DNA of 64,000 bases, taken from NCBI GenBank assembly GCA_030698625.1, contig JAUYMS010000048.1, positions 154,404 to 218,403 of the forward strand, in the 5' to 3' direction. The notes under the pieces were generated by a model. The model saw nothing but the letters and a program-made list of their open reading frames with translations. It did no database searches and had not been told where the DNA came from. The translations under genes and the position numbers were made by a program. Below are positions 1 through 64,000 of the stretch, one piece after another (the first letter of the stretch is position 1; every line of letters begins with the position of its first letter). Origin of the DNA: Candidatus Omnitrophota bacterium. GTDB taxonomy: Bacteria; Omnitrophota; Omnitrophia; Omnitrophales; Aquincolibacteriaceae.

Positions 1-1496
1 CATCTCTTGATCTCGAAGTGGTCACAACGAATCTCATGGGCATTCTCCACGAAAAAATGGGCATGGAGCGCGGCACGCTGACGCTCTTGGACGCTAAGAC
101 CAACGAACTCATTATTGAAGTTGCGCACGGCCTCGACCGCAAAACAATCGAAAAGGTGCGGTATCAAGTGGGGGAGGGCATTACCGGTAAAGTGGTGGCA
201 GCAGGTGAGCCCATCGTTGTTCCGAACGTAGGAGATGAACCCCTGTTTCTGAACCGAACGGGGTCACGCGGCGATATCAAGCGGGGAAACATCGCATTTG
301 TTTGCGTGCCCATTCAGTTAGATAAAAAGACAATCGGAGCTTTGAGTGTGGATCGACTCTTTCAAGATTCGTGCTCTTTCGAGGAAGATGTTCGGTTTCT
401 TACGATCATATCTTCGACCGTGGCGCAGGCCGTTAGGATTCATCAAATGGTCGAAAAGGAGAAAGAGCAACTCGCCGATGAGAATCTTCTCCTGCGACGA
501 GAACTCAAAAAGAAATTTCATCCTGCCAATATTATTGGTGAAAGCAAGAGAATGGCCGACGTGTACGCCTCGATCGAACTGGTAAGTCAGACGCGTGCTA
601 CGGTGATGCTTCGGGGTGAAAGCGGCACAGGTAAAGAGCTCGTAGCTCACGCCATTCACTATAACAGCGATCGGGCGGATAAACCGTTTGTTAAGATCTC
701 CTGTGCCGCGCTTCCGGATACTTTATTGGAAAGCGAGCTCTTCGGTTATGAGAGGGGTGCCTTTACCGGAGCAACTGCCGGTAAAAAAGGGCGCTTTGAA
801 CTTGCGCATCAGGGAACGCTTTTTCTCGATGAGATCGGCGATATTTCCGCAACGACTCAAGTAAAATTGCTGCGCGTGCTACAAGAAAAGGAGTTTGAGC
901 GTTTGGGAGGGACGGAGACATTGAGGGTCGATATCCGCCTGATAGCAGCGACCAATAAGGATCTTGAGGCAGAGATGCGAGCCGGTAAGTTTCGAGAGGA
1001 TCTTTACTACCGTCTCAATGTTATTCCTATATTTCTTCCGGCACTGCGGGAGCGGTCCGAAGATATTCCCCTTCTCGTGGACAACTTCCTTAAAAAGACA
1101 GCGAAAGAAAACCGCAAAGATGTGCAGTACATTTCCGATGAGGCCATGCAATATTTGTTGAACTATGCTTGGCCGGGTAACGTGCGGGAGCTCGAAAATG
1201 CCATGGAAAGAGCCGTTATTCTTTGCAAGGGAGATACTCTTCACGCAGAGCACTTCCCGATTCCCGGAAGCAAGGACAGTCCTGCATTGACGCAAACTGC
1301 CCCTCAAAACTATGGGGCGAATGAAGGCCGTGATTCGGATGACGGAACATTACCGAATGCTGTTGAGGATCTCGAGAAGAGATTAATTCAGCAGGCTCTC
1401 GCTAAGACGCAGGGTAATCAGCGGCAAGCAGCCAAAGCGCTGGGGGTCACCGAGCGTATCTTGGGCTATAAGCTAAAGACATATGATATGAAGTAG
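1..1496 (+). CDS. Sigma-54-dependent transcriptional activator (GAF sensor + AAA+ sigma-54 interaction + Fis-type HTH); 5' end probably truncated by the window edge. The frame is open back to nt 3, and the first in-frame start codon is a GTG at 18.
   Basis: Contains the GESGTGKE Walker A motif and the GAFTGA sigma-54 contact motif. Also has the ESELFGYERGAFTGA block, a C-terminal HTH (QRQAAKALGVTERILGYKLK) and an N-terminal GAF-like region. No stop codon lies upstream in this frame. Confidence 0.85.
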   Translation, partial: SLDLEVVTTNLMGILHEKMGMERGTLTLLDAKTNELIIEVAHGLDRKTIEKVRYQVGEGITGKVVAAGEPIVVPNVGDEPLFLNRTGSRGDIKRGNIAFVCVPIQLDKKTIGALSVDRLFQDSCSFEEDVRFLTIISSTVAQAVRIHQMVEKEKEQLADENLLLRRELKKKFHPANIIGESKRMADVYASIELVSQTRATVMLRGESGTGKELVAHAIHYNSDRADKPFVKISCAALPDTLLESELFGYERGAFTGATAGKKGRFELAHQGTLFLDEIGDISATTQVKLLRVLQEKEFERLGGTETLRVDIRLIAATNKDLEAEMRAGKFREDLYYRLNVIPIFLPALRERSEDIPLLVDNFLKKTAKENRKDVQYISDEAMQYLLNYAWPGNVRELENAMERAVILCKGDTLHAEHFPIPGSKDSPALTQTAPQNYGANEGRDSDDGTLPNAVEDLEKRLIQQALAKTQGNQRQAAKALGVTERILGYKLKTYDMK

Positions 1497-1511
1497 GTTG
1501 CTTGCGCCGGT

Positions 1512-1539
1512 ACAAATATGTATAAAGACACATATTTGT
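1512..1539. promoter_or_regulatory. Perfect 10-8-10 inverted repeat ACAAATATGT-N8-ACATATTTGT about 80 bp upstream of the sigma-54 promoter; candidate enhancer (UAS) for the adjacent sigma-54 activator
   Basis: The palindrome was read directly from the sequence. Its position relative to the -24/-12 element matches bacterial enhancer-binding-protein sites. Confidence 0.5.
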
Positions 1540-1600
1540 AGGAATATGAGTTCCTTAGCAGTAAATCCCGCCGTTTCCCCCAATAAACTTTCCTAACGCT

Positions 1601-1616
1601 TGGCACAAAGATTGCC
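1601..1616 (+). promoter_or_regulatory. Sigma-54 (RpoN) -24/-12 promoter TGGCAC-N5-TTGC upstream of glnB-glnA
   Basis: TGGCACaaagaTTGCc matches the consensus TGGCAC-N5-TTGCW. It lies about 55 nt upstream of the glnB GTG start. Confidence 0.75.
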
Positions 1617-1673
1617 TTTAATAACTGTATTTGCTAGTCAAGTCTGCGATCATGATCTACGGAGGGTGGTTTC

Positions 1674-2015
1674 GTGAAAAAAATTGAAGCCGTTATTCAA
1701 CCCGAAAAGTTGAACGATGTAAGGGAGGCCTTAGCAGACGCTGATTATCCCGGCATCACTGTGACGGAGATTACCGGCCATGGCAAGCAGAAGGCCAAGG
1801 TACAGCAATGGAGGGGTGACTCCTATAGGGTGGCCTTTCTTTCTAAGGTGAAAATAGAGATTGTCTGTGCTGATAAAGAAGCCGAGGGAATTATCCAAAT
1901 CATCTCCGCAGCTGCCTTTACGGGCGGTTTTGGGGACGGAAAGATCTTTCTTTCGGATATTCGAGAAGCGATTCGGATACGTACTGGAGAGAGGGGTTCT
2001 AAGGCCCTCTCATAA
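1674..2015 (+). CDS. glnB: Nitrogen regulatory protein P-II
   Basis: 112 aa. MKKIEAVIQPEKLNDVREAL is the typical PII N-terminus. The T-loop carries the RGDSY tyrosine, and the C-terminus has the GDGKIF...IRIRTGE motif. Confidence 0.93.
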   Translation: MKKIEAVIQPEKLNDVREALADADYPGITVTEITGHGKQKAKVQQWRGDSYRVAFLSKVKIEIVCADKEAEGIIQIISAAAFTGGFGDGKIFLSDIREAIRIRTGERGSKALS

Positions 2016-2206
2016 GGTTCGGAGAGCCCCTCCATTTTTAGGGGCTTTACAAAGCCCATAAGGGCTCAGTATCATAATGGTCCTCTCAGCCTGAGAGGGC
2101 CATTACTTTGCATCGCGAGTCCACATGTCCTGCCGATCGAAGTACAAGACTGGATTGATCGTAATGCATTCCAAAATGTCAGCGTGTTTATTCCGGGAGG
2201 ATCCAA

Positions 2207-3700
2207 ATGTCGACGTTAGTTTCAAGTAAAGATCGGGAAGAGGAGATTATTGACGCAACTCGCCCCAACACTCCTGAAGAAATTAAAAGGTACATTCAGA
2301 AGAATAACATCCCGGTGGTTGATTTTAAGTTTAATGACCTGCCCGGAATGTGGCAGCACTTTTCAATTCCGGCAGCTGAGCTCGTTGATTATGACAAGCT
2401 TGAGAAGAGCGTCTGGGCCGAAGGGATTGGTTTTGACGGATCTAGTATCCGTGGTTTCAAGAAGATTCAAGAAAGTGACATGATCCTGATGCCGGATGCC
2501 ACGACGGCAGTCTTGGACCCTGTGTGTCAGATTCCGACTCTGAGTATCACTTGCGATATCTATGACCCTATCACCAAGGAACCCTACAGCCGCGACCCGC
2601 GCTTTATTGCACGGAAGGCTGAAGAACACCTGAAAAAGTCCGGCATTGCGGATACCAGTTTTTGGGGTCCCGAAGCCGAGTTTTTCATTTTTGACGATAT
2701 TCGCTTTGCTACGGGCGCGCAATATAGTTATTACCACGTCGACTCGGTGGAAGGTGAATGGAACACGGGTAAGGATGAGAAGCCGAACCTCGGCTACAAG
2801 CCTCGTTATAAAGAGGGGTATTTCCCGGTTCCTCCGCACGATACGCTGCAGGACATTCGTTCCGAGATAATGATGACGTTGCGCCGCGTGGGGGTTCCTG
2901 TGGAGTGTCATCATCATGAAGTCGCCAGTGGCGGACAGTGTGAAATTGACATGCGTTTTTCGCCGCTCGTAAAAATGGTGGATCACCTCATGATGTACAA
3001 GTACGTGATTAAGAATGTCGCGCGCAAGTACAATAAGGCCGCAACCTTCATGCCTAAGCCGCTCTTTGGCGACAATGGCTCCGGAATGCACATTCACTCC
3101 AGTTTGTGGAAGGACGGTAAGCCGCTTTTTTATGGCGAAAAGGGTTATGCGCTCATCAGTGACCTCTGTAAGTGGTATATCGGTGGATTGCTGAAGCATG
3201 CTCCGGCTGTTTTGGCCTTTGGGGCTCCGACGACGAACTCTTATCGCCGGTTGGTTCCGGGTTATGAAGCGCCGGTCAACCTCGTATATTCCGCACGGAA
3301 TCGCTCGGCTGTTTGCCGTATTCCGATGTATTCGCAGACGCCGGCATCGAAGCGTGTCGAGTTTCGCGCTCCCGATCCGAGTTGCAATCCTTACCTGACC
3401 TTCCCTGCGTTGTTGATGGCAGGTCTGGACGGAATTCGCAATAAGATCGATCCAGGTCAGCCTGTCGATAAGAACATCTACGAGCTTTCAGCGGAAGAGA
3501 AGAAAGGCATTCCGAGTGTCCCGGGTTCTCTGGAAGAGGCTCTGGATGCTCTGGAGAAAGATCACGAGTTCCTGTTGCGAGGCGATGTTTTTACGAAGGA
3601 CGTCATTGATACCTGGATCCAATATAAGCGTGAGTTTGAAATTGCCCCGATTAAATTGCGTCCGCATCCTCATGAATTTTACATGTACTTCGATACTTAA
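2207..3700 (+). CDS. glnA: Glutamine synthetase type I
   Basis: 497 aa with GS-I hallmarks: [28 protein letters not shown] and the C-terminal adenylylation-region motifs. It sits immediately downstream of glnB. Confidence 0.95.
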
Positions 3701-3713
3701 AAACGAAGAATCG

Positions 3714-3737
3714 GGGGTCAAGTCGAGACTTGACCCC
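3714..3737 (+). terminator. Perfect 10-bp stem hairpin GGGGTCAAGT-CGAG-ACTTGACCCC directly after the glnA stop (no U-tract)
   Basis: Read from the sequence. The stem is GC-rich, but the lack of a T-run makes it at best a weak intrinsic terminator or an RNA-stability element. Confidence 0.4.
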
Positions 3738-3766
3738 AGGTGCGAGCGACTGTTAAAGTAAACGTT

Positions 3767-4123
3767 ATGAAGTCACGGACATTCATTCTGACACTTGTCA
3801 TCCTCTGCGGCGTTGTGGGGCAGGCCTTGGCCGGCGGCATTGCGCCGGAAGGAACCGTGGCACGAAAGATTCAACGAGGTTTTCTCAATATCGTCTTCTC
3901 ACCGATTGAAGTTTCTCACGAACTGCACAAGGAAAAGAAAGTGGAGAGTTTTGTCCCCAGTTGGTTTTCAGGAGTAGGTAGGGGCGGGGCTTTTATGATA
4001 GGAAGGGTACTGACCGGTATTTATGAGATCGTGACGGCACCGTTCCCGATGCCTGCTAACTACGAGCCGGTTCTTTATCCCGAGTTTCCGTGGGAACATT
4101 TTGATTCGGTAGAAACTTCATAA
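3767..4123 (+). CDS. Small secreted protein with signal peptide, resembling the exosortase-system-associated TIGR04073 family; start uncertain (GTG 3740 or ATG 3767)
   Basis: MKSRTFILTLVILCGVVGQALA is a signal peptide. The KIQRGFLNI...EV and GRVLTGIYEIVTAPFP motifs recall the TIGR04073 pattern. The 3' end overlaps the lpxB 3' end convergently by 68 nt. Confidence 0.45.
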   Translation: MKSRTFILTLVILCGVVGQALAGGIAPEGTVARKIQRGFLNIVFSPIEVSHELHKEKKVESFVPSWFSGVGRGGAFMIGRVLTGIYEIVTAPFPMPANYEPVLYPEFPWEHFDSVETS

Positions 4124-5237
4124 TCTCCCGAGCGGCTCTGTCACTTGCGCCCTGATCTCCCAAGATGTGACGGACCCGTGTAAATTCGTCTTTCATACTC
4201 TGATAAAGAGATCGGTTTTTCAGTAGCACTTCCGCCTCATGGGCGATCGTCCGGGGGCAGGCATCATCCTGAATGAATTCGGGAACCACCTTTTTCGACG
4301 CCAACAGGTTGACCAATCCGAGGAACGGAACCCGAATCAAACTCTTTCCGAGCATATACGTGGACCAGCTTGTTTTGTAGAGGAGAAAGAAGGGTGTTCC
4401 GAGAAGAGCCGTCTCAAGCGTTGCCGTGCCGGAAGTCACTAATGCGAAATCGAGGGCATGAACAAGGTCGTGGCGATCCTCGAGGCATTTCCGGACTTTG
4501 ACTTCCGGATATTTCGCTAAGATGGAGTCATAAATTGCGGAATCCACATTAGCTGACGGCGTTATAAAAAAGAGAGCGTTCGGTAACCGTGCCGAAAGGT
4601 ATTTTGCCGACTCCAGCATGATCGGGAGTATTCTGGTCACCTCACGCTTGCGCGACCCGGGCAGGAGTCCGATCGCGGTCTTGTCCTTACCCATATCGAA
4701 CTTGCTCCTCAGTGCGTCTCGGGAATCTGAAATCCGAATCTCGTCCAGGAGAGGATGCCCGACAAAGGCGCAGTCGACGCCCGCCTCGTCATAAAACGCT
4801 TTTTCGAAGGGGAGGATAGCGAGCATTTTGGTGACGGTTTTACGGACTGTATGAATGCGTCTTTTGCCCCAAGCCCAGAGCTGAGGCGAAACGTAGTAAA
4901 CGACGGGAACATGCTGTAGGATCTTCTTGGCGAAGCGCAAATTAAAAGCCGGTGAGTCAATGAGAACGACTACATCGGGCTTATATTCTTTGAAGGCACG
5001 CAGTGCTCGGTTGAAGATGCGGCGGTATTTAAAATACTGTCTGAGGACATCGCCGAAACCCAGCGCTGAGATTAGCGTCATGTCGTGGATTAAGCGAGTG
5101 CCGGCCCGCTCCATTTGGGGGCCGCCGAGCCCATAAGAATCGAGATCGGGAACGCTGCGCTTTAATGAATGCAGTAATTCGGCGGCGTGGCGGTCCCCGG
5201 AAGGCTCACAAGCTATGATGAAAACTTTTTTGGACAT
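4056..5237 (-). CDS. lpxB: Lipid-A-disaccharide synthase
   Basis: 393 aa. MSKKVFIIACEPSGDRHAAEL is the classic LpxB N-terminus, and GT19-like conserved blocks run throughout. Confidence 0.9.
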   Translation of the reverse strand: MSKKVFIIACEPSGDRHAAELLHSLKRSVPDLDSYGLGGPQMERAGTRLIHDMTLISALGFGDVLRQYFKYRRIFNRALRAFKEYKPDVVVLIDSPAFNLRFAKKILQHVPVVYYVSPQLWAWGKRRIHTVRKTVTKMLAILPFEKAFYDEAGVDCAFVGHPLLDEIRISDSRDALRSKFDMGKDKTAIGLLPGSRKREVTRILPIMLESAKYLSARLPNALFFITPSANVDSAIYDSILAKYPEVKVRKCLEDRHDLVHALDFALVTSGTATLETALLGTPFFLLYKTSWSTYMLGKSLIRVPFLGLVNLLASKKVVPEFIQDDACPRTIAHEAEVLLKNRSLYQSMKDEFTRVRHILGDQGASDRAAREIMKFLPNQNVPTETRDKEPARS

Positions 5238-5240
5238 GAC

Positions 5241-6182
5241 TTAGGAAAGAATTCCCGCATCCTGCTGATTTTTACGGATGGCCTCGACGATTTCGAGAGC
5301 AAATTTGAGGGCATCGCGCGCAGCTTCATCGGGACGTCCGAGACTGTCTCCCGAACGGATTTGGGATAGGAAAAACCGCAGCTCCTCTTTTAGCGGTTCG
5401 GCTTTTTCAATATCGATGGATTCTTGCGAAATGGCCGACCCCTCCTTAGTGAAGATCTTGCAGGATTGCGCTTCATAATCGAGCGAGATATAAGCATTTT
5501 CCTGGAAGATTCTGATCTTGCGTTGCTTTTCAGGGGTCAGCCGCGAGGCTGTTAGATCCGCAACGGCGCCGTTCTGAAACTTGATCCGCACATTCGCAAT
5601 ATCTTCGTAAGGGGTAATGACGTTAATTCCGACGGCGTCAAAAGAGGCCACTTCCGATTTCATGAAGTTGAGGACAATGTCTAAATCATGGATCATCAAA
5701 TCCAAAACGACACCGCAGTCGTTGATTCTTCCTGTGAAGGGACCGAGGCGATGAATTTCAAAAAAACGGATATTGGAAACAATTTCTTCAACCCGCTTGA
5801 GGCCGGGATTATGGCGCTCCAAATGTCCCACACGGAGCGCGCAGTGATTGTCTCTGGCAAGACCGAGTAGATCGTCAGCGTCTTCCAGGTTGAGGGTAAT
5901 GGGCTTCTCGATAAGGGTATGAATACCGTGACGCAAAAACTCAGAGGCGATTTCGTAGTGGGTAGCAGTCGGTGTCGCTACACTGACGGCATCCACTTTG
6001 CCTATAAGGCTGCGGTAGTCCTGCACATAGGGGGTTTGGAGCCCTTCGGCAGTGATCTCTTTGGTAGGGTCGCTATCGCAAACGGCCACCAGTTCGGCCT
6101 CGGGCAGTTCCCTATAAATGCGGGCGTGTACCTTACCCAGATGACCTAACCCGATAACGGCAACTTTTAATGGATTTGACAT
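5241..6182 (-). CDS. Gfo/Idh/MocA-family NAD(P)-dependent oxidoreductase, translationally coupled to lpxB (possible GnnA-like UDP-GlcNAc 3-dehydrogenase)
   Basis: Has the VAVIGLGHLGKVHARIY Rossmann motif and an EKP motif. It is 313 aa, the stop lies 3 nt before the lpxB start, and it sits in a lipid A context. Confidence 0.7.
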   Translation of the reverse strand: MSNPLKVAVIGLGHLGKVHARIYRELPEAELVAVCDSDPTKEITAEGLQTPYVQDYRSLIGKVDAVSVATPTATHYEIASEFLRHGIHTLIEKPITLNLEDADDLLGLARDNHCALRVGHLERHNPGLKRVEEIVSNIRFFEIHRLGPFTGRINDCGVVLDLMIHDLDIVLNFMKSEVASFDAVGINVITPYEDIANVRIKFQNGAVADLTASRLTPEKQRKIRIFQENAYISLDYEAQSCKIFTKEGSAISQESIDIEKAEPLKEELRFFLSQIRSGDSLGRPDEAARDALKFALEIVEAIRKNQQDAGILS

Positions 6183-6327
6183 CGACTGATCTCGTGGGTC
6201 CGGAGTCTAGGGGTGCTTACTGCTGGTGCGCAATGTTGCAAGATGCTAACGAATGCCTACCCCTTTTACCGGATCCAACCTCCAGGAAAACGTGTAGTAG
6301 CAATCCTTCTAACCTATACGTTGAGAG

Positions 6328-8112
6328 GTGTCAACGAATATGTTACAGTACCTGCTTCCCATGGACATCTACAAAAGACTCCTAGCTTATGTGAAGCCCT
6401 ATAAAGGGCGCCTGACGTTAGCCATCGTGTGTATGTTTCTGTTTTCGCTGGCAAATGCCATGGTGTCGGCGACGCTCTATATCATTATCAATGGGCTTGA
6501 AAATAAGCATGAGGTGCACATGGATAATATCCCGCATGTGCCCTTTCTGACATCCGTCAGTTTTCCGGCTATTTGGATTCCGTTTTTGATCGTCGGTGTC
6601 TTTTTTTTCCGCGGCCTTTTTGACTATATCTCCAACTACCAGATGTCCAGCATCGGAATACGGGCCGTTCGGCAGATCCGCGATGACCTCTACGAACATC
6701 TCGTTAAGCTGTCCAATGACTTCTACTCACGCGGCAGGACCGGCGATTTCCTAAGTCGCATTACGCATGACGTAGGCTCGATCCAGGGGGCTGTTACCGA
6801 CGTCATCGTGGATCTGGTCAAACAGCCGCTCGTGATCCTTTTCAATATCCCCATGGTTTTTATCTGGGGGGGGCCGAATGCCATTTTTGCAATTCTAATC
6901 TTCCCGCTCGTAGCCATCCCGATTACTTTGCTCGGTAAGCGGCTGCGTCATATCACAAAAAGCATGCAAGAGCGGGCCGCTGACATCACCTCCTTTATCA
7001 GCGAAACGTTGGCCGGCCTGAATGTTGTGAAGGCATTTAACCGTGAGGAAGCCGAAATCTCAAAGTTTCGTGCTATTAACAGGAGTGTCTTCGAATATTT
7101 CAAGAAAAGTGTGAGAATCACCGTGGTTCAACGGCCTCTTGTTGAAATACTGGGATCAATCGGCTGCGCTTTTGCCGTTTGGTACGGGATGAAGAATTTG
7201 CCCCCAGATCGATTTATCGCTTTTGTCGGCTCTCTCTTTATCTTTTACGAACCTCTGAAGAAGATTAGCAAGGTCAATAGCACCATTCAGCAGTCCATTG
7301 CCGCGGGCGGGAGGATTTTCGAGATCTTGGATGCCGTGCCCTCTATTCAGAACCGAAAAGACGCCGTTCCGTTCAACGGAAAGGTGGAAAATATCAGTTT
7401 TGACGGGGTTTCGTTCTCATACGAAACCGGTAAGGAAGTGCTTGAAGACATTCGTTTAGACATTCGGCAAGGCGAAATCGTCGCGCTTGTGGGCGAGAGC
7501 GGGTCAGGCAAGAGCACGCTTGTGAATCTTCTCTTGAGATACTACGACCCTAAAAAAGGGGCGGTCAGGATAAACGGGCAGGACATTCGCGATTACGATC
7601 TCAAGTCGCTGCGTGACAGCATCGCCATTGTGTCGCAGGACACAATTCTCTTCAACTCGACGGTGAGTGAAAACATCGCCTACGGAGAACCGGACGCGCC
7701 GGTCGAAGAAATTAAAGCCGCAGCCGAAGCGGCTTATGCCAATCATTTCATCGAGACTCTTCCTTCCGGTTACGACACTCCTTTGGGGGAACGCGGTCTG
7801 AAACTCTCAGGCGGGCAACGTCAGCGCATCGCAATTGCGCGAGCGGTACTCAAAGATGCGCCGATCGTCATTCTAGACGAAGCCACATCCCACTTGGACA
7901 CGGGCAGCGAACGTGTTGTTCAGACGGCTATGGAAAATCTCATGAAGGGGCGTACTGTTTTTGTGATTGCTCATCGGCTTTCCACCATCCAAAGCGCAGA
8001 CCGAATACTTGTTCTGGAAAACGGACGTATCGTTCAGCAGGGAAACAGTGAGGGGCTGTTACAAGAGGGTGGGGCTTACAAAAAACTTCACGACCTGCAG
8101 TTTAGTCTTTAG
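6328..8112 (+). CDS. msbA: Lipid A export ABC transporter (ATP-binding/permease) MsbA-like
   Basis: 594 aa with a six-TM domain. Carries Walker A GESGSGKST, the signature LSGGQRQRIAIAR and Walker B ILDEATSHLD. The neighbourhood is lipid A genes. Confidence 0.85.
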   Translation: MSTNMLQYLLPMDIYKRLLAYVKPYKGRLTLAIVCMFLFSLANAMVSATLYIIINGLENKHEVHMDNIPHVPFLTSVSFPAIWIPFLIVGVFFFRGLFDYISNYQMSSIGIRAVRQIRDDLYEHLVKLSNDFYSRGRTGDFLSRITHDVGSIQGAVTDVIVDLVKQPLVILFNIPMVFIWGGPNAIFAILIFPLVAIPITLLGKRLRHITKSMQERAADITSFISETLAGLNVVKAFNREEAEISKFRAINRSVFEYFKKSVRITVVQRPLVEILGSIGCAFAVWYGMKNLPPDRFIAFVGSLFIFYEPLKKISKVNSTIQQSIAAGGRIFEILDAVPSIQNRKDAVPFNGKVENISFDGVSFSYETGKEVLEDIRLDIRQGEIVALVGESGSGKSTLVNLLLRYYDPKKGAVRINGQDIRDYDLKSLRDSIAIVSQDTILFNSTVSENIAYGEPDAPVEEIKAAAEAAYANHFIETLPSGYDTPLGERGLKLSGGQRQRIAIARAVLKDAPIVILDEATSHLDTGSERVVQTAMENLMKGRTVFVIAHRLSTIQSADRILVLENGRIVQQGNSEGLLQEGGAYKKLHDLQFSL

Positions 8113-8546
8113 GTTCCGGGTAACGCAATTTTAATCGTAGTTGTTTCTTCCGAGCCCTTTTCCGGCTCAAGCACTTCGTAGCTATCCACATGACCAAACC
8201 CAAGTGTTGCTACTCGAACGGCCCCTTTGACCGTGCCGTCGAGGATCTTCTCGGTGCCTTTTCGGGCCCCCTCGATTGTTCCGATGACTGGAGGCTCTTC
8301 AAGCGTTCCCTCGGCCGTATCTGTAATAAAACCTCGCGTGCTGTCGAAGGTGGCCTCTTTGACTCCTGTAGCGATGTTCTTTGCGGGATTTTTTCTCGAG
8401 GCGGTATCGGCCAGTTTACGGGATTCCTGCTCGCGCCGTTCCACTTCGCGGGCGTCCTCATCGTATTGTGCGTTTCTGGACATTCCCAGATGAACAACGG
8501 AAGTTGTCAAGAGTAGGGCGATGAGGACCGCAGAAGTGCGTTTCAT
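8109..8546 (-). CDS. Hypothetical secreted protein (signal peptide; Glu/Thr-rich; no recognisable domain)
   Basis: The ORF has MKRTSAVLIALLLTTSVVHLGMS as its probable signal peptide start. It is convergent with msbA, with a 4-nt overlap. Confidence 0.4.
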   Translation of the reverse strand: MKRTSAVLIALLLTTSVVHLGMSRNAQYDEDAREVERREQESRKLADTASRKNPAKNIATGVKEATFDSTRGFITDTAEGTLEEPPVIGTIEGARKGTEKILDGTVKGAVRVATLGFGHVDSYEVLEPEKGSEETTTIKIALPGT

Positions 8547-8596
8547 GGCCGTATAGTACGTGGGCGCCCCCCCTTCTGTCAACCGCTCACCTCCGC

Positions 8597-8625
8597 TTGC
8601 TCTTTCCCGGGGCCTGAGCTATACT
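8597..8625 (+). promoter_or_regulatory. Candidate sigma-70 promoter TTGCTC-N17-TATACT upstream of hom
   Basis: Hexamers read from the sequence, about 55 nt upstream of the hom ATG. Confidence 0.35.
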
Positions 8626-8678
8626 AAATCGTTTTTTTCGCTTAAGTTCTTATCGAGTGTGGAGTTAGGTGAAATTTT

Positions 8679-9974
8679 ATGGAAAATTTACGTTTGGGTA
8701 TTTTGGGGCTTGGTCAGATCGGTGCCGGACTCTATACCATCTTGCAGAGGAAGAAGGCTTACTTCCGCCGGGAGATCGGTGTCAACTTTGATATCCGTAA
8801 GATCGCCGTAAAAAGCAAGACGAAGAAGAGAACCGTTCGAGTACCCAAGGGTTTATTAACAACGAACGCGCTTTCTGTTGTGAGAGATCCCGAGGTTGAC
8901 GTGGTTGTGGAATTGATCGGAGGCACGCGCGAAGCAAAAAAGCTTGTGATGGAGGCATTGCGTTGTGGCAAGCACGTGGTGACCGCCAATAAAGCTCTGT
9001 TGGCGGAATGCGGAGATGAGATCTTTAGTCTCGCTTATCGCAAAGGCCTCTGGCTTTTTTTCGAGGCTTCCGTCGGTGGCGGCATTCCCGTCATGAAGGC
9101 ATTGCGCGAAGGACTGGCCGCAAACCGTATTGATTCCATCCACTCCATTATTAATGGGACAAGTAATTATATTCTGACCAAAATGACCGATGAGGGGTGG
9201 GATTTTGAAGAGGCTTTGATCGAGGCCCAGAAAAAGGGATACGCAGAAGCGGATCCAACTCTCGACATCAACGGAACCGATGCTGCGCATAAGTTGGCCA
9301 TTCTCATTCGGTTTGCTTTCGGCGGTCGCGTGCGGTATTCCGACATCTACTGTGAGGGAATCTCCCGGATTAGGAGTGAAGATATCGCTTTTGCCGAAGA
9401 GTTCGGTTATAGGATCAAGTTGCTGGCAATTGCCAAGCGATCCGGGGGGCGCGTGGAGGCTCGGGTACAGCCGACGCTATTGCCCAAAAGTCATATCCTG
9501 GCGAATGTGAAAGGCTCTTTTAACGCGGTGCTCGTGCGCGGTGACGAAGTGGGGGATTCGCTGCTCTATGGCCGCGGCGCGGGTCCGTTCCCGACGGCAA
9601 GCGCGGTCCTAAGCGATCTCGTCGATATTGCCAAGCTGCGCACCAGTTCATTCGAGGGAACGATGTCTCCTATGCGCGCTCTTCGCGGGCGTCTCAAAGT
9701 CAAGACGATGTCGAGTATCCTGTCGCGGTATTACCTGCGTTTTCGGGTTGTGGATCGCCCGGGGGTACTCGGCCGGATTTCTCAGGTCTTGGGTTCTTTC
9801 CGCATCAGTATTTCGGATTGTGTGCAGAAAGAACGCAGCGCCGGGAGCGTTGTCCCGTTGATTATGCTTACGCACGACTCGCATGAACGAGATGTGCACA
9901 ATGCTATGCGGGCAATCGGAAAGTTGAATATTGTGCGCGGCAAATCTCAAGTTATTCGAATCGAAGAAGGATAA
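8679..9974 (+). CDS. hom: Homoserine dehydrogenase (with C-terminal ACT domain)
   Basis: Has [15 protein letters not shown] binding and the ANKALLA and [12 protein letters not shown] motifs. The C-terminal ACT region ends in a MLTHDSHE-like sequence. Confidence 0.93.
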
Positions 9975-9976
9975 CG

Positions 9977-20057: not shown

Positions 20058-22058
20058 ATGGCGCTGTTTCATCTAAAATCCGAGATGACGCCGAAAGGCG
20101 ACCAACCGCAAGCGATCGAGAAGCTGGTCGCCGGTTTAAGGGCTAAAAAAAGGGAACAGGTGCTCGTCGGTGTTACCGGTTCTGGCAAAACCTTTACCAT
20201 GGCCGGCGTGATCGCCCAAGCCGACAGACCCGCCCTGGTCATTTCTCATAACAAGACGCTCGCGGCTCAACTGTACTCCGAACTCAAAGAGTTTTTCCCC
20301 GATAATGCTGTGGAGTACTTCGTCTCCTATTACGATTACTATCAGCCGGAGGCTTACATTGCTCACACGGATACCTATATCGAAAAGGATGCCTCCATCA
20401 ACGATAATCTTGACCGTCTTCGCCTTGCCGCGACCAGTTCTGTGCTGTCTCGCAGGGACTGTATTATTGTTGCCAGCGTTTCATGTATCTACGGCCTGGG
20501 CGCTCCCGAAGACTGGCAGGGGCTGCTCGTGCAAGTGGAGCGCGGCTCGGATTGGGACCGCGACAAATTCCTAGCAGAACTTGTAGGGATCCAATATGAG
20601 AGGGTTGACGCAGAATTGAAGCGGGGGTCTTTTCGCGTTCGCGGTGACCGCGTCGATCTCTATCCTGCGTATGGGGAGAATCCTCATCGATTCGAATTTG
20701 ATGACGACACCATAAAAAAAATTACCGTTCTCGACGCTGTGCATTTCAAACCTTTAAAAGAATTAGAACGGCTGGCGATCTATCCCGCTAAGCACTTCGT
20801 GACAACTTCCGAGCGCTTGCAGGATGCTATGGGGAATATCCGAACCGAGCTTGCCGGCCGCGTTAAGGAACTGATTCGTGACGGCAAGGAACTTGAAGCC
20901 AAACGCCTCGAGTCGAGGACGCGTTATGATTTAGAGATGCTGCGCGAAGTCGGGTATTGCAGCGGCATTGAGAATTACTCGAGACACTTAAGCGGCCGCG
21001 AGGCAGGATCAACTCCGTATTCGCTTTTGGATTATTTTCCCGCCGACTTTCTGACGCTTATCGACGAATCGCATCAGTGCATTCCGCAGATACGCGGCAT
21101 GTATCAGGGTGACCTCTCTCGGAAAAAAGTGCTCGTGGAACACGGCTTCCGTCTTCCCTCAGCTCTGGACAATCGCCCATTGCGTTTTCCGGAATTCGAA
21201 AAGAAGGTAGGCCAAAAAATATATGTCTCCGCAACTCCCGGCCCTTATGAAATGGAGCGTGCGGAGCAAATCGTGGAGCAAATCATCCGTCCGACCGGAC
21301 TCATTGATCCTGAAATTGAAGTGCGCCCATCAGAAGGGCAAATTGACGATCTTATTTCTGAAATCAAGAAGCGGGCAGAGAAGAAGGAGAGAACGCTTAT
21401 TACGACGCTCACTAAAAAGATGGCCGAAGACCTCAGCCGGTATCTGCGCGAGCTCGCGGTAAAGGTAAATTATATTCATTCAGAATTTAATGCTTTTGAG
21501 CGCATGGAAATTTTGCGGGATCTTCGCTTACAGAAGTACGACTGTGTCATTGGCGTGAATCTTTTGCGGGAAGGTCTTGATTTGCCCGAGGTCTCGCTCG
21601 TCATTGTGCTCGATGCCGACAAAGAAGGATTTCTGCGGAACGATGTCTCGTTGATCCAAGTCGCGGGCCGAGCTGCAAGGCATATCAATGGCCGGGTCAT
21701 TATGTACGCCGACCGTGTTACGGGTTCGATGGAACGCGCTGTCAAGGAAACGGGGCGACGCCGCGAAATTCAGGAAGCGTACAATAAGAAGCACAAAATC
21801 CAGCCCGTGAGTATTCGCAAGGAGATTCGTGAGGGGATCGAAAAGTGGAAGAACGCCGAGACCCTAGTTTCGGACGTCATTGGGGAAACAAAAAAGGAGT
21901 ATCAGACCAAAACCTATCTTACCTATCTTAAAAGTAAAATGGAAAGCGCTGCTCGGGCCTTGGAATTTGACAAGGCCGCTCGCTATCGGGATGAGATTCG
22001 GCGGATCGAGTCCAAGGAGGGCCTGGGGGGGAGTGTATTAGCTCCAAAAGCTAAGTAA
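20058..22058 (+). CDS. uvrB: Excinuclease ABC subunit B
   Basis: 666 aa with Walker [11 protein letters not shown], helicase motifs, a beta-hairpin region and a C-terminal UVR domain ([13 protein letters not shown]). Confidence 0.95.
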
Positions 22059-22063
22059 ATTTA

Positions 22064-22093
22064 TTGACAGCACTTCTGTGGCCCGCCTATAAT
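22064..22093 (+). promoter_or_regulatory. Consensus sigma-70 promoter TTGACA-N18-TATAAT ending 7 nt before the eda ATG (predicts a leaderless eda mRNA)
   Basis: Perfect -35 and -10 hexamers read directly. The ATG at 22101 is at about +1, and no Shine-Dalgarno sequence is possible. Confidence 0.6.
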
Positions 22094-22100
22094 TTGAGTT

Positions 22101-22739
22101 ATGGAATCCCCCCTCAAATGGTTTGAAGATCATCGTGTCGTTGCGGTGATTCGTTCCAGTTCTGTCGATAGCGCTGATGCCATGATTCAGGCCGCAATAG
22201 CCGGGGGCGTTCGCATCTTTCAGATCTCCACGCAGACCCCGCAGGCCATTCGTCTTATTGAGACCTATTCCAAGAAGCAGGACATTCTCGTCGGGGCAGG
22301 GTCGGTCAGTGACGGAGAGGCCACGCAACGGGCTATCAATGCTGGGGCCCGGTTCGTCTTAACCCCCTATACAGATCGCGATATCATCAGTGTCGCTAAG
22401 AATAACGACACGTTTGTAATCCAAGGCGCCCTCACGCCGACGGAAGCCGTTGATGCCCATCATCTGGGCGCAGACCTCATTATGATTTACCACGCCGAAA
22501 TGGCAGGCGGCCCCCAATATCTTAAAACCCTCCGAAACTTTGCACCGTTTCTCAAGCTGGCTGCCGCCGGGGGTGTAACCACTGACAATTTTCATGAATA
22601 TCTCAAATACGGCGTTGCGACCTTTATGCGCCGGTCTATTTTTGCTAAGCCATTGGTCAGGTCGAACAACTGGGCCGAGATTACGCAAAACGCCCGAAAA
22701 GTCACTGAAAAGCTCGAATCCCTTAAGGTTTCCCGCTAA
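22101..22739 (+). CDS. eda: KDPG/KHG aldolase (2-dehydro-3-deoxy-phosphogluconate aldolase)
   Basis: 212 aa TIM barrel with the VVAVIR, GVRIFQIS and GAGSV motifs typical of the Eda family. Confidence 0.85.
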   Translation: MESPLKWFEDHRVVAVIRSSSVDSADAMIQAAIAGGVRIFQISTQTPQAIRLIETYSKKQDILVGAGSVSDGEATQRAINAGARFVLTPYTDRDIISVAKNNDTFVIQGALTPTEAVDAHHLGADLIMIYHAEMAGGPQYLKTLRNFAPFLKLAAAGGVTTDNFHEYLKYGVATFMRRSIFAKPLVRSNNWAEITQNARKVTEKLESLKVSR

Positions 22740-22837
22740 GCCAGCAACCTCGCGTTAGACGTTCAAGTTATTTCATAGAAACAACTTACGATTTTAAAAT
22801 CCCCTCGTCGGGGTGTCGATGACGCCCCTGACTTCAA

Positions 22838-22865
22838 TTGACATCTTGGGGTAGATGATTATAAT
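22838..22865 (+). promoter_or_regulatory. Consensus sigma-70 promoter TTGACA-N16-TATAAT
   Basis: Perfect hexamers read directly. It lies about 130 nt upstream of the GTG start of the secreted hydrolase / ilv operon. Confidence 0.6.
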
Positions 22866-22914
22866 AAACCTTGTCTTAGTAGACAGTTACGACAATCGTA
22901 TTGCAGTTTGAAAT

Positions 22915-22962
22915 CACCCCCGCGAGTTGGACATCGGGGGTGTTTGTCACTTTGTGTCTTCA
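22915..22962 (+). terminator. Terminator-like element within the 5' leader: 8-bp GC stem (CACCCCCG / CGGGGGTG, 12-nt loop) followed by a T-rich tract, about 50 nt downstream of the predicted TSS (attenuator or small-RNA terminator candidate)
   Basis: Read from the sequence. The tail is TTTGTCACTTTGTGTCTTC. It sits between a strong promoter and the first gene of a long biosynthetic operon. Confidence 0.45.
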
Positions 22963-22996
22963 CTGGCCATTCCACTTAAGGAGAAAATCACAGACT

Positions 22997-23800
22997 GTGG
23001 GTATTGCTGCACGCAGGAGGAGTGCGTTTGTCCTCTTTTTTGTTTTTTTGACGGTGCCGCATGTGTCGATGGCTGACACCTTTTTTGGTGTCGTGCCGAC
23101 CGGCTTGGTGGAGCTTCAGGATTACAAGTATCCAGTCTACCTCTTCGTGCCGAAGAATTATAAACCCGACCGTGATTACTCGCTTATTATTACAGTACCG
23201 GGTGAAGGGGAGTCTCCGGAAAAGAATATTCAGTTCTGGACGGGTGTTGCAAAGCGAAGATCCATGCTTGTTTTAGCACCTACGAATATATGGCCTGAAG
23301 AGCTGCCGTACACGGTTGATTCTTGGTTGCTTGGTATCAAAAAGGATGTCATGGCCCGGTACCGGATTTCATCCGAAAAGATTTTTTTGATCGGGAAAGA
23401 GGGGGGTTCTCACTATGCCTCCTATTTGGGAACGAAGTATCCTGAGGAGTTTTCGGCCGTAGCGCTGTTGGGTGGTTCATGGAGCGGGAAGTTTCAAAAA
23501 CTTATTCGTCCCGAAAGCAAATCGCGCAAGCAGCGGCCCTTTTTTGTGGCGCTGAAGCCGGACCAGTCGGAGCTCATGGCTGAGACGCAGGAGATAGCAA
23601 AGCAGTTTGAGGATAAGGGATATCCGGTTTATTTGATCAAGCTGGAAGTCGGAGAAGAGTTTGAGAGTGCTGAATTCAAAAAGCGGTTGCTGTCATGGCT
23701 GGAAGAAAACGCCGAGAATTGGCAACGTGTCGTTTCGGAAAACCGGAAGTCTTGGAAAGAAAAAATGGCATTATGGATTAACAACCTATTGCATGTTTAG
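22997..23800 (+). CDS. Secreted alpha/beta-hydrolase (esterase/depolymerase-like); start assigned to GTG 22997 (RBS AAGGAG at 22978) rather than the TTG at 22901
   Basis: From the GTG, the N-terminus GIAARRRSAFVLFFVFLTVPHVSMA is a textbook signal peptide with an AXA cleavage site. GKEGGSHYASYLG is a nucleophile-elbow-like GxSxG motif. The stop is 24 nt before ilvB. Confidence 0.6.
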   Translation: MGIAARRRSAFVLFFVFLTVPHVSMADTFFGVVPTGLVELQDYKYPVYLFVPKNYKPDRDYSLIITVPGEGESPEKNIQFWTGVAKRRSMLVLAPTNIWPEELPYTVDSWLLGIKKDVMARYRISSEKIFLIGKEGGSHYASYLGTKYPEEFSAVALLGGSWSGKFQKLIRPESKSRKQRPFFVALKPDQSELMAETQEIAKQFEDKGYPVYLIKLEVGEEFESAEFKKRLLSWLEENAENWQRVVSENRKSWKEKMALWINNLLHV

Positions 23801-23824
23801 CGTAAAGGTAAAGGTGGCGTTGAG

Positions 23825-25507
23825 ATGAAATTGACCGGTGCACAGATTATGATCAAATCTCTGGAAGCAGAAGGTGTGGACTATGTGTTCGGTCTCCCCG
23901 GAGGCGCGATCCTCCCGACTTTTGATGCCTTATACGATTCCAAAAAGCTCAAGTTTATCTTGGTGCGCCACGAACAAGGCGCCTCTCACATGGCCGATGG
24001 GTATGGGCGCGCTACGGGGCGCCCCGGTGTTTGCCTGGTGACCTCAGGACCGGCAGCAACGAATACCGTGACAGGGCTTGCGACGGCCTATATGGATTCA
24101 GCGCCTATGGTTTGCATTACAGGCCAGGTAGCGACGGGTGTGATCGGCAGTGATGCATTTCAGGAAGCAGATGTCTGCGGCATTACGCGACCGGTCACAA
24201 AACACAATTATTTAATTAAGGACGTCCGCGACGTCGCGCGTACGGTTAAAGAGGCATTTTATATCGCGAAGACGGGTCGTCCGGGACCTGTTCTGATTGA
24301 TTTTCCGGTGGATGTCTCTCGCGCTACGACAGAGTTTGACTATCCGGATTCGGTGGACATTCGCGGCTACGAAGTTCCCTCAAAAGGGAATCCTGTCAAT
24401 ATTCAGCGAGCCGCTGATCTAATCAATAAAAGCAAAAGGCCCTGCCTCTACGTCGGCGGCGGTGCAGTCGTTTCCGGTGCGCAAAAGGAAGTCGTCGAAT
24501 TGGTCGAGAAGACCGGAATTCCGATTACGACGACAGTCCTAGGTTTGGGAATATTCCCCGAGAATCATCCCTCGTCGCTGCGCATGCTGGGAATGCACGG
24601 CACAGTGTATGCGAACTATACTGTGCAGCGCTCGGACCTACTTATCGCAATCGGCGCGCGGTTTGACGACCGTGTTACGGGTAATATTCAAAAGTTCTGC
24701 CCGCAGGCCAAGATTATTCATGTGGATATTGATCCCGCATCGATTTCTAAGACCGTTCACGTTGACGTTGACATTGTCGGCGACGTTAAACCCGTGTTGA
24801 AGCAACTCAATAAGTTGGTGACAAACCGGCGCGGCAAGATTCGAGACTGGTTGAAGCAAGTGCAGGAGTGGAAGGACAAGCATCCGCTTAAATATCGCAA
24901 AGAGACTCAGGAACTCCAACAAGAACACATTATTCGGAAAATAGGTGAGATTACGAAACACAACGCGGTTGTCGCGACGGGAGTGGGTCAACATCAGATG
25001 TGGACAGCCCAATGGTATCAATTTGCCGCGCCGCGGAGCATGATTACCTCAGGAGGTCTTGGCACCATGGGTTACGGTTTTCCTGCTGCGATCGGAGCGC
25101 AACTCGGTCGGCCGGGTGAGACGGTTGTTTGTATTGACGGCGACGGGTCTACGCAAATGACCATGTGTGAACTTGCGACTGCCGCCTATTACAAAATTCC
25201 GGTCAAGCTGTTTATCATGGATAACGAGCATCATGGCATGGTGCGCCAATGGCAGGAACTCTTCTATCGTGAACGTTATTCGGGATCACAGACCGGGCCA
25301 TCGAACCCCAACTTTATTAAGCTTGCTGATGGGTATGGCGTGCAGGCGTTCAGTATGACCCAAAAGGAAGACGTGGAAAAGGTTATCAAACAAGCGCTGG
25401 CTCATAAGGGACCGGTGCTCGTGCATTGCCGCGTGGAAAAAAAGGGTAACGTGTATCCTATGGTTCCCGCAGGTCACGCGCTCGATCAAGTTATGGATAT
25501 GGCGTAA
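23825..25507 (+). CDS. ilvB: Acetolactate synthase large subunit (biosynthetic, ThDP-dependent)
   Basis: 560 aa with the ThDP-binding GDG...N motif (IDGDGS...MDNEHHGMV) and an FAD-binding region. Confidence 0.93.
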   Translation: MKLTGAQIMIKSLEAEGVDYVFGLPGGAILPTFDALYDSKKLKFILVRHEQGASHMADGYGRATGRPGVCLVTSGPAATNTVTGLATAYMDSAPMVCITGQVATGVIGSDAFQEADVCGITRPVTKHNYLIKDVRDVARTVKEAFYIAKTGRPGPVLIDFPVDVSRATTEFDYPDSVDIRGYEVPSKGNPVNIQRAADLINKSKRPCLYVGGGAVVSGAQKEVVELVEKTGIPITTTVLGLGIFPENHPSSLRMLGMHGTVYANYTVQRSDLLIAIGARFDDRVTGNIQKFCPQAKIIHVDIDPASISKTVHVDVDIVGDVKPVLKQLNKLVTNRRGKIRDWLKQVQEWKDKHPLKYRKETQELQQEHIIRKIGEITKHNAVVATGVGQHQMWTAQWYQFAAPRSMITSGGLGTMGYGFPAAIGAQLGRPGETVVCIDGDGSTQMTMCELATAAYYKIPVKLFIMDNEHHGMVRQWQELFYRERYSGSQTGPSNPNFIKLADGYGVQAFSMTQKEDVEKVIKQALAHKGPVLVHCRVEKKGNVYPMVPAGHALDQVMDMA

Positions 25508-25536
25508 TTCTCGAAGGATAAAATAAAGGAGCGGCT

Positions 25537-26085
25537 ATGAGACATACAATTTCGGTTCTGGTTGAAAACCACTTCGGGGTGTTGGCCCGAGTGGCGGGTC
25601 TATTTTCGGCGCGAGGTTTCAATATCGACAGTTTGGCTGTCGGGGAGACTCAAGATCCCAGTGTTTCGCGTATGACAATCGTTGCGCGAGGAGATGATCG
25701 GATCCTGGATCAGATCACCAAACAACTCAACAAGCTTGTGGATGTGATTAAAGTTCAAAATCTGTCCGAAACGGACATGATCGATCGCGAACTCGTGTTG
25801 GTGAAAACCGACGCGAGTGCGGACAAGCGCGGCAACATCATGCAGATCGTAAATACGTTTCGCGCCAAGATCGTTGATGTGAGTCAGAGTTGCATGACCA
25901 TTGAGGTTACTGGCGGGGAAAGCAAGGTGGAAGCGATGCTGACACTATTGAGCCCCTTTGGCGTACGTGAAGTTGTTCGCACCGGTGTTATTGCGATGGC
26001 GAGAGCCAGTGAGCTCACGCCGCCAGCGCGCAGCAAAGCAAAGAAATCTGTTAAAAAGAAGGCCAAGTCGAAGGCCACAGTTTAA
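25537..26085 (+). CDS. ilvN: Acetolactate synthase small (regulatory) subunit
   Basis: The ACT domain [30 protein letters not shown] is highly typical. Confidence 0.92.
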
Positions 26086-26102
26086 AGGAGGAAGGATCAT
26101 AT

Positions 26103-27137
26103 ATGGCAAAGATTTATTATGACGAAGATGCAGACATTGGCCTTTTAAAGGGCAAGAAAATTGCGATTATCGGATATGGCATTCAGGGCCGCGGTCAGGG
26201 CCTCAATCTGCGTGACTCAGGTTTGGAAGTTATTGTCGGTCAGCGGAAGGGTTCGAAAAACTATGATCAAGCCGTGACTGACGGGTTTAAGCCTGTGACC
26301 GCCGACGAGGCGGCTGCGAGCGCAGATATTATCCAGATTCTCACGCAGGATCATTTGCAAGGCGAGATCTACGACAAAAATATTGCGCCGCATCTTAAAG
26401 CCGGTAAGGCGATGTTGTTCTCTCACGGATTTAATATTCATTTTGGGTACATCAAACCGCCGAAAGAGATTGATGTGTATATGATTGCACCCAAAGGTCC
26501 CGGCGCGCTGGTGCGCTCACAGTTTGAAGAAGGGGGCGGTGTGCCCTGTTTGGTTGCGATTTACCAGGATGCAACGGGTAATGCATTGAAATATGCTTTG
26601 GCTTACGCTAAGGCCATCGGGGGTACGCGTGCAGGAGTTATTGAAACCTCATTCCGGGAAGAGACGGAAACGGACCTCTTCGGGGAACAGGCTGTTTTGT
26701 GCGGCGGGCTCAGTGAATTGATCCGTGCCGGTTACGAAACCCTGGTCGAGGCTGGGTATCAACCTGAAATGGCGTACTTTGAGTGTTTGCACGAAGTAAA
26801 GCTCATCGTCGATGCCATCTTTGCCGAAGGCCTCAGCGGTATGCATCGGCGTGTGTCCGACACGGCTGAATACGGGGATTATACGCGCGGTAAGCGTGTT
26901 ATCGGTAATCAGGCGCGCTTGGAAATGAAGAAAATCCTTGAAGAGATCAAGTCTCGAGAATTTGCCAAAGAATGGATCGAAGAAAATAAAAAGGGCAGGC
27001 CGAATTTTAACAAGCTACGTGAAGCTTGTGATCACCACCCCGTCGAAAAAGTAGGCGCAGAATTGCGGTCTATGATGCATTGGATTAAGAACCCGAGCGG
27101 CCCCAAGCCTGCTCAGGAAGTTAAATCCGCGAAATGA
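26103..27137 (+). CDS. ilvC: Ketol-acid reductoisomerase
   Basis: 344 aa with [21 protein letters not shown] Rossmann and KARI blocks. Confidence 0.95.
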
Positions 27138-28687
27138 AAAAGAAGGGGCGAAAGATCTATATCTTTGATACTACGCTCCGAGATGGCGAGCAGTCCCCCG
27201 GCGCATCGCTTACGCCGGAGGAAAAGCTTAAGATCGCAAAGCAACTCGAACGTTTGAACGTTGACGTGATCGAAGCGGGATTTCCCGCCTCATCTCCCGG
27301 CGAGTTGCATGCCGTGCAACTCATTGCCGAGACTCTCCTCAAGCCTGTTATATGCGCACTTTCACGCATGCTGCCCCAAGACATCGATGCCTGTCGCAGA
27401 GCCTTAGAGAAGGCGAGGCGCAAAAGACTGCATGTCTTTCTGGCAACATCGCAGATTCACCGCCAGTACAAATTGCGGAAGGGCAAAAAGGAAATCTTGA
27501 AGATGGCTGTTGAGTGTATCCGTGCGGCGAGGAAAGACTTCGACGAGCTCGAGTTTTCACCGGAGGATGCTTCGAGGACGGAACCGAAATTTTTGCAGGA
27601 TGTGGTTCGTGCGGCGATCGATGCGGGAGCTACTTCGGTCAATATTCCGGATACGGTTGGGTACACGGTGCCCGCGGAATTCGGTGATCTCATTGCGACC
27701 CTTGTGCGAAAGAATCCGGAGCTCGGAAAAAAAGTAGTACTTTCCGTTCATTGTCATAATGATTTGGGACTTGCGACCGCCAATTCTCTGGCGGCTGTGT
27801 TGGCGGGAGCCAATCAGGTAGAATGTACCATTAACGGTATCGGAGAACGCGCCGGAAATGCCTCGCTCGAGGAAATCGTTATGGCGATTGAGATACGCAA
27901 GGATTTTACCAATTGCTACACAGATATCAAGACTCGCGAGATCTCAAAATCATCCCGATTGGTTTCACATTTGACGGGCATGGTGGTGCAGCCTAACAAG
28001 GCGATTGTCGGGCGAAATGCTTTTTGGCATGAATCCGGCATTCATCAGGACGGCGTTCTCAAGAAGCGCCAGACGTATGAGATTATCGATCCTAAGAAGA
28101 TCGGGTTGGCGGGCAATCACCTGATGCTGGGAAAACTCTCAGGGCGTCACGCTTTTCACGAGAGGGTGAAGAAGCTCGGCTTTCGGCTGAATGATGCGGA
28201 GCTTACCGCGGCATTCCGGGCCTTCAAGCAGCTTGCGGATAAGAAGAAATATGTTTTTGATGAGGATATCGAGGCGATCGTCGAGGACCTTATCGTCAAT
28301 ATCCCCGAAACGTGGAAGCTTGATTACCTGAGGGTCGTTACTGAGAGCGGTTGTCCTCCCCAAGCCGAAGTGAAGTTACAGTATAAGGACAGGGTGCAGT
28401 CTTCGCAGTCTGCCGGCGATGGTCCTGTCGATGCCTGTTACCGTGCTATTGAAATGATAGCAAAGTCCGGGGCAAGCCTTGCGCATTACGGACTCCAATC
28501 TGTCACGAGCGGTAAAGATGCTCAAGGTGAGGTCGTCGTTAAGCTTCAGGTTCCGGGTAGGGAAGTGACGGGGCGGGGAACAAGCACGGATATTATTGAG
28601 GCTAGTGTTAAAGCCTATCTGTTTGCTTTGAATAAGCTTTCGGCCGAGCCTTTTAGTCGAGGGACTTCAGAGCCGTCTCCGGTCTAA
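27134..28687 (+). CDS. leuA: 2-isopropylmalate synthase
   Basis: 517 aa. Has [14 protein letters not shown], the [17 protein letters not shown] motif and a C-terminal LeuA regulatory domain. Confidence 0.92.
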
Positions 28688-29592
28688 TGATGTCTCCTCA
28701 GGGAGAGTTCCAACTCTATGGAATTTTCGGGCATCCGCTCGAGCATACCCTTTCGCCTGCCATGCAGGAAGCGGCCATGGCAGGACTAGGCATCAAGGCG
28801 TTCTATCTCATTTTTGATTTGGACGGGGCGAACTTCAGACGCGCTATGCAATCCGTCGAGAAGTCAGGGTTGCGGGGTTTTAACGTCACGGTGCCGTACA
28901 AGGTGGATGTCATGCGGTACGTCGATGAGATTACCCGGGAAGCGCGCGCCGTCGGCGCGGTCAATACTGTTTATCGCCGCGGCGGCAAATGGCATGGCGC
29001 TAACACTGACGTTGAAGGATTTATGACCGCACTTCGCCGGGAGGCTAAATTCAATCCTCGCGGAAAAAAAGTCCTTGTGTTGGGAGCTGGTGGCGCGGCG
29101 CGCGCGGTGCTTTACGGCCTTGCTACGAATGGGGCATCCGAGATAACATTGCTGAATCGCACGCTGCGGCGTGGGGTTGATTGCGTGGGCCGTTTGAAAT
29201 CACATTTTCCGACAACACGCTATCGGGTGGGCCGTCTCGAGCGCCGTCGCTTGGCTGAGGAACTGTCAGATGTTGCGCTTGTTGTTAATGCAACATCTTT
29301 GGGGTTAAAACCTCGAGATCGTGCCTTGATTACTGAATCGCTCATTCCTCGCGCAACTCGAACGAAACGGATGACATTCTGCGATCTGATTTATTCTCCA
29401 CTTGAGACTCCTTTTCTAAAGGCTGCGAAGCGGCGGGGGCACCGTACATTGAACGGCGTCGGAATGTTGGCTTATCAAGGTGCTCGGGCATTGCAGTACT
29501 GGACGGGCCGCCGTCCACCGGTCGAGCTTATGCGCAGAACTGTGGCTGCCCGAGTTGAAAGCTTGTCCAAAGATATTCGGGGAAAAGTGTGA
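28687..29592 (+). CDS. aroE: Shikimate dehydrogenase
   Basis: Has the NVTVPYK and NTDVEGF motifs and the GAGGAARAV Rossmann fold. Confidence 0.9.
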   Translation: MMSPQGEFQLYGIFGHPLEHTLSPAMQEAAMAGLGIKAFYLIFDLDGANFRRAMQSVEKSGLRGFNVTVPYKVDVMRYVDEITREARAVGAVNTVYRRGGKWHGANTDVEGFMTALRREAKFNPRGKKVLVLGAGGAARAVLYGLATNGASEITLLNRTLRRGVDCVGRLKSHFPTTRYRVGRLERRRLAEELSDVALVVNATSLGLKPRDRALITESLIPRATRTKRMTFCDLIYSPLETPFLKAAKRRGHRTLNGVGMLAYQGARALQYWTGRRPPVELMRRTVAARVESLSKDIRGKV

Positions 29593-30365
29593 TCGGATTT
29601 TTGCTTTTTAGTTGGGGCGCTATATTTGGAAGCTTTCTCAATGTGTGTATCCATCGGCTTCCGCGCGATCAGTCTATCGTGACTCCTCGTTCGCATTGCC
29701 CGAAATGTAAGACGCCGATCCAGTGGTACGATAATGTTCCCATCATAAGTTATCTTGTTCTTCGTGGGAAGTGTCGCGAGTGTCACGCCCCGATTTCATG
29801 GCGCTATGTTGTGACTGAAATTTTATCGGGCTGCGTCTGGTTGTTTTTGTGGCTGCATTTTGATTTTTCGGGTTGGTTCATCGCGGGCGTTACCCTGTTT
29901 TCAATTCTTTTGGCGTTATCGATCATTGATTTCGAGACCGGATACCTCCCCGACGTGCTCACATTTCCGGGAATGGGACTGGGTTTGATTTTGAGTGCTG
30001 CTTATCCGGCACTTCAAGGCCGCGAAGGCTGGTTTGACGGACTAATCAGCTCCGGCATTGGTCTTGTCGCAGGAGGGGCCATCTTGCTTGTAACGGGTGT
30101 TATCGGCAATCTTATTTTCAAGAAGGAAAGCATGGGTGGCGGAGACATCAAACTTCTGGCTATGATCGGGGCATTTTTGGGTTGGCAAGGTGCGCTGCTC
30201 GTCTTTTTTCTTTCGCCGATCGCGGCGTTGCCCCTAGCGCTCTATGAGCGGTATGTTCGCAAAGAGGAAACGATTCCCTTCGGGCCGTTTCTTGCGCTGG
30301 CCGGGGCAGGTATGTACTTGTTCGGTGATACGGTAGTGAATTTTTTGTTTCCCACTATTACCTAA
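29589..30365 (+). CDS. pilD: Type IV prepilin leader peptidase (A24 family)
   Basis: The N-terminal Cys box CPKCKTPIQW...CRECHAPIS is present. Both catalytic Asp regions are present (IDFETGYLPD, GGGDIKLLAMIG), along with multiple TM helices. Confidence 0.9.
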   Translation: MIGFLLFSWGAIFGSFLNVCIHRLPRDQSIVTPRSHCPKCKTPIQWYDNVPIISYLVLRGKCRECHAPISWRYVVTEILSGCVWLFLWLHFDFSGWFIAGVTLFSILLALSIIDFETGYLPDVLTFPGMGLGLILSAAYPALQGREGWFDGLISSGIGLVAGGAILLVTGVIGNLIFKKESMGGGDIKLLAMIGAFLGWQGALLVFFLSPIAALPLALYERYVRKEETIPFGPFLALAGAGMYLFGDTVVNFLFPTIT

Positions 30366-30397
30366 AAGATCGCAGTCGGTAAGAAACGGAGTCAATT

Positions 30398-31516
30398 ATG
30401 CTGAGTTACATTACAACAGGTGAATCGCACGGAAAACATTTGGCGGTCATTCTCCAGGGAATGCCGAGCGGACTGCCCATGGATCTAAATTACGTTAATG
30501 AGGCCCTTCGATGTCGTCAATCCGGTTACGGCCGTGGCGGACGTCAAAAGATCGAAAAGGACACCGTTGAGATCCTGGGCGGCATTATCAAGGGGAAAAC
30601 GACAGGTGCTCCGATTGGTCTCTTACTGACGAATAGAGATTTTAAGATCGATAGAATGCCGGAACTGACACGGCCGCGTCCCGGCCACGCCGATCTTGTC
30701 GGTGCGTTGAAATACGAGCAGGGAATTCGCGCGGTTCTTGAGCGTTCGAGTGCCCGTGAAACGGCTATGCGCGTTGCAGTCGGTTCAATTTGTGAGTTGT
30801 TACTCAAGGAATTCGGAATGGATGTTGCGAGCCACGTTGTGCGAATTGGCCCCGCGGGGGCCAAAGTTCCGGATATGTCAGTCGCCGAGATACGCCGCAA
30901 GATTCGCAATTCACCCGTCTATTGTGTCTCGCCGAAGGCCAGCAAGGAAATGGTTTCTGTGATCGATAAGGCCCGGCGCAACAAAGACTCGGTTGGAGGC
31001 CAGTTTGAAGTTTGCATCTCAGGCGTGCCTATCGGTCTCGGTACTCACGTTCATCATGAACGCAAGCTTGACGGACGTATCGCGCAGCACGTCATGAGCA
31101 TGCAATCGGTAAAAGCCGTTGAAATAGGTGCGGGTACGCGTTTGGGAGAAGTGTTCGGTTCCGAGGCCCATGACGAGATTTTTTACACAAAAAAACTCGG
31201 TTACTATCACAAGACGAATCGTGCAGGCGGGATTGAGGGAGGTACGTCCAATGGTTCCGATATCGTTGTCCGCGTGACGATGAAGCCGATATCGACACTT
31301 GCGCGGCCCCTCGCATCCGTCGACATGAAGACCAAGCGCGTCGCCAAAGCAGACTTCGAGCGGTCCGATACTTGTGCCGTTCCGGCAGGGAGTTTGATCG
31401 GGCGCACACTGGTCTCTTATGTGATTGCCGACGGGTTTTTGGAGAAATTTGGCGGAGACTCGGTCTCTGAGATTCGCAGAAATCTCCGGAGCTATCTCAA
31501 ACAGTGCCATGCCTGA
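30398..31516 (+). CDS. aroC: Chorismate synthase
   Basis: Has the MLSYITTGESHG N-terminus and GRSSARETA-like motifs. Confidence 0.93.
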   Translation: MLSYITTGESHGKHLAVILQGMPSGLPMDLNYVNEALRCRQSGYGRGGRQKIEKDTVEILGGIIKGKTTGAPIGLLLTNRDFKIDRMPELTRPRPGHADLVGALKYEQGIRAVLERSSARETAMRVAVGSICELLLKEFGMDVASHVVRIGPAGAKVPDMSVAEIRRKIRNSPVYCVSPKASKEMVSVIDKARRNKDSVGGQFEVCISGVPIGLGTHVHHERKLDGRIAQHVMSMQSVKAVEIGAGTRLGEVFGSEAHDEIFYTKKLGYYHKTNRAGGIEGGTSNGSDIVVRVTMKPISTLARPLASVDMKTKRVAKADFERSDTCAVPAGSLIGRTLVSYVIADGFLEKFGGDSVSEIRRNLRSYLKQCHA

Positions 31517-32012
31517 TAATATTTATCTCATTGGCATGATGGGTGCGGGTAAGACCGTGGCCGGTAAACAGATGGCTAAGCATCTCAAACGGCCTTTTGT
31601 GGATGTGGATAGCGCTATTGAGCAAAGCGAGGGTATGAAGATTCGGGAGATTTTTAAGAAGAAGGGCGAGAAGTACTTTCGTGACGTCGAATCAAGAGTG
31701 CTCGAAGAGATTGCTTCGGGAGAATGCCAAGTTGTCGGAACTGGTGGGGGTATTGTCAGAAGCGAAAAAAATATTGCCTGTATGAAATCCACGGGGAAGG
31801 TCGTGTATCTCGAGGCGTCCTCAGAGGTTTTGTGGAAGAGAGTCCATGGGGACAGAGATCGGCCTTTGGTTCAGAGCGAGAGTGATTTTGAAGAGCTTTT
31901 AGCCGAGCGAAAGCCGGCTTATGAAAGGGCGAGTGCTGTAACCGTTAACTCAGAACAGAGTCTTTCGCAAATGCTCGAGGATATCAAAAAGGGGTTGGCA
32001 GGTACGGCATGA
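31509..32012 (+). CDS. aroK: Shikimate kinase
   Basis: IYLIGMMGAGKT is the Walker A motif. Start set at ATG 31509, an 8-nt overlap with aroC. Confidence 0.88.
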   Translation: MPDNIYLIGMMGAGKTVAGKQMAKHLKRPFVDVDSAIEQSEGMKIREIFKKKGEKYFRDVESRVLEEIASGECQVVGTGGGIVRSEKNIACMKSTGKVVYLEASSEVLWKRVHGDRDRPLVQSESDFEELLAERKPAYERASAVTVNSEQSLSQMLEDIKKGLAGTA

Positions 32013-33106
32013 AAAAGATTACAGTTCGCAGTTCTCAGGGGGCCTATTCGGTTTATATTGGTCGCGGTATATTGAGTCATACGGGGCGCTATTTGAAGCA
32101 GATGCGCCAGGGTCGCAAGGTGATGGTTGTCACTCAGAAGAAGATTGCGCGATATTACCTGGGTGATCTAAAAAAATCCCTGAGACGGGCCGGCTTTCGG
32201 GTTACCGTAACTCAGGTTCCTGATGGCGAGCGGGCCAAGTCTCGAAACACGCTTTTTAGCCTGTACCACAGCCTCTTGAAGAATGATTTTGAGCGGGATG
32301 ATGTTCTGGTCGCTCTGGGTGGAGGGGTTGTTGGAGATGTAGTGGGTTTTGCTGCATCGAGTTATTTACGCGGTATTCGTTGGGTGAATGTTGCGACAAC
32401 GCTTTTGGCTCAGGTCGACAGTTCTATTGGCGGAAAGACGGGAATTAACCTTGATGAGGGCAAGAATCTAGTCGGAGCATTCTATCCGCCGAAGTTCGTT
32501 ATTTCCGATGTGCGCACCTTAACAACGCTCCCTGACAGGCAGTTGAGGGCCTCACTTGCAGAAGTGGTTAAGTATGGGGTAATACGCGATGCCGCGTTGT
32601 TTCGCTTCCTAGAGCGTCGAGCGGAGGCAGTTCTTCGTCGAGAGCAGTCATCGCTTGAGACTATTGTCCGAGCTTCGGTGCGTATCAAGGCGAATGTTGT
32701 GGAGCGCGACGAATTCGAAAAGAGCGGTGAGCGTATGATCCTTAATTATGGGCACACGATCGGGCATGCGCTTGAGAAGGTGTTGGGATACCAGCGTCTC
32801 GTTCATGGTGAGGCTGTGGCGGTTGGGATGGTGGCCGCAGCCCATCTGGCCGAGAAAATGGGGATGATATCTCGACAGCAGGAACAAAGACAGAATGAAC
32901 TTATTAAAAAGTTAAGGTTGTCGGGGCACCTCAATGGGCGTCGCTTGAAGTGCCGTCACATTGTCGCTGCTATGATGCGGGACAAAAAGAAAAAGGCGGG
33001 CAAGCTTCGATTCGTTCTCCCGCTGAACATTGGGAAAGTTGCCATTCGATCTGACGTGCCCTTGGGTTTGGTCCGAAAGGCCCTGCTCACGGTGGGTGCT
33101 GTCTAA
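32009..33106 (+). CDS. aroB: 3-dehydroquinate synthase
   Basis: 365 aa with the GGGVVGDVVGFAA NAD-binding motif and the metal-binding His residues (HGEAVAVGM). Confidence 0.92.
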   Translation: MKKITVRSSQGAYSVYIGRGILSHTGRYLKQMRQGRKVMVVTQKKIARYYLGDLKKSLRRAGFRVTVTQVPDGERAKSRNTLFSLYHSLLKNDFERDDVLVALGGGVVGDVVGFAASSYLRGIRWVNVATTLLAQVDSSIGGKTGINLDEGKNLVGAFYPPKFVISDVRTLTTLPDRQLRASLAEVVKYGVIRDAALFRFLERRAEAVLRREQSSLETIVRASVRIKANVVERDEFEKSGERMILNYGHTIGHALEKVLGYQRLVHGEAVAVGMVAAAHLAEKMGMISRQQEQRQNELIKKLRLSGHLNGRRLKCRHIVAAMMRDKKKKAGKLRFVLPLNIGKVAIRSDVPLGLVRKALLTVGAV

Positions 33107-33157
33107 CGGATTGTTCAAGAATAGAGCGAAAAATCTAAGTACAGGGAGTTGAAGGAA

Positions 33158-33268
33158 ATGAAGAGTAAAGGTTTAGCTATGCTTCTTTTGGGCATTACCC
33201 TGGGTTATTGCTTTGTCCAAGGGATTTCCTATGTTTACCAGAATTACCTCTGGGTCTTGTTTTATTAA
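33158..33268 (+). CDS. Unannotated 36-aa hydrophobic/aromatic small ORF (MKSKGLAMLLLGITLGYCFVQGISYVYQNYLWVLFY) with a GGAG RBS
   Basis: Translated by hand; too short for the ORF track. It has GGAG 9 nt upstream of the ATG and a single predicted TM segment. It lies in the aroB-dprA intergenic region. Confidence 0.3.
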   Translation: MKSKGLAMLLLGITLGYCFVQGISYVYQNYLWVLFY

Positions 33269-33350
33269 ACTAGAGCCTTAAGCTTGTCGTGTAAACACTG
33301 TCCTACCTCGAGAGTATGCGCTTCCTCCTGACGCGTTAGGGAGGAGTACT

Positions 33351-34346
33351 ATGTCTTCTGTCTCACCCGAGGATCTCAAGACACTTGTTGCGCAGAATCA
33401 CTCAAAAAAAATTGGCGGAGCCGGCTTTCACGCAGAGCGCGAAATAGAAAACTGTCATCGGTTGGGCATTAGCCTTATAAGCCGAAGTGATGGGGGCTAT
33501 CCCGCGGCTTTGAAGGTTCTACCCGATGCACCGCCTCTTCTCTACATTCAGGGCGAACTCATCGAGACAGACGCCTATGCTGTGGCCATCGTTGGGTCAC
33601 GAAGGGCGAGTTACTATGGTCTATCGCAGGCCGCGAGATTTGCGCGAAGCCTGGCCGACTGCGGTTTGACGATTGTGTCCGGCATGGCAATGGGCGTTGA
33701 TCAGGAAGCCCATCGGCACGCGCTTAATGCGGAAAGCGGCAGGACTATAGGGGTTTTAGGTTGCGGACTTGACATTGACTATCCGCAAGGCAGCGGCGAC
33801 CTCCGCCGACGCATTGCGAGGTGCGGAGCTGTGATCTCTGAATACCCTCTCGGAACATTACCTCTGGCACGCAATTTCCCGCATCGCAATCGCACGATTG
33901 CAGGATTGAGCCAGGGCACACTCGTTATTGAAGCAAATCGGCGGAGTGGTTCCCTAATTACAGCAAGGCTGGCTTTGGATTACGGGCGTGACGTTTTTGC
34001 TCTGCCAGGACGAGCCGATCAAGCTAGCATGCAGGGAAATCATCAACTGATCAAAGAGGGCGCTTATCTAACCGACTGTCCAGAGGATATCCTCTCGATT
34101 TTAAAGCCAGTTCTTGCCCGCGTGCGGGAAATTACGCCGGCTGAGTCTTCCATATATGGGAGTAATCCGGCGCAGCTATGCGAAGAGCCCTCGGTGGTGA
34201 GCATACTGAGGCAGGGGGACCTCACCTATGACGAGATTCTGCAGGGGACGAACCTGGACGGCGCGTCATTAGGGACGTTGCTTCTGGCCCTGGAGCTCCA
34301 GGGGAAGGTGCGGAAGGGGAGGGACGGACGATACAGGCTGGAATAG
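33351..34346 (+). CDS. dprA: DNA processing protein A (Smf/DprA)
   Basis: Rossmann-like DprA domain (VAIVGSRRASYYG...VSGMAMGVDQEAH...LIEANRRSGSLITAR) with a C-terminal winged-helix extension. Confidence 0.9.
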   Translation: MSSVSPEDLKTLVAQNHSKKIGGAGFHAEREIENCHRLGISLISRSDGGYPAALKVLPDAPPLLYIQGELIETDAYAVAIVGSRRASYYGLSQAARFARSLADCGLTIVSGMAMGVDQEAHRHALNAESGRTIGVLGCGLDIDYPQGSGDLRRRIARCGAVISEYPLGTLPLARNFPHRNRTIAGLSQGTLVIEANRRSGSLITARLALDYGRDVFALPGRADQASMQGNHQLIKEGAYLTDCPEDILSILKPVLARVREITPAESSIYGSNPAQLCEEPSVVSILRQGDLTYDEILQGTNLDGASLGTLLLALELQGKVRKGRDGRYRLE

Positions 34347-34444
34347 GGTTTTTCTTAAAGTTACTTGCGAGGCACGCCGTTACCAGTTATAGTAATTTAT
34401 AGTATTCTTATCTCTAAAACCCTATTGTGGAAAGGAGTTCTTCT

Positions 34445-34864
34445 ATGGAACCAGTGAGCGGAGAGTCGGTGAGTGGAGCGCCAGCCGTCGCGCCAAAAGG
34501 TCGTCGATTTGCGGCAGGTGTCATTGACTTGATTATAATCCCGATACTCTTGGGGATCGTCATCGGTCTTCTCCTGCTGAACGTTCCCGACGGGGTTCGC
34601 AGCGTGATCCTAGTGGTAGTGAATATTGGATGGTTGATTTTTCGCGATGCAGTCTATTCCCCCGGAAGGGCTATGGTCGGCTTGAAACTGGTCAGCTTGT
34701 CGGGAGAAAAGCCCACTACCGGGCAGGCCTTTTTGCGGAATGTCCTTCTAATCATTCCCTTTGTGTTAGTGGTGGGGTACATCGTCGAGATTGTCTCTCT
34801 CTTGTCAAAAGGAGAGCGCGTTGCCGACGGTTGGGCAAAGACCCGAGTCGTTTCAGCCACGTAG
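34445..34864 (+). CDS. RDD-family integral membrane protein
   Basis: GRRFAAGVIDLIIIPIL, RDAVYSPGRA and GERVADGWAKTRVV match the R-D-D family signature, and there are about three TM helices. Start moved to ATG 34445, which has a GGAAAGGAG RBS. Confidence 0.65.
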   Translation: MEPVSGESVSGAPAVAPKGRRFAAGVIDLIIIPILLGIVIGLLLLNVPDGVRSVILVVVNIGWLIFRDAVYSPGRAMVGLKLVSLSGEKPTTGQAFLRNVLLIIPFVLVVGYIVEIVSLLSKGERVADGWAKTRVVSAT

Positions 34865-35015
34865 CTTTCTTGTAAATTCTTACCAGCCAATCTGATACGT
34901 CTTCATTTCACTCTGTGCTGAGAATCTGCAGGGCTCTGCTTATGCCCGGAAGCCCATCATTTTCACTTCTTGGATATCTGTTGATTCGTGCCCAATTCGG
35001 TGTTACGCTTTTTTA

Positions 35016-35426
35016 ATGAGGAAAAAAACGCCGAAAAAAAAGCATAATACAAAAAGGACCCGAGCGGCCAAGAGGAAATCAAGAGTTATCCCCTCTGATA
35101 GCCTTGAGATGCATGAATATCTGACCAAGATTCAGGAGGAGATTGATCGTCTCACTGACCTTTCAGACAAGAGCGAGGAAAGGTTGCAGGACATTGAGAT
35201 TCACATTAACCTTCTAACTCGTTTGATTACAACTCTTTGTGTTGAAAAGTTCGGCATGCGAGTCGGGGTTTTGAAGCGCCTCATTAAGAGGGTCGAGAAA
35301 GAGGCCATCCGAGACTCACAGATTTTGCATTTGGAATCCATCTACAGCCTCCCCGTACGATCAGACAAGAAGCGCCAACCCTGGAATCCTCCCCGCCGCG
35401 AAGATCCTTGGGATGACATAGCGTAA
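35016..35426 (+). CDS. Hypothetical protein with a highly basic Lys/Arg-rich N-terminal tail and a coiled-coil region
   Basis: MRKKTPKKKHNTKRTRAAKRKSR... No recognisable domain. Its GC content looks lower than that of its neighbours. Confidence 0.45.
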   Translation: MRKKTPKKKHNTKRTRAAKRKSRVIPSDSLEMHEYLTKIQEEIDRLTDLSDKSEERLQDIEIHINLLTRLITTLCVEKFGMRVGVLKRLIKRVEKEAIRDSQILHLESIYSLPVRSDKKRQPWNPPRREDPWDDIA

Positions 35427-35445
35427 GCTATTGTTGTGAATCGAG

Positions 35446-35509
35446 TTACAATTTTAAATCCCTACGTCCTATAATCAAAGTTTACAATTCCCGCCGTATT
35501 GCTTACAAT
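35446..35509 (+). repeat. Three direct copies of TTACAAT (35446, 35482, 35503) plus a TATAAT (35470) within 65 bp upstream of the thiS-topA ORF; multiple -10-like elements or a regulator binding array
   Basis: Read directly from the sequence. The spacings are 36 and 21 bp. Confidence 0.4.
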
Positions 35510-35588
35510 GGCTCCCTTAATATGCGAATTAAGGCGAAAAATGACTTGAGATAGCGACTTATCACGCCGATTTTGGAACTAGGTGGTT

Positions 35589-38048
35589 ATGAAAATTTAT
35601 GTGAATGGCGAGGAGCGCGGTGTTACCCAGACGGTTACCATCAGTGAGCTTCTTGAAAATTTTGGGATTAAGGCCACGGCGGTCGTCATTGAGCGCAATG
35701 GGGAAGTCGTATCCCGCGATGATATTACTCGAACGGTTCTAGCTGACGGTGATCGGATTGAAATCGTACAATTTGTCGGAGGTGGCTCCATGAATGATGA
35801 CGACACCACACCTCCGGAGGTGTCTCCCGAACCGCAGGTAGCAACCGAGCCAGAAAAGCCCGCCAAAAAGGTCGCTAAAAAGAAAAGCACCGTTAAGAAA
35901 AAAAAGGCCCCTAAAAAGACTGACAAGAAGTCTGCTAAGAAGTCACCGGCCCTCAAGGGACCCAAGAATCTCGTAATCGTAGAATCACCTGCTAAGGCAA
36001 AGACGATCAACAAATTTTTGGGTAATGATTTCGTCGTTGAGGCCTCTATGGGGCATGTCCGTGACTTACCCAAGAGTAAGATGGGCGTTGATCTCGAGAA
36101 GGGTGATTTTGAACCCCACTACATTGTTATTCGCAAAGCCTCAAAGACGGTTAAGCATCTCAAAAAAGTCGCGAAATACGCTGAAACCATCTATCTTGCT
36201 CCGGATCCTGACCGCGAGGGAGAAGCTATAAGTTGGCATTTAGAACATATCTTTCGTGAGCTTAACGCCGAAACGCAAATACGCCGCGTCGCCTTCAATG
36301 AAATCACCAAGGATGCTATCCTCGAGGCCTTTCAGCATCCCCGCGAGATCGCCATGAATCTCGTTGATGCTCAACAGGCACGAAGGATTCTTGACCGAAT
36401 TGTCGGTTATGAGTTGAGTCCGCTTCTGTGGAAAAAAATCGGTCGAGGGTTAAGCGCGGGTAGAGTGCAGTCGGTGGCATTACGAGTGATCGTAGATCGC
36501 GAGCGCGAAATCAAGAAATTTGTAGCACAGGAATACTGGTCATTAGTGGCGAAACTCCTGAGTTCGAGAGCCGAAAATGCAGACAAGCCGTTTACGTCCA
36601 AACTCGAAAAAATTGGTGAGGAAAAGGCAGATCTTAAAAACAGGGCTCAGACTGCGGAAATCCGAGATGAAATCCTGAAGTCAACTTTTAAAGTCGAGAA
36701 GGTGGATAAACGTGAACGCCGCCGACGTCCCCAAGCCCCTTTCACGACGAGTAAACTTCAGCAGGAAGGCTACAACCGGTTGCGTTTTCCGGCTGCCAAG
36801 ACCATGAGAGTTGCTCAAAAGCTGTATGAGGGCGTGGAACTGGCCGACAAGGAAACCACCGGTCTGATTACCTATATGCGTACCGACTCCGTCAACATTG
36901 CTCCGAGTGCGCAACAAGATGCGGCTGAGTATATTCGGGGCCGTTTTGGCGATAAGTTTCTACCGGAGAAGCCTCCGACGTATCGTTCCAAGAAAGGCGC
37001 CCAGGAGGCTCACGAAGCAATTCGGCCGACTTCTATTCGCCGTGATCCGCAGAGCATGAAGAGTTTTCTGGCGGACGATGAATACAAGCTCTATGAACTG
37101 ATCTGGGGCAAATTTGTGGCGTCGCAGATGACTCCTGCAATTGACGAACTCATTTCGATTTCTATCCTCGCCGGGGACAAATATTACTTCAAGACAACCG
37201 GGCAACGAAATCTTTTCCCTGGCTTCACGGTGGCCTATGGCACTGCGAAGGCGGAAAAGAGTGAGAAGCAGAATGCCGAGGGCGAAGATACTGACGATGA
37301 TGACAAGGATCTTCCCGTCTTAGAGGTCGGAGAAATTTTGGAGCTCAAGGAACTGATGGGGTACCAGCATTTTACGAAGCCGCCAAGTCGGTACAATGAC
37401 GCAAGTTTGGTTAAGACGCTCGAAGAAGACGGCATCGGTCGTCCTAGTACCTATGCGCCGATCATCTATACCCTCCTTTCGCGAGAGTATGTCAATCGTA
37501 AGGGTGGGGCGCTAATCCCCACTGACTTGGGTGAAACGGTTGTTGATTCCTTGGTGGAATACTTCCCCAATGTCGTCAATGTGGAGTTTACCGCAGGCAT
37601 GGAAGAAAAGTTGGATAAAGTCGAAGACGGTGCCCTGAAATGGATTGATGTGATCCGTGAATTCTATGGGCCCTTTCAGACATTGCTCGTGAAGGCCCGT
37701 GAGGATATGAAGAACATTCGCCGTGAGGTGATTCCTACCGACCGCACCTGTGATTTGTGCGAGAAGCCCATGGTTATTCGCATGGGGCGTTTTGGGAGGT
37801 TCATGGCGTGCTCCGGGTTCCCGGAGTGTAAATACACGCGCTCCATTCCTACGGGGTTCTATTGTACCGAAGAGGGGTGCGGTGGCGAGCTCGTCAAGCG
37901 CCGCTCAAAGAACCGCCGCACTTTTTACGGCTGCTCCAAATATCCCACGTGTACTTATATTGTCAATAAGCTTCCGAAGAAAGAAGGAGAGGAGGATATG
38001 GACGACGGGCAGGTCTCTGAGCCTGCGCGGGAGACATTAGGGCCCTAA
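35589..38048 (+). CDS. topA: DNA topoisomerase I with an unusual N-terminal extension: a complete ThiS-like sulfur-carrier (beta-grasp) domain ending in GG (35589-35786), a Pro/Glu/Lys-rich histone-H1-like basic linker (35787-35966), then a canonical TopA (TOPRIM, Tyr domain, C-terminal Zn-ribbon repeats)
   Basis: The first 66 aa MKIYVNGEERG...DGDRIEIVQFVGGG align end-to-end with ThiS (compare the B. subtilis ThiS ending ...EIVHFVGGG). There is no stop codon between this domain and NLVIVESPAKAKTI, the normal TopA N-terminus. The C-terminus has CDLCEKPM and CSGFPECKYT zinc ribbons. Confidence 0.8.
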   Translation: MKIYVNGEERGVTQTVTISELLENFGIKATAVVIERNGEVVSRDDITRTVLADGDRIEIVQFVGGGSMNDDDTTPPEVSPEPQVATEPEKPAKKVAKKKSTVKKKKAPKKTDKKSAKKSPALKGPKNLVIVESPAKAKTINKFLGNDFVVEASMGHVRDLPKSKMGVDLEKGDFEPHYIVIRKASKTVKHLKKVAKYAETIYLAPDPDREGEAISWHLEHIFRELNAETQIRRVAFNEITKDAILEAFQHPREIAMNLVDAQQARRILDRIVGYELSPLLWKKIGRGLSAGRVQSVALRVIVDREREIKKFVAQEYWSLVAKLLSSRAENADKPFTSKLEKIGEEKADLKNRAQTAEIRDEILKSTFKVEKVDKRERRRRPQAPFTTSKLQQEGYNRLRFPAAKTMRVAQKLYEGVELADKETTGLITYMRTDSVNIAPSAQQDAAEYIRGRFGDKFLPEKPPTYRSKKGAQEAHEAIRPTSIRRDPQSMKSFLADDEYKLYELIWGKFVASQMTPAIDELISISILAGDKYYFKTTGQRNLFPGFTVAYGTAKAEKSEKQNAEGEDTDDDDKDLPVLEVGEILELKELMGYQHFTKPPSRYNDASLVKTLEEDGIGRPSTYAPIIYTLLSREYVNRKGGALIPTDLGETVVDSLVEYFPNVVNVEFTAGMEEKLDKVEDGALKWIDVIREFYGPFQTLLVKAREDMKNIRREVIPTDRTCDLCEKPMVIRMGRFGRFMACSGFPECKYTRSIPTGFYCTEEGCGGELVKRRSKNRRTFYGCSKYPTCTYIVNKLPKKEGEEDMDDGQVSEPARETLGP

Positions 38049-38927
38049 ATGGATAAAGAAATACGCAGTTTTCTCGATTTTTTGCAGACGGAAAAGCATG
38101 CCTCCGAGCACACGATCAAAAACTACAGTGTTGATCTTCGTGAGTTCGTTCGATCGGCCGGCACGAAGAAAGCCAGCGAAATCCGTTACCTCGACATACG
38201 CTCCTTTTTGGCTTACCTGAAAACAAAGAACTACACGAAAAGCTCTATATCCAGAAAATTGGCATGTCTGCGTTCTTTTTTTAAGTATTTAACGAGAGAA
38301 AAAGTCATTGATGCGAACCCTGCCAGCGATGTTGCTACTCCGAAGAGGGAGCGGCGGTTGCCGAGACTTCTTAATAGCGAGGAAGTATGTCATTTGCTGG
38401 AAGCACCATCGAAAAACACTTGGGAGGAAAAAAGAGACAGGGCTATTCTCGAAATGCTGTACAGTTCCGGCCTGCGAGTCAGTGAGTTGGTGGGACTCAA
38501 TAATGAGGACATTGATATGTTTAGTGGATTAGTACGAGTCCGCGGTAAAGGAAAGAAAGAGAGGATCGTTCCCGTAGGAAAGGTTGCGCTGAAAACGCTC
38601 AAGGATTACATGCGTCATAAGCCTCCTCGGGATCAAGGTCATAGTCTCAGGGTTCCGATTTATTTCAACCGTTTTGGCGGGCGAATAACGGATCGAAGTG
38701 TGCGGCGCATGATTATAAAATATGTACGGCGTATTGCTTTGAACAAGGGCGTTTCTCCGCACACCCTAAGGCATTCCTTTGCGACGCACATGTTGGACCG
38801 AGGAGCGGACCTTCGAAGTGTTCAGGAGCTTCTGGGGCATGAAAACTTGTCGACGACGCAAATCTATACGCATGTGACAACGAGAAGGTTGAAAGAAGCC
38901 TATGATGCGTCTCATCCCCGGGCCTAG
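38049..38927 (+). CDS. xerC: Tyrosine site-specific recombinase XerC/XerD family
   Basis: The catalytic residues lie in ...RHSFATHMLDRGADLRSVQELLGHENLSTTQIYTHV (the R-H-R-Y motif). It is 292 aa, a common neighbour of topA, and most likely the chromosome-dimer resolvase rather than a phage integrase. Confidence 0.85.
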   Translation: MDKEIRSFLDFLQTEKHASEHTIKNYSVDLREFVRSAGTKKASEIRYLDIRSFLAYLKTKNYTKSSISRKLACLRSFFKYLTREKVIDANPASDVATPKRERRLPRLLNSEEVCHLLEAPSKNTWEEKRDRAILEMLYSSGLRVSELVGLNNEDIDMFSGLVRVRGKGKKERIVPVGKVALKTLKDYMRHKPPRDQGHSLRVPIYFNRFGGRITDRSVRRMIIKYVRRIALNKGVSPHTLRHSFATHMLDRGADLRSVQELLGHENLSTTQIYTHVTTRRLKEAYDASHPRA

Positions 38928-38981
38928 TCGGTAATATCTCCAGCGGTTTCGAGTCCCTGTCTCATAAAGCGATAAATTATC

Positions 38982-40337
38982 ATGACCTTTCTATACAACA
39001 TAGCTTATGCGGTGTTCGGTATTCTGTATCTGCCGGTCTTTGTCTCAAAATGCTTGCAGGCAGACAGTCCCCGTCGTCTGCTCATGGAAAGATTTGGTGT
39101 GCTTGGACGTTCGCTCAGAGTACGTCTCTTGGGTCAGAAAGTGATCTGGCTGCATGCCGTTAGTGTCGGGGAAGTTATGGCTGTCAAGAACTTCACGGAG
39201 ATGTTGCTCGACAGATATGCCGGGCACCACCTTGTCCTTACAACGGTGACGGCTACGGGCCAAAAGATTGCCAAAGAGCTGGAATCCGACAAAATCACCG
39301 TATGCTATTTCCCGTTCGATCTGACGCGACCGGTTCGCAGTTTCTTTGAAGCACTGCAACCCGTATGCGTATTGTTGGCCGAGACAGAGATCTGGCCAAA
39401 TCTGTTAACCGAAGCTCGGAGAGCTCGTGTTCCTGTTGGAATTATCAATGCGCGAATGTCGGCAAGGTCGGCTCGGCGCTATATGCGGTTCGGGCGCGTG
39501 TTCCGCCCCTTGATGAGTAAATTGGATTTTGTCCTTGCTCAGAGCGAGTCAGATGCCGCTAAGTTTATCGCCTTGGGAGTTGATTCCGACCGCGTTCAAG
39601 TGCTCGGTAACATGAAATACGACAACTCAGCGGCGAAGGATTCTTTTTCCCCTGACCGCCGACGATGTGTGAAGAAGGCGGATTGGGGTTTCCCCGAAAA
39701 TGCGCTGGTTCTCATGGGGGGGAGCACGCATCCTGGGGAGGAGGAGTTGATGTGCAAGGTTTTCAAGGGCTGCAAGGAGTCCCACCCGAATCTCCGGATG
39801 ATTCTTGCGCCGCGGCACATTGAACGCTCCAAAGTCATTGCTCGCAAGTGCGAAAAGAGATTGGGGCAGAAAGTAGTTTTGGCGACGCAAACGGATGGCT
39901 CGGCGATGGCTGAGATTCTGGTTCTCGATCGATTAGGAATATTAAAAGACCTTTATGCAATTGCTGACGTGGTGTTTGTCGGCGGAAGTTTGGTGCGCCA
40001 CGGCGGGCAGAATCCGATCGAGCCTGCCGACCAGCGCCGTGCGATTGTTCACGGCCCGCACGTTTTTAATTTTGAACACATCTACCAGAAGTTGGATACC
40101 GAAGGCGGAGCCGTTCTTGTGCGGGACGGCGACGAACTGGCCTTTGCTGTTGAACGGTTGTTAGCAAGGCCCGGAGAATGCAAGACGATGGGCGAACACG
40201 CTTATGAACAAGTTTGTCGCTACCGGGGGGCGACGACGAGGCATGTCGAATGGCTCGTGCCGTTCCTCGAATCCCATGATCAATTGCCCTATGACTTTAA
40301 AATAAGTGAGGTGAAAGATGCGCGGATCCATTCGTAA
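38982..40337 (+). CDS. waaA: 3-deoxy-D-manno-octulosonic acid (Kdo) transferase
   Basis: 451 aa with an N-terminal TM anchor and GT30 motifs (IWLHAVSVGE, LAETEIWPN). It sits next to lpxK. Confidence 0.88.
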   Translation: MTFLYNIAYAVFGILYLPVFVSKCLQADSPRRLLMERFGVLGRSLRVRLLGQKVIWLHAVSVGEVMAVKNFTEMLLDRYAGHHLVLTTVTATGQKIAKELESDKITVCYFPFDLTRPVRSFFEALQPVCVLLAETEIWPNLLTEARRARVPVGIINARMSARSARRYMRFGRVFRPLMSKLDFVLAQSESDAAKFIALGVDSDRVQVLGNMKYDNSAAKDSFSPDRRRCVKKADWGFPENALVLMGGSTHPGEEELMCKVFKGCKESHPNLRMILAPRHIERSKVIARKCEKRLGQKVVLATQTDGSAMAEILVLDRLGILKDLYAIADVVFVGGSLVRHGGQNPIEPADQRRAIVHGPHVFNFEHIYQKLDTEGGAVLVRDGDELAFAVERLLARPGECKTMGEHAYEQVCRYRGATTRHVEWLVPFLESHDQLPYDFKISEVKDARIHS

Positions 40338-41367
40338 TTATTTTCGTCTGTTAGCGGAAGACCGTGAGAGAGGTTTCGCAGCTCGGCTCCTTGGCCCCCT
40401 TCTGAGTGGCATTGCCTGGGTATACGGAGTTGGGGTCGGCACCTTGAGGCTCCTGCATGAGAAAAAGATTTTAAAGCGCAAGAGGCTGCCGTATCCCGTT
40501 GTGAGCGTGGGTAACCTGACATGGGGAGGGAGCGGGAAGACGCCGCTTGTCGAATACCTTGCACACCGTATCAGCGAGCGGAGGCGAACTCCTTTGGTCT
40601 TGACTCGCGGCTACAGTCAGGATGAAATTGAGCAATTACGACATCATCTTCCCCGCGTAATTATCGGAGTGGGCAAGGACCGCTTGAAAGTCGGCAGAAA
40701 CATCGGACAAAGAAATAGAATTGACATAGCCGTTCTTGACGACGGATTGCAGCATTGGCCGGTAGAGAGGGACATTGAAATTGTAGCGGTTAACTGCTTG
40801 AACCCATTTGGCAACGGGCATCTTCTGCCGCGCGGGATTCTTCGTGAACCGCTTTCGGTTTTAAAGAATGCTGCGATTATTGTCCTCTCACATGTAAATC
40901 TCGTCAAAATCGAAGACCTTAAGAAGCTTAAGGAGCAGATTCAGCGGATAGCGCCTAATTCCTTTATCGTGGAATCTTATCTCGAGCCGCTGTTTTTCTA
41001 CCGCGCACGCCAGCGCTCACGCGTGTCCCTGGATCGCTTGCACAATCATCGTGTGACCACATTCTCGGGGGTTGCGAGCCCCCGATCCTTTCAATTAACA
41101 CTGTCAAATTTTCAGATTAAACCCATCCGTAATTTTGAGTTTACCGACCATCACCCTTTTTCGGTGCAGGAGCTGGAAGAAATTAAGCGCGTTAGCGATT
41201 CTGCCTTCGCGGCAGAAATCATTACGACCGAAAAAGATTTTTACCGCTCGCCAAAAGCCATATCAGAGATACTGAACCCCTTGATTCTGGCGACTCGGCT
41301 GCGGATTCTATCCGGAGAGGATGTCCTCACAGACCGCCTTTTCAGGCTGGTGGGACTGGTTAAATAA
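40318..41367 (+). CDS. lpxK: Tetraacyldisaccharide 4'-kinase
   Basis: VVSVGNLTWGGSGKTP is the P-loop motif. 349 aa. Confidence 0.88.
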   Translation: MRGSIRNYFRLLAEDRERGFAARLLGPLLSGIAWVYGVGVGTLRLLHEKKILKRKRLPYPVVSVGNLTWGGSGKTPLVEYLAHRISERRRTPLVLTRGYSQDEIEQLRHHLPRVIIGVGKDRLKVGRNIGQRNRIDIAVLDDGLQHWPVERDIEIVAVNCLNPFGNGHLLPRGILREPLSVLKNAAIIVLSHVNLVKIEDLKKLKEQIQRIAPNSFIVESYLEPLFFYRARQRSRVSLDRLHNHRVTTFSGVASPRSFQLTLSNFQIKPIRNFEFTDHHPFSVQELEEIKRVSDSAFAAEIITTEKDFYRSPKAISEILNPLILATRLRILSGEDVLTDRLFRLVGLVK

Positions 41368-41379
41368 GCCAGGACAGGA

Positions 41380-43335
41380 ATGACGAAATCTCCTCGACTC
41401 GAATGGTTAAGTCTTTTTGCAGTGCGCGGTTTCTCACTGGTGGTTACGCGTTTGCCCGAGAGCAGTGCGCTCGTCCTGGGCCGCTTTTGCGGGCGAGTGG
41501 CCTTTATTTTTTCAAACCGCAGACGGGTTGCCTATGCAGACCTGAAAGCAGCCTTCGGGAATCGCTATAGCCCCTCTGCGCGGTGGCAGATCATCAGGCA
41601 GCATTACGGCCATATGGGCCAATCCGCTGTTGAGATGATCCGTTTTCCGCAGCTCGACGCTGGATTTGTTGAAGATAAAGTGCGCATTCATCACTTCGAG
41701 AGGTTTAAATCGCTTACTGATCAAGGTCATGGCGCAATCCTGCTGACGGCGCATATCGGAAACTGGGAATTGATTCAGATCATCTCGGGACTACTTAACA
41801 AGCCGATTCACGTGTTGGGTCGAGACCAACGGTCCGCGGGCATGACGAAATTACTTGCGAAATACAGGCAAGCCCACGGCTCCGTGGCCGTCAGCCGCGG
41901 TATCAATCTGAGAGATTTTGTCCGGGCCATTCGCAGGGGAGAGATGGTGGGATTGCTCGGAGATCAGTCTGCCGGAAAGCACCAAGGCTTGATATTGCCG
42001 TTCATGGGAAGAAAAACCACAGTGCCGACAGGCGCATTTGAATTGGCAAAACGTACCGGGGTTCCGATTCTGCCTTGTTTTATCGTCCGTGACGGAAAGG
42101 GCGGCCACGAGATTTTTATCGAGGAGCCGATTCTCCCGATAAGGTCCGAAGCTTCGGATGAGGATCTTGCTAAAGCTGTGAAGGGTTACGTGCATCTGCT
42201 CGAGAGTATGATTTCTCGTTACCCGTATCAGTGGCTATGGGGGAAGAAGAGATGGAAATACGCTTGGACGAAACGTCTCCTTGTCCTCTCTGATGGCAAG
42301 GCCGGGCATGTGAAGCAGGTGGAAGCAGTTGTGCGGAATTTTAAAGAAATCCAGACTCAATATGATCGTCCGGGGATGGAATATCCGACGCAGGTCCTCG
42401 ACGTTCATTTCAAGTCAGACCAACACCGCAAATGGTTTGCGTGGATATGTCCGTTCTTCTTGCCGTGGGCACAGGGGCGAATAGGCAAGCTCCGGGCGTT
42501 CTTCACAAAGGAAACCCAGGATCAACTCGAGGAAGCGAGTGCCGACTTCATTATCTCTGCGGGCTCTAGTCTGACACCCTTAAATCTGTTTCTTGCTAAA
42601 GAGTGCCGTGCAAAAAGCGTGGTTCTGATGAAGCCGAGCTTTCCGTACAACTTGTTTCGTATTGACCTGGCCATCGTGCCGCTTCACGATCGGGGGCAGA
42701 TGCCGCGCGAAGCTATCCGTACCCTGCTGACGCCTAGTTGGTGGGAGCCCGATGAGGTCGAAGAGGCCAGCGAACGGCTAGCTCGCGAACTTCCGGCAAG
42801 AGATCGTGTTAAAGTGGGTGTCTTTCTCGGGGGAACGACGCGCCGGTATCGCATGGAAACGGGAAAAGTAAGACAGCTTTTAGATTCCCTCGAGCGACTC
42901 GAGTCTGCGGAGGGTGACTACATTATGACCACTTCGCGGCGCACGCCCGATGCGGTGACAGATTACTTGAAGGCAAACCGGGGCCAGTATCGGCGATGCC
43001 AGCAGTTGATTATCGCCGCCGAAGACAAGATGCCGGGGCGTATTGAGGGGATGATGGGGCTTGCCGAGGTCCTTGTGGTAACTGAGGACAGTATTTCGAT
43101 GATTTCAGAGGCCGTTAGCACGGATAAGCCCGTCGTAGTCCTTAACCTGGATTCGGAAAATCTACCGAATAAGCATCGTCGTTTTCAGGAACTTTTGGCG
43201 CAGAACGCCGCCGTCGTTTTTGCGGATCCTGAGAATATTGTGGAGAAGATCAGGAACGCAAGGGCGCAGTTGCGCGGCGGATGGTATACCAGGGACCAAG
43301 CCATACTGCGGGGAAGGCTTCAGGAAATACTATGA
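41380..43335 (+). CDS. lpxL: Fusion protein: N-terminal LpxL/HtrB-type lipid A late acyltransferase (LPLAT, ~300 aa) + C-terminal ELM1/DUF1022-family (PF06258, putative GT-B glycosyltransferase-like) domain
   Basis: The N-terminal half carries the HIGNWE (HX4E) catalytic motif and ends in PYQWLWGKKRWK, a typical LpxL C-terminus. The C-terminal half starts at LLVLSDGKAGHVKQ and contains TTSRRTP, the signature motifs of bacterial ELM1-family proteins. Confidence 0.7.
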   Translation: MTKSPRLEWLSLFAVRGFSLVVTRLPESSALVLGRFCGRVAFIFSNRRRVAYADLKAAFGNRYSPSARWQIIRQHYGHMGQSAVEMIRFPQLDAGFVEDKVRIHHFERFKSLTDQGHGAILLTAHIGNWELIQIISGLLNKPIHVLGRDQRSAGMTKLLAKYRQAHGSVAVSRGINLRDFVRAIRRGEMVGLLGDQSAGKHQGLILPFMGRKTTVPTGAFELAKRTGVPILPCFIVRDGKGGHEIFIEEPILPIRSEASDEDLAKAVKGYVHLLESMISRYPYQWLWGKKRWKYAWTKRLLVLSDGKAGHVKQVEAVVRNFKEIQTQYDRPGMEYPTQVLDVHFKSDQHRKWFAWICPFFLPWAQGRIGKLRAFFTKETQDQLEEASADFIISAGSSLTPLNLFLAKECRAKSVVLMKPSFPYNLFRIDLAIVPLHDRGQMPREAIRTLLTPSWWEPDEVEEASERLARELPARDRVKVGVFLGGTTRRYRMETGKVRQLLDSLERLESAEGDYIMTTSRRTPDAVTDYLKANRGQYRRCQQLIIAAEDKMPGRIEGMMGLAEVLVVTEDSISMISEAVSTDKPVVVLNLDSENLPNKHRRFQELLAQNAAVVFADPENIVEKIRNARAQLRGGWYTRDQAILRGRLQEIL

Positions 43336-45449
43336 AGGTACTCCAAGTATTACCCTCTCTGGATGTCGGAGGCGTAGAGCGCGGCGTTATTGATTTGGCG
43401 CGCGCCATGAGAAAAAGGGGCGAGGAGATTGTGGTGATCTCCTCCGGCGGAGCACTCGTTGCGCAGCTTCACAAGATGGGTGTGACCCACTACGCGCTTC
43501 CGGTACACAGGAAGTCTCTGTTTTCTTTGGCATTGGTTCCGCGGATCGCACGGATTATTCAGCGAGAACATGTCGATGTGGTGCATGCTCGCAGTCGTGT
43601 GCCCGCGTGGTTGGCTTGGCTTGCGGCACGCCAGACGCAGACGCCGTTTGTCACGACATGCCATGGCTATTATTCAAATCATCTTTTGAGTCGCGTGATG
43701 GGGTGGGGTAAGCGAGTCATCGTGATCTCTCGAATCATCGGCCGCCATATGATAGACGACTTCGGTGTAAGCCCCGAGCGCATTCGCCTGATTCACAGAG
43801 GGCTGGACTTACAGCACTTCACTCATCGGCCTATCGTGAAGCGTACTCCCCGTATTTTTCGTATTCTGAATATCGGCCGTTTGTCCCCCATCAAGGGACA
43901 GTTGGAGTTTCTCCGCGCTGTTCATTTGCTGCGGCGTGATTTGCAGCAGATAGAGGTGTGTCTTGTAGGGTCAGAAGGGAAGGGGAAACATAAATATACG
44001 GAACTCCTCAAGCAAACAGTCCGGCAATTGGGTTTGGAGGCTTGCGTGAAATTTCTCGGGACGCGTCGTGATATTCCCGAACTATTGAGGGGCGCGGACC
44101 TGCTTGTCCTTTCGACCTTGGTTCCGGAAGCCTTCGGGCGCGTCGTCATCGAGGCCGGTGCCGTCGGGTGCCCTGTCGTTTCAACCCGAGTCGGCGGTGT
44201 TCTCGACATTATCGACGAAGGCGAGAACGGTCGCTTGGTTCCTCCGGGGGATCCCGAAGCCATGGCGGCGGCAATGTTTGATAGCTTAACCAGTGTCGAG
44301 CAGTCAACCAGGCTTGCGGAAAATCTGCGCAAGAAGGTTGAAAATAATTTCACGCTGGACCAACTTGTTGATAAGACGATTGCTGTCTACGATGAAGTGA
44401 AAAAGGAGAAAAAGATTCTGGTTATCAAGCTTGGTGCGATGGGTGATGTGATTCTCGCGGTGCCCAGTCTTCGCATGCTCCGAGAACGCTTTCCGGACGC
44501 CTCAATCTCGGTTTTGGTCGATAAAAAGTTTGCTCCTCTTTTGAAGGGGTGTCCTTATATTCAGGAAGTGATTCCGGTGGAGCGGCGCAGATTTCCGCGG
44601 CTTCTTTATCTGCTGCGATTGGCCAAGTCTTTGAGGCGTGAAGGCTATGATGCTTCGGTGGATCTGCAGAATTCAAAATGGACTCATTTGCTAGCTTTTC
44701 TCGCAGCGATCCCAGAGCGTTTCGGGTTTCGTCGCGGCCATTTCGGTTTTCTCCTGAACCGGCCGGACCGTTTCTTCCGGGTGGCAGAGCCGCCGGTTAA
44801 AAATCAGTACCGCATACTCTCAAAAGTAGGTGTCCAGAAATGGGACGATCGTCTAGAGCTTTGGCCGGACGCGAAGTCAGAGAAAAAAGTCGATGAGGTG
44901 CTTGAGGAGTTTCTTAAAGATAGCAATTCATCGCGCCTGGTGGGATTTGTCCTCGGATCCAGTCCGAAGTGGCTGACAAAGAGATGGCCTCTTGAGAATT
45001 TTAAGGCCTTGGCGAGGCGGTTGCAGGAGTCAGAAAATACCCGCGTTGTTCTGATTGGCTCCGCGGAGGATGGGGAAATTGCCGACCAATTTTTGGCCGG
45101 TGAAACAGCACACGTTCTTAACATGGTGGGCAAGACATCGTCGCGTGAGCTCATACCTCTTGTGAAGCGGCTCGATGTCCTTGTGACGGGCGATACGGCG
45201 CCGCTGCATGTGGCGAGCGCCGTCGGCACGGATATCGTCGCGCTTTTTGGACCCACGGACCCGAAGCGCCATATGCCTCCGGGCAACAACCATGTCGTGA
45301 TTAATCGAAGGTTGGCCTGCCAGCCTTGTTATCGGGGGACCTGTTCGAATGAGGAGGACCTCGCTTGTCTAAGACAGATTTCGATCGAAGAGGTTTTTAA
45401 CGCAGTGCGCAAGAAACTGAATTCTCTGGTCGTGGAAGCAAGGGCGTAA
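43332..45449 (+). CDS. Two-domain glycosyltransferase: N-terminal GT4 (group 1, WaaG-like) + C-terminal GT9 (heptosyltransferase, RfaF/WaaC-like)
   Basis: The N-terminus has MKVLQVLPSLDVGGVERGV and EAFGRVVIEAGAVGCPVVSTRVGG, a GT4 E-x7-E region. The C-terminus has ILVIKLGAMGDVILAVPSLRML...VTGDTAPLHVASAVGTDIVALFGPTDP, which are GT9 hallmarks. ATGA overlap with the upstream gene. Confidence 0.78.
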   Translation: MKVLQVLPSLDVGGVERGVIDLARAMRKRGEEIVVISSGGALVAQLHKMGVTHYALPVHRKSLFSLALVPRIARIIQREHVDVVHARSRVPAWLAWLAARQTQTPFVTTCHGYYSNHLLSRVMGWGKRVIVISRIIGRHMIDDFGVSPERIRLIHRGLDLQHFTHRPIVKRTPRIFRILNIGRLSPIKGQLEFLRAVHLLRRDLQQIEVCLVGSEGKGKHKYTELLKQTVRQLGLEACVKFLGTRRDIPELLRGADLLVLSTLVPEAFGRVVIEAGAVGCPVVSTRVGGVLDIIDEGENGRLVPPGDPEAMAAAMFDSLTSVEQSTRLAENLRKKVENNFTLDQLVDKTIAVYDEVKKEKKILVIKLGAMGDVILAVPSLRMLRERFPDASISVLVDKKFAPLLKGCPYIQEVIPVERRRFPRLLYLLRLAKSLRREGYDASVDLQNSKWTHLLAFLAAIPERFGFRRGHFGFLLNRPDRFFRVAEPPVKNQYRILSKVGVQKWDDRLELWPDAKSEKKVDEVLEEFLKDSNSSRLVGFVLGSSPKWLTKRWPLENFKALARRLQESENTRVVLIGSAEDGEIADQFLAGETAHVLNMVGKTSSRELIPLVKRLDVLVTGDTAPLHVASAVGTDIVALFGPTDPKRHMPPGNNHVVINRRLACQPCYRGTCSNEEDLACLRQISIEEVFNAVRKKLNSLVVEARA

Positions 45450-45451
45450 GC

Positions 45452-46501
45452 ATGAAGATATTAATTATTACCAAGAATTGGTTGGGGGATATCCTTTTTC
45501 AACTGCCGGCGATTGAGGCCATTAAGAGGTTTTCTCCGACAGCGGAGATCGTTTGTATGGCTCCGGAACGTTGCCGAGAGATTCTTGAAGCGCATCCGGC
45601 GGTCAGCCGTGTCATTGCTTTTGATGAGAAGGGAGAGCACCGCTCTCTATGGGCGAAAATCGGTCTGATTGGCCAACTGCGCAGGGAAAAATGGGACCGC
45701 GCTTATCTGTTCCATCGCTCCCGCACACGCGCAGCTCTAATGTGGCTGGCTGGCGTAAGGGAACGCATCGGTTATGCGCACGGGAGGCGTCTGTTTCTCA
45801 CTACGGCCATCGAAGAACCGCAACAGAGGATGCATCATGTTGATTATGCGCTAGCCTTTGTAAAACAGGCCGGTATTTCAACGGTACAATCGTCCAGGTA
45901 TCGGTTTTATTTTTCAGCCTTGTGTCGGCAGCAAGCCGCGGTACTCCTGCAAGAATACGAAGTACGACCGCGGAATTTTATGTGTTTTCATATTGGCGCA
46001 AACTGGGAGCCCAAGCGATGGCCTGCGAGCCACTTTGCAGAGCTGGCGGATCTTATTGGGACGCAGTGGAACATCCCCATTCTGGTGACCGGCGCGGGGC
46101 GTGATAAAGAGCTGGCCGGCGAAGTCACTCAACGAGTGAAGCAGGCACGTGTCCTTTCTTTAGTCGGAAAGACTAGTTTGGGTACGCTCGGGGCTCTCTA
46201 TGAGCAAGCCCTTCTCCTGGTTTCCGGAGATTCGGGGCCCATGCACATCGCTTCGGGGGTCGGAACACCTGTCTTGGCCCTTTTTGGCCCGACTGATCCT
46301 GCGCTCACCGGCCCTCGCGGGGTCGGCCAGACAGCGGTCCTTCAGTATATCCCGGAAGGCTATCATACCCCGTGGCTTGGCAAGAACCTGCCTGAAGGCG
46401 GGTGGGTTTCTCATATTACACCGCAGCAGGTGATTGCGGCGATCAAAGAAAAAGGATGGATGGAGAGCGGATGGAAGCTACAAAACGAATCCTTATCGTA
46501 A
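45452..46501 (+). CDS. GT9 LPS heptosyltransferase paralog
   Basis: Has MKILIITKNWLGDILFQLPAI and the ...VSGDSGPMHIASGVGTPVLALFGPTDP GT9 motifs. Confidence 0.8.
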   Translation: MKILIITKNWLGDILFQLPAIEAIKRFSPTAEIVCMAPERCREILEAHPAVSRVIAFDEKGEHRSLWAKIGLIGQLRREKWDRAYLFHRSRTRAALMWLAGVRERIGYAHGRRLFLTTAIEEPQQRMHHVDYALAFVKQAGISTVQSSRYRFYFSALCRQQAAVLLQEYEVRPRNFMCFHIGANWEPKRWPASHFAELADLIGTQWNIPILVTGAGRDKELAGEVTQRVKQARVLSLVGKTSLGTLGALYEQALLLVSGDSGPMHIASGVGTPVLALFGPTDPALTGPRGVGQTAVLQYIPEGYHTPWLGKNLPEGGWVSHITPQQVIAAIKEKGWMESGWKLQNESLS

Positions 46502-47445
46502 CTCTTTCGAATATTGGGGACGTAATTCTCACGACGCCGGTGATTACGTCGCTGGCGGCTCGCTATCCGGAAGCAAAGATCACGGTTGTGACGAGCCTCC
46601 GCGCAGAGGGTGTGCTCGAGGGTAGCCGCTTCATACATGATATCGTCATCTATAATAAGAAAAGCGGATTATCGGGGCAGTTACGATTCCTGAACCAGTT
46701 GCGCCGGCACCGGTATGATCTCGTCGTAGATTTGCGCCGTACCGCTATTGCTTACCTGGTCCGGGCTAAAAGGCGAAGTCCGTTGTTTAGGCATTACCGC
46801 CAAATGTCCATGCGGAACCGCCACTTGGAAGTTCTCGGAATGATGAAATTGGAATGCCCTGAGGCGCCTCAGTTCGATTTTTTTAGCAAGGTGGACGACA
46901 ATAATGCGCTCGAGAAAGTCCATGCGGAGGGGCTTTCTACGGCGCGCGATTGGATTCTGGTAGCCCCCGTCGCGGCCAGTGAACTCAAGACATGGCGGCT
47001 TGACGGTTTTCGAGATCTCTTGCGAGGACTTCTGCGTGAGCGGAGCGAGGACATTTTGTTGGTGGGCGACATGCGCGAACGCGAATTGGCTGCGCCGCTG
47101 GTGGACCTCAACCCGAAGCGAATTCGAAATTTAGCCGGCCGCACAACGCTTCCCGAGCTGGCGGCCTTAATAGCGAGGGCATCCTTACTCATTGCCAATG
47201 ACAGTGCCGCCATGCACCTGGGTTATGAATTGAATCGACCCGTAGTCGCATTATTCGGCCCGACGCATTATAAAAAATCCGGATACACGGGGGAGAAGTT
47301 TCGCATCGTGCGCGAACCCGTCGAATGTTCGCCATGTGAACGCCCGAGGTGCCGCTTTGCCCGCCAGGCCTGTTTTGAAGACTTAAAAGCCGATAAGGTA
47401 ATGAAGGCTTGTGAGGAGTTGCTGCGTGTTCATACCTCTTCCTAA
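46471..47445 (+). CDS. GT9 LPS heptosyltransferase paralog (start uncertain: 46456 or 46471)
   Basis: Has ILIVTLSNIGDVILTTPVI and ...IANDSAAMHLGYELNRPVVALFGPTH. Confidence 0.75.
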   Translation: MEATKRILIVTLSNIGDVILTTPVITSLAARYPEAKITVVTSLRAEGVLEGSRFIHDIVIYNKKSGLSGQLRFLNQLRRHRYDLVVDLRRTAIAYLVRAKRRSPLFRHYRQMSMRNRHLEVLGMMKLECPEAPQFDFFSKVDDNNALEKVHAEGLSTARDWILVAPVAASELKTWRLDGFRDLLRGLLRERSEDILLVGDMRERELAAPLVDLNPKRIRNLAGRTTLPELAALIARASLLIANDSAAMHLGYELNRPVVALFGPTHYKKSGYTGEKFRIVREPVECSPCERPRCRFARQACFEDLKADKVMKACEELLRVHTSS

Positions 47446-48505
47446 ATCACGGCCCCCGAGGATTCTCGTGACGCGCGCTGATCGGATCGGAGACTTTGTC
47501 TTGTCTACGCCTGTCTTCGAGGCGCTGCGCGGGCATTTTCCGAAGGCGTGGATTGCCGGTCTGACCTCCATTGAGAACGGAGAACTGGCGATAGGGAATC
47601 CGTTTCTCGATGAGACTCTCCTTTATGATAAAAAAGGGCGGGAAGCCGGATTTTGGGGAAATCTACGCTTCGCCCGTAAGCTTGCAAAGAAGAATTTTGA
47701 TATCGTTATTCATTTGCATGCAACCAACCGCATGCATTGGGTCAGTTGGTTGGCAAAGATTCCGGTGCGTATAGGTTGGACCCGTCGTGCCGGGTGGGCG
47801 CTTACCCATCCATATGCGGATGTAAAGGTGGAAGGCGCAAAGCACGAAGCGGAGTATAACTTTGACTTGCTTAAAGAACTTCAGATTGTCGCGCCTGAAA
47901 GATTGAGGCCCGTCCTTACGACTCAAGTGAAATCGCGTGCGTCGCTTGATGAACTGGTTGCACGCTTAGGAATAACGACGACGAAGCCGTGGGTTGCTCT
48001 CAGCCCTGGGGCGAGTTGTCCGTCCAAAAGATGGCCGCCTGAGAGATTCGGTGCACTGGCAGACGAATTGGCGGAACGTCATGATATTGAACTTATTCTA
48101 GTCGGGAGCGCGGTGGACCGTCATTTGGCCGAAAAGGTGCAGGGTGCAGCGAGGACGTCCCTATTTGATCTCACGGGACGATTGTCGCTCGGTATGCTCG
48201 CCGCACTTTTTGAGCGCACCCGGCTCTTAATTTCGAATGACTCGGGCCCCGTCCATATTGCGGACGCAGTTGGAACATGCGTCATTTCGATTTTTGGCCG
48301 GAAGCAGCCGGGATTGTCACCCACACGTTGGCGGCCGCTTAATCCGCGTTCTACTTTTGTCTGGAAAGACGTGGGCTGTGTAGAGTGTCTGGCGCACCGG
48401 TGTGAAATAGGTTTTCTTTGTTTGGATGCGATCGCGGTTCATCATGTCATGGATCAAGTGGCGCGTTATCGGCACCTGCTGGAACCCGCCGAGGTGGCGT
48501 CGTGA
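47411..48505 (+). CDS. GT9 LPS heptosyltransferase paralog
   Basis: Has ILVTRADRIGDFVLSTPVF and ...ISNDSGPVHIADAVGTCVISIFG. Confidence 0.75.
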   Translation: MRSCCVFIPLPKSRPPRILVTRADRIGDFVLSTPVFEALRGHFPKAWIAGLTSIENGELAIGNPFLDETLLYDKKGREAGFWGNLRFARKLAKKNFDIVIHLHATNRMHWVSWLAKIPVRIGWTRRAGWALTHPYADVKVEGAKHEAEYNFDLLKELQIVAPERLRPVLTTQVKSRASLDELVARLGITTTKPWVALSPGASCPSKRWPPERFGALADELAERHDIELILVGSAVDRHLAEKVQGAARTSLFDLTGRLSLGMLAALFERTRLLISNDSGPVHIADAVGTCVISIFGRKQPGLSPTRWRPLNPRSTFVWKDVGCVECLAHRCEIGFLCLDAIAVHHVMDQVARYRHLLEPAEVAS

Positions 48506-49605
48506 GTGTGATCCGCCGCGTACTCGTGGTCCAACCTTACGGCATCGGTGACCTGCTGTTTTTGACACCGGTCTTACGAGCTTTAAGGCTTTTGCCGGGC
48601 ATGGAAAAAGTCGATCTGCTGCTCGGCTCAAGGACCGAAGAGGTGGTGCGGCCTAACCCTCATGTCGACGAGATCTTCTGCGTAGACAAGGATCTTTATC
48701 ATAGGCGCGGTGCTGTTGAGAATTTAAAAGAAACGTGGCTGCTTGGCCGAAAGTTGCGCGCCAATCACTATGACCTGCTTTTAGATTATTCACTTCGCGG
48801 GGAATATGGTTTTTTTGGGCAATTTTTTCTGGGAATTCCCCGACGCGCCGGATTTCACTATAAGCGGCGCGGTTTTTTCCACACGCATCGATTAAAGATC
48901 AACGAAGGGTTTACCGGGCGTCATGTCGTGGATTTTTTCTGCGAGCTAGCTGAAAAGGCGGGCGTTCGCGTGGAGGATAGATTTCTGGAATTTTACATAG
49001 AGCCCGAAGACCGTGATCGCGCAGCTGATGCCGTTAAGACTGAATTCCCGAATGGGGAGTCACGCTTTCTCGTTGTGAGCCCGGGTGGGGGAGAGTCGTG
49101 GGGGGCGGATGCTCATTTTAAACGGTGGCCGACGGTTTTCTTCGCAGAATTGATCGTGATGCTTAAGGGTCGCATATCTTTTGACGGAGTTCTTGTGGTA
49201 GGGAGCCCTGCTGAAAAAGAGCTCACCGACCAACTCGTGGAATTGCTAACGGTTCCCGCAGTGAATCTCGCCGGTAAGGTTGATTTAAGAACCGCTGCCG
49301 CGCTCATTGATTCCTGTGAGCTTTTTCTGGGCAATGACGGCGGGCTATTGCATGTCGCACACGCGCGCCGTAAGCCCGTGATCGGCTTATACGGTCCGGT
49401 AGACCCTGTTGTCTACGGACCCTACCCTGCGTCGCCTGCGGCAGCAGCGGTTTTTAAGGAAGATCTTGAGTGCCGGCCGTGTTATAAGAGATTCCGCTAT
49501 AAGAGTGACTGCGAGCACCGAGAGTGTTTGCAGTCTCTCCGTCCAGGCGACGTCATGAAGCAACTCGAGAGAAGCCGCTTCTTGGCCGAAGTTGCAGGGG
49601 TGTGA
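48502..49605 (+). CDS. GT9 LPS heptosyltransferase paralog (GTG start)
   Basis: Has VLVVQPYGIGDLLFLTPVL and ...LGNDGGLLHVAHARRKPVIGLYGPVDP. Confidence 0.72.
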   Translation: MSVIRRVLVVQPYGIGDLLFLTPVLRALRLLPGMEKVDLLLGSRTEEVVRPNPHVDEIFCVDKDLYHRRGAVENLKETWLLGRKLRANHYDLLLDYSLRGEYGFFGQFFLGIPRRAGFHYKRRGFFHTHRLKINEGFTGRHVVDFFCELAEKAGVRVEDRFLEFYIEPEDRDRAADAVKTEFPNGESRFLVVSPGGGESWGADAHFKRWPTVFFAELIVMLKGRISFDGVLVVGSPAEKELTDQLVELLTVPAVNLAGKVDLRTAAALIDSCELFLGNDGGLLHVAHARRKPVIGLYGPVDPVVYGPYPASPAAAAVFKEDLECRPCYKRFRYKSDCEHRECLQSLRPGDVMKQLERSRFLAEVAGV

Positions 49606-49606
49606 T

Positions 49607-49954
49607 GTGAGCGTTGAAAGGCGTAAATTTAATCGTGTCCCCTTTGAAAAGCCCATTCGGGTAAAAGCGATTGGCGGTGCGCAGGGCTCACGATACGGTG
49701 ATGCTCTGGCCAGAGATATTTCCGAGGGCGGAATTCGCTTTTTCCATGATCATTTTATTGCGACAACCTCACGCGTGCTGCTTGAGATGACATTTCCGGA
49801 GGCTGACAAACCCGTGGTGGCTGTAGCTAAACCCGTTTGGGTTCGGGAGTTGTCAAATAGAAGCCAATTTGAAGTCGGTAATGCTTTTCTTGAGATTGCC
49901 GATGAAGATAAACAGGTCATTCGCAGCTTCGTGCAAAGAAAACGGATTCCGTGA
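49607..49954 (+). CDS. PilZ-domain (c-di-GMP-binding) protein
   Basis: The RRKFNR (RxxxR) and DISEGG (D-x-S-x-GG) motifs are in PilZ order. About 115 aa. Start is a GTG at 49607 or a TTG at 49592. Confidence 0.7.
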   Translation: MSVERRKFNRVPFEKPIRVKAIGGAQGSRYGDALARDISEGGIRFFHDHFIATTSRVLLEMTFPEADKPVVAVAKPVWVRELSNRSQFEVGNAFLEIADEDKQVIRSFVQRKRIP

Positions 49955-50772
49955 CGCGCACTCTTAAGATATTCGTTGCCCTGACGGGCATAATGTTTAT
50001 TGTTCTTGCCTATGCGGTGGCCAATTTCCCGCCCTCCGGTAAGATCCCGGTCCTTACCTATCATTTTATCGGAAGTGAACACGAAGCAGAAAAGCATAAG
50101 GATTACGTCAGCAAACGAAGCTTTTCTTGGCAAATGGCCTTCCTGGATTTTTTAAACTACCGCGTCATTTCTCTCGATGACCTTTATGCGATCAAGACAG
50201 CCAAGCGCAAACCCATGGGACGTGAGCTGGTCATCACCTTCGATAACGATGGCGGTAGTTTCGAGGAGACGGCCCTGCCCGTCCTGGAAAAATACACACA
50301 GCCCGTAGGCCTATTTGTTGTCAGTGAGAGTGTTAAGCGGGGGATTCACAACAACATGAGTCCGGAGACGTTGCGCGAATTGTATGACCGCGGTTGGATT
50401 ACGGTAGCCAGTCATAGTAAGACTCATCCGATCTTGGCCCGGATGACAGTCGAACAGATTGAGGAAGAACTTCACGGCTCTAAGGTAGACCTCGAGGCAC
50501 TCTTGGAACGACCCATTCGGTATTTGGCCTATCCGAACGGAGAACTGGACCAGCGTGTCATAGACATCGCAGCGAGCTCGGGATATCTGCTTTCATTTAC
50601 GGATTCTTACAAGGGGTTCAACGGTGACGTAGAAAGTCTTCATAATCTTCCGCGAGTCAGAATTACCCGCACAGCTGACAACCTATTTGTTTTCTGGGCA
50701 AAGGTTTCGGGAATTTACCAGTGGTTCAAGCGCTTGCGCTTTCAGCTCAAGGGAATACCTGCCAAAGTGTGA
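49951..50772 (+). CDS. Polysaccharide deacetylase (CE4 / NodB-homology) with N-terminal TM anchor
   Basis: The ITFDNDGG (TFDDG-like) and HSKTHP His motifs are typical of NodB-domain proteins. Residues 5-25 form a TM helix. Confidence 0.75.
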   Translation: MTRTLKIFVALTGIMFIVLAYAVANFPPSGKIPVLTYHFIGSEHEAEKHKDYVSKRSFSWQMAFLDFLNYRVISLDDLYAIKTAKRKPMGRELVITFDNDGGSFEETALPVLEKYTQPVGLFVVSESVKRGIHNNMSPETLRELYDRGWITVASHSKTHPILARMTVEQIEEELHGSKVDLEALLERPIRYLAYPNGELDQRVIDIAASSGYLLSFTDSYKGFNGDVESLHNLPRVRITRTADNLFVFWAKVSGIYQWFKRLRFQLKGIPAKV

Positions 50773-50958
50773 TTAGCCCCGCAAGTTATTTGTTTTCAAC
50801 GACTTGCGCTAATTTTCCCTCATTGACACCTTGAGACGAGGGTGCTAGTATATAAAGGTTTTTTACATCCCACGAAAATCGCCTAACACTCCTAGAATGA
50901 AGCGGTTACGTGCATTATTTAAATCAATTCGAACTAGGAAGTCAGGGGAAGACTGTTT

Positions 50959-52004
50959 TTGAAAGCCTTGCAAGGCAGGCAACTTAAAGAACTTATCGAT
51001 CTTTTCCGTGATGCTCGAGTTCTGGTTATCGGAGATTTTATCCTGGATCAGTTCGTATGGGGAAGCGTACGCAGGATATCGCCCGAGGCACCGGTGCCGG
51101 TCGTTAAGGTTGAAAGAGATTCTTTTATGCCGGGAGGCAGTCTCAACGTCGCTAATAATATTCGCACTCTCGGAGGAACCGTCTATCCCTGTGGTGTTGT
51201 GGGGCGTGATCTGGAAGGGAGAATGCTGGTTAAGGCCATGCGCCGCGAAGGCATTGAAACTGGCGGGGTGATCTACGATTCTGACCGTCGCACTTCTCTG
51301 AAGACGCGTATTATTGCTCACTCACAGCAGGTTGTTCGGTACGATCGCGAGAACACCGATGACATCTCCAAGCAGGCTTGCCGTGAAATTCTTGAGTTCG
51401 TCAAAAGAAAAATCGACGTCGTGGATGTCATTGTCATAGAAGATTACGGAAAGGGGGTTGTGCAGCCCCTGCTTTTAAAGGAAGTCACTGCACTGGCGAA
51501 GCGGTTTTGCAAGCCGGTGCTTGTCGACCCTAAAGAAAAGCATTTTTCTTATTACACGGGAGTGACGGCGATTACACCGAACCGGCTTGAGGCATACGGC
51601 GTGTTTGAAAACGGAAACGCAAAAAGGCGTGAGAGCAGTATTGAGCAGGTTGGGCGCAGTTTGGTGCGGAAGCTCAAATGCCAGGCCCTTCTGATTACAC
51701 TGGGAGAAGACGGCATGGCCCTTTTTGAGAAAAATGGACAGATTACGAAAATTCCGACGGCTGCACGCGAAATTTTCGACGTGTCAGGAGCCGGTGATAC
51801 AGTGATGGCGGCCTTCAGCCTTTGTCTGGCGGCGGGCGCCAGTATGCAGGAAGCTGCGCGCGTTGCCAATGTTGCAGCAGGCATCGTTGTGGGCAAATTG
51901 GGGACGGCGACCGTGTCGCCCTCCGAGCTCAGAGCCGCACTGAAGAACGAGAGCGGAACGAGTTCGAGCTCGCGCAAAAAAATTCGCAAGATACCGGTGG
52001 TGGC

Positions 52005-52008
<4 letters not shown>
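50959..52008 (+). CDS. hldA: D-glycero-beta-D-manno-heptose-7-phosphate kinase (HldE kinase domain / HldA, PfkB family); TTG start
   Basis: VLVIGDFILDQFVWGSVRRISPEAPVPVV is diagnostic for RfaE domain I. DVSGAGDTV is the PfkB anion-hole motif. No adenylyltransferase domain is attached. Confidence 0.8.
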
Positions 52009-54417
<2,409 letters not shown>

Positions 54418-54424
54418 GCTGATT

Positions 54425-55267
54425 ATGTCATTTCAGGCTGTTAATGTGGATTCCGTTGTTTTCGGGGATCCTAAGTCTTTTGTCTTAATCGCGGGGCCTT
54501 GTGTTATAGAAAGCGAAGAAAATGCAGTTCGCCACGCCGAAAAGATTTCGGAGATTGCGCGCGAACTCAAAGTGCCTTATGTTTTTAAAGCCAGCTACGA
54601 TAAGGCAAACCGGACCTCAGCGAAGTCATTTCGCGGCGTCGGTATGGACAAAGGGCTGAAGATCCTGACGCGCATCAAGAAGGAGTTTAAGCTCCCGATT
54701 CTCAGCGATGTTCACTGCCGTGAACAGATAGGCCCTGCCAGCGAAGTTCTCGACATCATACAGATTCCCGCGTTTCTCTGCCGCCAGACAGATATGCTCC
54801 TGGAAGCCGGCCGCAGCGGTTGTGCGGTCAGCGTCAAGAAAGGACAATTCCTTTCTCCTTGGGATGCCAAAAACATTATTGAGAAACTGGAATCATCGGG
54901 ATGTAAGAAAATTATGCTGGCAGAGCGCGGCGTGAGTTTTGGCTATCAAAACTTGGTGAACGATTTCCGTGCGATTCCGATAATGCGCAGTTTCGGGTAT
55001 CCGGTTATCTACGATGCGACGCATTCGGTACAGCTTCCTGGCGGACAGGGGACCGCCTCAGGCGGTACAGCGGAATTTATTCCTACTTTGGCGCGCTGCG
55101 GAATTGTCGCAGGTGCCGATGCCATTTTTATGGAAGTTCACGAAAATCCGTCTGAAGCCCTTTCGGACGGGCCGAATAATCTCGCTTTGTCAAAGTTGAA
55201 GGGACTTCTGGAGTCACTAGTCCGTTTGAAGAACGCCATGGCGGTTACCGAGGAGGCTCTGGTATGA
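54425..55267 (+). CDS. kdsA: 3-deoxy-8-phosphooctulonate (Kdo-8-P) synthase
   Basis: 280 aa DAHP-synthase-like TIM barrel with LIAGPCVIES and YKASYDKANRTS. Confidence 0.92.
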   Translation: MSFQAVNVDSVVFGDPKSFVLIAGPCVIESEENAVRHAEKISEIARELKVPYVFKASYDKANRTSAKSFRGVGMDKGLKILTRIKKEFKLPILSDVHCREQIGPASEVLDIIQIPAFLCRQTDMLLEAGRSGCAVSVKKGQFLSPWDAKNIIEKLESSGCKKIMLAERGVSFGYQNLVNDFRAIPIMRSFGYPVIYDATHSVQLPGGQGTASGGTAEFIPTLARCGIVAGADAIFMEVHENPSEALSDGPNNLALSKLKGLLESLVRLKNAMAVTEEALV

Positions 55268-56232
55268 CGAGTTCTGTCATCCGGACGGCACGCCGTATCC
55301 TTATGATTGAGGCGCAGGCTATTCAAAGGCTGCAGCGTCGTATCGGTAAATCGTTTTTGGAGGCGGTTGATCTCATGGCTTCTTGTGAGGGGCGGGTAAT
55401 TCTCACCGGAATGGGGAAGCCGGGTTTTATCGCGCGAAAAATCGCCGCGACTTTAGCATCCACCGGAACGCCCAGTCTCTTTTTGCATCCGGCCGAAGCA
55501 ATTCACGGCGATGTCGGCATGGTGAAGGCACAGGACGTGCTGATTGCAATTTCAAACAGCGGTCAAACTGAAGAGATCGTCAAATTGTTGTCACCGATTA
55601 AAAAGCTTGGTGTGCCGCTCATTGCGCTGACGAGTAACCGTAAGTCGCCGCTGGCATGCAATGCCGATGTGGTGCTGGACTTAGGCGTTGATCGCGAAGC
55701 TTGTCCTCTCAACCTCGCGCCGTCAGCTTCAACGACTGCAGCCTTGGCGATGGGGGATGCGCTGGCTTTGTCTTTGTTGCGCAAGAGGGGTTTTCGGACT
55801 GAAGATTTCGCAGAGCTGCACCCGGGCGGCAGTTTAGGGCGTCAGCTTCTCAAGGTTAGGGATGTTATGCGGCGGGGTAAAGCCAACCCGAAGGTCGATA
55901 ATACGACTTCGGTGCGCCGGGCGCTGTTCGCGATTACAAGGGCGCGCGCCGGAAGCTGTAGTGTGGTCGATAAGCGCGGCAAACTAATAGGGATTTTTAC
56001 CGACGGAGATTTACGCCGCCATTTACGTAGGGATGGCATTGATATCCTGAAGAAACCGGTCTGGGACGTCGCGACTAGAAAGCCGCTGAGGATCGGTGAA
56101 GATAAGCTTGCTGCCGAGGCCCTTCATATGTTGAAGACCAAGAAGGTTGACGAATTGCCTGTTGTCGACGCCAAGGGGCGTGCGGTAGGTCTTCTCGATG
56201 TTCAAGATTTATTAAAGGCAGGCTTTGTTTGA
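55264..56232 (+). CDS. kdsD: D-arabinose-5-phosphate isomerase (KpsF/GutQ family; SIS + tandem CBS domains)
   Basis: SIS domain (VILTGMGKPGFIARKIAATLASTGTPS), with two C-terminal CBS domains. Confidence 0.9.
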   Translation: MTSSVIRTARRILMIEAQAIQRLQRRIGKSFLEAVDLMASCEGRVILTGMGKPGFIARKIAATLASTGTPSLFLHPAEAIHGDVGMVKAQDVLIAISNSGQTEEIVKLLSPIKKLGVPLIALTSNRKSPLACNADVVLDLGVDREACPLNLAPSASTTAALAMGDALALSLLRKRGFRTEDFAELHPGGSLGRQLLKVRDVMRRGKANPKVDNTTSVRRALFAITRARAGSCSVVDKRGKLIGIFTDGDLRRHLRRDGIDILKKPVWDVATRKPLRIGEDKLAAEALHMLKTKKVDELPVVDAKGRAVGLLDVQDLLKAGFV

Positions 56233-56235
56233 TCT

Positions 56236-57174
56236 ATGGCTAAGAAAAAGCCATACCGATTTGTTTTGTATGCCCTTGTCCGTGCAGTTGCGGCGGTTAT
56301 CGGGCGGTTACCGCGGCGGTTTCTGCTGGCGCTTGCGGGGACTCTTGGGCAGTGGGGTTACTGGGGCATTAGCCGTCAAAGGGAGAGAACACTCCAGAAT
56401 CTGAGGCGAGCTTTTGGTGCGGAAAAGAGCGAAGCGGAGATTCGAACCCTTGCGAAGGGTGTCTTTGAAAATTTGGCGTTAACTATCGCGGAGATCATCC
56501 GGATTGGACGGCTTGATCCGCGGGAGTTGAAAGACTTTGTCGATGTGGGCGACGCCGAATCGGTTTACCGATCGGTTTTGAGCGAGGGGAAAGGACTTAT
56601 ATCCGTCACCGCACATATCGGCAATTGGGAGCTTTTGGCAGCGACATTTGGTTCGATGGGATTTCGCGGTGGTGTTCTTGCCCGCCGGATATATTACGAA
56701 CCCTACAACCGATGGATCGTGGGATTGCGGGCTCGCTTGGGTGTGCCGACGATTTACCGTGACCATGCTTCCAAGGAGATTCTTAGACGTCTTGGAAGCG
56801 GTGAGATTATCGGAATGTTGCCGGATCAAGACATTGCAAGTTTGAAGGGTGTCTTCGTGGATTTCTTTGGTATCCCGGCGTATACGCCGACTTCTCCGGT
56901 GAAATTGGCCCTGGCGAGCGGCGCCCCGATATTGACGAGCTTTTTAATCCGGGAGCCGGGCAACCGTTACCGGGTAATTGTCGGCGACATCATACGGCCT
57001 GACATTACGACGACACGCGAAGAAGCTGTCGCGCGTTTTACCGGGTATTGGATGGAAAGTTGCGAACGGATTATTCGCAGGTATCCCGAACAGTGGGCCT
57101 GGATGCATAACCGCTGGAAGACAAGGCCGCGTCGGTCGCGGACACGGGATTTTATTATGCAGGGCGCTTCTTAA
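56236..57174 (+). CDS. Lipid A biosynthesis late (lauroyl/myristoyl) acyltransferase, second LpxL/LpxM paralog
   Basis: The HIGNWE catalytic motif and the RYPEQWAWMHNRWK C-terminus match the LPLAT LpxL family. Confidence 0.8.
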   Translation: MAKKKPYRFVLYALVRAVAAVIGRLPRRFLLALAGTLGQWGYWGISRQRERTLQNLRRAFGAEKSEAEIRTLAKGVFENLALTIAEIIRIGRLDPRELKDFVDVGDAESVYRSVLSEGKGLISVTAHIGNWELLAATFGSMGFRGGVLARRIYYEPYNRWIVGLRARLGVPTIYRDHASKEILRRLGSGEIIGMLPDQDIASLKGVFVDFFGIPAYTPTSPVKLALASGAPILTSFLIREPGNRYRVIVGDIIRPDITTTREEAVARFTGYWMESCERIIRRYPEQWAWMHNRWKTRPRRSRTRDFIMQGAS

Positions 57175-57194
57175 ATGCGAAGGGATCAGTCTGA

Positions 57195-58079
57195 ATGATT
57201 CGTAAACTTATCGTGGCGTGTGTCGGATTTGTGGCGTTTTATATAGGCTTCGTGTGGCTGCAGGTTTTCGTCGCTAAAAAAGAGGCCGGTACCGTAAAGG
57301 TTGAGCAGAGTGTCGCCCGGGAGTCAACCCACAAAGTATTTCTCTTTCAATTCACCAAGTACACAACCGACGGAAAGAAGGAAATTGAGATTGAAGGAGA
57401 TTCTGCGGACATCTTCGCAAAAACCGTGGATTTGATGAATGTCGTAGCGAAAGCCTATGCGGAAGAGATGCCCGTCACGTTAACCTCTGACCGCGGAAAC
57501 TACGATAAGGGAGAGAACGTAGTCCATTTAACCGAAAACGTCGTGGTGACGACCGAGGACGGGGCGAGACTTTTGACCGAAAAGTTGGACATTGACCCGA
57601 CCGAGCACACTATGGAAACAGACGTTTCTGCCAAGGTGAAGAAGAACAATATTCACGTTGAGGGCATGGGCGCCCGCGGGGACTCTCAGCTTAAGAAAGT
57701 TAAATTTAAGAAAAATGTGACCGTTGTCGTCCAGGATGACAACCTCGAAGGTAATGAAACAACGGTAATTACTTGTGATGGGCCTCTGGTGATTGACTAT
57801 AAAAAGAATATCGCCCATTTTAAAGATAATGTGGTGGCCGAAGATTCCCGCGGCAAGCTTACGGCGGATACAATGGATGTTTACTACAACAAAGTGACGA
57901 GAAATGTTTCGAAAATCGTCGCGCTGGGAAATGTCATCATTGAAAATCCTGACGGCAACAAAACGTTCAGCGATAGTGCGATATACCTCGCCGATCAAGG
58001 CCGGATTATCCTTGGCGGAGATACCGAAGTTATCTACTTTGAAGGTGACGGGTCGGAAATAGGGGGAGAGGTTCTCTAA
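57195..58079 (+). CDS. lptC: Membrane-anchored periplasmic LPS-transport protein with two OstA-N-like beta-jellyroll repeats (LptC-like N-half + LptA-like C-half; candidate LptC/LptA fusion)
   Basis: N-terminal TM helix, then two segments that each show the alternating-hydrophobic LptC/LptA pattern (e.g. KLTADTMDVYYN...ALGNVIIEN...AIYLADQGRIILGG). It sits immediately upstream of lptB, and no separate lptA is present. Confidence 0.55.
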   Translation: MIRKLIVACVGFVAFYIGFVWLQVFVAKKEAGTVKVEQSVARESTHKVFLFQFTKYTTDGKKEIEIEGDSADIFAKTVDLMNVVAKAYAEEMPVTLTSDRGNYDKGENVVHLTENVVVTTEDGARLLTEKLDIDPTEHTMETDVSAKVKKNNIHVEGMGARGDSQLKKVKFKKNVTVVVQDDNLEGNETTVITCDGPLVIDYKKNIAHFKDNVVAEDSRGKLTADTMDVYYNKVTRNVSKIVALGNVIIENPDGNKTFSDSAIYLADQGRIILGGDTEVIYFEGDGSEIGGEVL

Positions 58080-58804
58080 TGTACTTGCTGGAGACCAAAA
58101 AACTCTCGAAGGCATACAAAGGGCGTAAGGTTGTGGACCATGTTTCGATCAATATTCAGCGCGGCGAGATCGTCGGTTTGCTGGGTCCGAACGGTGCCGG
58201 AAAGACGACGACGTTTTACATGGTTGTCGGAGTGATTCCGCCCGACACGGGAAAAATCGCATTTCGAGGAGAGGACATAACGGCGCGGCCCATGTATCAA
58301 CGGGCAAGGCTCGGTATGGGTTATCTGTCTCAGGAGCCGTCGGTCTTTAGAAAGCTTACGGTCGAAGAGAACATCATGGCGATCCTTGAGACGCTTGATA
58401 TCCCGCAGAGTGAGCGCAAGCGCCGCCTAGAACGGCTTCTCGACGAGTTGGATATCGCGTATCTTGCCAAGAATAAGGCCTATACGCTTTCAGGCGGGGA
58501 GAGGCGGCGTCTGGAGATTACCAGGGCATTGGTCACGAATCCGTCATTGATTCTACTCGATGAGCCGTTCAGCGGTGTCGACCCTATCGCAGTCTTTGAA
58601 GTGCAGAAAATTTTGCAGAAACTTAAAGATCAGGGGTTGAGCATTCTCCTGACGGATCATAGTGTCCGCGAAACGCTGGCGATCACTGACCGGTCGTATC
58701 TGCTCTATGAGGGGAAAATCGAGGTCTCCGGGACGTCTGAATTCTTAGCTTCGGACCGCAAAGCCCGAGAGTTGTATTTGGGTGAAAAATTTACATTGGC
58801 ATAA
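58079..58804 (+). CDS. lptB: LPS export ABC transporter ATP-binding protein
   Basis: 241 aa. Has Walker A GPNGAGKTT, the signature LSGGERRRLEI and a Walker B (LLDEPFSGVDP). Operon position matches. Confidence 0.92.
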   Translation: MYLLETKKLSKAYKGRKVVDHVSINIQRGEIVGLLGPNGAGKTTTFYMVVGVIPPDTGKIAFRGEDITARPMYQRARLGMGYLSQEPSVFRKLTVEENIMAILETLDIPQSERKRRLERLLDELDIAYLAKNKAYTLSGGERRRLEITRALVTNPSLILLDEPFSGVDPIAVFEVQKILQKLKDQGLSILLTDHSVRETLAITDRSYLLYEGKIEVSGTSEFLASDRKARELYLGEKFTLA

Positions 58805-58823
58805 GGCCGGAAGGGTTAACGCC

Positions 58824-59381
58824 GTGGACATAAGAGTATCAGGCAAGAATTTAAACATCACAGCAGGCATGAGGGAACACCTGACTGGGCGTATAGAAAA
58901 ATTCGAGAAGTACGCACCGCGGCTGGTGGAAGCGCATGTCATCTTGAAAAAGGAGAAGCACTTGTTTCAGGCTGAGGTCACATTACTAGCTAAAAACTTC
59001 AGGGCCTACGGTGAGGGCCAGGAGAAGGAGAATATCTATACCGCTATGGATTTAGCCTGTCAGCGAGTCCAGAAGCAGTTAAAAAAGTTTCGTGAGAAGG
59101 TCAAAAATCACCACAAGAAGAGCCACGGGGAAAGCGCCGTGCCGCCGAAAGTCAAGATAGCGAGCGATCTGATGGCGGAGGGCTCTACCGGTGATGAGAA
59201 GCCTGCCATCGTGAAGCTTCCCGCGCATGCGCCGAAACCCATGTCGGCTGAGGAAGCGAGTTTACAACTTCAAATCATCAAAGAGCGTTTCCTGGTTTTC
59301 CTCAATGCGGAGACAAATCGGGTAAATGTCTTAGTTAAGCGCAAGGACGGCAATCACGGCCTGGTCGAACCCGATTTTTAG
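58824..59381 (+). CDS. hpf: Ribosome hibernation promoting factor, long form (sigma-54 modulation protein/RaiA family with C-terminal dimerisation domain); GTG start chosen
   Basis: DIRVSGKNLNITAGMREHLTGRIEKF is an HPF/YfiA-type N-terminus. The C-terminal domain EEASLQLQIIKERFLVFLNAETNRVNVLVKRKDGNHGLVEP is the long-HPF dimerisation domain. Confidence 0.85.
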   Translation: MDIRVSGKNLNITAGMREHLTGRIEKFEKYAPRLVEAHVILKKEKHLFQAEVTLLAKNFRAYGEGQEKENIYTAMDLACQRVQKQLKKFREKVKNHHKKSHGESAVPPKVKIASDLMAEGSTGDEKPAIVKLPAHAPKPMSAEEASLQLQIIKERFLVFLNAETNRVNVLVKRKDGNHGLVEPDF

Positions 59382-59448
59382 TCCCAACTCAAAAACGCAA
59401 TTCCCAAAAATAGAATAGACAAGAATGATGTAAGGAGGCATCGAGAGC

Positions 59449-59913
59449 ATGAGAATAACTGAATTTCTTGACGAAAAGTCCATTAAATTGGACCTGGAAT
59501 CCACCGAGAAGGAAGATACCCTTAAGGAGTTGGTGGATGTTCTGGCTGAACAGAAAAACATCGGTGATCAAAAGGGCATTGTCGCTGCGCTTATTGAACG
59601 CGAAAGTCTGGGGTCCACTGGTATTGGTCAGGGCATCGCCATTCCACACGGGAAAACGGACAAGGTAAAAGACCTTGTGGCGGTTCTCGGCATAAGCCGC
59701 AAAGGGGTAAATTTCGAATCCCTTGACGGTGAGCTTGTTTACATCTTCTTCCTGTTGGTGGCGCCGAAGGAAAACGCAGGCCCCCACTTGAAGGCGCTCG
59801 CTCAAATATCGAGGCTTCTCAGGGATTCTTATTTCTGCGAGCTACTTAAGCGCTGCAAGAAGCCAGCGGAAGTCTTCGATCTTATTAAACGGGAAGAGGA
59901 CAAAAAGCATTAA
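59449..59913 (+). CDS. ptsN: Nitrogen-regulatory PTS IIA protein (EIIA-Ntr)
   Basis: PTS_EIIA_2 fold with the active-site His in GIAIPHGK. 154 aa. Confidence 0.88.
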   Translation: MRITEFLDEKSIKLDLESTEKEDTLKELVDVLAEQKNIGDQKGIVAALIERESLGSTGIGQGIAIPHGKTDKVKDLVAVLGISRKGVNFESLDGELVYIFFLLVAPKENAGPHLKALAQISRLLRDSYFCELLKRCKKPAEVFDLIKREEDKKH

Positions 59914-59962
59914 CTTTGCCGGCAGTTGTGTCTCGAAGACTTAGACATAGGAGTGGACTTTC

Positions 59963-61222
59963 ATGCAGTTCTTTAAATGGCTCTATCCGGGTTTGGGCAT
60001 CAAACGCTGGATCATTCTCTGCCTCGTTGGGTTGGGACTGATCGTTGGCGTGGCCTTCGCTGCGATTGGTTCGATCTCTGAATCGAGCGTCCTGTTGGCT
60101 TCTTTTGCGATTGCACTACTCATTTTCGGAGTCTTTCTTGTTTATACCGCGATCAAGAACATGGTGCGAATCTTTATTCGTGCCTTGATGCCCCCAGACC
60201 GTGATGAGCGGCTTGTCGATATCGTTTATCAGAAGAGGCAAAGCGAATCGCTGTCGCGTGGTCCGCGTATTGTGGCGCTCGGCGGAGGTACCGGGCTGAG
60301 TAATCTCCTGTCGGGCATTAAGCGTTACACGAGCAATATAACAGCTATTGTGACCGTGACTGATACTGGGGGAAGTTCCGGAAGACTCCGCGATGAAATG
60401 GATATGCTTCCTCCGGGCGACATCCGCAATTGTTTGGTGGCACTTGCGGACGCCGAACCCCTGATTCGTGAGCTTTTCCAATACCGCTTCGAAGTCGGCG
60501 AAGGGCTTAAAGGGCATAGTTTTGGGAACTTATTTATTACGGCTTTGTCGAAAGTTACCGGTGATTTTGAGAAAGCCATTGCAGAGTCGAGCCGGGTTTT
60601 GGCCATCCGCGGGCGTGTCATTCCATCGACTTTGTCGAAAGTCACGTTGCTCGGAGAATTTATGGATGGGGGCATTGTTGAAGGGGAGACGAATATTACG
60701 GATGCGGGAAAGCCTTTGAGAAACGTCCGGCTTAAGCCCGATGATTGCCGAGCGACTCCCGAAGCGCTTGACGCGATTGAGAATGCAGACCTCATTATCT
60801 TAGGGCCCGGCAGTTTATATACCAGCGTTCTCCCTAATGTTCTCATCCGAGACATCCATGACTCCGTGCTCGCATCAGATGCTTACAAGGTTAATATTCT
60901 AAATGTCATGACACAGCCGGGCGAGACCGACAATTATAGCGCCTGGGACCATCTCAAGGTTCTCATCGAGCATACGGATCCAAGGATTGTAGATGCTTGT
61001 ATTGTGAATGCGCAGGAGATACCCGCGGAATTGGTCGACAAGTATCGCGAAAAAGGGGCGATTCCCGTAAAGCTTGATCTCGATGTTATCCGGGAAAAGG
61101 GTTATGAGGTCATCGAGGGGAATCTTTTAAAAACGGAAGCTCAGATTCGCCATAATCCAGAAGCGTTATCGCGACTTATCTTCGAACATTACCTAAAGAT
61201 TGCCAAGTTGGCGCGGGTCTAG
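59963..61222 (+). CDS. yvcK: YvcK/CofD-like (UPF0052, gluconeogenesis factor family) protein with an atypical N-terminal ~95-aa two-TM extension
   Basis: VALGGGTGLSNLLSGIK and VTVTDTGGSSGRLR are YvcK-family signature motifs. Residues 10-70 form two hydrophobic helices. Confidence 0.75.
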   Translation: MQFFKWLYPGLGIKRWIILCLVGLGLIVGVAFAAIGSISESSVLLASFAIALLIFGVFLVYTAIKNMVRIFIRALMPPDRDERLVDIVYQKRQSESLSRGPRIVALGGGTGLSNLLSGIKRYTSNITAIVTVTDTGGSSGRLRDEMDMLPPGDIRNCLVALADAEPLIRELFQYRFEVGEGLKGHSFGNLFITALSKVTGDFEKAIAESSRVLAIRGRVIPSTLSKVTLLGEFMDGGIVEGETNITDAGKPLRNVRLKPDDCRATPEALDAIENADLIILGPGSLYTSVLPNVLIRDIHDSVLASDAYKVNILNVMTQPGETDNYSAWDHLKVLIEHTDPRIVDACIVNAQEIPAELVDKYREKGAIPVKLDLDVIREKGYEVIEGNLLKTEAQIRHNPEALSRLIFEHYLKIAKLARV

Positions 61223-61227
61223 AGTCT

Positions 61228-61521
61228 ATGGATAACGCGAAAGTGCCGGAAGCACAGACTTCTGAAAAGGTGTTTACGATTAAGAATAGGCTGGGCCTTC
61301 ATGCGCGTCCGGCAGCGCTTTTTGTCCAGACGGCGAATCGCTTTCAGTGCGAAGTGGAAGTCTTTAAGGACGGTGAACGGGTAAACGGCAAGTCCATCAT
61401 GGGAATCATGACTCTGGCCGTGGGCATGGGGAACAGTATTACGGTCCGCACATTGGGTCCGGATGCGGCACAAGCCATCGAAGAGATCGGAAAACTAATC
61501 GAAGGTAATTTTGGAGAATAA
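61228..61521 (+). CDS. ptsO: HPr-family phosphocarrier protein (NPr of the nitrogen PTS)
   Basis: The GLHARPAALF His-15 motif is present. It lies in the ptsN-...-ptsP context. Confidence 0.85.
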   Translation: MDNAKVPEAQTSEKVFTIKNRLGLHARPAALFVQTANRFQCEVEVFKDGERVNGKSIMGIMTLAVGMGNSITVRTLGPDAAQAIEEIGKLIEGNFGE

Positions 61522-61529
61522 GACGGGGG

Positions 61530-63278
61530 ATGAAACGACTTAAAGGTATCCCGGTTTCGCCGGGTTTTGTTATTGGTAAGGCCTTTGTTCTTCATAGCGA
61601 GGATTCTTTTTCAGTTGCCCGCCAGACGATCACTCGCGACGATATTCCGAAGCAGATTGCCCATTTTGAAGACGCGTTGACCCGCACACGCGCCGAGATT
61701 CTCGGCGTTCGTAAACATATTGCCTCGCAGATAGGCCGCGAACATTCCGACATTTTTAACGCTCACCTCCTGATTCTAGAAGACCGGACCCTTATCGAGG
61801 ATGTTATTGGTCTCATTAAAAGTGAGAACTGCAATGCGGAGTATGCCTTCGCGAACGTTATTCAGAAGTACTTTCAAGCCTTTTTGCAGATCGACGACGA
61901 TTATTTGCGAGAGAGAATTTCAGACATCAAGGATGTGGGCCGGCGGGTGTTACAAAATCTGTACGGTGCCGAGAAGGGTGTCCTTGAAAAACTAAAAGAG
62001 AACGTCATCATTATTGCGCATGACTTATCGCCGTCAGACACGGCCATGATGGATAAGACCAAAGTCCTCGCTTTTGTTACCGAGATCGGCGGCCCGACGT
62101 CGCATACCGCCATTCTGGGACAGTCGATGGAGATTCCTGCCATTGTTGGTGTCGATCAAGGAACCATTGAGGTCAAGAATGGCGATAGGGTTATCGTTGA
62201 CGGGACTCACGGCTTTCTCATCATCGATCCGGATCAGAAAACGATTGAAGAATACACTCGGGAGGAGAAGAGATTTACCGAGCTCGTTACCGAGCTTGAA
62301 AAACTGCGCGATCTACCCGCTGAGACGACTGACGGCCGTAAGATCATATTGGCTTCAAATATTGAGTTTCCCGACGAAATCCCCTCGGTCATTTCACACG
62401 GCGCTGAGGGAATAGGCTTGTACCGGACAGAATATTTCTACATGAGCCGTGGGGATCTACCGACCGAGGATGAACAGTTTCATGCCTATAAGTTGGTGGT
62501 CGAAAGGATGTCGCCTCACTCCACGATTGTTCGAACCTTGGACTTGGGCGGAGATAAGTTTGTTTCCACGCTCGACGTGCCTCATGAAATGAATCCATTC
62601 CTGGGTTGGCGTGCGATCCGATTTTGTCTTACTCGTGAGGATATATTCAAGACGCAACTTCGTGCCATATTGCGTGCGAGCGCTTTCGGAGACCTTAAAG
62701 TGATGTATCCCATGATCTCGAATGTTGATGAGTTGAGATCGGCGAACGCTATCCTTGATGCGTGTAAGGGAGAGCTTAGGGTGGAAAAGATAAAATTTAA
62801 TGAGAAAATACAGGTAGGCGCAATGATTGAGATCCCTTCGGCCGCCATTACTAGTGACATCCTGGCCGAAGAGGTGGAATTCTTCTCCATTGGATCGAAT
62901 GATCTTATCCAGTATTCGCTAGCGGTGGACCGGGTTAATGAGAAAATCGCATATTTATATGAGCCGACGCATCCCGCAATCTTGAGGCTAATTAAGAGCG
63001 TTATCGAAAGCGGTCATCGGAAGAAACTACCTGTGGGCATTTGCGGTGAAATGTCGGGAGATCCCGGCGTGGCTGTTCTGTTGGTAGGGCTGGAGATCGA
63101 CGAGATCAGCACCAGCCCCGCGATGCTGCCGAAGGTAAAGAGGGCGATTCGTGCCGTGAGTTTTAAGGAAGCGAAAAAGATTGCACAGCGCGCGCTTGAG
63201 TTCTCAACCGGTTCGGAAGTTCGAGATTTTCTCATCGCTAAACTGAAAAGCATCGCAAGTGATTTGATCCCGGAATAA
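61530..63278 (+). CDS. ptsI: Phosphoenolpyruvate--protein phosphotransferase (Enzyme I; EI-Ntr/PtsP or PtsI)
   Basis: 582 aa. Has the GGPTSHTAILGQSMEIPAIVG phosphohistidine domain and the PEP-utilising TIM barrel (IEIPSAA, GSNDLIQY). It lacks an N-terminal GAF domain, so it resembles PtsI in length. Confidence 0.9.
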   Translation: MKRLKGIPVSPGFVIGKAFVLHSEDSFSVARQTITRDDIPKQIAHFEDALTRTRAEILGVRKHIASQIGREHSDIFNAHLLILEDRTLIEDVIGLIKSENCNAEYAFANVIQKYFQAFLQIDDDYLRERISDIKDVGRRVLQNLYGAEKGVLEKLKENVIIIAHDLSPSDTAMMDKTKVLAFVTEIGGPTSHTAILGQSMEIPAIVGVDQGTIEVKNGDRVIVDGTHGFLIIDPDQKTIEEYTREEKRFTELVTELEKLRDLPAETTDGRKIILASNIEFPDEIPSVISHGAEGIGLYRTEYFYMSRGDLPTEDEQFHAYKLVVERMSPHSTIVRTLDLGGDKFVSTLDVPHEMNPFLGWRAIRFCLTREDIFKTQLRAILRASAFGDLKVMYPMISNVDELRSANAILDACKGELRVEKIKFNEKIQVGAMIEIPSAAITSDILAEEVEFFSIGSNDLIQYSLAVDRVNEKIAYLYEPTHPAILRLIKSVIESGHRKKLPVGICGEMSGDPGVAVLLVGLEIDEISTSPAMLPKVKRAIRAVSFKEAKKIAQRALEFSTGSEVRDFLIAKLKSIASDLIPE

Positions 63279-63365
63279 TAATACTTCGCGTAAGGTCTCC
63301 TTATTCCCACTTATTGAGGCAATAAAAAAGCCGGGACAAGACAAAAAACCCTGGAAATAGGAGCC

Positions 63366-63395
63366 TTGACAGCCGGCCTGACAGACGAGATAATG
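63366..63395 (+). promoter_or_regulatory. Candidate sigma-70 promoter TTGACA-N17-GATAAT upstream of metK
   Basis: Read from the sequence, about 55 nt upstream of the metK ATG. The leader is too short for a SAM riboswitch. Confidence 0.5.
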
Positions 63396-63447
63396 CTCAA
63401 CTCGACGTGTCGCAGGTCTCATAAATCATAGGAGGAGAGGAGATATC

Positions 63448-64000
63448 ATGAAGACAGACCGCCATCTATTTACTTCAGAATCAGTTAGTGAGGGGCATCC
63501 CGATAAACTGTGTGACCAGATATCGGATGCGATTCTTGACGCCCTCTTGGAGCAGGACCCGAAATCCCGCGTTGCTTGCGAGTGTCTGGTGACCACCGGT
63601 TCGGTGGTTGTGGCCGGAGAGGTCACGAGCACTGCTTACGTGGAAATTCCGCAGGTCGTCCGTGGAGTTATCCGGGATGTCGGTTATACGAATGCCGACT
63701 TCGGATTTGATTATAAAACCTGCGGTATTTTTGTGGCCATTCAGCAGCAGTCTCCTGACATCGCCATGGGCGTTGATACCGGTGGTGCCGGTGATCAGGG
63801 AATGATGTTCGGGTATGCGACAGATGAAACGCCGGAACTCATGCCGCTTCCTATCATGCTGTCACATCGTCTCGTGCGGCAGCAGGCAGCCCTTCGTAAG
63901 AGTGGAAAACTTCCGTACCTGCGTCCCGATGCCAAAAGTCAAGTGTCGGTGGAGTACAATGAGGGACTGCCTGTTCGTGTCGACACTGTCGTCTTAAGTA
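63448..64000 (+). CDS. metK: S-adenosylmethionine synthetase, 3' end truncated by the window edge
   Basis: Hand-translated: [32 protein letters not shown]...[13 protein letters not shown] shows the canonical MetK motifs. It has a GGAGGAGAGG RBS and no stop codon before the window ends. Confidence 0.93.

What the first reader, a model, noticed from the sequence alone, without database searches (positions are those of the whole stretch)
35589..38048. In-frame fusion of a complete ThiS-like sulfur-carrier domain to the N-terminus of DNA topoisomerase I
The first 66 codons encode a textbook ThiS: MKIYVNGE...DGDRIEIVQFVGGG, beta-grasp, ending in the Gly-Gly that is normally the free C-terminus carrying the thiocarboxylate. 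Instead of a stop codon, the frame continues. A 60-aa acidic-then-lysine-rich segment (PEKPAKKVAKKKSTVKKKKAPKKTDKKSAKKSPALKGPK, H1-like) follows, and then the canonical TopA start NLVIVESPAKAKTI. No thiF, thiG, thiH or thiO genes lie nearby, so this is not a thiamine operon. A ubiquitin-like GG domain upstream of a large enzyme recalls eukaryotic ubiquitin-ribosomal-protein fusions. It also recalls bacterial CysO/QbsE precursors, which a JAMM protease trims after the GG. Possible interpretations are a cleavable Ubl tag, a regulatory or sulfur-transfer module on TopA, a domesticated DNA-binding N-tail, or an assembly or frameshift artefact that merged thiS with topA. The 8-A homopolymer at 35901-35908 is a potential slippage site, but it lies downstream of the GG junction.
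Basis: partly seen in the sequence, partly recalled or inferred. Interest (0 to 1): 0.85.

Follow-up and report, generated by a model that had tools for sequence, protein, structure and literature searches.

The report
ThiS sulfur carrier fused to topoisomerase I
In many Omnitrophota bacteria the small ubiquitin-like sulfur-carrier protein ThiS is made as one chain with the essential enzyme DNA topoisomerase I; this is a real, conserved and apparently undescribed fusion that probably has to be cut after its Gly-Gly tail, much like ubiquitin-fusion genes in eukaryotes.

Summary
Window 35589-38048 (+) is one uninterrupted ORF of 819 aa. Residues 1-66 are a full-length ThiS (NCBIfam TIGR01683, 71 bits against a cut-off of 37) ending in FVGGG. 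A 60-aa disordered linker follows, acidic then Lys-rich, and then a complete TopA.

It is not an artefact. At least 76 distinct proteins (<90% identity) from NCBI, JGI, ENA and Logan assemblies of Omnitrophota share this architecture. They sit at the same locus: dprA-RDD-hyp-[thiS]topA-xerC-waaA.

Relatives show two other states:
- thiS as a separate gene abutting or overlapping topA (four verified loci; ends GGG*, GGGS*, GGGA*, GGGSIHGR*).
- no thiS at all.

In the fusions GG is invariant. The next residue is Ser or Ala in 71% of cases and never Pro. The rest of the linker varies freely (5-76 aa). The Lys-rich tail belongs to TopA, because unfused relatives have it too.

Best explanation: thiS lodged between the topA promoter and topA, and has repeatedly fused with it and split from it. 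The fusion is then a Ubl-type precursor cut after GGG by an unidentified peptidase. Cleavage is inferred, not shown. The 64 kb hold no thi, E1 or JAMM genes. I found no publication on this fusion. I rate it a new variant of a known kind (MoaD-MoaE/MoaX, ThiS-ThiG, ubiquitin-ribosomal protein fusions).

The parts
35465..35509 (+). Conserved upstream element CGTCCTATAA (35465-35474) and promoter-like TTTACA-17-TACAAT (35481-35509) that drives thiS-topA
   Evidence: The motif CGTCC(T/G)ATAA-N7-8-TTTACAA is invariant in 7 aligned loci, whether fused, split or without thiS, and is also seen in L172. The promoter scan matches 10 of 12 positions. Its function is inferred.
35589..35786 (+). ThiS domain, residues 1-66 (MKIYVNGE...IEIVQFVGGG)
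   Evidence: PF02597 E 2.8e-14; TIGR01683 71 bits against a cut-off of 37. It is 50-59% identical to Caulobacter/Brevundimonas ThiS. The best PDB sequence matches are ThiS chains 1TYG_B, 2K5P, 2CU3 and 1F0Z, aligned up to the terminal GG. AlphaFold pLDDT is 84-93 with a beta-beta-alpha-beta-beta-beta order.
35778..35792 (+). Junction: Gly64-Gly66 codons GGA GGT GGC (which form the Shine-Dalgarno-like GGAGGTG), Ser67, and the in-frame ATG of Met68. Proposed scissile bond Gly66|Ser67. Possible internal start for TopA.
   Evidence: Read from the sequence. The SD plus in-frame ATG occurs only in this window among the fused loci inspected. The same layout is the real topA start in split relatives (L170: GGA GGA GGT TCC TGA C ATG).
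35787..35855 (+). Acidic, Pro-rich spacer, residues 67-89 (SMNDDDTTPPEVSPEPQVATEPE)
   Evidence: pLDDT below 50 for residues 64-121. The spacer is found in fused proteins and absent from split or unfused TopAs. In long linkers the N-half has mean net charge -1.3.
35856..35966 (+). Lys-rich N-terminal tail of TopA, residues 90-126
   Evidence: Unfused and split Omnitrophota TopAs start with an equivalent Lys-rich tail ending in GPK/GPS. The C-half of linkers has mean net charge +6.9. The eight-A run at 35898-35905 lies here.
35967..38048 (+). Complete DNA topoisomerase I, residues 127-819 plus stop: Toprim 35970-36305, Topoisom_bac 36348-37655, two C4 zinc ribbons about 37743-37973
   Evidence: TIGR01051 776 bits against a cut-off of 456; Pfam domains. 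Toprim E132 and D206-x-D208, and the ITYMRTDS tyrosine (Y429), are invariant in 70 fused homologues. The AlphaFold model is confident for 122-798.

Best explanation
This is a real, lineage-wide gene fusion in the phylum Omnitrophota. A bona fide thiS gene came to lie between the topA promoter and topA. In some lineages it is a separate, translationally coupled gene. In most it has lost its stop codon, so ThiS, a disordered spacer and TopA are translated as one chain.

I propose that the chain is a ubiquitin-like precursor. A trans-acting peptidase cuts after Gly66 (GGG|S/A). A JAMM/MPN+ type is the obvious candidate, but none has been identified. Cutting would release a 66-aa ThiS with the free Gly-Gly carboxylate it needs for adenylation and thiocarboxylate formation. 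It would also release a TopA carrying its usual Lys-rich N-tail.

Shown here:
- the architecture itself
- its conservation across assemblies
- its three evolutionary states (fused, split, absent)
- ThiS-type sequence constraints on the domain
- the constraint at the junction

Inferred: the cleavage, the protease, and what the released ThiS is used for.
For: (1) Not an artefact. 76 of the 120 closest TopA homologues (56-68% identity) carry ThiS in frame. They are distinct 90%-identity clusters from NCBI, JGI, ENA and Logan. Further fused loci come from the metagenome and genome scans (L120, L125, L128, L159, L008). All inspected loci share the dprA-...-topA-xerC-waaA-lpxK synteny.

(2) The domain is constrained like a working ThiS. 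N6, G7, E35, N37, E58, G65 and G66 are invariant. Per-column conservation correlates with free ThiS at r=0.78, with the same invariant positions.

(3) The junction is constrained while the linker is not. GG is 100% conserved. The residue after GGG is S 28, A 26, K 10, R 4, other 8, and Pro 0 of 76. Yet Pro makes up 13.7% of linker residues and 16 of 76 at position +2. Linker length ranges from 5 to 76 aa. By my own calculation, which assumes independent sequences, (1-0.137)^76 is about 1e-5.

(4) Fused and split states interconvert. A split clade has 93% bootstrap support and sits next to fused P0028 with 70% support; three of its eight members were checked directly. P0075 is split and nested among fused proteins. 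Where thiS is separate it ends at or just after GGG: GGG* in L171, GGGS* in L170, GGGA* in L006, GGGSIHGR* in L169. The first extra residue is again S or A. Easy interchange of states is expected if both yield the same two products.

(5) AlphaFold shows a folded ThiS body (residues 1-63) and a disordered GGG tail plus linker (64-121), so the site would be accessible.

(6) Precedents for obligatory cleavage of fused sulfur carriers after GG: MoaX (PMC4326299), DRJAMM acting on MoaD-MoaE (PMC8832034), and HvJAMM1 acting on SAMP1-MoaE (PMC4443979). Iyer et al. 2006 proposed the same for fused ThiS/MoaD (PMC1779556).

(7) The need to trim ThiS C-termini appears widespread. About 35 of 80 environmental thiS genes sampled carry 1-20 extra codons after GGG, and one is an in-frame ThiS-ThiG fusion.

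(8) The organism uses TPP enzymes (acetolactate synthase, 23825-25507).
Against: - No protease, E1 (ThiF/MoeB), ThiG, Thi4 or ThiH/ThiO gene lies in the 64-kb window. None lies within 10 kb of the fused loci L002 and L003, nor in the stretches of L001 and L168 that cover the window.
- Cleavage is not demonstrated by any data here.
- A preprint on 176 complete Omnitrophota genomes reports thiG in only 38 of 176. A thiamine role for this ThiS is therefore not assured, and I could not test co-occurrence.
- The Ser/Ala preference and Pro avoidance at +1 come from phylogenetically related sequences. They could instead reflect hinge requirements.
- Sequence conservation shows the domain is functional, not that it is released.
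- The trees are neighbour-joining only.
Confidence: 0.55

Rival explanations
1. The fusion is real but is not cleaved. The ThiS beta-grasp stays on TopA as a cis-acting ubiquitin-like adaptor or regulatory domain. It might recruit TopA to a partner or sense the sulfur or E1 state, and the Gly-rich tail acts only as a hinge.
For: - thiS has stayed attached or adjacent to topA across deep Omnitrophota lineages, which by Rosetta-stone logic suggests a functional link.
- No thiamine or protease genes lie nearby.
- thiG is rare in the phylum.
- Beta-grasp domains are common adaptors (PMC1949818).
Against: - TopA does without the domain. A large clade lacks thiS (L007 and L172 checked), as does the scattered lineage P0044 (L005), with no remnant detectable.
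- Split lineages make ThiS as a free protein that ends at or near GGG.
- The invariant residues are those of free sulfur-carrier ThiS, including the terminal GG, which has no known role unless it is free.
- The linker has no conserved docking motif and is predicted to be disordered.
Confidence: 0.25
2. In this particular genome, TopA is mainly made from the internal start. The SD-like GGAGGTG sits 5 nt upstream of ATG 35790 (M68). The read-through ThiS-TopA chain would then be a minor product or by-product.
For: The window has GGAGG followed by an in-frame ATG, at exactly the position of the topA start in the split relatives. In the NJ trees the window protein lies in the same part of the tree as that split clade, though the grouping is weakly supported (25% bootstrap).
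Against: - With no stop codon after GGG, every ribosome that translates ThiS must continue into TopA. Free ThiS still cannot arise without cleavage.
- Three other fused loci were inspected for internal starts (L002, L003, L008). None has a start codon with an SD near the junction, so this cannot be the general solution.
- Met after GGG is unique to this sequence among the 76.
Confidence: 0.1
3. The ThiS part is a neutral relic. thiS lost its stop codon, lost its function, and survives only because it now supplies the start codon and ribosome-binding site of an essential gene.
For: The domain has been lost repeatedly without apparent harm. No pathway partners lie nearby.
Against: A relic would decay. 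Instead the domain keeps the ThiS-specific invariant residues and the GG across lineages whose TopA cores are only 54-68% identical. It scores far above the curated ThiS cut-offs and folds confidently. The adjoining linker has diverged freely in length and sequence.
Confidence: 0.07
4. Assembly, frameshift or gene-calling artefact that merged thiS with topA.
For: Split relatives exist, and converting a split junction to a fused one needs only a 1-4 nt change. An A8 run lies in the linker.
Against: The same reading frame is found in at least 76 distinct clusters from four data sources and many samples. It is also found in a second assembly of the same run. The A-run lies downstream of the junction, and the frame is intact on both sides of it.
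Confidence: 0.01

Closest known systems
MoaD-MoaE fused molybdopterin synthases (M. tuberculosis MoaX; D. radiodurans MoaD-MoaE cut by DRJAMM; H. volcanii SAMP1-MoaE cut by HvJAMM1)
   Same: A ThiS/MoaD-type beta-grasp sulfur carrier sits at the N-terminus and ends in Gly-Gly, followed in frame by another protein. Cleavage after GG is required for activity (PMC4326299, PMC8832034, PMC4443979).
   Different: There the partner is the carrier's own pathway enzyme. Here it is an unrelated essential DNA enzyme. No cleavage or protease has been shown here.
ThiS-ThiG, ThiS-sulfite reductase, MoaD-AOR and Ubl-ThiF fusions catalogued by Iyer, Burroughs and Aravind 2006
   Same: These are prokaryotic ThiS/MoaD domains fused to other proteins. 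The authors proposed that a JAB peptidase frees the C-terminus (PMC1779556). One ThiS-ThiG fusion was seen here (L156).
   Different: All the catalogued partners are sulfur or cofactor enzymes. Neither that survey nor Burroughs 2007 mentions topoisomerase or Toprim at all.
Eukaryotic ubiquitin-ribosomal protein fusion genes (UBA52, RPS27A) and polyubiquitin precursors
   Same: A ubiquitin-fold protein ending in GG is encoded in frame upstream of an unrelated, abundant housekeeping protein and is released by GG-specific peptidases. This comparison rests on my own knowledge and was not tested here.
   Different: ThiS is a sulfur carrier rather than a protein modifier. No deubiquitinase-like enzyme is known for Omnitrophota. 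A long disordered spacer separates the two parts here.
CysO/Mec+ and QbsE/QbsD (PdtH/PdtG) systems
   Same: These are ThiS/MoaD-like carriers whose C-terminus is exposed or regenerated by a JAMM peptidase (operon types 4a-4d in PMC1779556).
   Different: In those systems the JAMM and E1 genes lie in the same operon, and the extension is only a few residues or a small adduct. Here no such genes are nearby and the 'extension' is a 753-aa protein (spacer plus TopA).
Bacterial TopA with extra terminal modules (Lys-rich tails; Chlamydia TopA/SWI-domain fusion, NF004966)
   Same: TopA tolerates added N- or C-terminal modules and basic tails (NF004966 match; Lys-rich N-tails).
   Different: Those additions are DNA- or chromatin-binding modules. 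A sulfur-carrier Ubl has not been reported among them.

Membership tests
ThiS sulfur-carrier protein (PF02597 / TIGR01683) | Sequence matches the family profile above the curated cut-off over the full length | tested here: met
   TIGR01683 scores 71.3 bits against a cut-off of 37.45 and covers profile 1-64 of 64. PF02597 scores 53.9 bits against 22.5. The domain is 50-59% identical to annotated ThiS of Caulobacterales.
ThiS sulfur-carrier protein (PF02597 / TIGR01683) | Ubiquitin-like beta-grasp fold | tested here: met
   AlphaFold gives residues 1-63 a pLDDT of 84-93, with strands 2-5, 8-11, 33-36, 39-41 and 56-60 and a helix at 18-24. The best PDB sequence matches are solved ThiS chains. No structural (fold-level) search was run on the domain alone.
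ThiS sulfur-carrier protein (PF02597 / TIGR01683) | Gly-Gly at the end of the domain | tested here: met
   The domain ends FVGGG at residues 62-66. GG is invariant in the aligned fused homologues, and all 76 fused N-termini show the [G/A]GG ending.
ThiS sulfur-carrier protein (PF02597 / TIGR01683) | The Gly-Gly is the free C-terminus of the gene product (needed for acyl-adenylate and thiocarboxylate formation) | tested here: not met
   There is no stop codon after GGG; the frame runs on for 753 codons. A free end would require proteolysis, which these tools cannot test.
ThiS sulfur-carrier protein (PF02597 / TIGR01683) | Genomic association with thiF/thiG/thiH/thiO (thiazole operon) or a TPP riboswitch | tested here: not met
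   None is present in the 64 kb and there is no Rfam hit. None lies within 10 kb in L002, L003 or L006. Presence elsewhere in the genome could not be tested.
Bacterial DNA topoisomerase I (TIGR01051) | Full-length profile match above the cut-off, with Toprim, the Topoisom_bac core and C4 zinc ribbons | tested here: met
   776 bits against a cut-off of 456, covering profile 1-631 of 632. PF01751, PF01131 and two PF01396 stretches are found.
Bacterial DNA topoisomerase I (TIGR01051) | Catalytic residues present (Toprim Glu and DxD; active-site Tyr) | tested here: met
   E132, D206, D208 and Y429 (in ITYMRTDS) are invariant columns in 70 fused homologues. Which residues are catalytic rests on my own knowledge of TopA.
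Bacterial DNA topoisomerase I (TIGR01051) | Occupies the housekeeping topA locus | tested here: met
   The dprA-RDD-hyp-topA-xerC-waaA-lpxK synteny is shared with unfused relatives.
Ubiquitin-like fusion precursor (Ub-ribosomal protein, MoaX type) | An N-terminal Ubl ending in GG, followed in frame by a second, separately functional protein | tested here: met
   The two parts also exist as separate genes in relatives.
Ubiquitin-like fusion precursor (Ub-ribosomal protein, MoaX type) | Endoproteolytic cleavage directly after the GG | not testable with these tools
   Only indirect support exists: no Pro at +1 in 76 sequences, Ser/Ala at +1 in 71%, and a disordered, accessible site.
Ubiquitin-like fusion precursor (Ub-ribosomal protein, MoaX type) | A cognate GG-specific peptidase (JAMM/MPN+ or other) encoded in the genome | tested here: inconclusive
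   No JAB/MPN domain is present in the window or in the 10-kb flanks of related loci.

The most novel reading that the evidence does not exclude
The ThiS moiety may not be just a thiamine sulfur carrier that happens to sit next to topA. It may be a ubiquitin-like module functionally tied to topoisomerase I. It could stay on TopA as a cis-regulatory or adaptor domain. Alternatively it could be released by a GG-specific peptidase and used as a TtuB/SAMP-like modifier or carrier. Either reading would explain why thiS has remained fused or glued to topA through the history of a phylum in which most genomes are reported to lack thiG.
Probability: 0.2. Interest if true: 0.85.

Novelty: new variant of a known kind. 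Interest (0 to 1): 0.6.

Why it matters
All previously catalogued prokaryotic ThiS/MoaD fusions join the carrier to an enzyme of its own pathway. Here it is joined to an unrelated, essential DNA enzyme, and the arrangement is conserved across a phylum.

If the chain is cut after GGG, this would be a bacterial counterpart of eukaryotic ubiquitin-fusion genes. It would also imply an unidentified GG-directed endopeptidase in Omnitrophota. That bears on how ubiquitin-style precursor processing arose from sulfur-carrier systems.

If the chain is not cut, it would be the first topoisomerase I carrying a built-in ubiquitin-like domain.

Either outcome can be tested with one recombinant protein or with metaproteomic data. 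The natural fused, split and absent series gives ready-made controls.

There is also a practical point for annotation. These proteins are currently named simply 'type I DNA topoisomerase', so the ThiS of these genomes is invisible to pathway reconstruction.

Tried and rejected
- **Genome-contig scan with the single protein.** The exact 8-mer patterns retrieved almost only distant TopAs of other phyla.
- **ThiS-only protein search.** The word index returned mainly Caulobacterales ThiS and no Omnitrophota ThiS. I therefore could not find a second, free thiS or use my contig-length matching idea.
- **Search of 50%-identity representatives with residues 1-204.** Fused proteins collapse into a few fragmentary representatives. 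This gave no useful estimate of breadth and showed no clear fusion outside this family.
- **Genome-wide census of thiG, thiF, thi4 and JAMM in fusion-bearing genomes.** This was not possible.
- **Supplement of the 2026 Omnitrophota preprint.** It has no per-genome thiS or thiG table.
- **Literature searches for a ThiS-topoisomerase fusion.** Nothing was found. Note that 'ThiS' cannot be searched cleanly because it matches the word 'this'.
- **AlphaFold on the ThiS-only alignment A1.** The full-length model was used instead.
- **Autoproteolysis through an N-to-O acyl shift at Gly|Ser.** Considered and rejected, because position +1 is Ala, Lys or Arg in more than half of the sequences.
- **Programmed frameshift or termination to free ThiS.** Considered and rejected. 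Out-of-frame stops after GGG are not conserved (L002, L003 and L008 lack them), and any shift would add residues after GG.
- **L131 (split form on a 1-kb contig).** Set aside because its topA is itself frameshifted.


Full report
**1. What is in the sequence**

The window holds a single ORF on the + strand from 35583 (GTG) or, more plausibly, 35589 (ATG) to 38048. At the junction the DNA reads GTC GGA GGT GGC TCC ATG AAT. This encodes V63 G64 G65 G66 S67 M68 N69, and there is no stop codon.

Pfam finds ThiS (PF02597) at residues 4-66. It finds Toprim at 128-239, the topoisomerase core at 254-689 and zinc ribbons from 719. NCBIfam's equivalog model for ThiS (TIGR01683) scores 71 bits against a cut-off of 37 and covers the whole profile up to the terminal Gly-Gly. 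The TopA equivalog (TIGR01051) scores 776 bits against 456.

By sequence, the best matches among solved structures are ThiS proteins of B. subtilis, Geobacter, Thermus and E. coli, each aligned through to the C-terminal GG. The domain is 50-59% identical to free ThiS of Caulobacterales.

**2. It is not an artefact**

Among the 120 closest TopA homologues in the 5.8-billion-protein collection, 76 carry the ThiS domain in frame. Each is a separate 90%-identity cluster, 56-68% identical to the query. They come from NCBI, JGI, ENA and Logan, and those that carry a name are annotated as Omnitrophota/Omnitrophica MAGs. A Logan assembly of run SRR13727534 gives the identical 819-aa protein.

Further fused loci came from the DNA scans: L008, L120, L125, L128 and L159. 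L120 and L159 are only about 54% identical in TopA. L120 nevertheless shows the same synteny, ilvC-leuA-aroE-pilD-aroC-aroK-dprA-[thiS-topA]-xerC-waaA.

**3. Three evolutionary states at one locus**

The neighbourhood aroB-dprA-RDD-(~135-aa protein)-topA-xerC-waaA-lpxK is shared by all relatives inspected. The states are:

- **Fused.** This is the majority state.
- **Split.** thiS is a separate gene immediately upstream of topA.
  - L006: ends ...FVGGGA*, with TGATG stop/start overlap.
  - L169: ends ...GGGSIHGR*, with an 11-nt overlap.
  - L170: ends ...GGGS*, with 1 nt before the ATG.
  - L171: ends ...VGGG*, with a 17-nt spacer containing GAGGAG.
- **Absent.** L005, L007 and L172 have a 170-300-nt intergenic region and no ThiS remnant detectable by tblastn.

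An upstream motif, CGTCC(T/G)ATAA-N7-8-TTTACAA, is invariant in all three states. In the window it overlaps a promoter-like TTTACA-17-TACAAT. thiS therefore sits between the topA promoter region and topA.

The neighbour-joining trees of the TopA core give the following picture:

- With four non-Omnitrophota outgroups, the fused L120/L159 lineage branches nearest the root. A large unfused group comes next, then the remaining fused clades.
- An eight-member unfused clade has 93% bootstrap support and groups with the fused P0028 at 70%. Three of its members (P0055, P0056, P0069) were verified as split.
- P0075 (split) and P0044 (absent) are nested among fused proteins.

Several transitions between states have therefore occurred. 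Their direction is not firmly resolved by these simple trees.

**4. Anatomy of the junction and linker**

Across 76 fused proteins the ThiS domain ends in an invariant GG, usually FVGGG. The linker ranges from 5 to 76 aa (median 37) and has no conserved motif. In long linkers the N-half is slightly acidic and the C-half strongly basic.

The basic part is not new. Unfused and split TopAs begin with a similar Lys-rich tail ending in GPK/GPS, and Lys-rich N-tails occur on TopAs elsewhere. The acidic, Pro-rich spacer is specific to the fused state.

The residue right after GGG is Ser (28), Ala (26), Lys (10), Arg (4) or other (8), and never Pro. Pro is 13.7% of all linker residues and 16 of 76 at the next position. 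If the sequences were independent, the chance of no Pro would be about 1e-5. That figure is my own arithmetic, and the sequences are in fact related.

The split ThiS proteins that carry extra residues also begin them with Ser or Ala.

AlphaFold on a 70-sequence alignment gives three regions:

| Residues | Prediction |
|---|---|
| 1-63 | confident beta-grasp (pLDDT 84-93) |
| 64-121 | pLDDT below 50, so the GGG tail and the whole linker are predicted disordered |
| 122-798 | confident TopA |

**5. Is the ThiS part still a ThiS?**

Its invariant positions (N6, G7, E35, N37, E58, G65, G66) are those of free ThiS. Per-column conservation in fused domains correlates with that of free ThiS at r=0.78. 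The TopA part keeps its Toprim acidic residues and its active-site tyrosine. Both halves therefore look functional.

**6. Mechanism**

A ThiS-type carrier works through its free C-terminal carboxylate. This is established biochemistry of ThiS/ThiF/ThiG and rests on my own knowledge plus PMC1779556. A stop-less fusion can only yield an active carrier if the chain is cut after GG.

Six observations fit a precursor that is processed after Gly66:

- invariant GG
- a small, non-Pro residue after it
- an otherwise unconstrained, disordered spacer
- ThiS-type constraints on the domain
- free interchange with split forms that end at or just beyond GGG
- repeated loss without harm to TopA

Precedents exist: MoaX must be cleaved (PMC4326299), DRJAMM cleaves MoaD-MoaE (PMC8832034), and HvJAMM1 cleaves SAMP1-MoaE (PMC4443979). 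Iyer et al. proposed JAB-mediated release for fused ThiS/MoaD.

In a sample of 80 environmental thiS genes, about 35 carry 1-20 codons beyond GGG, and one is an in-frame ThiS-ThiG fusion. A need to trim ThiS therefore seems common.

What is missing is any direct evidence of cleavage, and any candidate peptidase. The whole window encodes housekeeping functions: nitrogen regulation, amino-acid biosynthesis, valS, uvrB, LPS core and lipid A genes, pyrG, and PTS components. It has no thi, E1 or JAB genes, no riboswitch and no tRNA gene.

A 2026 preprint reports thiE, thiC, thiL and iscS in nearly all of 176 complete Omnitrophota genomes, but thiG in only 38. The use of this ThiS therefore remains open. 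The organism does need TPP, because it encodes acetolactate synthase.

I put the precursor model at about 0.55. An uncleaved cis-acting Ubl domain is at about 0.25. Internal initiation as the main source of TopA in this genome is about 0.1. A neutral relic is about 0.07 and an artefact about 0.01.

**7. A feature of this window only**

The Gly codons GGA GGT G form a Shine-Dalgarno-like GGAGGTG, followed by the in-frame ATG of M68. This is the layout of the true topA start in the split relative L170 (GGA GGA GGT TCC TGA C ATG); the window differs by the absence of the four bases TGAC. L002, L003 and L008 have no such internal start.

In this genome TopA might therefore also be initiated on its own. 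Free ThiS still could not arise without cleavage.

**8. Comparison with what is known, and novelty**

The two systematic surveys of prokaryotic ubiquitin-like domains list ThiS-ThiG, MoaD-MoaE, ThiS-sulfite reductase, MoaD-AOR, Ubl-ThiF and Ubl-Mut7-C fusions. They never mention topoisomerase or Toprim. Full-text searches found no description of a ThiS-TopA fusion. Public annotation calls these proteins simply 'type I DNA topoisomerase'.

The kind is known: a sulfur-carrier or Ubl precursor fused to another protein. The variant appears to be new, because the partner is an unrelated essential DNA enzyme and the arrangement is conserved across a phylum with natural split and absent forms. The closest conceptual parallel is the eukaryotic ubiquitin-ribosomal protein fusion, a comparison from my own knowledge.

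**9. Limits**

- I could not examine whole genomes.
- The trees are neighbour-joining.
- The junction statistics use related sequences.
- All statements about cleavage, the peptidase and the physiological role of the released ThiS are inference.

Noticed in passing
window 35465-35509; also L002, L003, L005, L006, L007, L008, L172 upstream of (thiS-)topA: The intergenic motif CGTCC(T/G)ATAA-N7-8-TTTACAA is invariant upstream of topA whether thiS is fused, split or absent. TTTACA looks like a -35 box paired with TACAAT. The GTCCGATAA part could be a regulator or UP-type site for topA in Omnitrophota.
   Followed up: partly
L088-L167 (metagenome thiS loci): About 35 of 80 environmental thiS genes encode 1-20 extra residues after the terminal GGG. 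This is often because the thiG start overlaps the thiS end. It implies that C-terminal trimming of ThiS may be common and is unstudied.
   Followed up: partly
L156:8001-8987 (3.26-Mb contig Ga0209902_100001): An in-frame ThiS-ThiG fusion of 328 aa, with linker DHAATVNDDSW after GGG. It poses the same free-C-terminus problem as the TopA fusion.
   Followed up: no
window 35016-35426 (+): A conserved protein of about 135 aa with no Pfam match lies directly upstream of topA. It has a Lys/Arg-rich N-terminus. It is present at this position in all fused, split and unfused Omnitrophota loci inspected except L120.
   Followed up: partly
window 41380-43335 and 43281-45449 (+): Two other in-frame multi-domain fusions sit in the same gene row: lipid A acyltransferase with an ELM1-like domain, and a GT4 glycosyltransferase with a GT9 heptosyltransferase. 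Both are conserved in relatives. Gene fusion seems frequent in this lineage, in line with the multi-enzyme giant proteins reported for the phylum.
   Followed up: no
window 31517-32008: Relatives have shikimate kinase (aroK) between aroC and aroB. Here that slot holds only an 89-aa minus-strand ORF with no Pfam hit (31523-31792).
   Followed up: no
L131 (1081-bp contig, GC 0.63): An apparent split thiS (ending GGGSLKAVI*) followed by topA. The topA reading frame itself breaks after about 70 codons, so this is either a low-quality contig or a pseudogene. It was not used as evidence.
   Followed up: partly
P0250, P0304, P0307, P0329, P0368 and others: TopAs of other, unidentified lineages carry long Lys/Ala-rich, histone-H1-like N-terminal tails (50-150 aa) before the Toprim domain, without any ThiS.
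   Followed up: no

What the first reader, a model, noticed from the sequence alone, without database searches (positions are those of the whole stretch)
41380..43335. Lipid A late acyltransferase (LpxL) fused to an ELM1/DUF1022-family domain
A single 651-aa ORF joins two regions. The first is a complete LpxL/HtrB acyltransferase (HIGNWE catalytic dyad, characteristic PYQWLWGKKRWK end). The second is a ~350-aa domain with the bacterial ELM1 (PF06258) signatures (LLVLSDGKAGHVKQ..., TTSRRTP). ELM1-like proteins are uncharacterised putative GT-B-fold enzymes that often sit in LPS loci. A covalent fusion with LpxL suggests the ELM1 domain acts on Kdo2-lipid A directly, as a modifying transferase coupled to secondary acylation. 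That would give a functional handle on an orphan family.
Basis: partly seen in the sequence, partly recalled or inferred. Interest (0 to 1): 0.6.

Follow-up and report, generated by a model that had tools for sequence, protein, structure and literature searches.

The report
Lipid A acyltransferase fused to Kdo-transferase-like domain
This is a real, phylum-wide fusion in Candidatus Omnitrophota of a late lipid A acyltransferase with a glycosyltransferase whose Acinetobacter relative (KdoT) was recently shown to add the third Kdo sugar to Kdo2-lipid IVA, so it is an unreported fused form of known enzymes rather than a clue to an orphan family.

Summary
The 651-aa ORF (41380-43335, +) is real. 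It carries PF03279 (aa 9-293) and PF06258 (aa 308-614), and the catalytic H125-x4-E130 and S519-R-R-T522 motifs are invariant in the family. It is not a frameshift: 82 of 83 related loci, almost all Ca. Omnitrophota at 30-56% identity, have one stop-free ORF spanning both domains.

The ELM1 family is no longer orphan. A. baumannii GtrOC1/KdoT was shown in vitro (JBC 2025) to be a CMP-Kdo:Kdo2-lipid IVA KdoIII transferase. I retrieved KdoT. The window's domain is 29% identical to it (E 6e-20), and every published key residue aligns to an invariant residue.

The next gene overlaps the fusion's stop codon (ATGA). Its GT4 half belongs to the subfamily of LpsB/GnaT, KdoT's partner enzyme (32% identity, E 5e-62).

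The same lpxL-kdoT-gnaT linkage recurs in other lineages. In A. baumannii, lpxL and gnaT are adjacent. A cultured Methylophaga carries a probably independent LpxL::ELM1 fusion followed by a gnaT orthologue.

The best reading is a bifunctional enzyme that couples secondary acylation with inner-core Kdo extension. The donor sugar is inferred, not shown. I class it as a new variant of a known kind, of moderate interest.

The parts
41380..43335 (+). The fused gene: 651-aa late lipid A acyltransferase (PF03279) plus ELM1/GtrOC1/KdoT-like glycosyltransferase (PF06258)
   Evidence: ORF. Pfam domains. The 100% identical database entry P0001 comes from a 346,779-bp Ca. Omnitrophota contig. AF2 model has pLDDT 91 and pTM 0.87.
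41404..42258 (+). LpxL/LpxM-family acyltransferase domain (aa 9-293)
   Evidence: PF03279 E 6.5e-46. Profile against PDB sequences: A. baumannii LpxM 5kn7 at E 4.7e-23. Foldseek best matches are 5knk/5kn7 and PatA. No NCBIfam equivalog cut-off is reached.
41752..41769 (+). Catalytic H125-x4-E130 dyad (HIGNWE)
   Evidence: H125, G127, N128, W129 and E130 are invariant in 57 fusions. H and E are each kept in 89 of the 150 distant representatives; most of the rest have a gap at that column.
42238..42276 (+). Domain junction (W287..R299): LpxL C-terminal W/K/R-rich motif and a linker of about 6 residues
   Evidence: W287, K290, R291, W292, K293 and W296 are invariant. DNA was read directly and has no stop or frame change.
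42301..43221 (+). ELM1/GtrOC1 (KdoT-like) GT-B glycosyltransferase domain (aa 308-614)
   Evidence: PF06258 E 2.7e-48. 29% identity to A. baumannii KdoT, E 6e-20. Domain model has pLDDT 93, and its nearest solved folds are MurG, MGD1 and other GT-B enzymes.
42292..42309 (+). D305..H310 (SDGKAGH), aligned with KdoT D8..H13
   Evidence: Invariant in 57 fusions. D is kept in 136 and H in 135 of 150 representatives. Alignment to KdoT.
42685..42690 (+). H436-D437, aligned with KdoT H109-D110
   Evidence: Invariant. Kept in 147 of 150 representatives. Alignment to KdoT.
42934..42945 (+). S519-R520-R521-T522 = the SRRT motif of KdoT (S178-T181; R180 is needed for activity in A. baumannii)
   Evidence: T517 to R521 are invariant. 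Each of the four residues is kept in 144-147 of 150 representatives. Alignment to KdoT. Mutagenesis is reported in PMC12856342.
43332..45449 (+). Downstream gene with a start/stop overlap (ATGA): LpsB/GnaT-subfamily GT4 domain fused to a GT9 heptosyltransferase domain
   Evidence: Pfam and NCBIfam; the GT9 half passes the TIGR02195 cut-off. ATG 43332-43334 overlaps TGA 43333-43335. The GT4 half is 32% identical to A. baumannii LpsB/GnaT, E 5e-62, with EX7E conserved. LpsB-group hits score 184-197 bits against 134 or less for other GT4 genes. An LpsB-like GT4 gene lies directly downstream in 76 of 79 loci that have room, and 64 of those 76 have an NTGA overlap.
40318..41367 (+). lpxK (tetraacyldisaccharide 4'-kinase), immediately upstream
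   Evidence: PF02606 E 1.4e-62; TIGR00682 above its cut-off. Found upstream of the fusion in 79 of 83 loci.
38982..40337 (+). waaA (canonical GT30 Kdo transferase)
   Evidence: PF04413 E 4.2e-60. Conserved position in L001-L003 and L060.
56236..57174 (+). Second, standalone late acyltransferase paralogue (312 aa) between kdsD and lptC
   Evidence: PF03279 E 1.9e-52. 28% identical to the fused domain and also carries HIGNWE.
51822..56232 (+). CMP-Kdo supply genes in the same cluster: kdsB, pyrG, kdsA, kdsD
   Evidence: PF02348, PF06418, PF00793 and SIS+CBS.

Best explanation
[quoted passage not shown] The N-terminal half is a secondary ('late') lipid A acyltransferase of the LpxL/LpxM family. 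The C-terminal half is an inverting GT-B glycosyltransferase of the ELM1/GtrOC1 family and is homologous to Acinetobacter KdoT. It most likely transfers a further Kdo (KdoIII) from CMP-Kdo onto Kdo2-lipid IVA/A. Published work shows that both enzyme types use the same intermediate made by WaaA. The fusion therefore ties acylation and inner-core extension to the same molecule before export. The product would then pass to the next gene's product, an LpsB/GnaT-like GT4 fused to a heptosyltransferase, whose start codon overlaps the fusion's stop codon. What is shown here: the domain identities, the intact motifs, homology to KdoT and to LpsB/GnaT, the conserved gene order, and probably independent recurrence of the fusion. 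What is inferred: the donor sugar, the acylation position, and any kinetic or physical coupling.
For: The domains and their motifs are conserved over 150 diverse representatives. The two halves co-vary (Pearson 0.74) and are about equally conserved, with mean identity 0.47 for the N half and 0.52 for the C half. KdoT was recovered from the A. baumannii OC locus, in the order ilvE-gtrOC1-gtrOC2-pda1, and its residues match the published numbering. The window's domain is 29% identical to it (E 6e-20). D8, H13, H109, D110 and SRRT align to D305, H310, H436, D437 and S519-T522, all invariant. KdoT is the best and only near-full-length hit in PLSDB, while alphaproteobacterial family members match only partially. 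KdoT's biochemistry, including its preference for Kdo2-lipid IVA, is in PMC12856342. The downstream GT4 half falls in the LpsB/GnaT subfamily. Its gene follows the fusion in 76 of 79 loci, mostly with a 4-nt start/stop overlap. Several fusions point the same way. The same ELM1 clade is also fused to LpxK and to GT9. A probably independent LpxL::ELM1 fusion, followed by a 46%-identical LpsB orthologue, occurs in cultured Methylophaga pinxianii. In A. baumannii, lpxL and lpsB are adjacent. Many gammaproteobacterial LpxL proteins are fused to WaaA, the other Kdo transferase. CMP-Kdo supply genes lie in the same cluster.
Against: No biochemistry exists for any Omnitrophota protein. At 29% identity, donor specificity cannot be transferred safely. 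A. baumannii alone has five PF06258 paralogues (GtrOC1, 14, 19a, 19b, 22; PMC10327509), and four of them sit in variable outer-core regions and probably use other sugars. The SRRT motif may be family-wide rather than specific to Kdo. I could not place the domain in a tree with those paralogues. The acyltransferase domain reaches no NCBIfam equivalog cut-off, and a second paralogue exists, so its position and order of action are unknown. L060 shows that the ELM1 module can exist without the LpxL domain, so the covalent link is not obligatory. The interdomain geometry could not be inspected; only pTM 0.87 is available.
Confidence: 0.6

Rival explanations
1. The C-terminal domain is a glycosyltransferase that acts on the Kdo-lipid A region but uses a donor other than CMP-Kdo, for example a hexose, uronic acid or heptose. 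Omnitrophota would then have a different inner core from Acinetobacter.
For: PF06258 has several paralogues in A. baumannii outer-core loci that presumably transfer other sugars. Identity to KdoT is only 29%. Compared with KdoT, the domain has an insertion of about 40 aa and a C-terminal extension of about 55 aa. The locus holds an unusual run of GT9 genes.
Against: Every residue tested or proposed in KdoT is conserved. The domain is partnered with an LpsB/GnaT-subfamily GT4, whose known acceptor is KdoIII. KdoT is the best hit among the proteobacterial family members available.
Confidence: 0.27
2. The N-terminal domain is not a lipid A secondary acyltransferase. It would instead be another LPLAT-family enzyme, for example one acylating a different glycolipid as PatA does, or an inactive membrane anchor for the glycosyltransferase.
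For: It scores below every NCBIfam equivalog cut-off (141 bits against 248 for the best model). PatA structures match almost as well as LpxM. A second PF03279 paralogue in the window could supply LpxL activity. L060 lacks the domain.
Against: The HX4E dyad and many other residues are invariant over deep divergence. The profile hits LpxM much better than PatA (E 4.7e-23 against 1.2e-12). The gene sits between lpxK and core glycosyltransferases in 79 of 83 loci. The two halves are about equally conserved.
Confidence: 0.08
3. The ELM1 domain is non-catalytic and serves as a scaffold or regulator that recruits other core enzymes to LpxL.
For: In KdoT, no single catalytic base was found by mutagenesis. 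Plant ELM1 is described as an adaptor protein.
Against: KdoT is catalytically sufficient in vitro. SRRT, HD, D-x4-H and E577 are kept in about 135-147 of 150 representatives. The predicted fold is a complete GT-B.
Confidence: 0.04
4. The fusion is an assembly, binning or frameshift artefact that joins two adjacent genes.
For: One related locus (L060) has a standalone ELM1 gene.
Against: 82 of 83 loci from independent assemblies, including a single-cell genome and a closed replicon of a cultured Methylophaga, have a single ORF. The junction residues are invariant. In L060 the LpxL part is absent, not frame-shifted.
Confidence: 0.01

Closest known systems
Acinetobacter baumannii KdoT (A1S_2903, GtrOC1; PF06258), a CMP-Kdo:Kdo2-lipid IVA KdoIII transferase (PMC10936431, PMC12856342)
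   Same: It is in the same Pfam family. It is 29% identical over about 300 columns (E 6e-20). D8, H13, H109, D110 and the S178-R179-R180-T181 motif all align to invariant residues of the fusion family. Both have a GT-B fold and both are partnered with an LpsB/GnaT GT4.
   Different: KdoT is a standalone 296-aa protein encoded in the outer-core locus, away from lpxL and gnaT. The window's domain is fused to an acyltransferase, has an insertion of about 40 aa that includes a hydrophobic helix (aa ~345-365), and has a C-terminal extension of about 55 aa. Its donor and acceptor are untested.
LpxL/LpxM late acyltransferases (PF03279; A. baumannii LpxM structure 5KN7/5KNK)
   Same: It has the same family, fold and HX4E dyad, and the characteristic C-terminal P-x-Q-W/Y-x-W-x-x-[KR]-[RW]-[FW]-K motif.
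   Different: It scores below all curated equivalog cut-offs and is 21% identical to A. baumannii LpxL. It carries a 350-aa glycosyltransferase at its C-terminus. A second standalone paralogue is encoded 13 kb downstream.
A. baumannii LpsB/GnaT (GT4, a UDP-GlcNAcA transferase acting on KdoIII), compared with the gene immediately downstream
   Same: It is 32% identical over its full length (E 5e-62). The EX7E motif aligns with E283/E291 of GnaT. It is clearly separated from generic GT4 genes. In A. baumannii, gnaT lies next to lpxL.
   Different: Here the GT4 is itself fused to a GT9 heptosyltransferase domain, and its start codon overlaps the stop codon of the LpxL-ELM1 gene. The donor sugar is unknown, and no UDP-GlcNAc 6-dehydrogenase was seen in the window.
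Methylophaga pinxianii WP_226069883.1 (674 aa) on replicon pWTT2411
   Same: It has the same PF03279+PF06258 architecture, is followed by an LpsB/GnaT orthologue and a GT9, and keeps all motifs.
   Different: Its linker is about 75 aa, against about 6 aa here. Each of its domains is closer to the unfused A. baumannii LpxL (34%, 182 bits) and KdoT (35%, 178 bits) than to the Omnitrophota fusion (58 bits for the ELM1 half). This suggests an independent fusion event. This form is rare, with only one 90% cluster.
LpxL-WaaA (PF03279+PF04413) fusions in uncultured Gammaproteobacteria, and WaaZ (GT73), the E. coli KdoIII transferase (WaaZ is cited from general knowledge)
   Same: LpxL-WaaA is also an N-terminal late acyltransferase fused to a Kdo transferase. 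WaaZ performs the analogous KdoIII addition.
   Different: WaaA (GT30) and WaaZ (GT73) belong to glycosyltransferase families other than ELM1/PF06258. I did not analyse WaaZ here.

Membership tests
PF03279 LpxL/LpxM late lipid A acyltransferases | Match to the family profile above the curated threshold | tested here: met
   157 bits against a cut-off of 22.3, covering 281 of 295 profile positions.
PF03279 LpxL/LpxM late lipid A acyltransferases | Catalytic HX4D/E dyad | tested here: met
   H125 and E130 are invariant in 57 fusions. H and E are each kept in 89 of the 150 representatives; most of the rest have a gap at that column.
PF03279 LpxL/LpxM late lipid A acyltransferases | Fold like the solved LpxM structure | tested here: met
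   Foldseek 5knk at E 1.5e-14. Profile against 5kn7 at E 4.7e-23.
Specific LpxL, LpxM or LpxP equivalog (position and acyl-chain specificity) | Score above an NCBIfam equivalog cut-off | tested here: not met
   The best model is NF006270 at 141 bits against a cut-off of 248, and all 17 models are below their cut-offs. 'LpxL' is therefore only a family-level label.
Specific LpxL, LpxM or LpxP equivalog (position and acyl-chain specificity) | Acyl-ACP-dependent, Kdo-dependent secondary acylation of lipid IVA | not testable with these tools
   This needs an enzyme assay or lipid A mass spectrometry.
PF06258 ELM1/GtrOC1 family | Match to the family profile above the curated threshold | tested here: met
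   165 bits against a cut-off of 27, covering profile positions 1-277 of 304. NCBI's name for the identical protein is 'ELM1/GtrOC1 family putative glycosyltransferase'.
KdoT-type enzymes (A. baumannii A1S_2903) | Invariant SRRT motif, with R180 needed for activity | tested here: met
   S519-R520-R521-T522 aligns with S178-T181 of KdoT. The motif is invariant in 57 fusions and each residue is kept in 144-147 of 150 representatives.
KdoT-type enzymes (A. baumannii A1S_2903) | Direct sequence homology to KdoT over the whole domain | tested here: met
   BLASTP gives 29% identity and 47% positives at E 6e-20. KdoT is the best hit in PLSDB, with 83% of the query covered.
KdoT-type enzymes (A. baumannii A1S_2903) | GT-B fold with two Rossmann-like halves | tested here: met
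   The domain model has pLDDT 93, and its top solved matches are MurG, MGD1, OtsA and GT1 enzymes.
KdoT-type enzymes (A. baumannii A1S_2903) | Orthology to GtrOC1 rather than to the paralogues GtrOC14, 19a, 19b or 22 | tested here: inconclusive
The only support is indirect, from the pairing with an LpsB/GnaT-subfamily GT4.
KdoT-type enzymes (A. baumannii A1S_2903) | [quoted passage not shown] | not testable with these tools
   This needs the in vitro assay of PMC12856342 or complementation of delta-kdoT.
LpsB/GnaT subfamily of GT4 (downstream gene, N-terminal half) | Closer to LpsB than to other GT4 enzymes, with a conserved EX7E motif | tested here: met
   32% identity at E 5e-62, and EAFGRVVIE aligns with E283..E291 of GnaT. 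LpsB-group hits score 184-197 bits against 134 or less for all other GT4 genes in PLSDB.

The most novel reading that the evidence does not exclude
LpxL, the KdoT-like transferase, the GnaT-like GT4 and a heptosyltransferase may work as one physical assembly line on Kdo2-lipid IVA at the inner membrane. On this reading, Omnitrophota have fixed that arrangement as two fusion proteins whose genes overlap start to stop. Proteobacteria would keep the same partnership non-covalently, as suggested by the adjacent lpxL and gnaT genes in A. baumannii. This could explain the unexplained finding that KdoT needs GnaT in vivo but not in vitro. It would also mean that the 'split Kdo pathway' is ancient and widespread rather than a peculiarity of Acinetobacter.
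Probability: 0.3. Interest if true: 0.6.

Novelty: new variant of a known kind. Interest (0 to 1): 0.42.

Why it matters
First, it extends the recently discovered KdoT/GnaT route of inner-core assembly from Acinetobacter and Rickettsia to a whole uncultured phylum, and to a cultured Methylophaga. Second, recurrent and probably independent fusions give comparative-genomic evidence that ELM1-type transferases act at the Kdo2-lipid IVA stage alongside secondary acylation. These fusions are LpxL::ELM1 (apparently twice), LpxK::ELM1, GT9::ELM1 and LpxL::WaaA. Third, it suggests a concrete hypothesis of physical or kinetic coupling among LpxL, KdoT and GnaT. This bears on an open puzzle in A. baumannii, where KdoT depends on GnaT in vivo but not in vitro. 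Fourth, the Methylophaga protein offers a way to test this in a cultured organism. Public databases name these proteins after only one of their two activities: NCBI uses the glycosyltransferase name and JGI the lauroyltransferase name.

Tried and rejected
- Frameshift or assembly artefact: rejected.
- ELM1 domain as a substitute for LpxB: rejected. A canonical LpxB (PF02684, E 2e-90) is in the window at 4056-5237 (-).
- Sequence search of the PDB with the ELM1 half, both as a single sequence and as a profile: no solved relative was found.
- Taking the KdoT sequence from the JBC supplement: the alignment there is an image. I recovered KdoT instead from A. baumannii chromosomal records held in PLSDB.
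- Window deacetylase (49951-50772) as an orthologue of A. baumannii Pda1: only family-level similarity (24% over 150 aa, E 5e-11), so I did not use it.
- Thalassospira LpsB-like GT4: it has no LPS context.
- Deciding which of the window's two PF03279 paralogues is 'the' LpxL by comparing each with A. baumannii LpxL: not discriminating (21% and 25%).
- Taxonomy from cluster-member names for the distant representatives: almost none carry a name.
- Literature searches for the fusion or for Omnitrophota LPS: nothing relevant was found.
- The NJ tree of ELM1 domains is rough (p-distances, some truncated sequences). I used it only to say that standalone and LpxK-fused forms are interspersed among the LpxL-fused ones.
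Full report
**Observation.** The window has a single 651-aa ORF at 41380..43335 on the + strand. Pfam places PF03279 (lipid A late acyltransferase) at aa 9-293 and PF06258 (Mito_fiss_Elm1) at aa 308-614. Both score far above their curated cut-offs. The DNA across the junction is continuous, and only about six residues separate the LpxL C-terminal KRWK from the first beta-strand of the second domain.

**The fusion is not an artefact.** A search of 5.8 billion proteins returned 269 relatives. The 120 best carry both Pfam domains, nearly all are about 650 aa, and they are 43-57% identical. Those that have names are almost all Candidatus Omnitrophota. An exhaustive HMMER search with the C-terminal half against 1.84 billion cluster representatives gave 2,488 family members at E<=1e-3. 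Of the 150 nearest, 109 also carry the acyltransferase domain, at identities down to 28%. A scan of GTDB species representatives found 321 matching stretches. The best 80 are nearly all Omnitrophota MAGs. They also include a single-cell genome of Ca. Omnitrophus fodinae and a few MAGs labelled Planctomycetales. In 82 of 83 fetched loci, one stop-free frame contains both domains. The exception, L060, has the same topA-xerC-waaA-lpxK context but a standalone 369-aa ELM1 gene. The LpxL part is absent there, not frame-shifted.

**Both halves look functional.** Across 57 full-length fusions, H125-x4-E130 (the acyltransferase dyad) is invariant. So are D305, H310, H436, D437, T517-T518-S519-R520-R521 and E577 in the second domain. 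The same positions hold in the 150 distant representatives. The two halves are about equally conserved, with mean pairwise identity 0.47 and 0.52. Their pairwise identities co-vary (Pearson 0.74), as expected if they are inherited as one unit. AlphaFold2 gives a confident model of the whole protein (pLDDT 91, pTM 0.87) and of the C-terminal domain alone (pLDDT 93). The N-terminal half matches A. baumannii LpxM and mycobacterial PatA. The C-terminal half has a GT-B fold nearest to MurG and MGD1, which glycosylate lipid acceptors. No structure of the ELM1 family has been solved.

**What the second domain is.** In A. baumannii, deleting the ELM1-like gene A1S_2903 (gtrOC1) truncates the core to Kdo2 (PMC10936431). 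In December 2025 the purified protein, renamed KdoT, was shown to transfer a third Kdo from CMP-Kdo to Kdo2-lipid IVA. It prefers the tetra-acylated substrate and depends on an invariant SRRT motif. The next sugar, GlcNAcA, is added by the GT4 enzyme GnaT (LpsB) (PMC12856342).

PLSDB happens to hold A. baumannii chromosomal records. This allowed me to retrieve the 296-aa gene next to ilvE in the OC locus. Its D8, H13, H109, D110 and S178-R179-R180-T181 match the published numbering exactly. The window's domain aligns to it at 29% identity (E 6e-20). Each of those residues falls on an invariant residue of the fusion family. Compared with KdoT, the window's domain has an insertion of about 40 aa and a C-terminal extension.

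One caveat applies. A. baumannii has five PF06258 paralogues, so family membership alone does not fix the donor sugar.

**Context.** The gene lies in a large LPS cluster. In order, it contains waaA, lpxK, the fusion, a GT4-GT9 fusion, four more GT9 genes, a polysaccharide deacetylase, a PfkB kinase, kdsB, pyrG, kdsA, kdsD, a second standalone PF03279 acyltransferase, lptC/lptA-like and lptB. LpxB and an MsbA-like exporter are also in the window, so the ELM1 domain is not replacing LpxB.

The stop codon of the fusion overlaps the start of the GT4-GT9 gene as ATGA. Across the related loci, lpxK precedes the fusion in 79 of 83. An LpsB-like GT4 gene follows it in 76 of the 79 loci with room downstream, and in 69 of those it is fused to GT9. 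In 64 of the 76 there is an NTGA start/stop overlap.

The GT4 half is 32% identical over its full length to A. baumannii LpsB/GnaT (E 5e-62), and the EX7E motif is aligned. In a tblastn search of 7.3 Gb of plasmid and chromid DNA, the LpsB group scores 184-197 bits. Every other GT4 gene scores 134 bits or less. So the partner of the KdoT-like domain is a GnaT-like enzyme, as in Acinetobacter.

**Recurrence elsewhere.** In A. baumannii, lpxL lies immediately upstream of lpsB/gnaT on the same strand.

In the cultured gammaproteobacterium Methylophaga pinxianii, a 674-aa protein combines PF03279 and PF06258 with a linker of about 75 aa. It is followed by a GT4 that is 46% identical to LpsB (E 1e-101), another GT4, a GT9 and an O-antigen ligase. 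Its two domains are much closer to the unfused A. baumannii LpxL (34%, 182 bits) and KdoT (35%, 178 bits) than to the Omnitrophota fusion (58 bits for the ELM1 half). The fusion therefore seems to have arisen independently.

Within the Omnitrophota-type clade, the ELM1 domain is also found fused to LpxK and to a GT9. These forms and the standalone forms are interspersed among the LpxL fusions in a rough tree. Many gammaproteobacterial LpxL proteins are fused at their C-terminus to WaaA, the canonical Kdo transferase. Others are fused to GT9, GT2, EptA/B or a second LpxL. An N-terminal LpxL joined to an enzyme of the Kdo region is therefore a recurring design.

[quoted passage not shown] One half adds a secondary acyl chain. 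The other half extends the Kdo region, most likely with a third Kdo from CMP-Kdo. Both would act on the Kdo2-lipid IVA made by WaaA. The product would pass to the GnaT-like/heptosyltransferase fusion encoded by the overlapping next gene.

KdoT prefers the under-acylated substrate. It is general knowledge, not tested here, that acylation favours export by MsbA. Tethering the two activities together would then stop acylation and export from outrunning core extension. That last step is my inference.

The domain identities, motifs, homologies, gene order and recurrence are shown. The donor sugar, the acylation position and the coupling itself are not. The main rival reading is the same architecture with a different donor sugar.

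**Comparison and novelty.** Both domains belong to known families, and one member of each has been characterised. The fusion itself is visible in public databases under single-function names. I found no paper that mentions it, or that discusses Omnitrophota LPS. It is best classed as a new variant of a known kind. Its value is corroborative and hypothesis-generating. It extends the KdoT/GnaT pathway to another phylum and links it physically to late acylation. It also points to a cultured organism in which this could be tested.

**Limits.** No enzyme data exist for these proteins. Orthology to KdoT, as opposed to its paralogues, rests on conserved residues and on the GnaT partnership, not on a resolved phylogeny. 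The model coordinates could not be inspected. Two fold libraries were unavailable.

Noticed in passing
window 35583-38048 (+): Topoisomerase I (TopA) carries an N-terminal ThiS/MoaD-like ubiquitin-fold domain of about 68 aa that ends in GGG, followed by a K/P/E-rich linker. The same ThiS-TopA fusion is in L002. In L003, ThiS is a separate 71-aa gene overlapping the topA start. In L001 it is absent.
   Followed up: partly
window 43332-45449 (+): The gene after the finding is itself a conserved fusion of an LpsB/GnaT-subfamily GT4 domain and a GT9 heptosyltransferase domain that passes the TIGR02195 (WaaF) cut-off. It was found fused in 69 of 79 related loci.
   Followed up: yes
window 44457-49605 (+): There is an unusual tandem run of five GT9 (heptosyltransferase-family) domains: the GT9 half of the fusion plus four further genes. 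The run is conserved in relatives, which have 3-4 standalone GT9 genes.
   Followed up: no
window 56236-57174 (+): A second, standalone late lipid A acyltransferase (PF03279, 312 aa, HIGNWE present) is 28% identical to the fused domain. It lies between kdsD and lptC.
   Followed up: partly
window 57195-58079 (+): A single 294-aa ORF combines an LptC domain (aa 20-178) with an LptA/LptD_N-like domain (aa 199-291). This may be an LptC-LptA fusion. lptB follows it directly.
   Followed up: no
window 4056-6182 (-) and 6328-8112 (+): lpxB is followed on the same strand by a Gfo/Idh/MocA-family oxidoreductase and faces a divergently transcribed MsbA-like ABC exporter. The oxidoreductase could be a GnnA-like enzyme for GlcN3N-type lipid A, but this comes from memory and was not tested.
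   Followed up: no
window 51822-55267 (+): CTP synthase (pyrG) sits between kdsB and kdsA, so CTP supply is placed next to CMP-Kdo synthesis.
   Followed up: no
proteins P0150, P0155, P0218, P0236, P0142 and P0175: The same ELM1 clade occurs as LpxK-ELM1 fusions (679-718 aa) and as one GT9-ELM1 fusion (736 aa).
   Followed up: partly
proteins P0278-P0389, e.g. P0291 and P0379: Dozens of clusters from uncultured Gammaproteobacteria encode proteins of about 730 aa with LpxL at the N-terminus and WaaA at the C-terminus. There are also LpxL-GT9, LpxL-EptA/B, LpxL-GT2 and tandem LpxL-LpxL proteins.
   Followed up: partly
L085 (Methylophaga pinxianii pWTT2411) 1-15219: A 221-kb replicon of a cultured Mariana Trench Methylophaga carries an LPS-remodelling island. 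It contains EptA, a two-component system, a PAP2 phosphatase, DgkA, an LTA-synthase-like gene, the LpxL-ELM1 fusion, an LpsB orthologue, a further GT4, a GT9 and an O-antigen ligase.
   Followed up: partly
L084 6998-7888 (A. baumannii CP040041.1): In this GenBank record, kdoT/gtrOC1 is annotated as 'nucleoside-diphosphate sugar epimerase'. Several A. baumannii 'plasmid' records in PLSDB (0.56-4.1 Mb) are really chromosomal sequence.
   Followed up: no
L015 and L070 (both from MAG nzgw333, JAHFHG01): One MAG has two separate contigs that each carry an LpxL-ELM1 fusion (50% and 45% identity to the query). This could be a paralogue pair or a mixed bin.
   Followed up: no
window 22901-23800 (+): A 299-aa ORF with a TTG start lies between eda and ilvB and has no Pfam match at E<=1e-5.
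   Followed up: no
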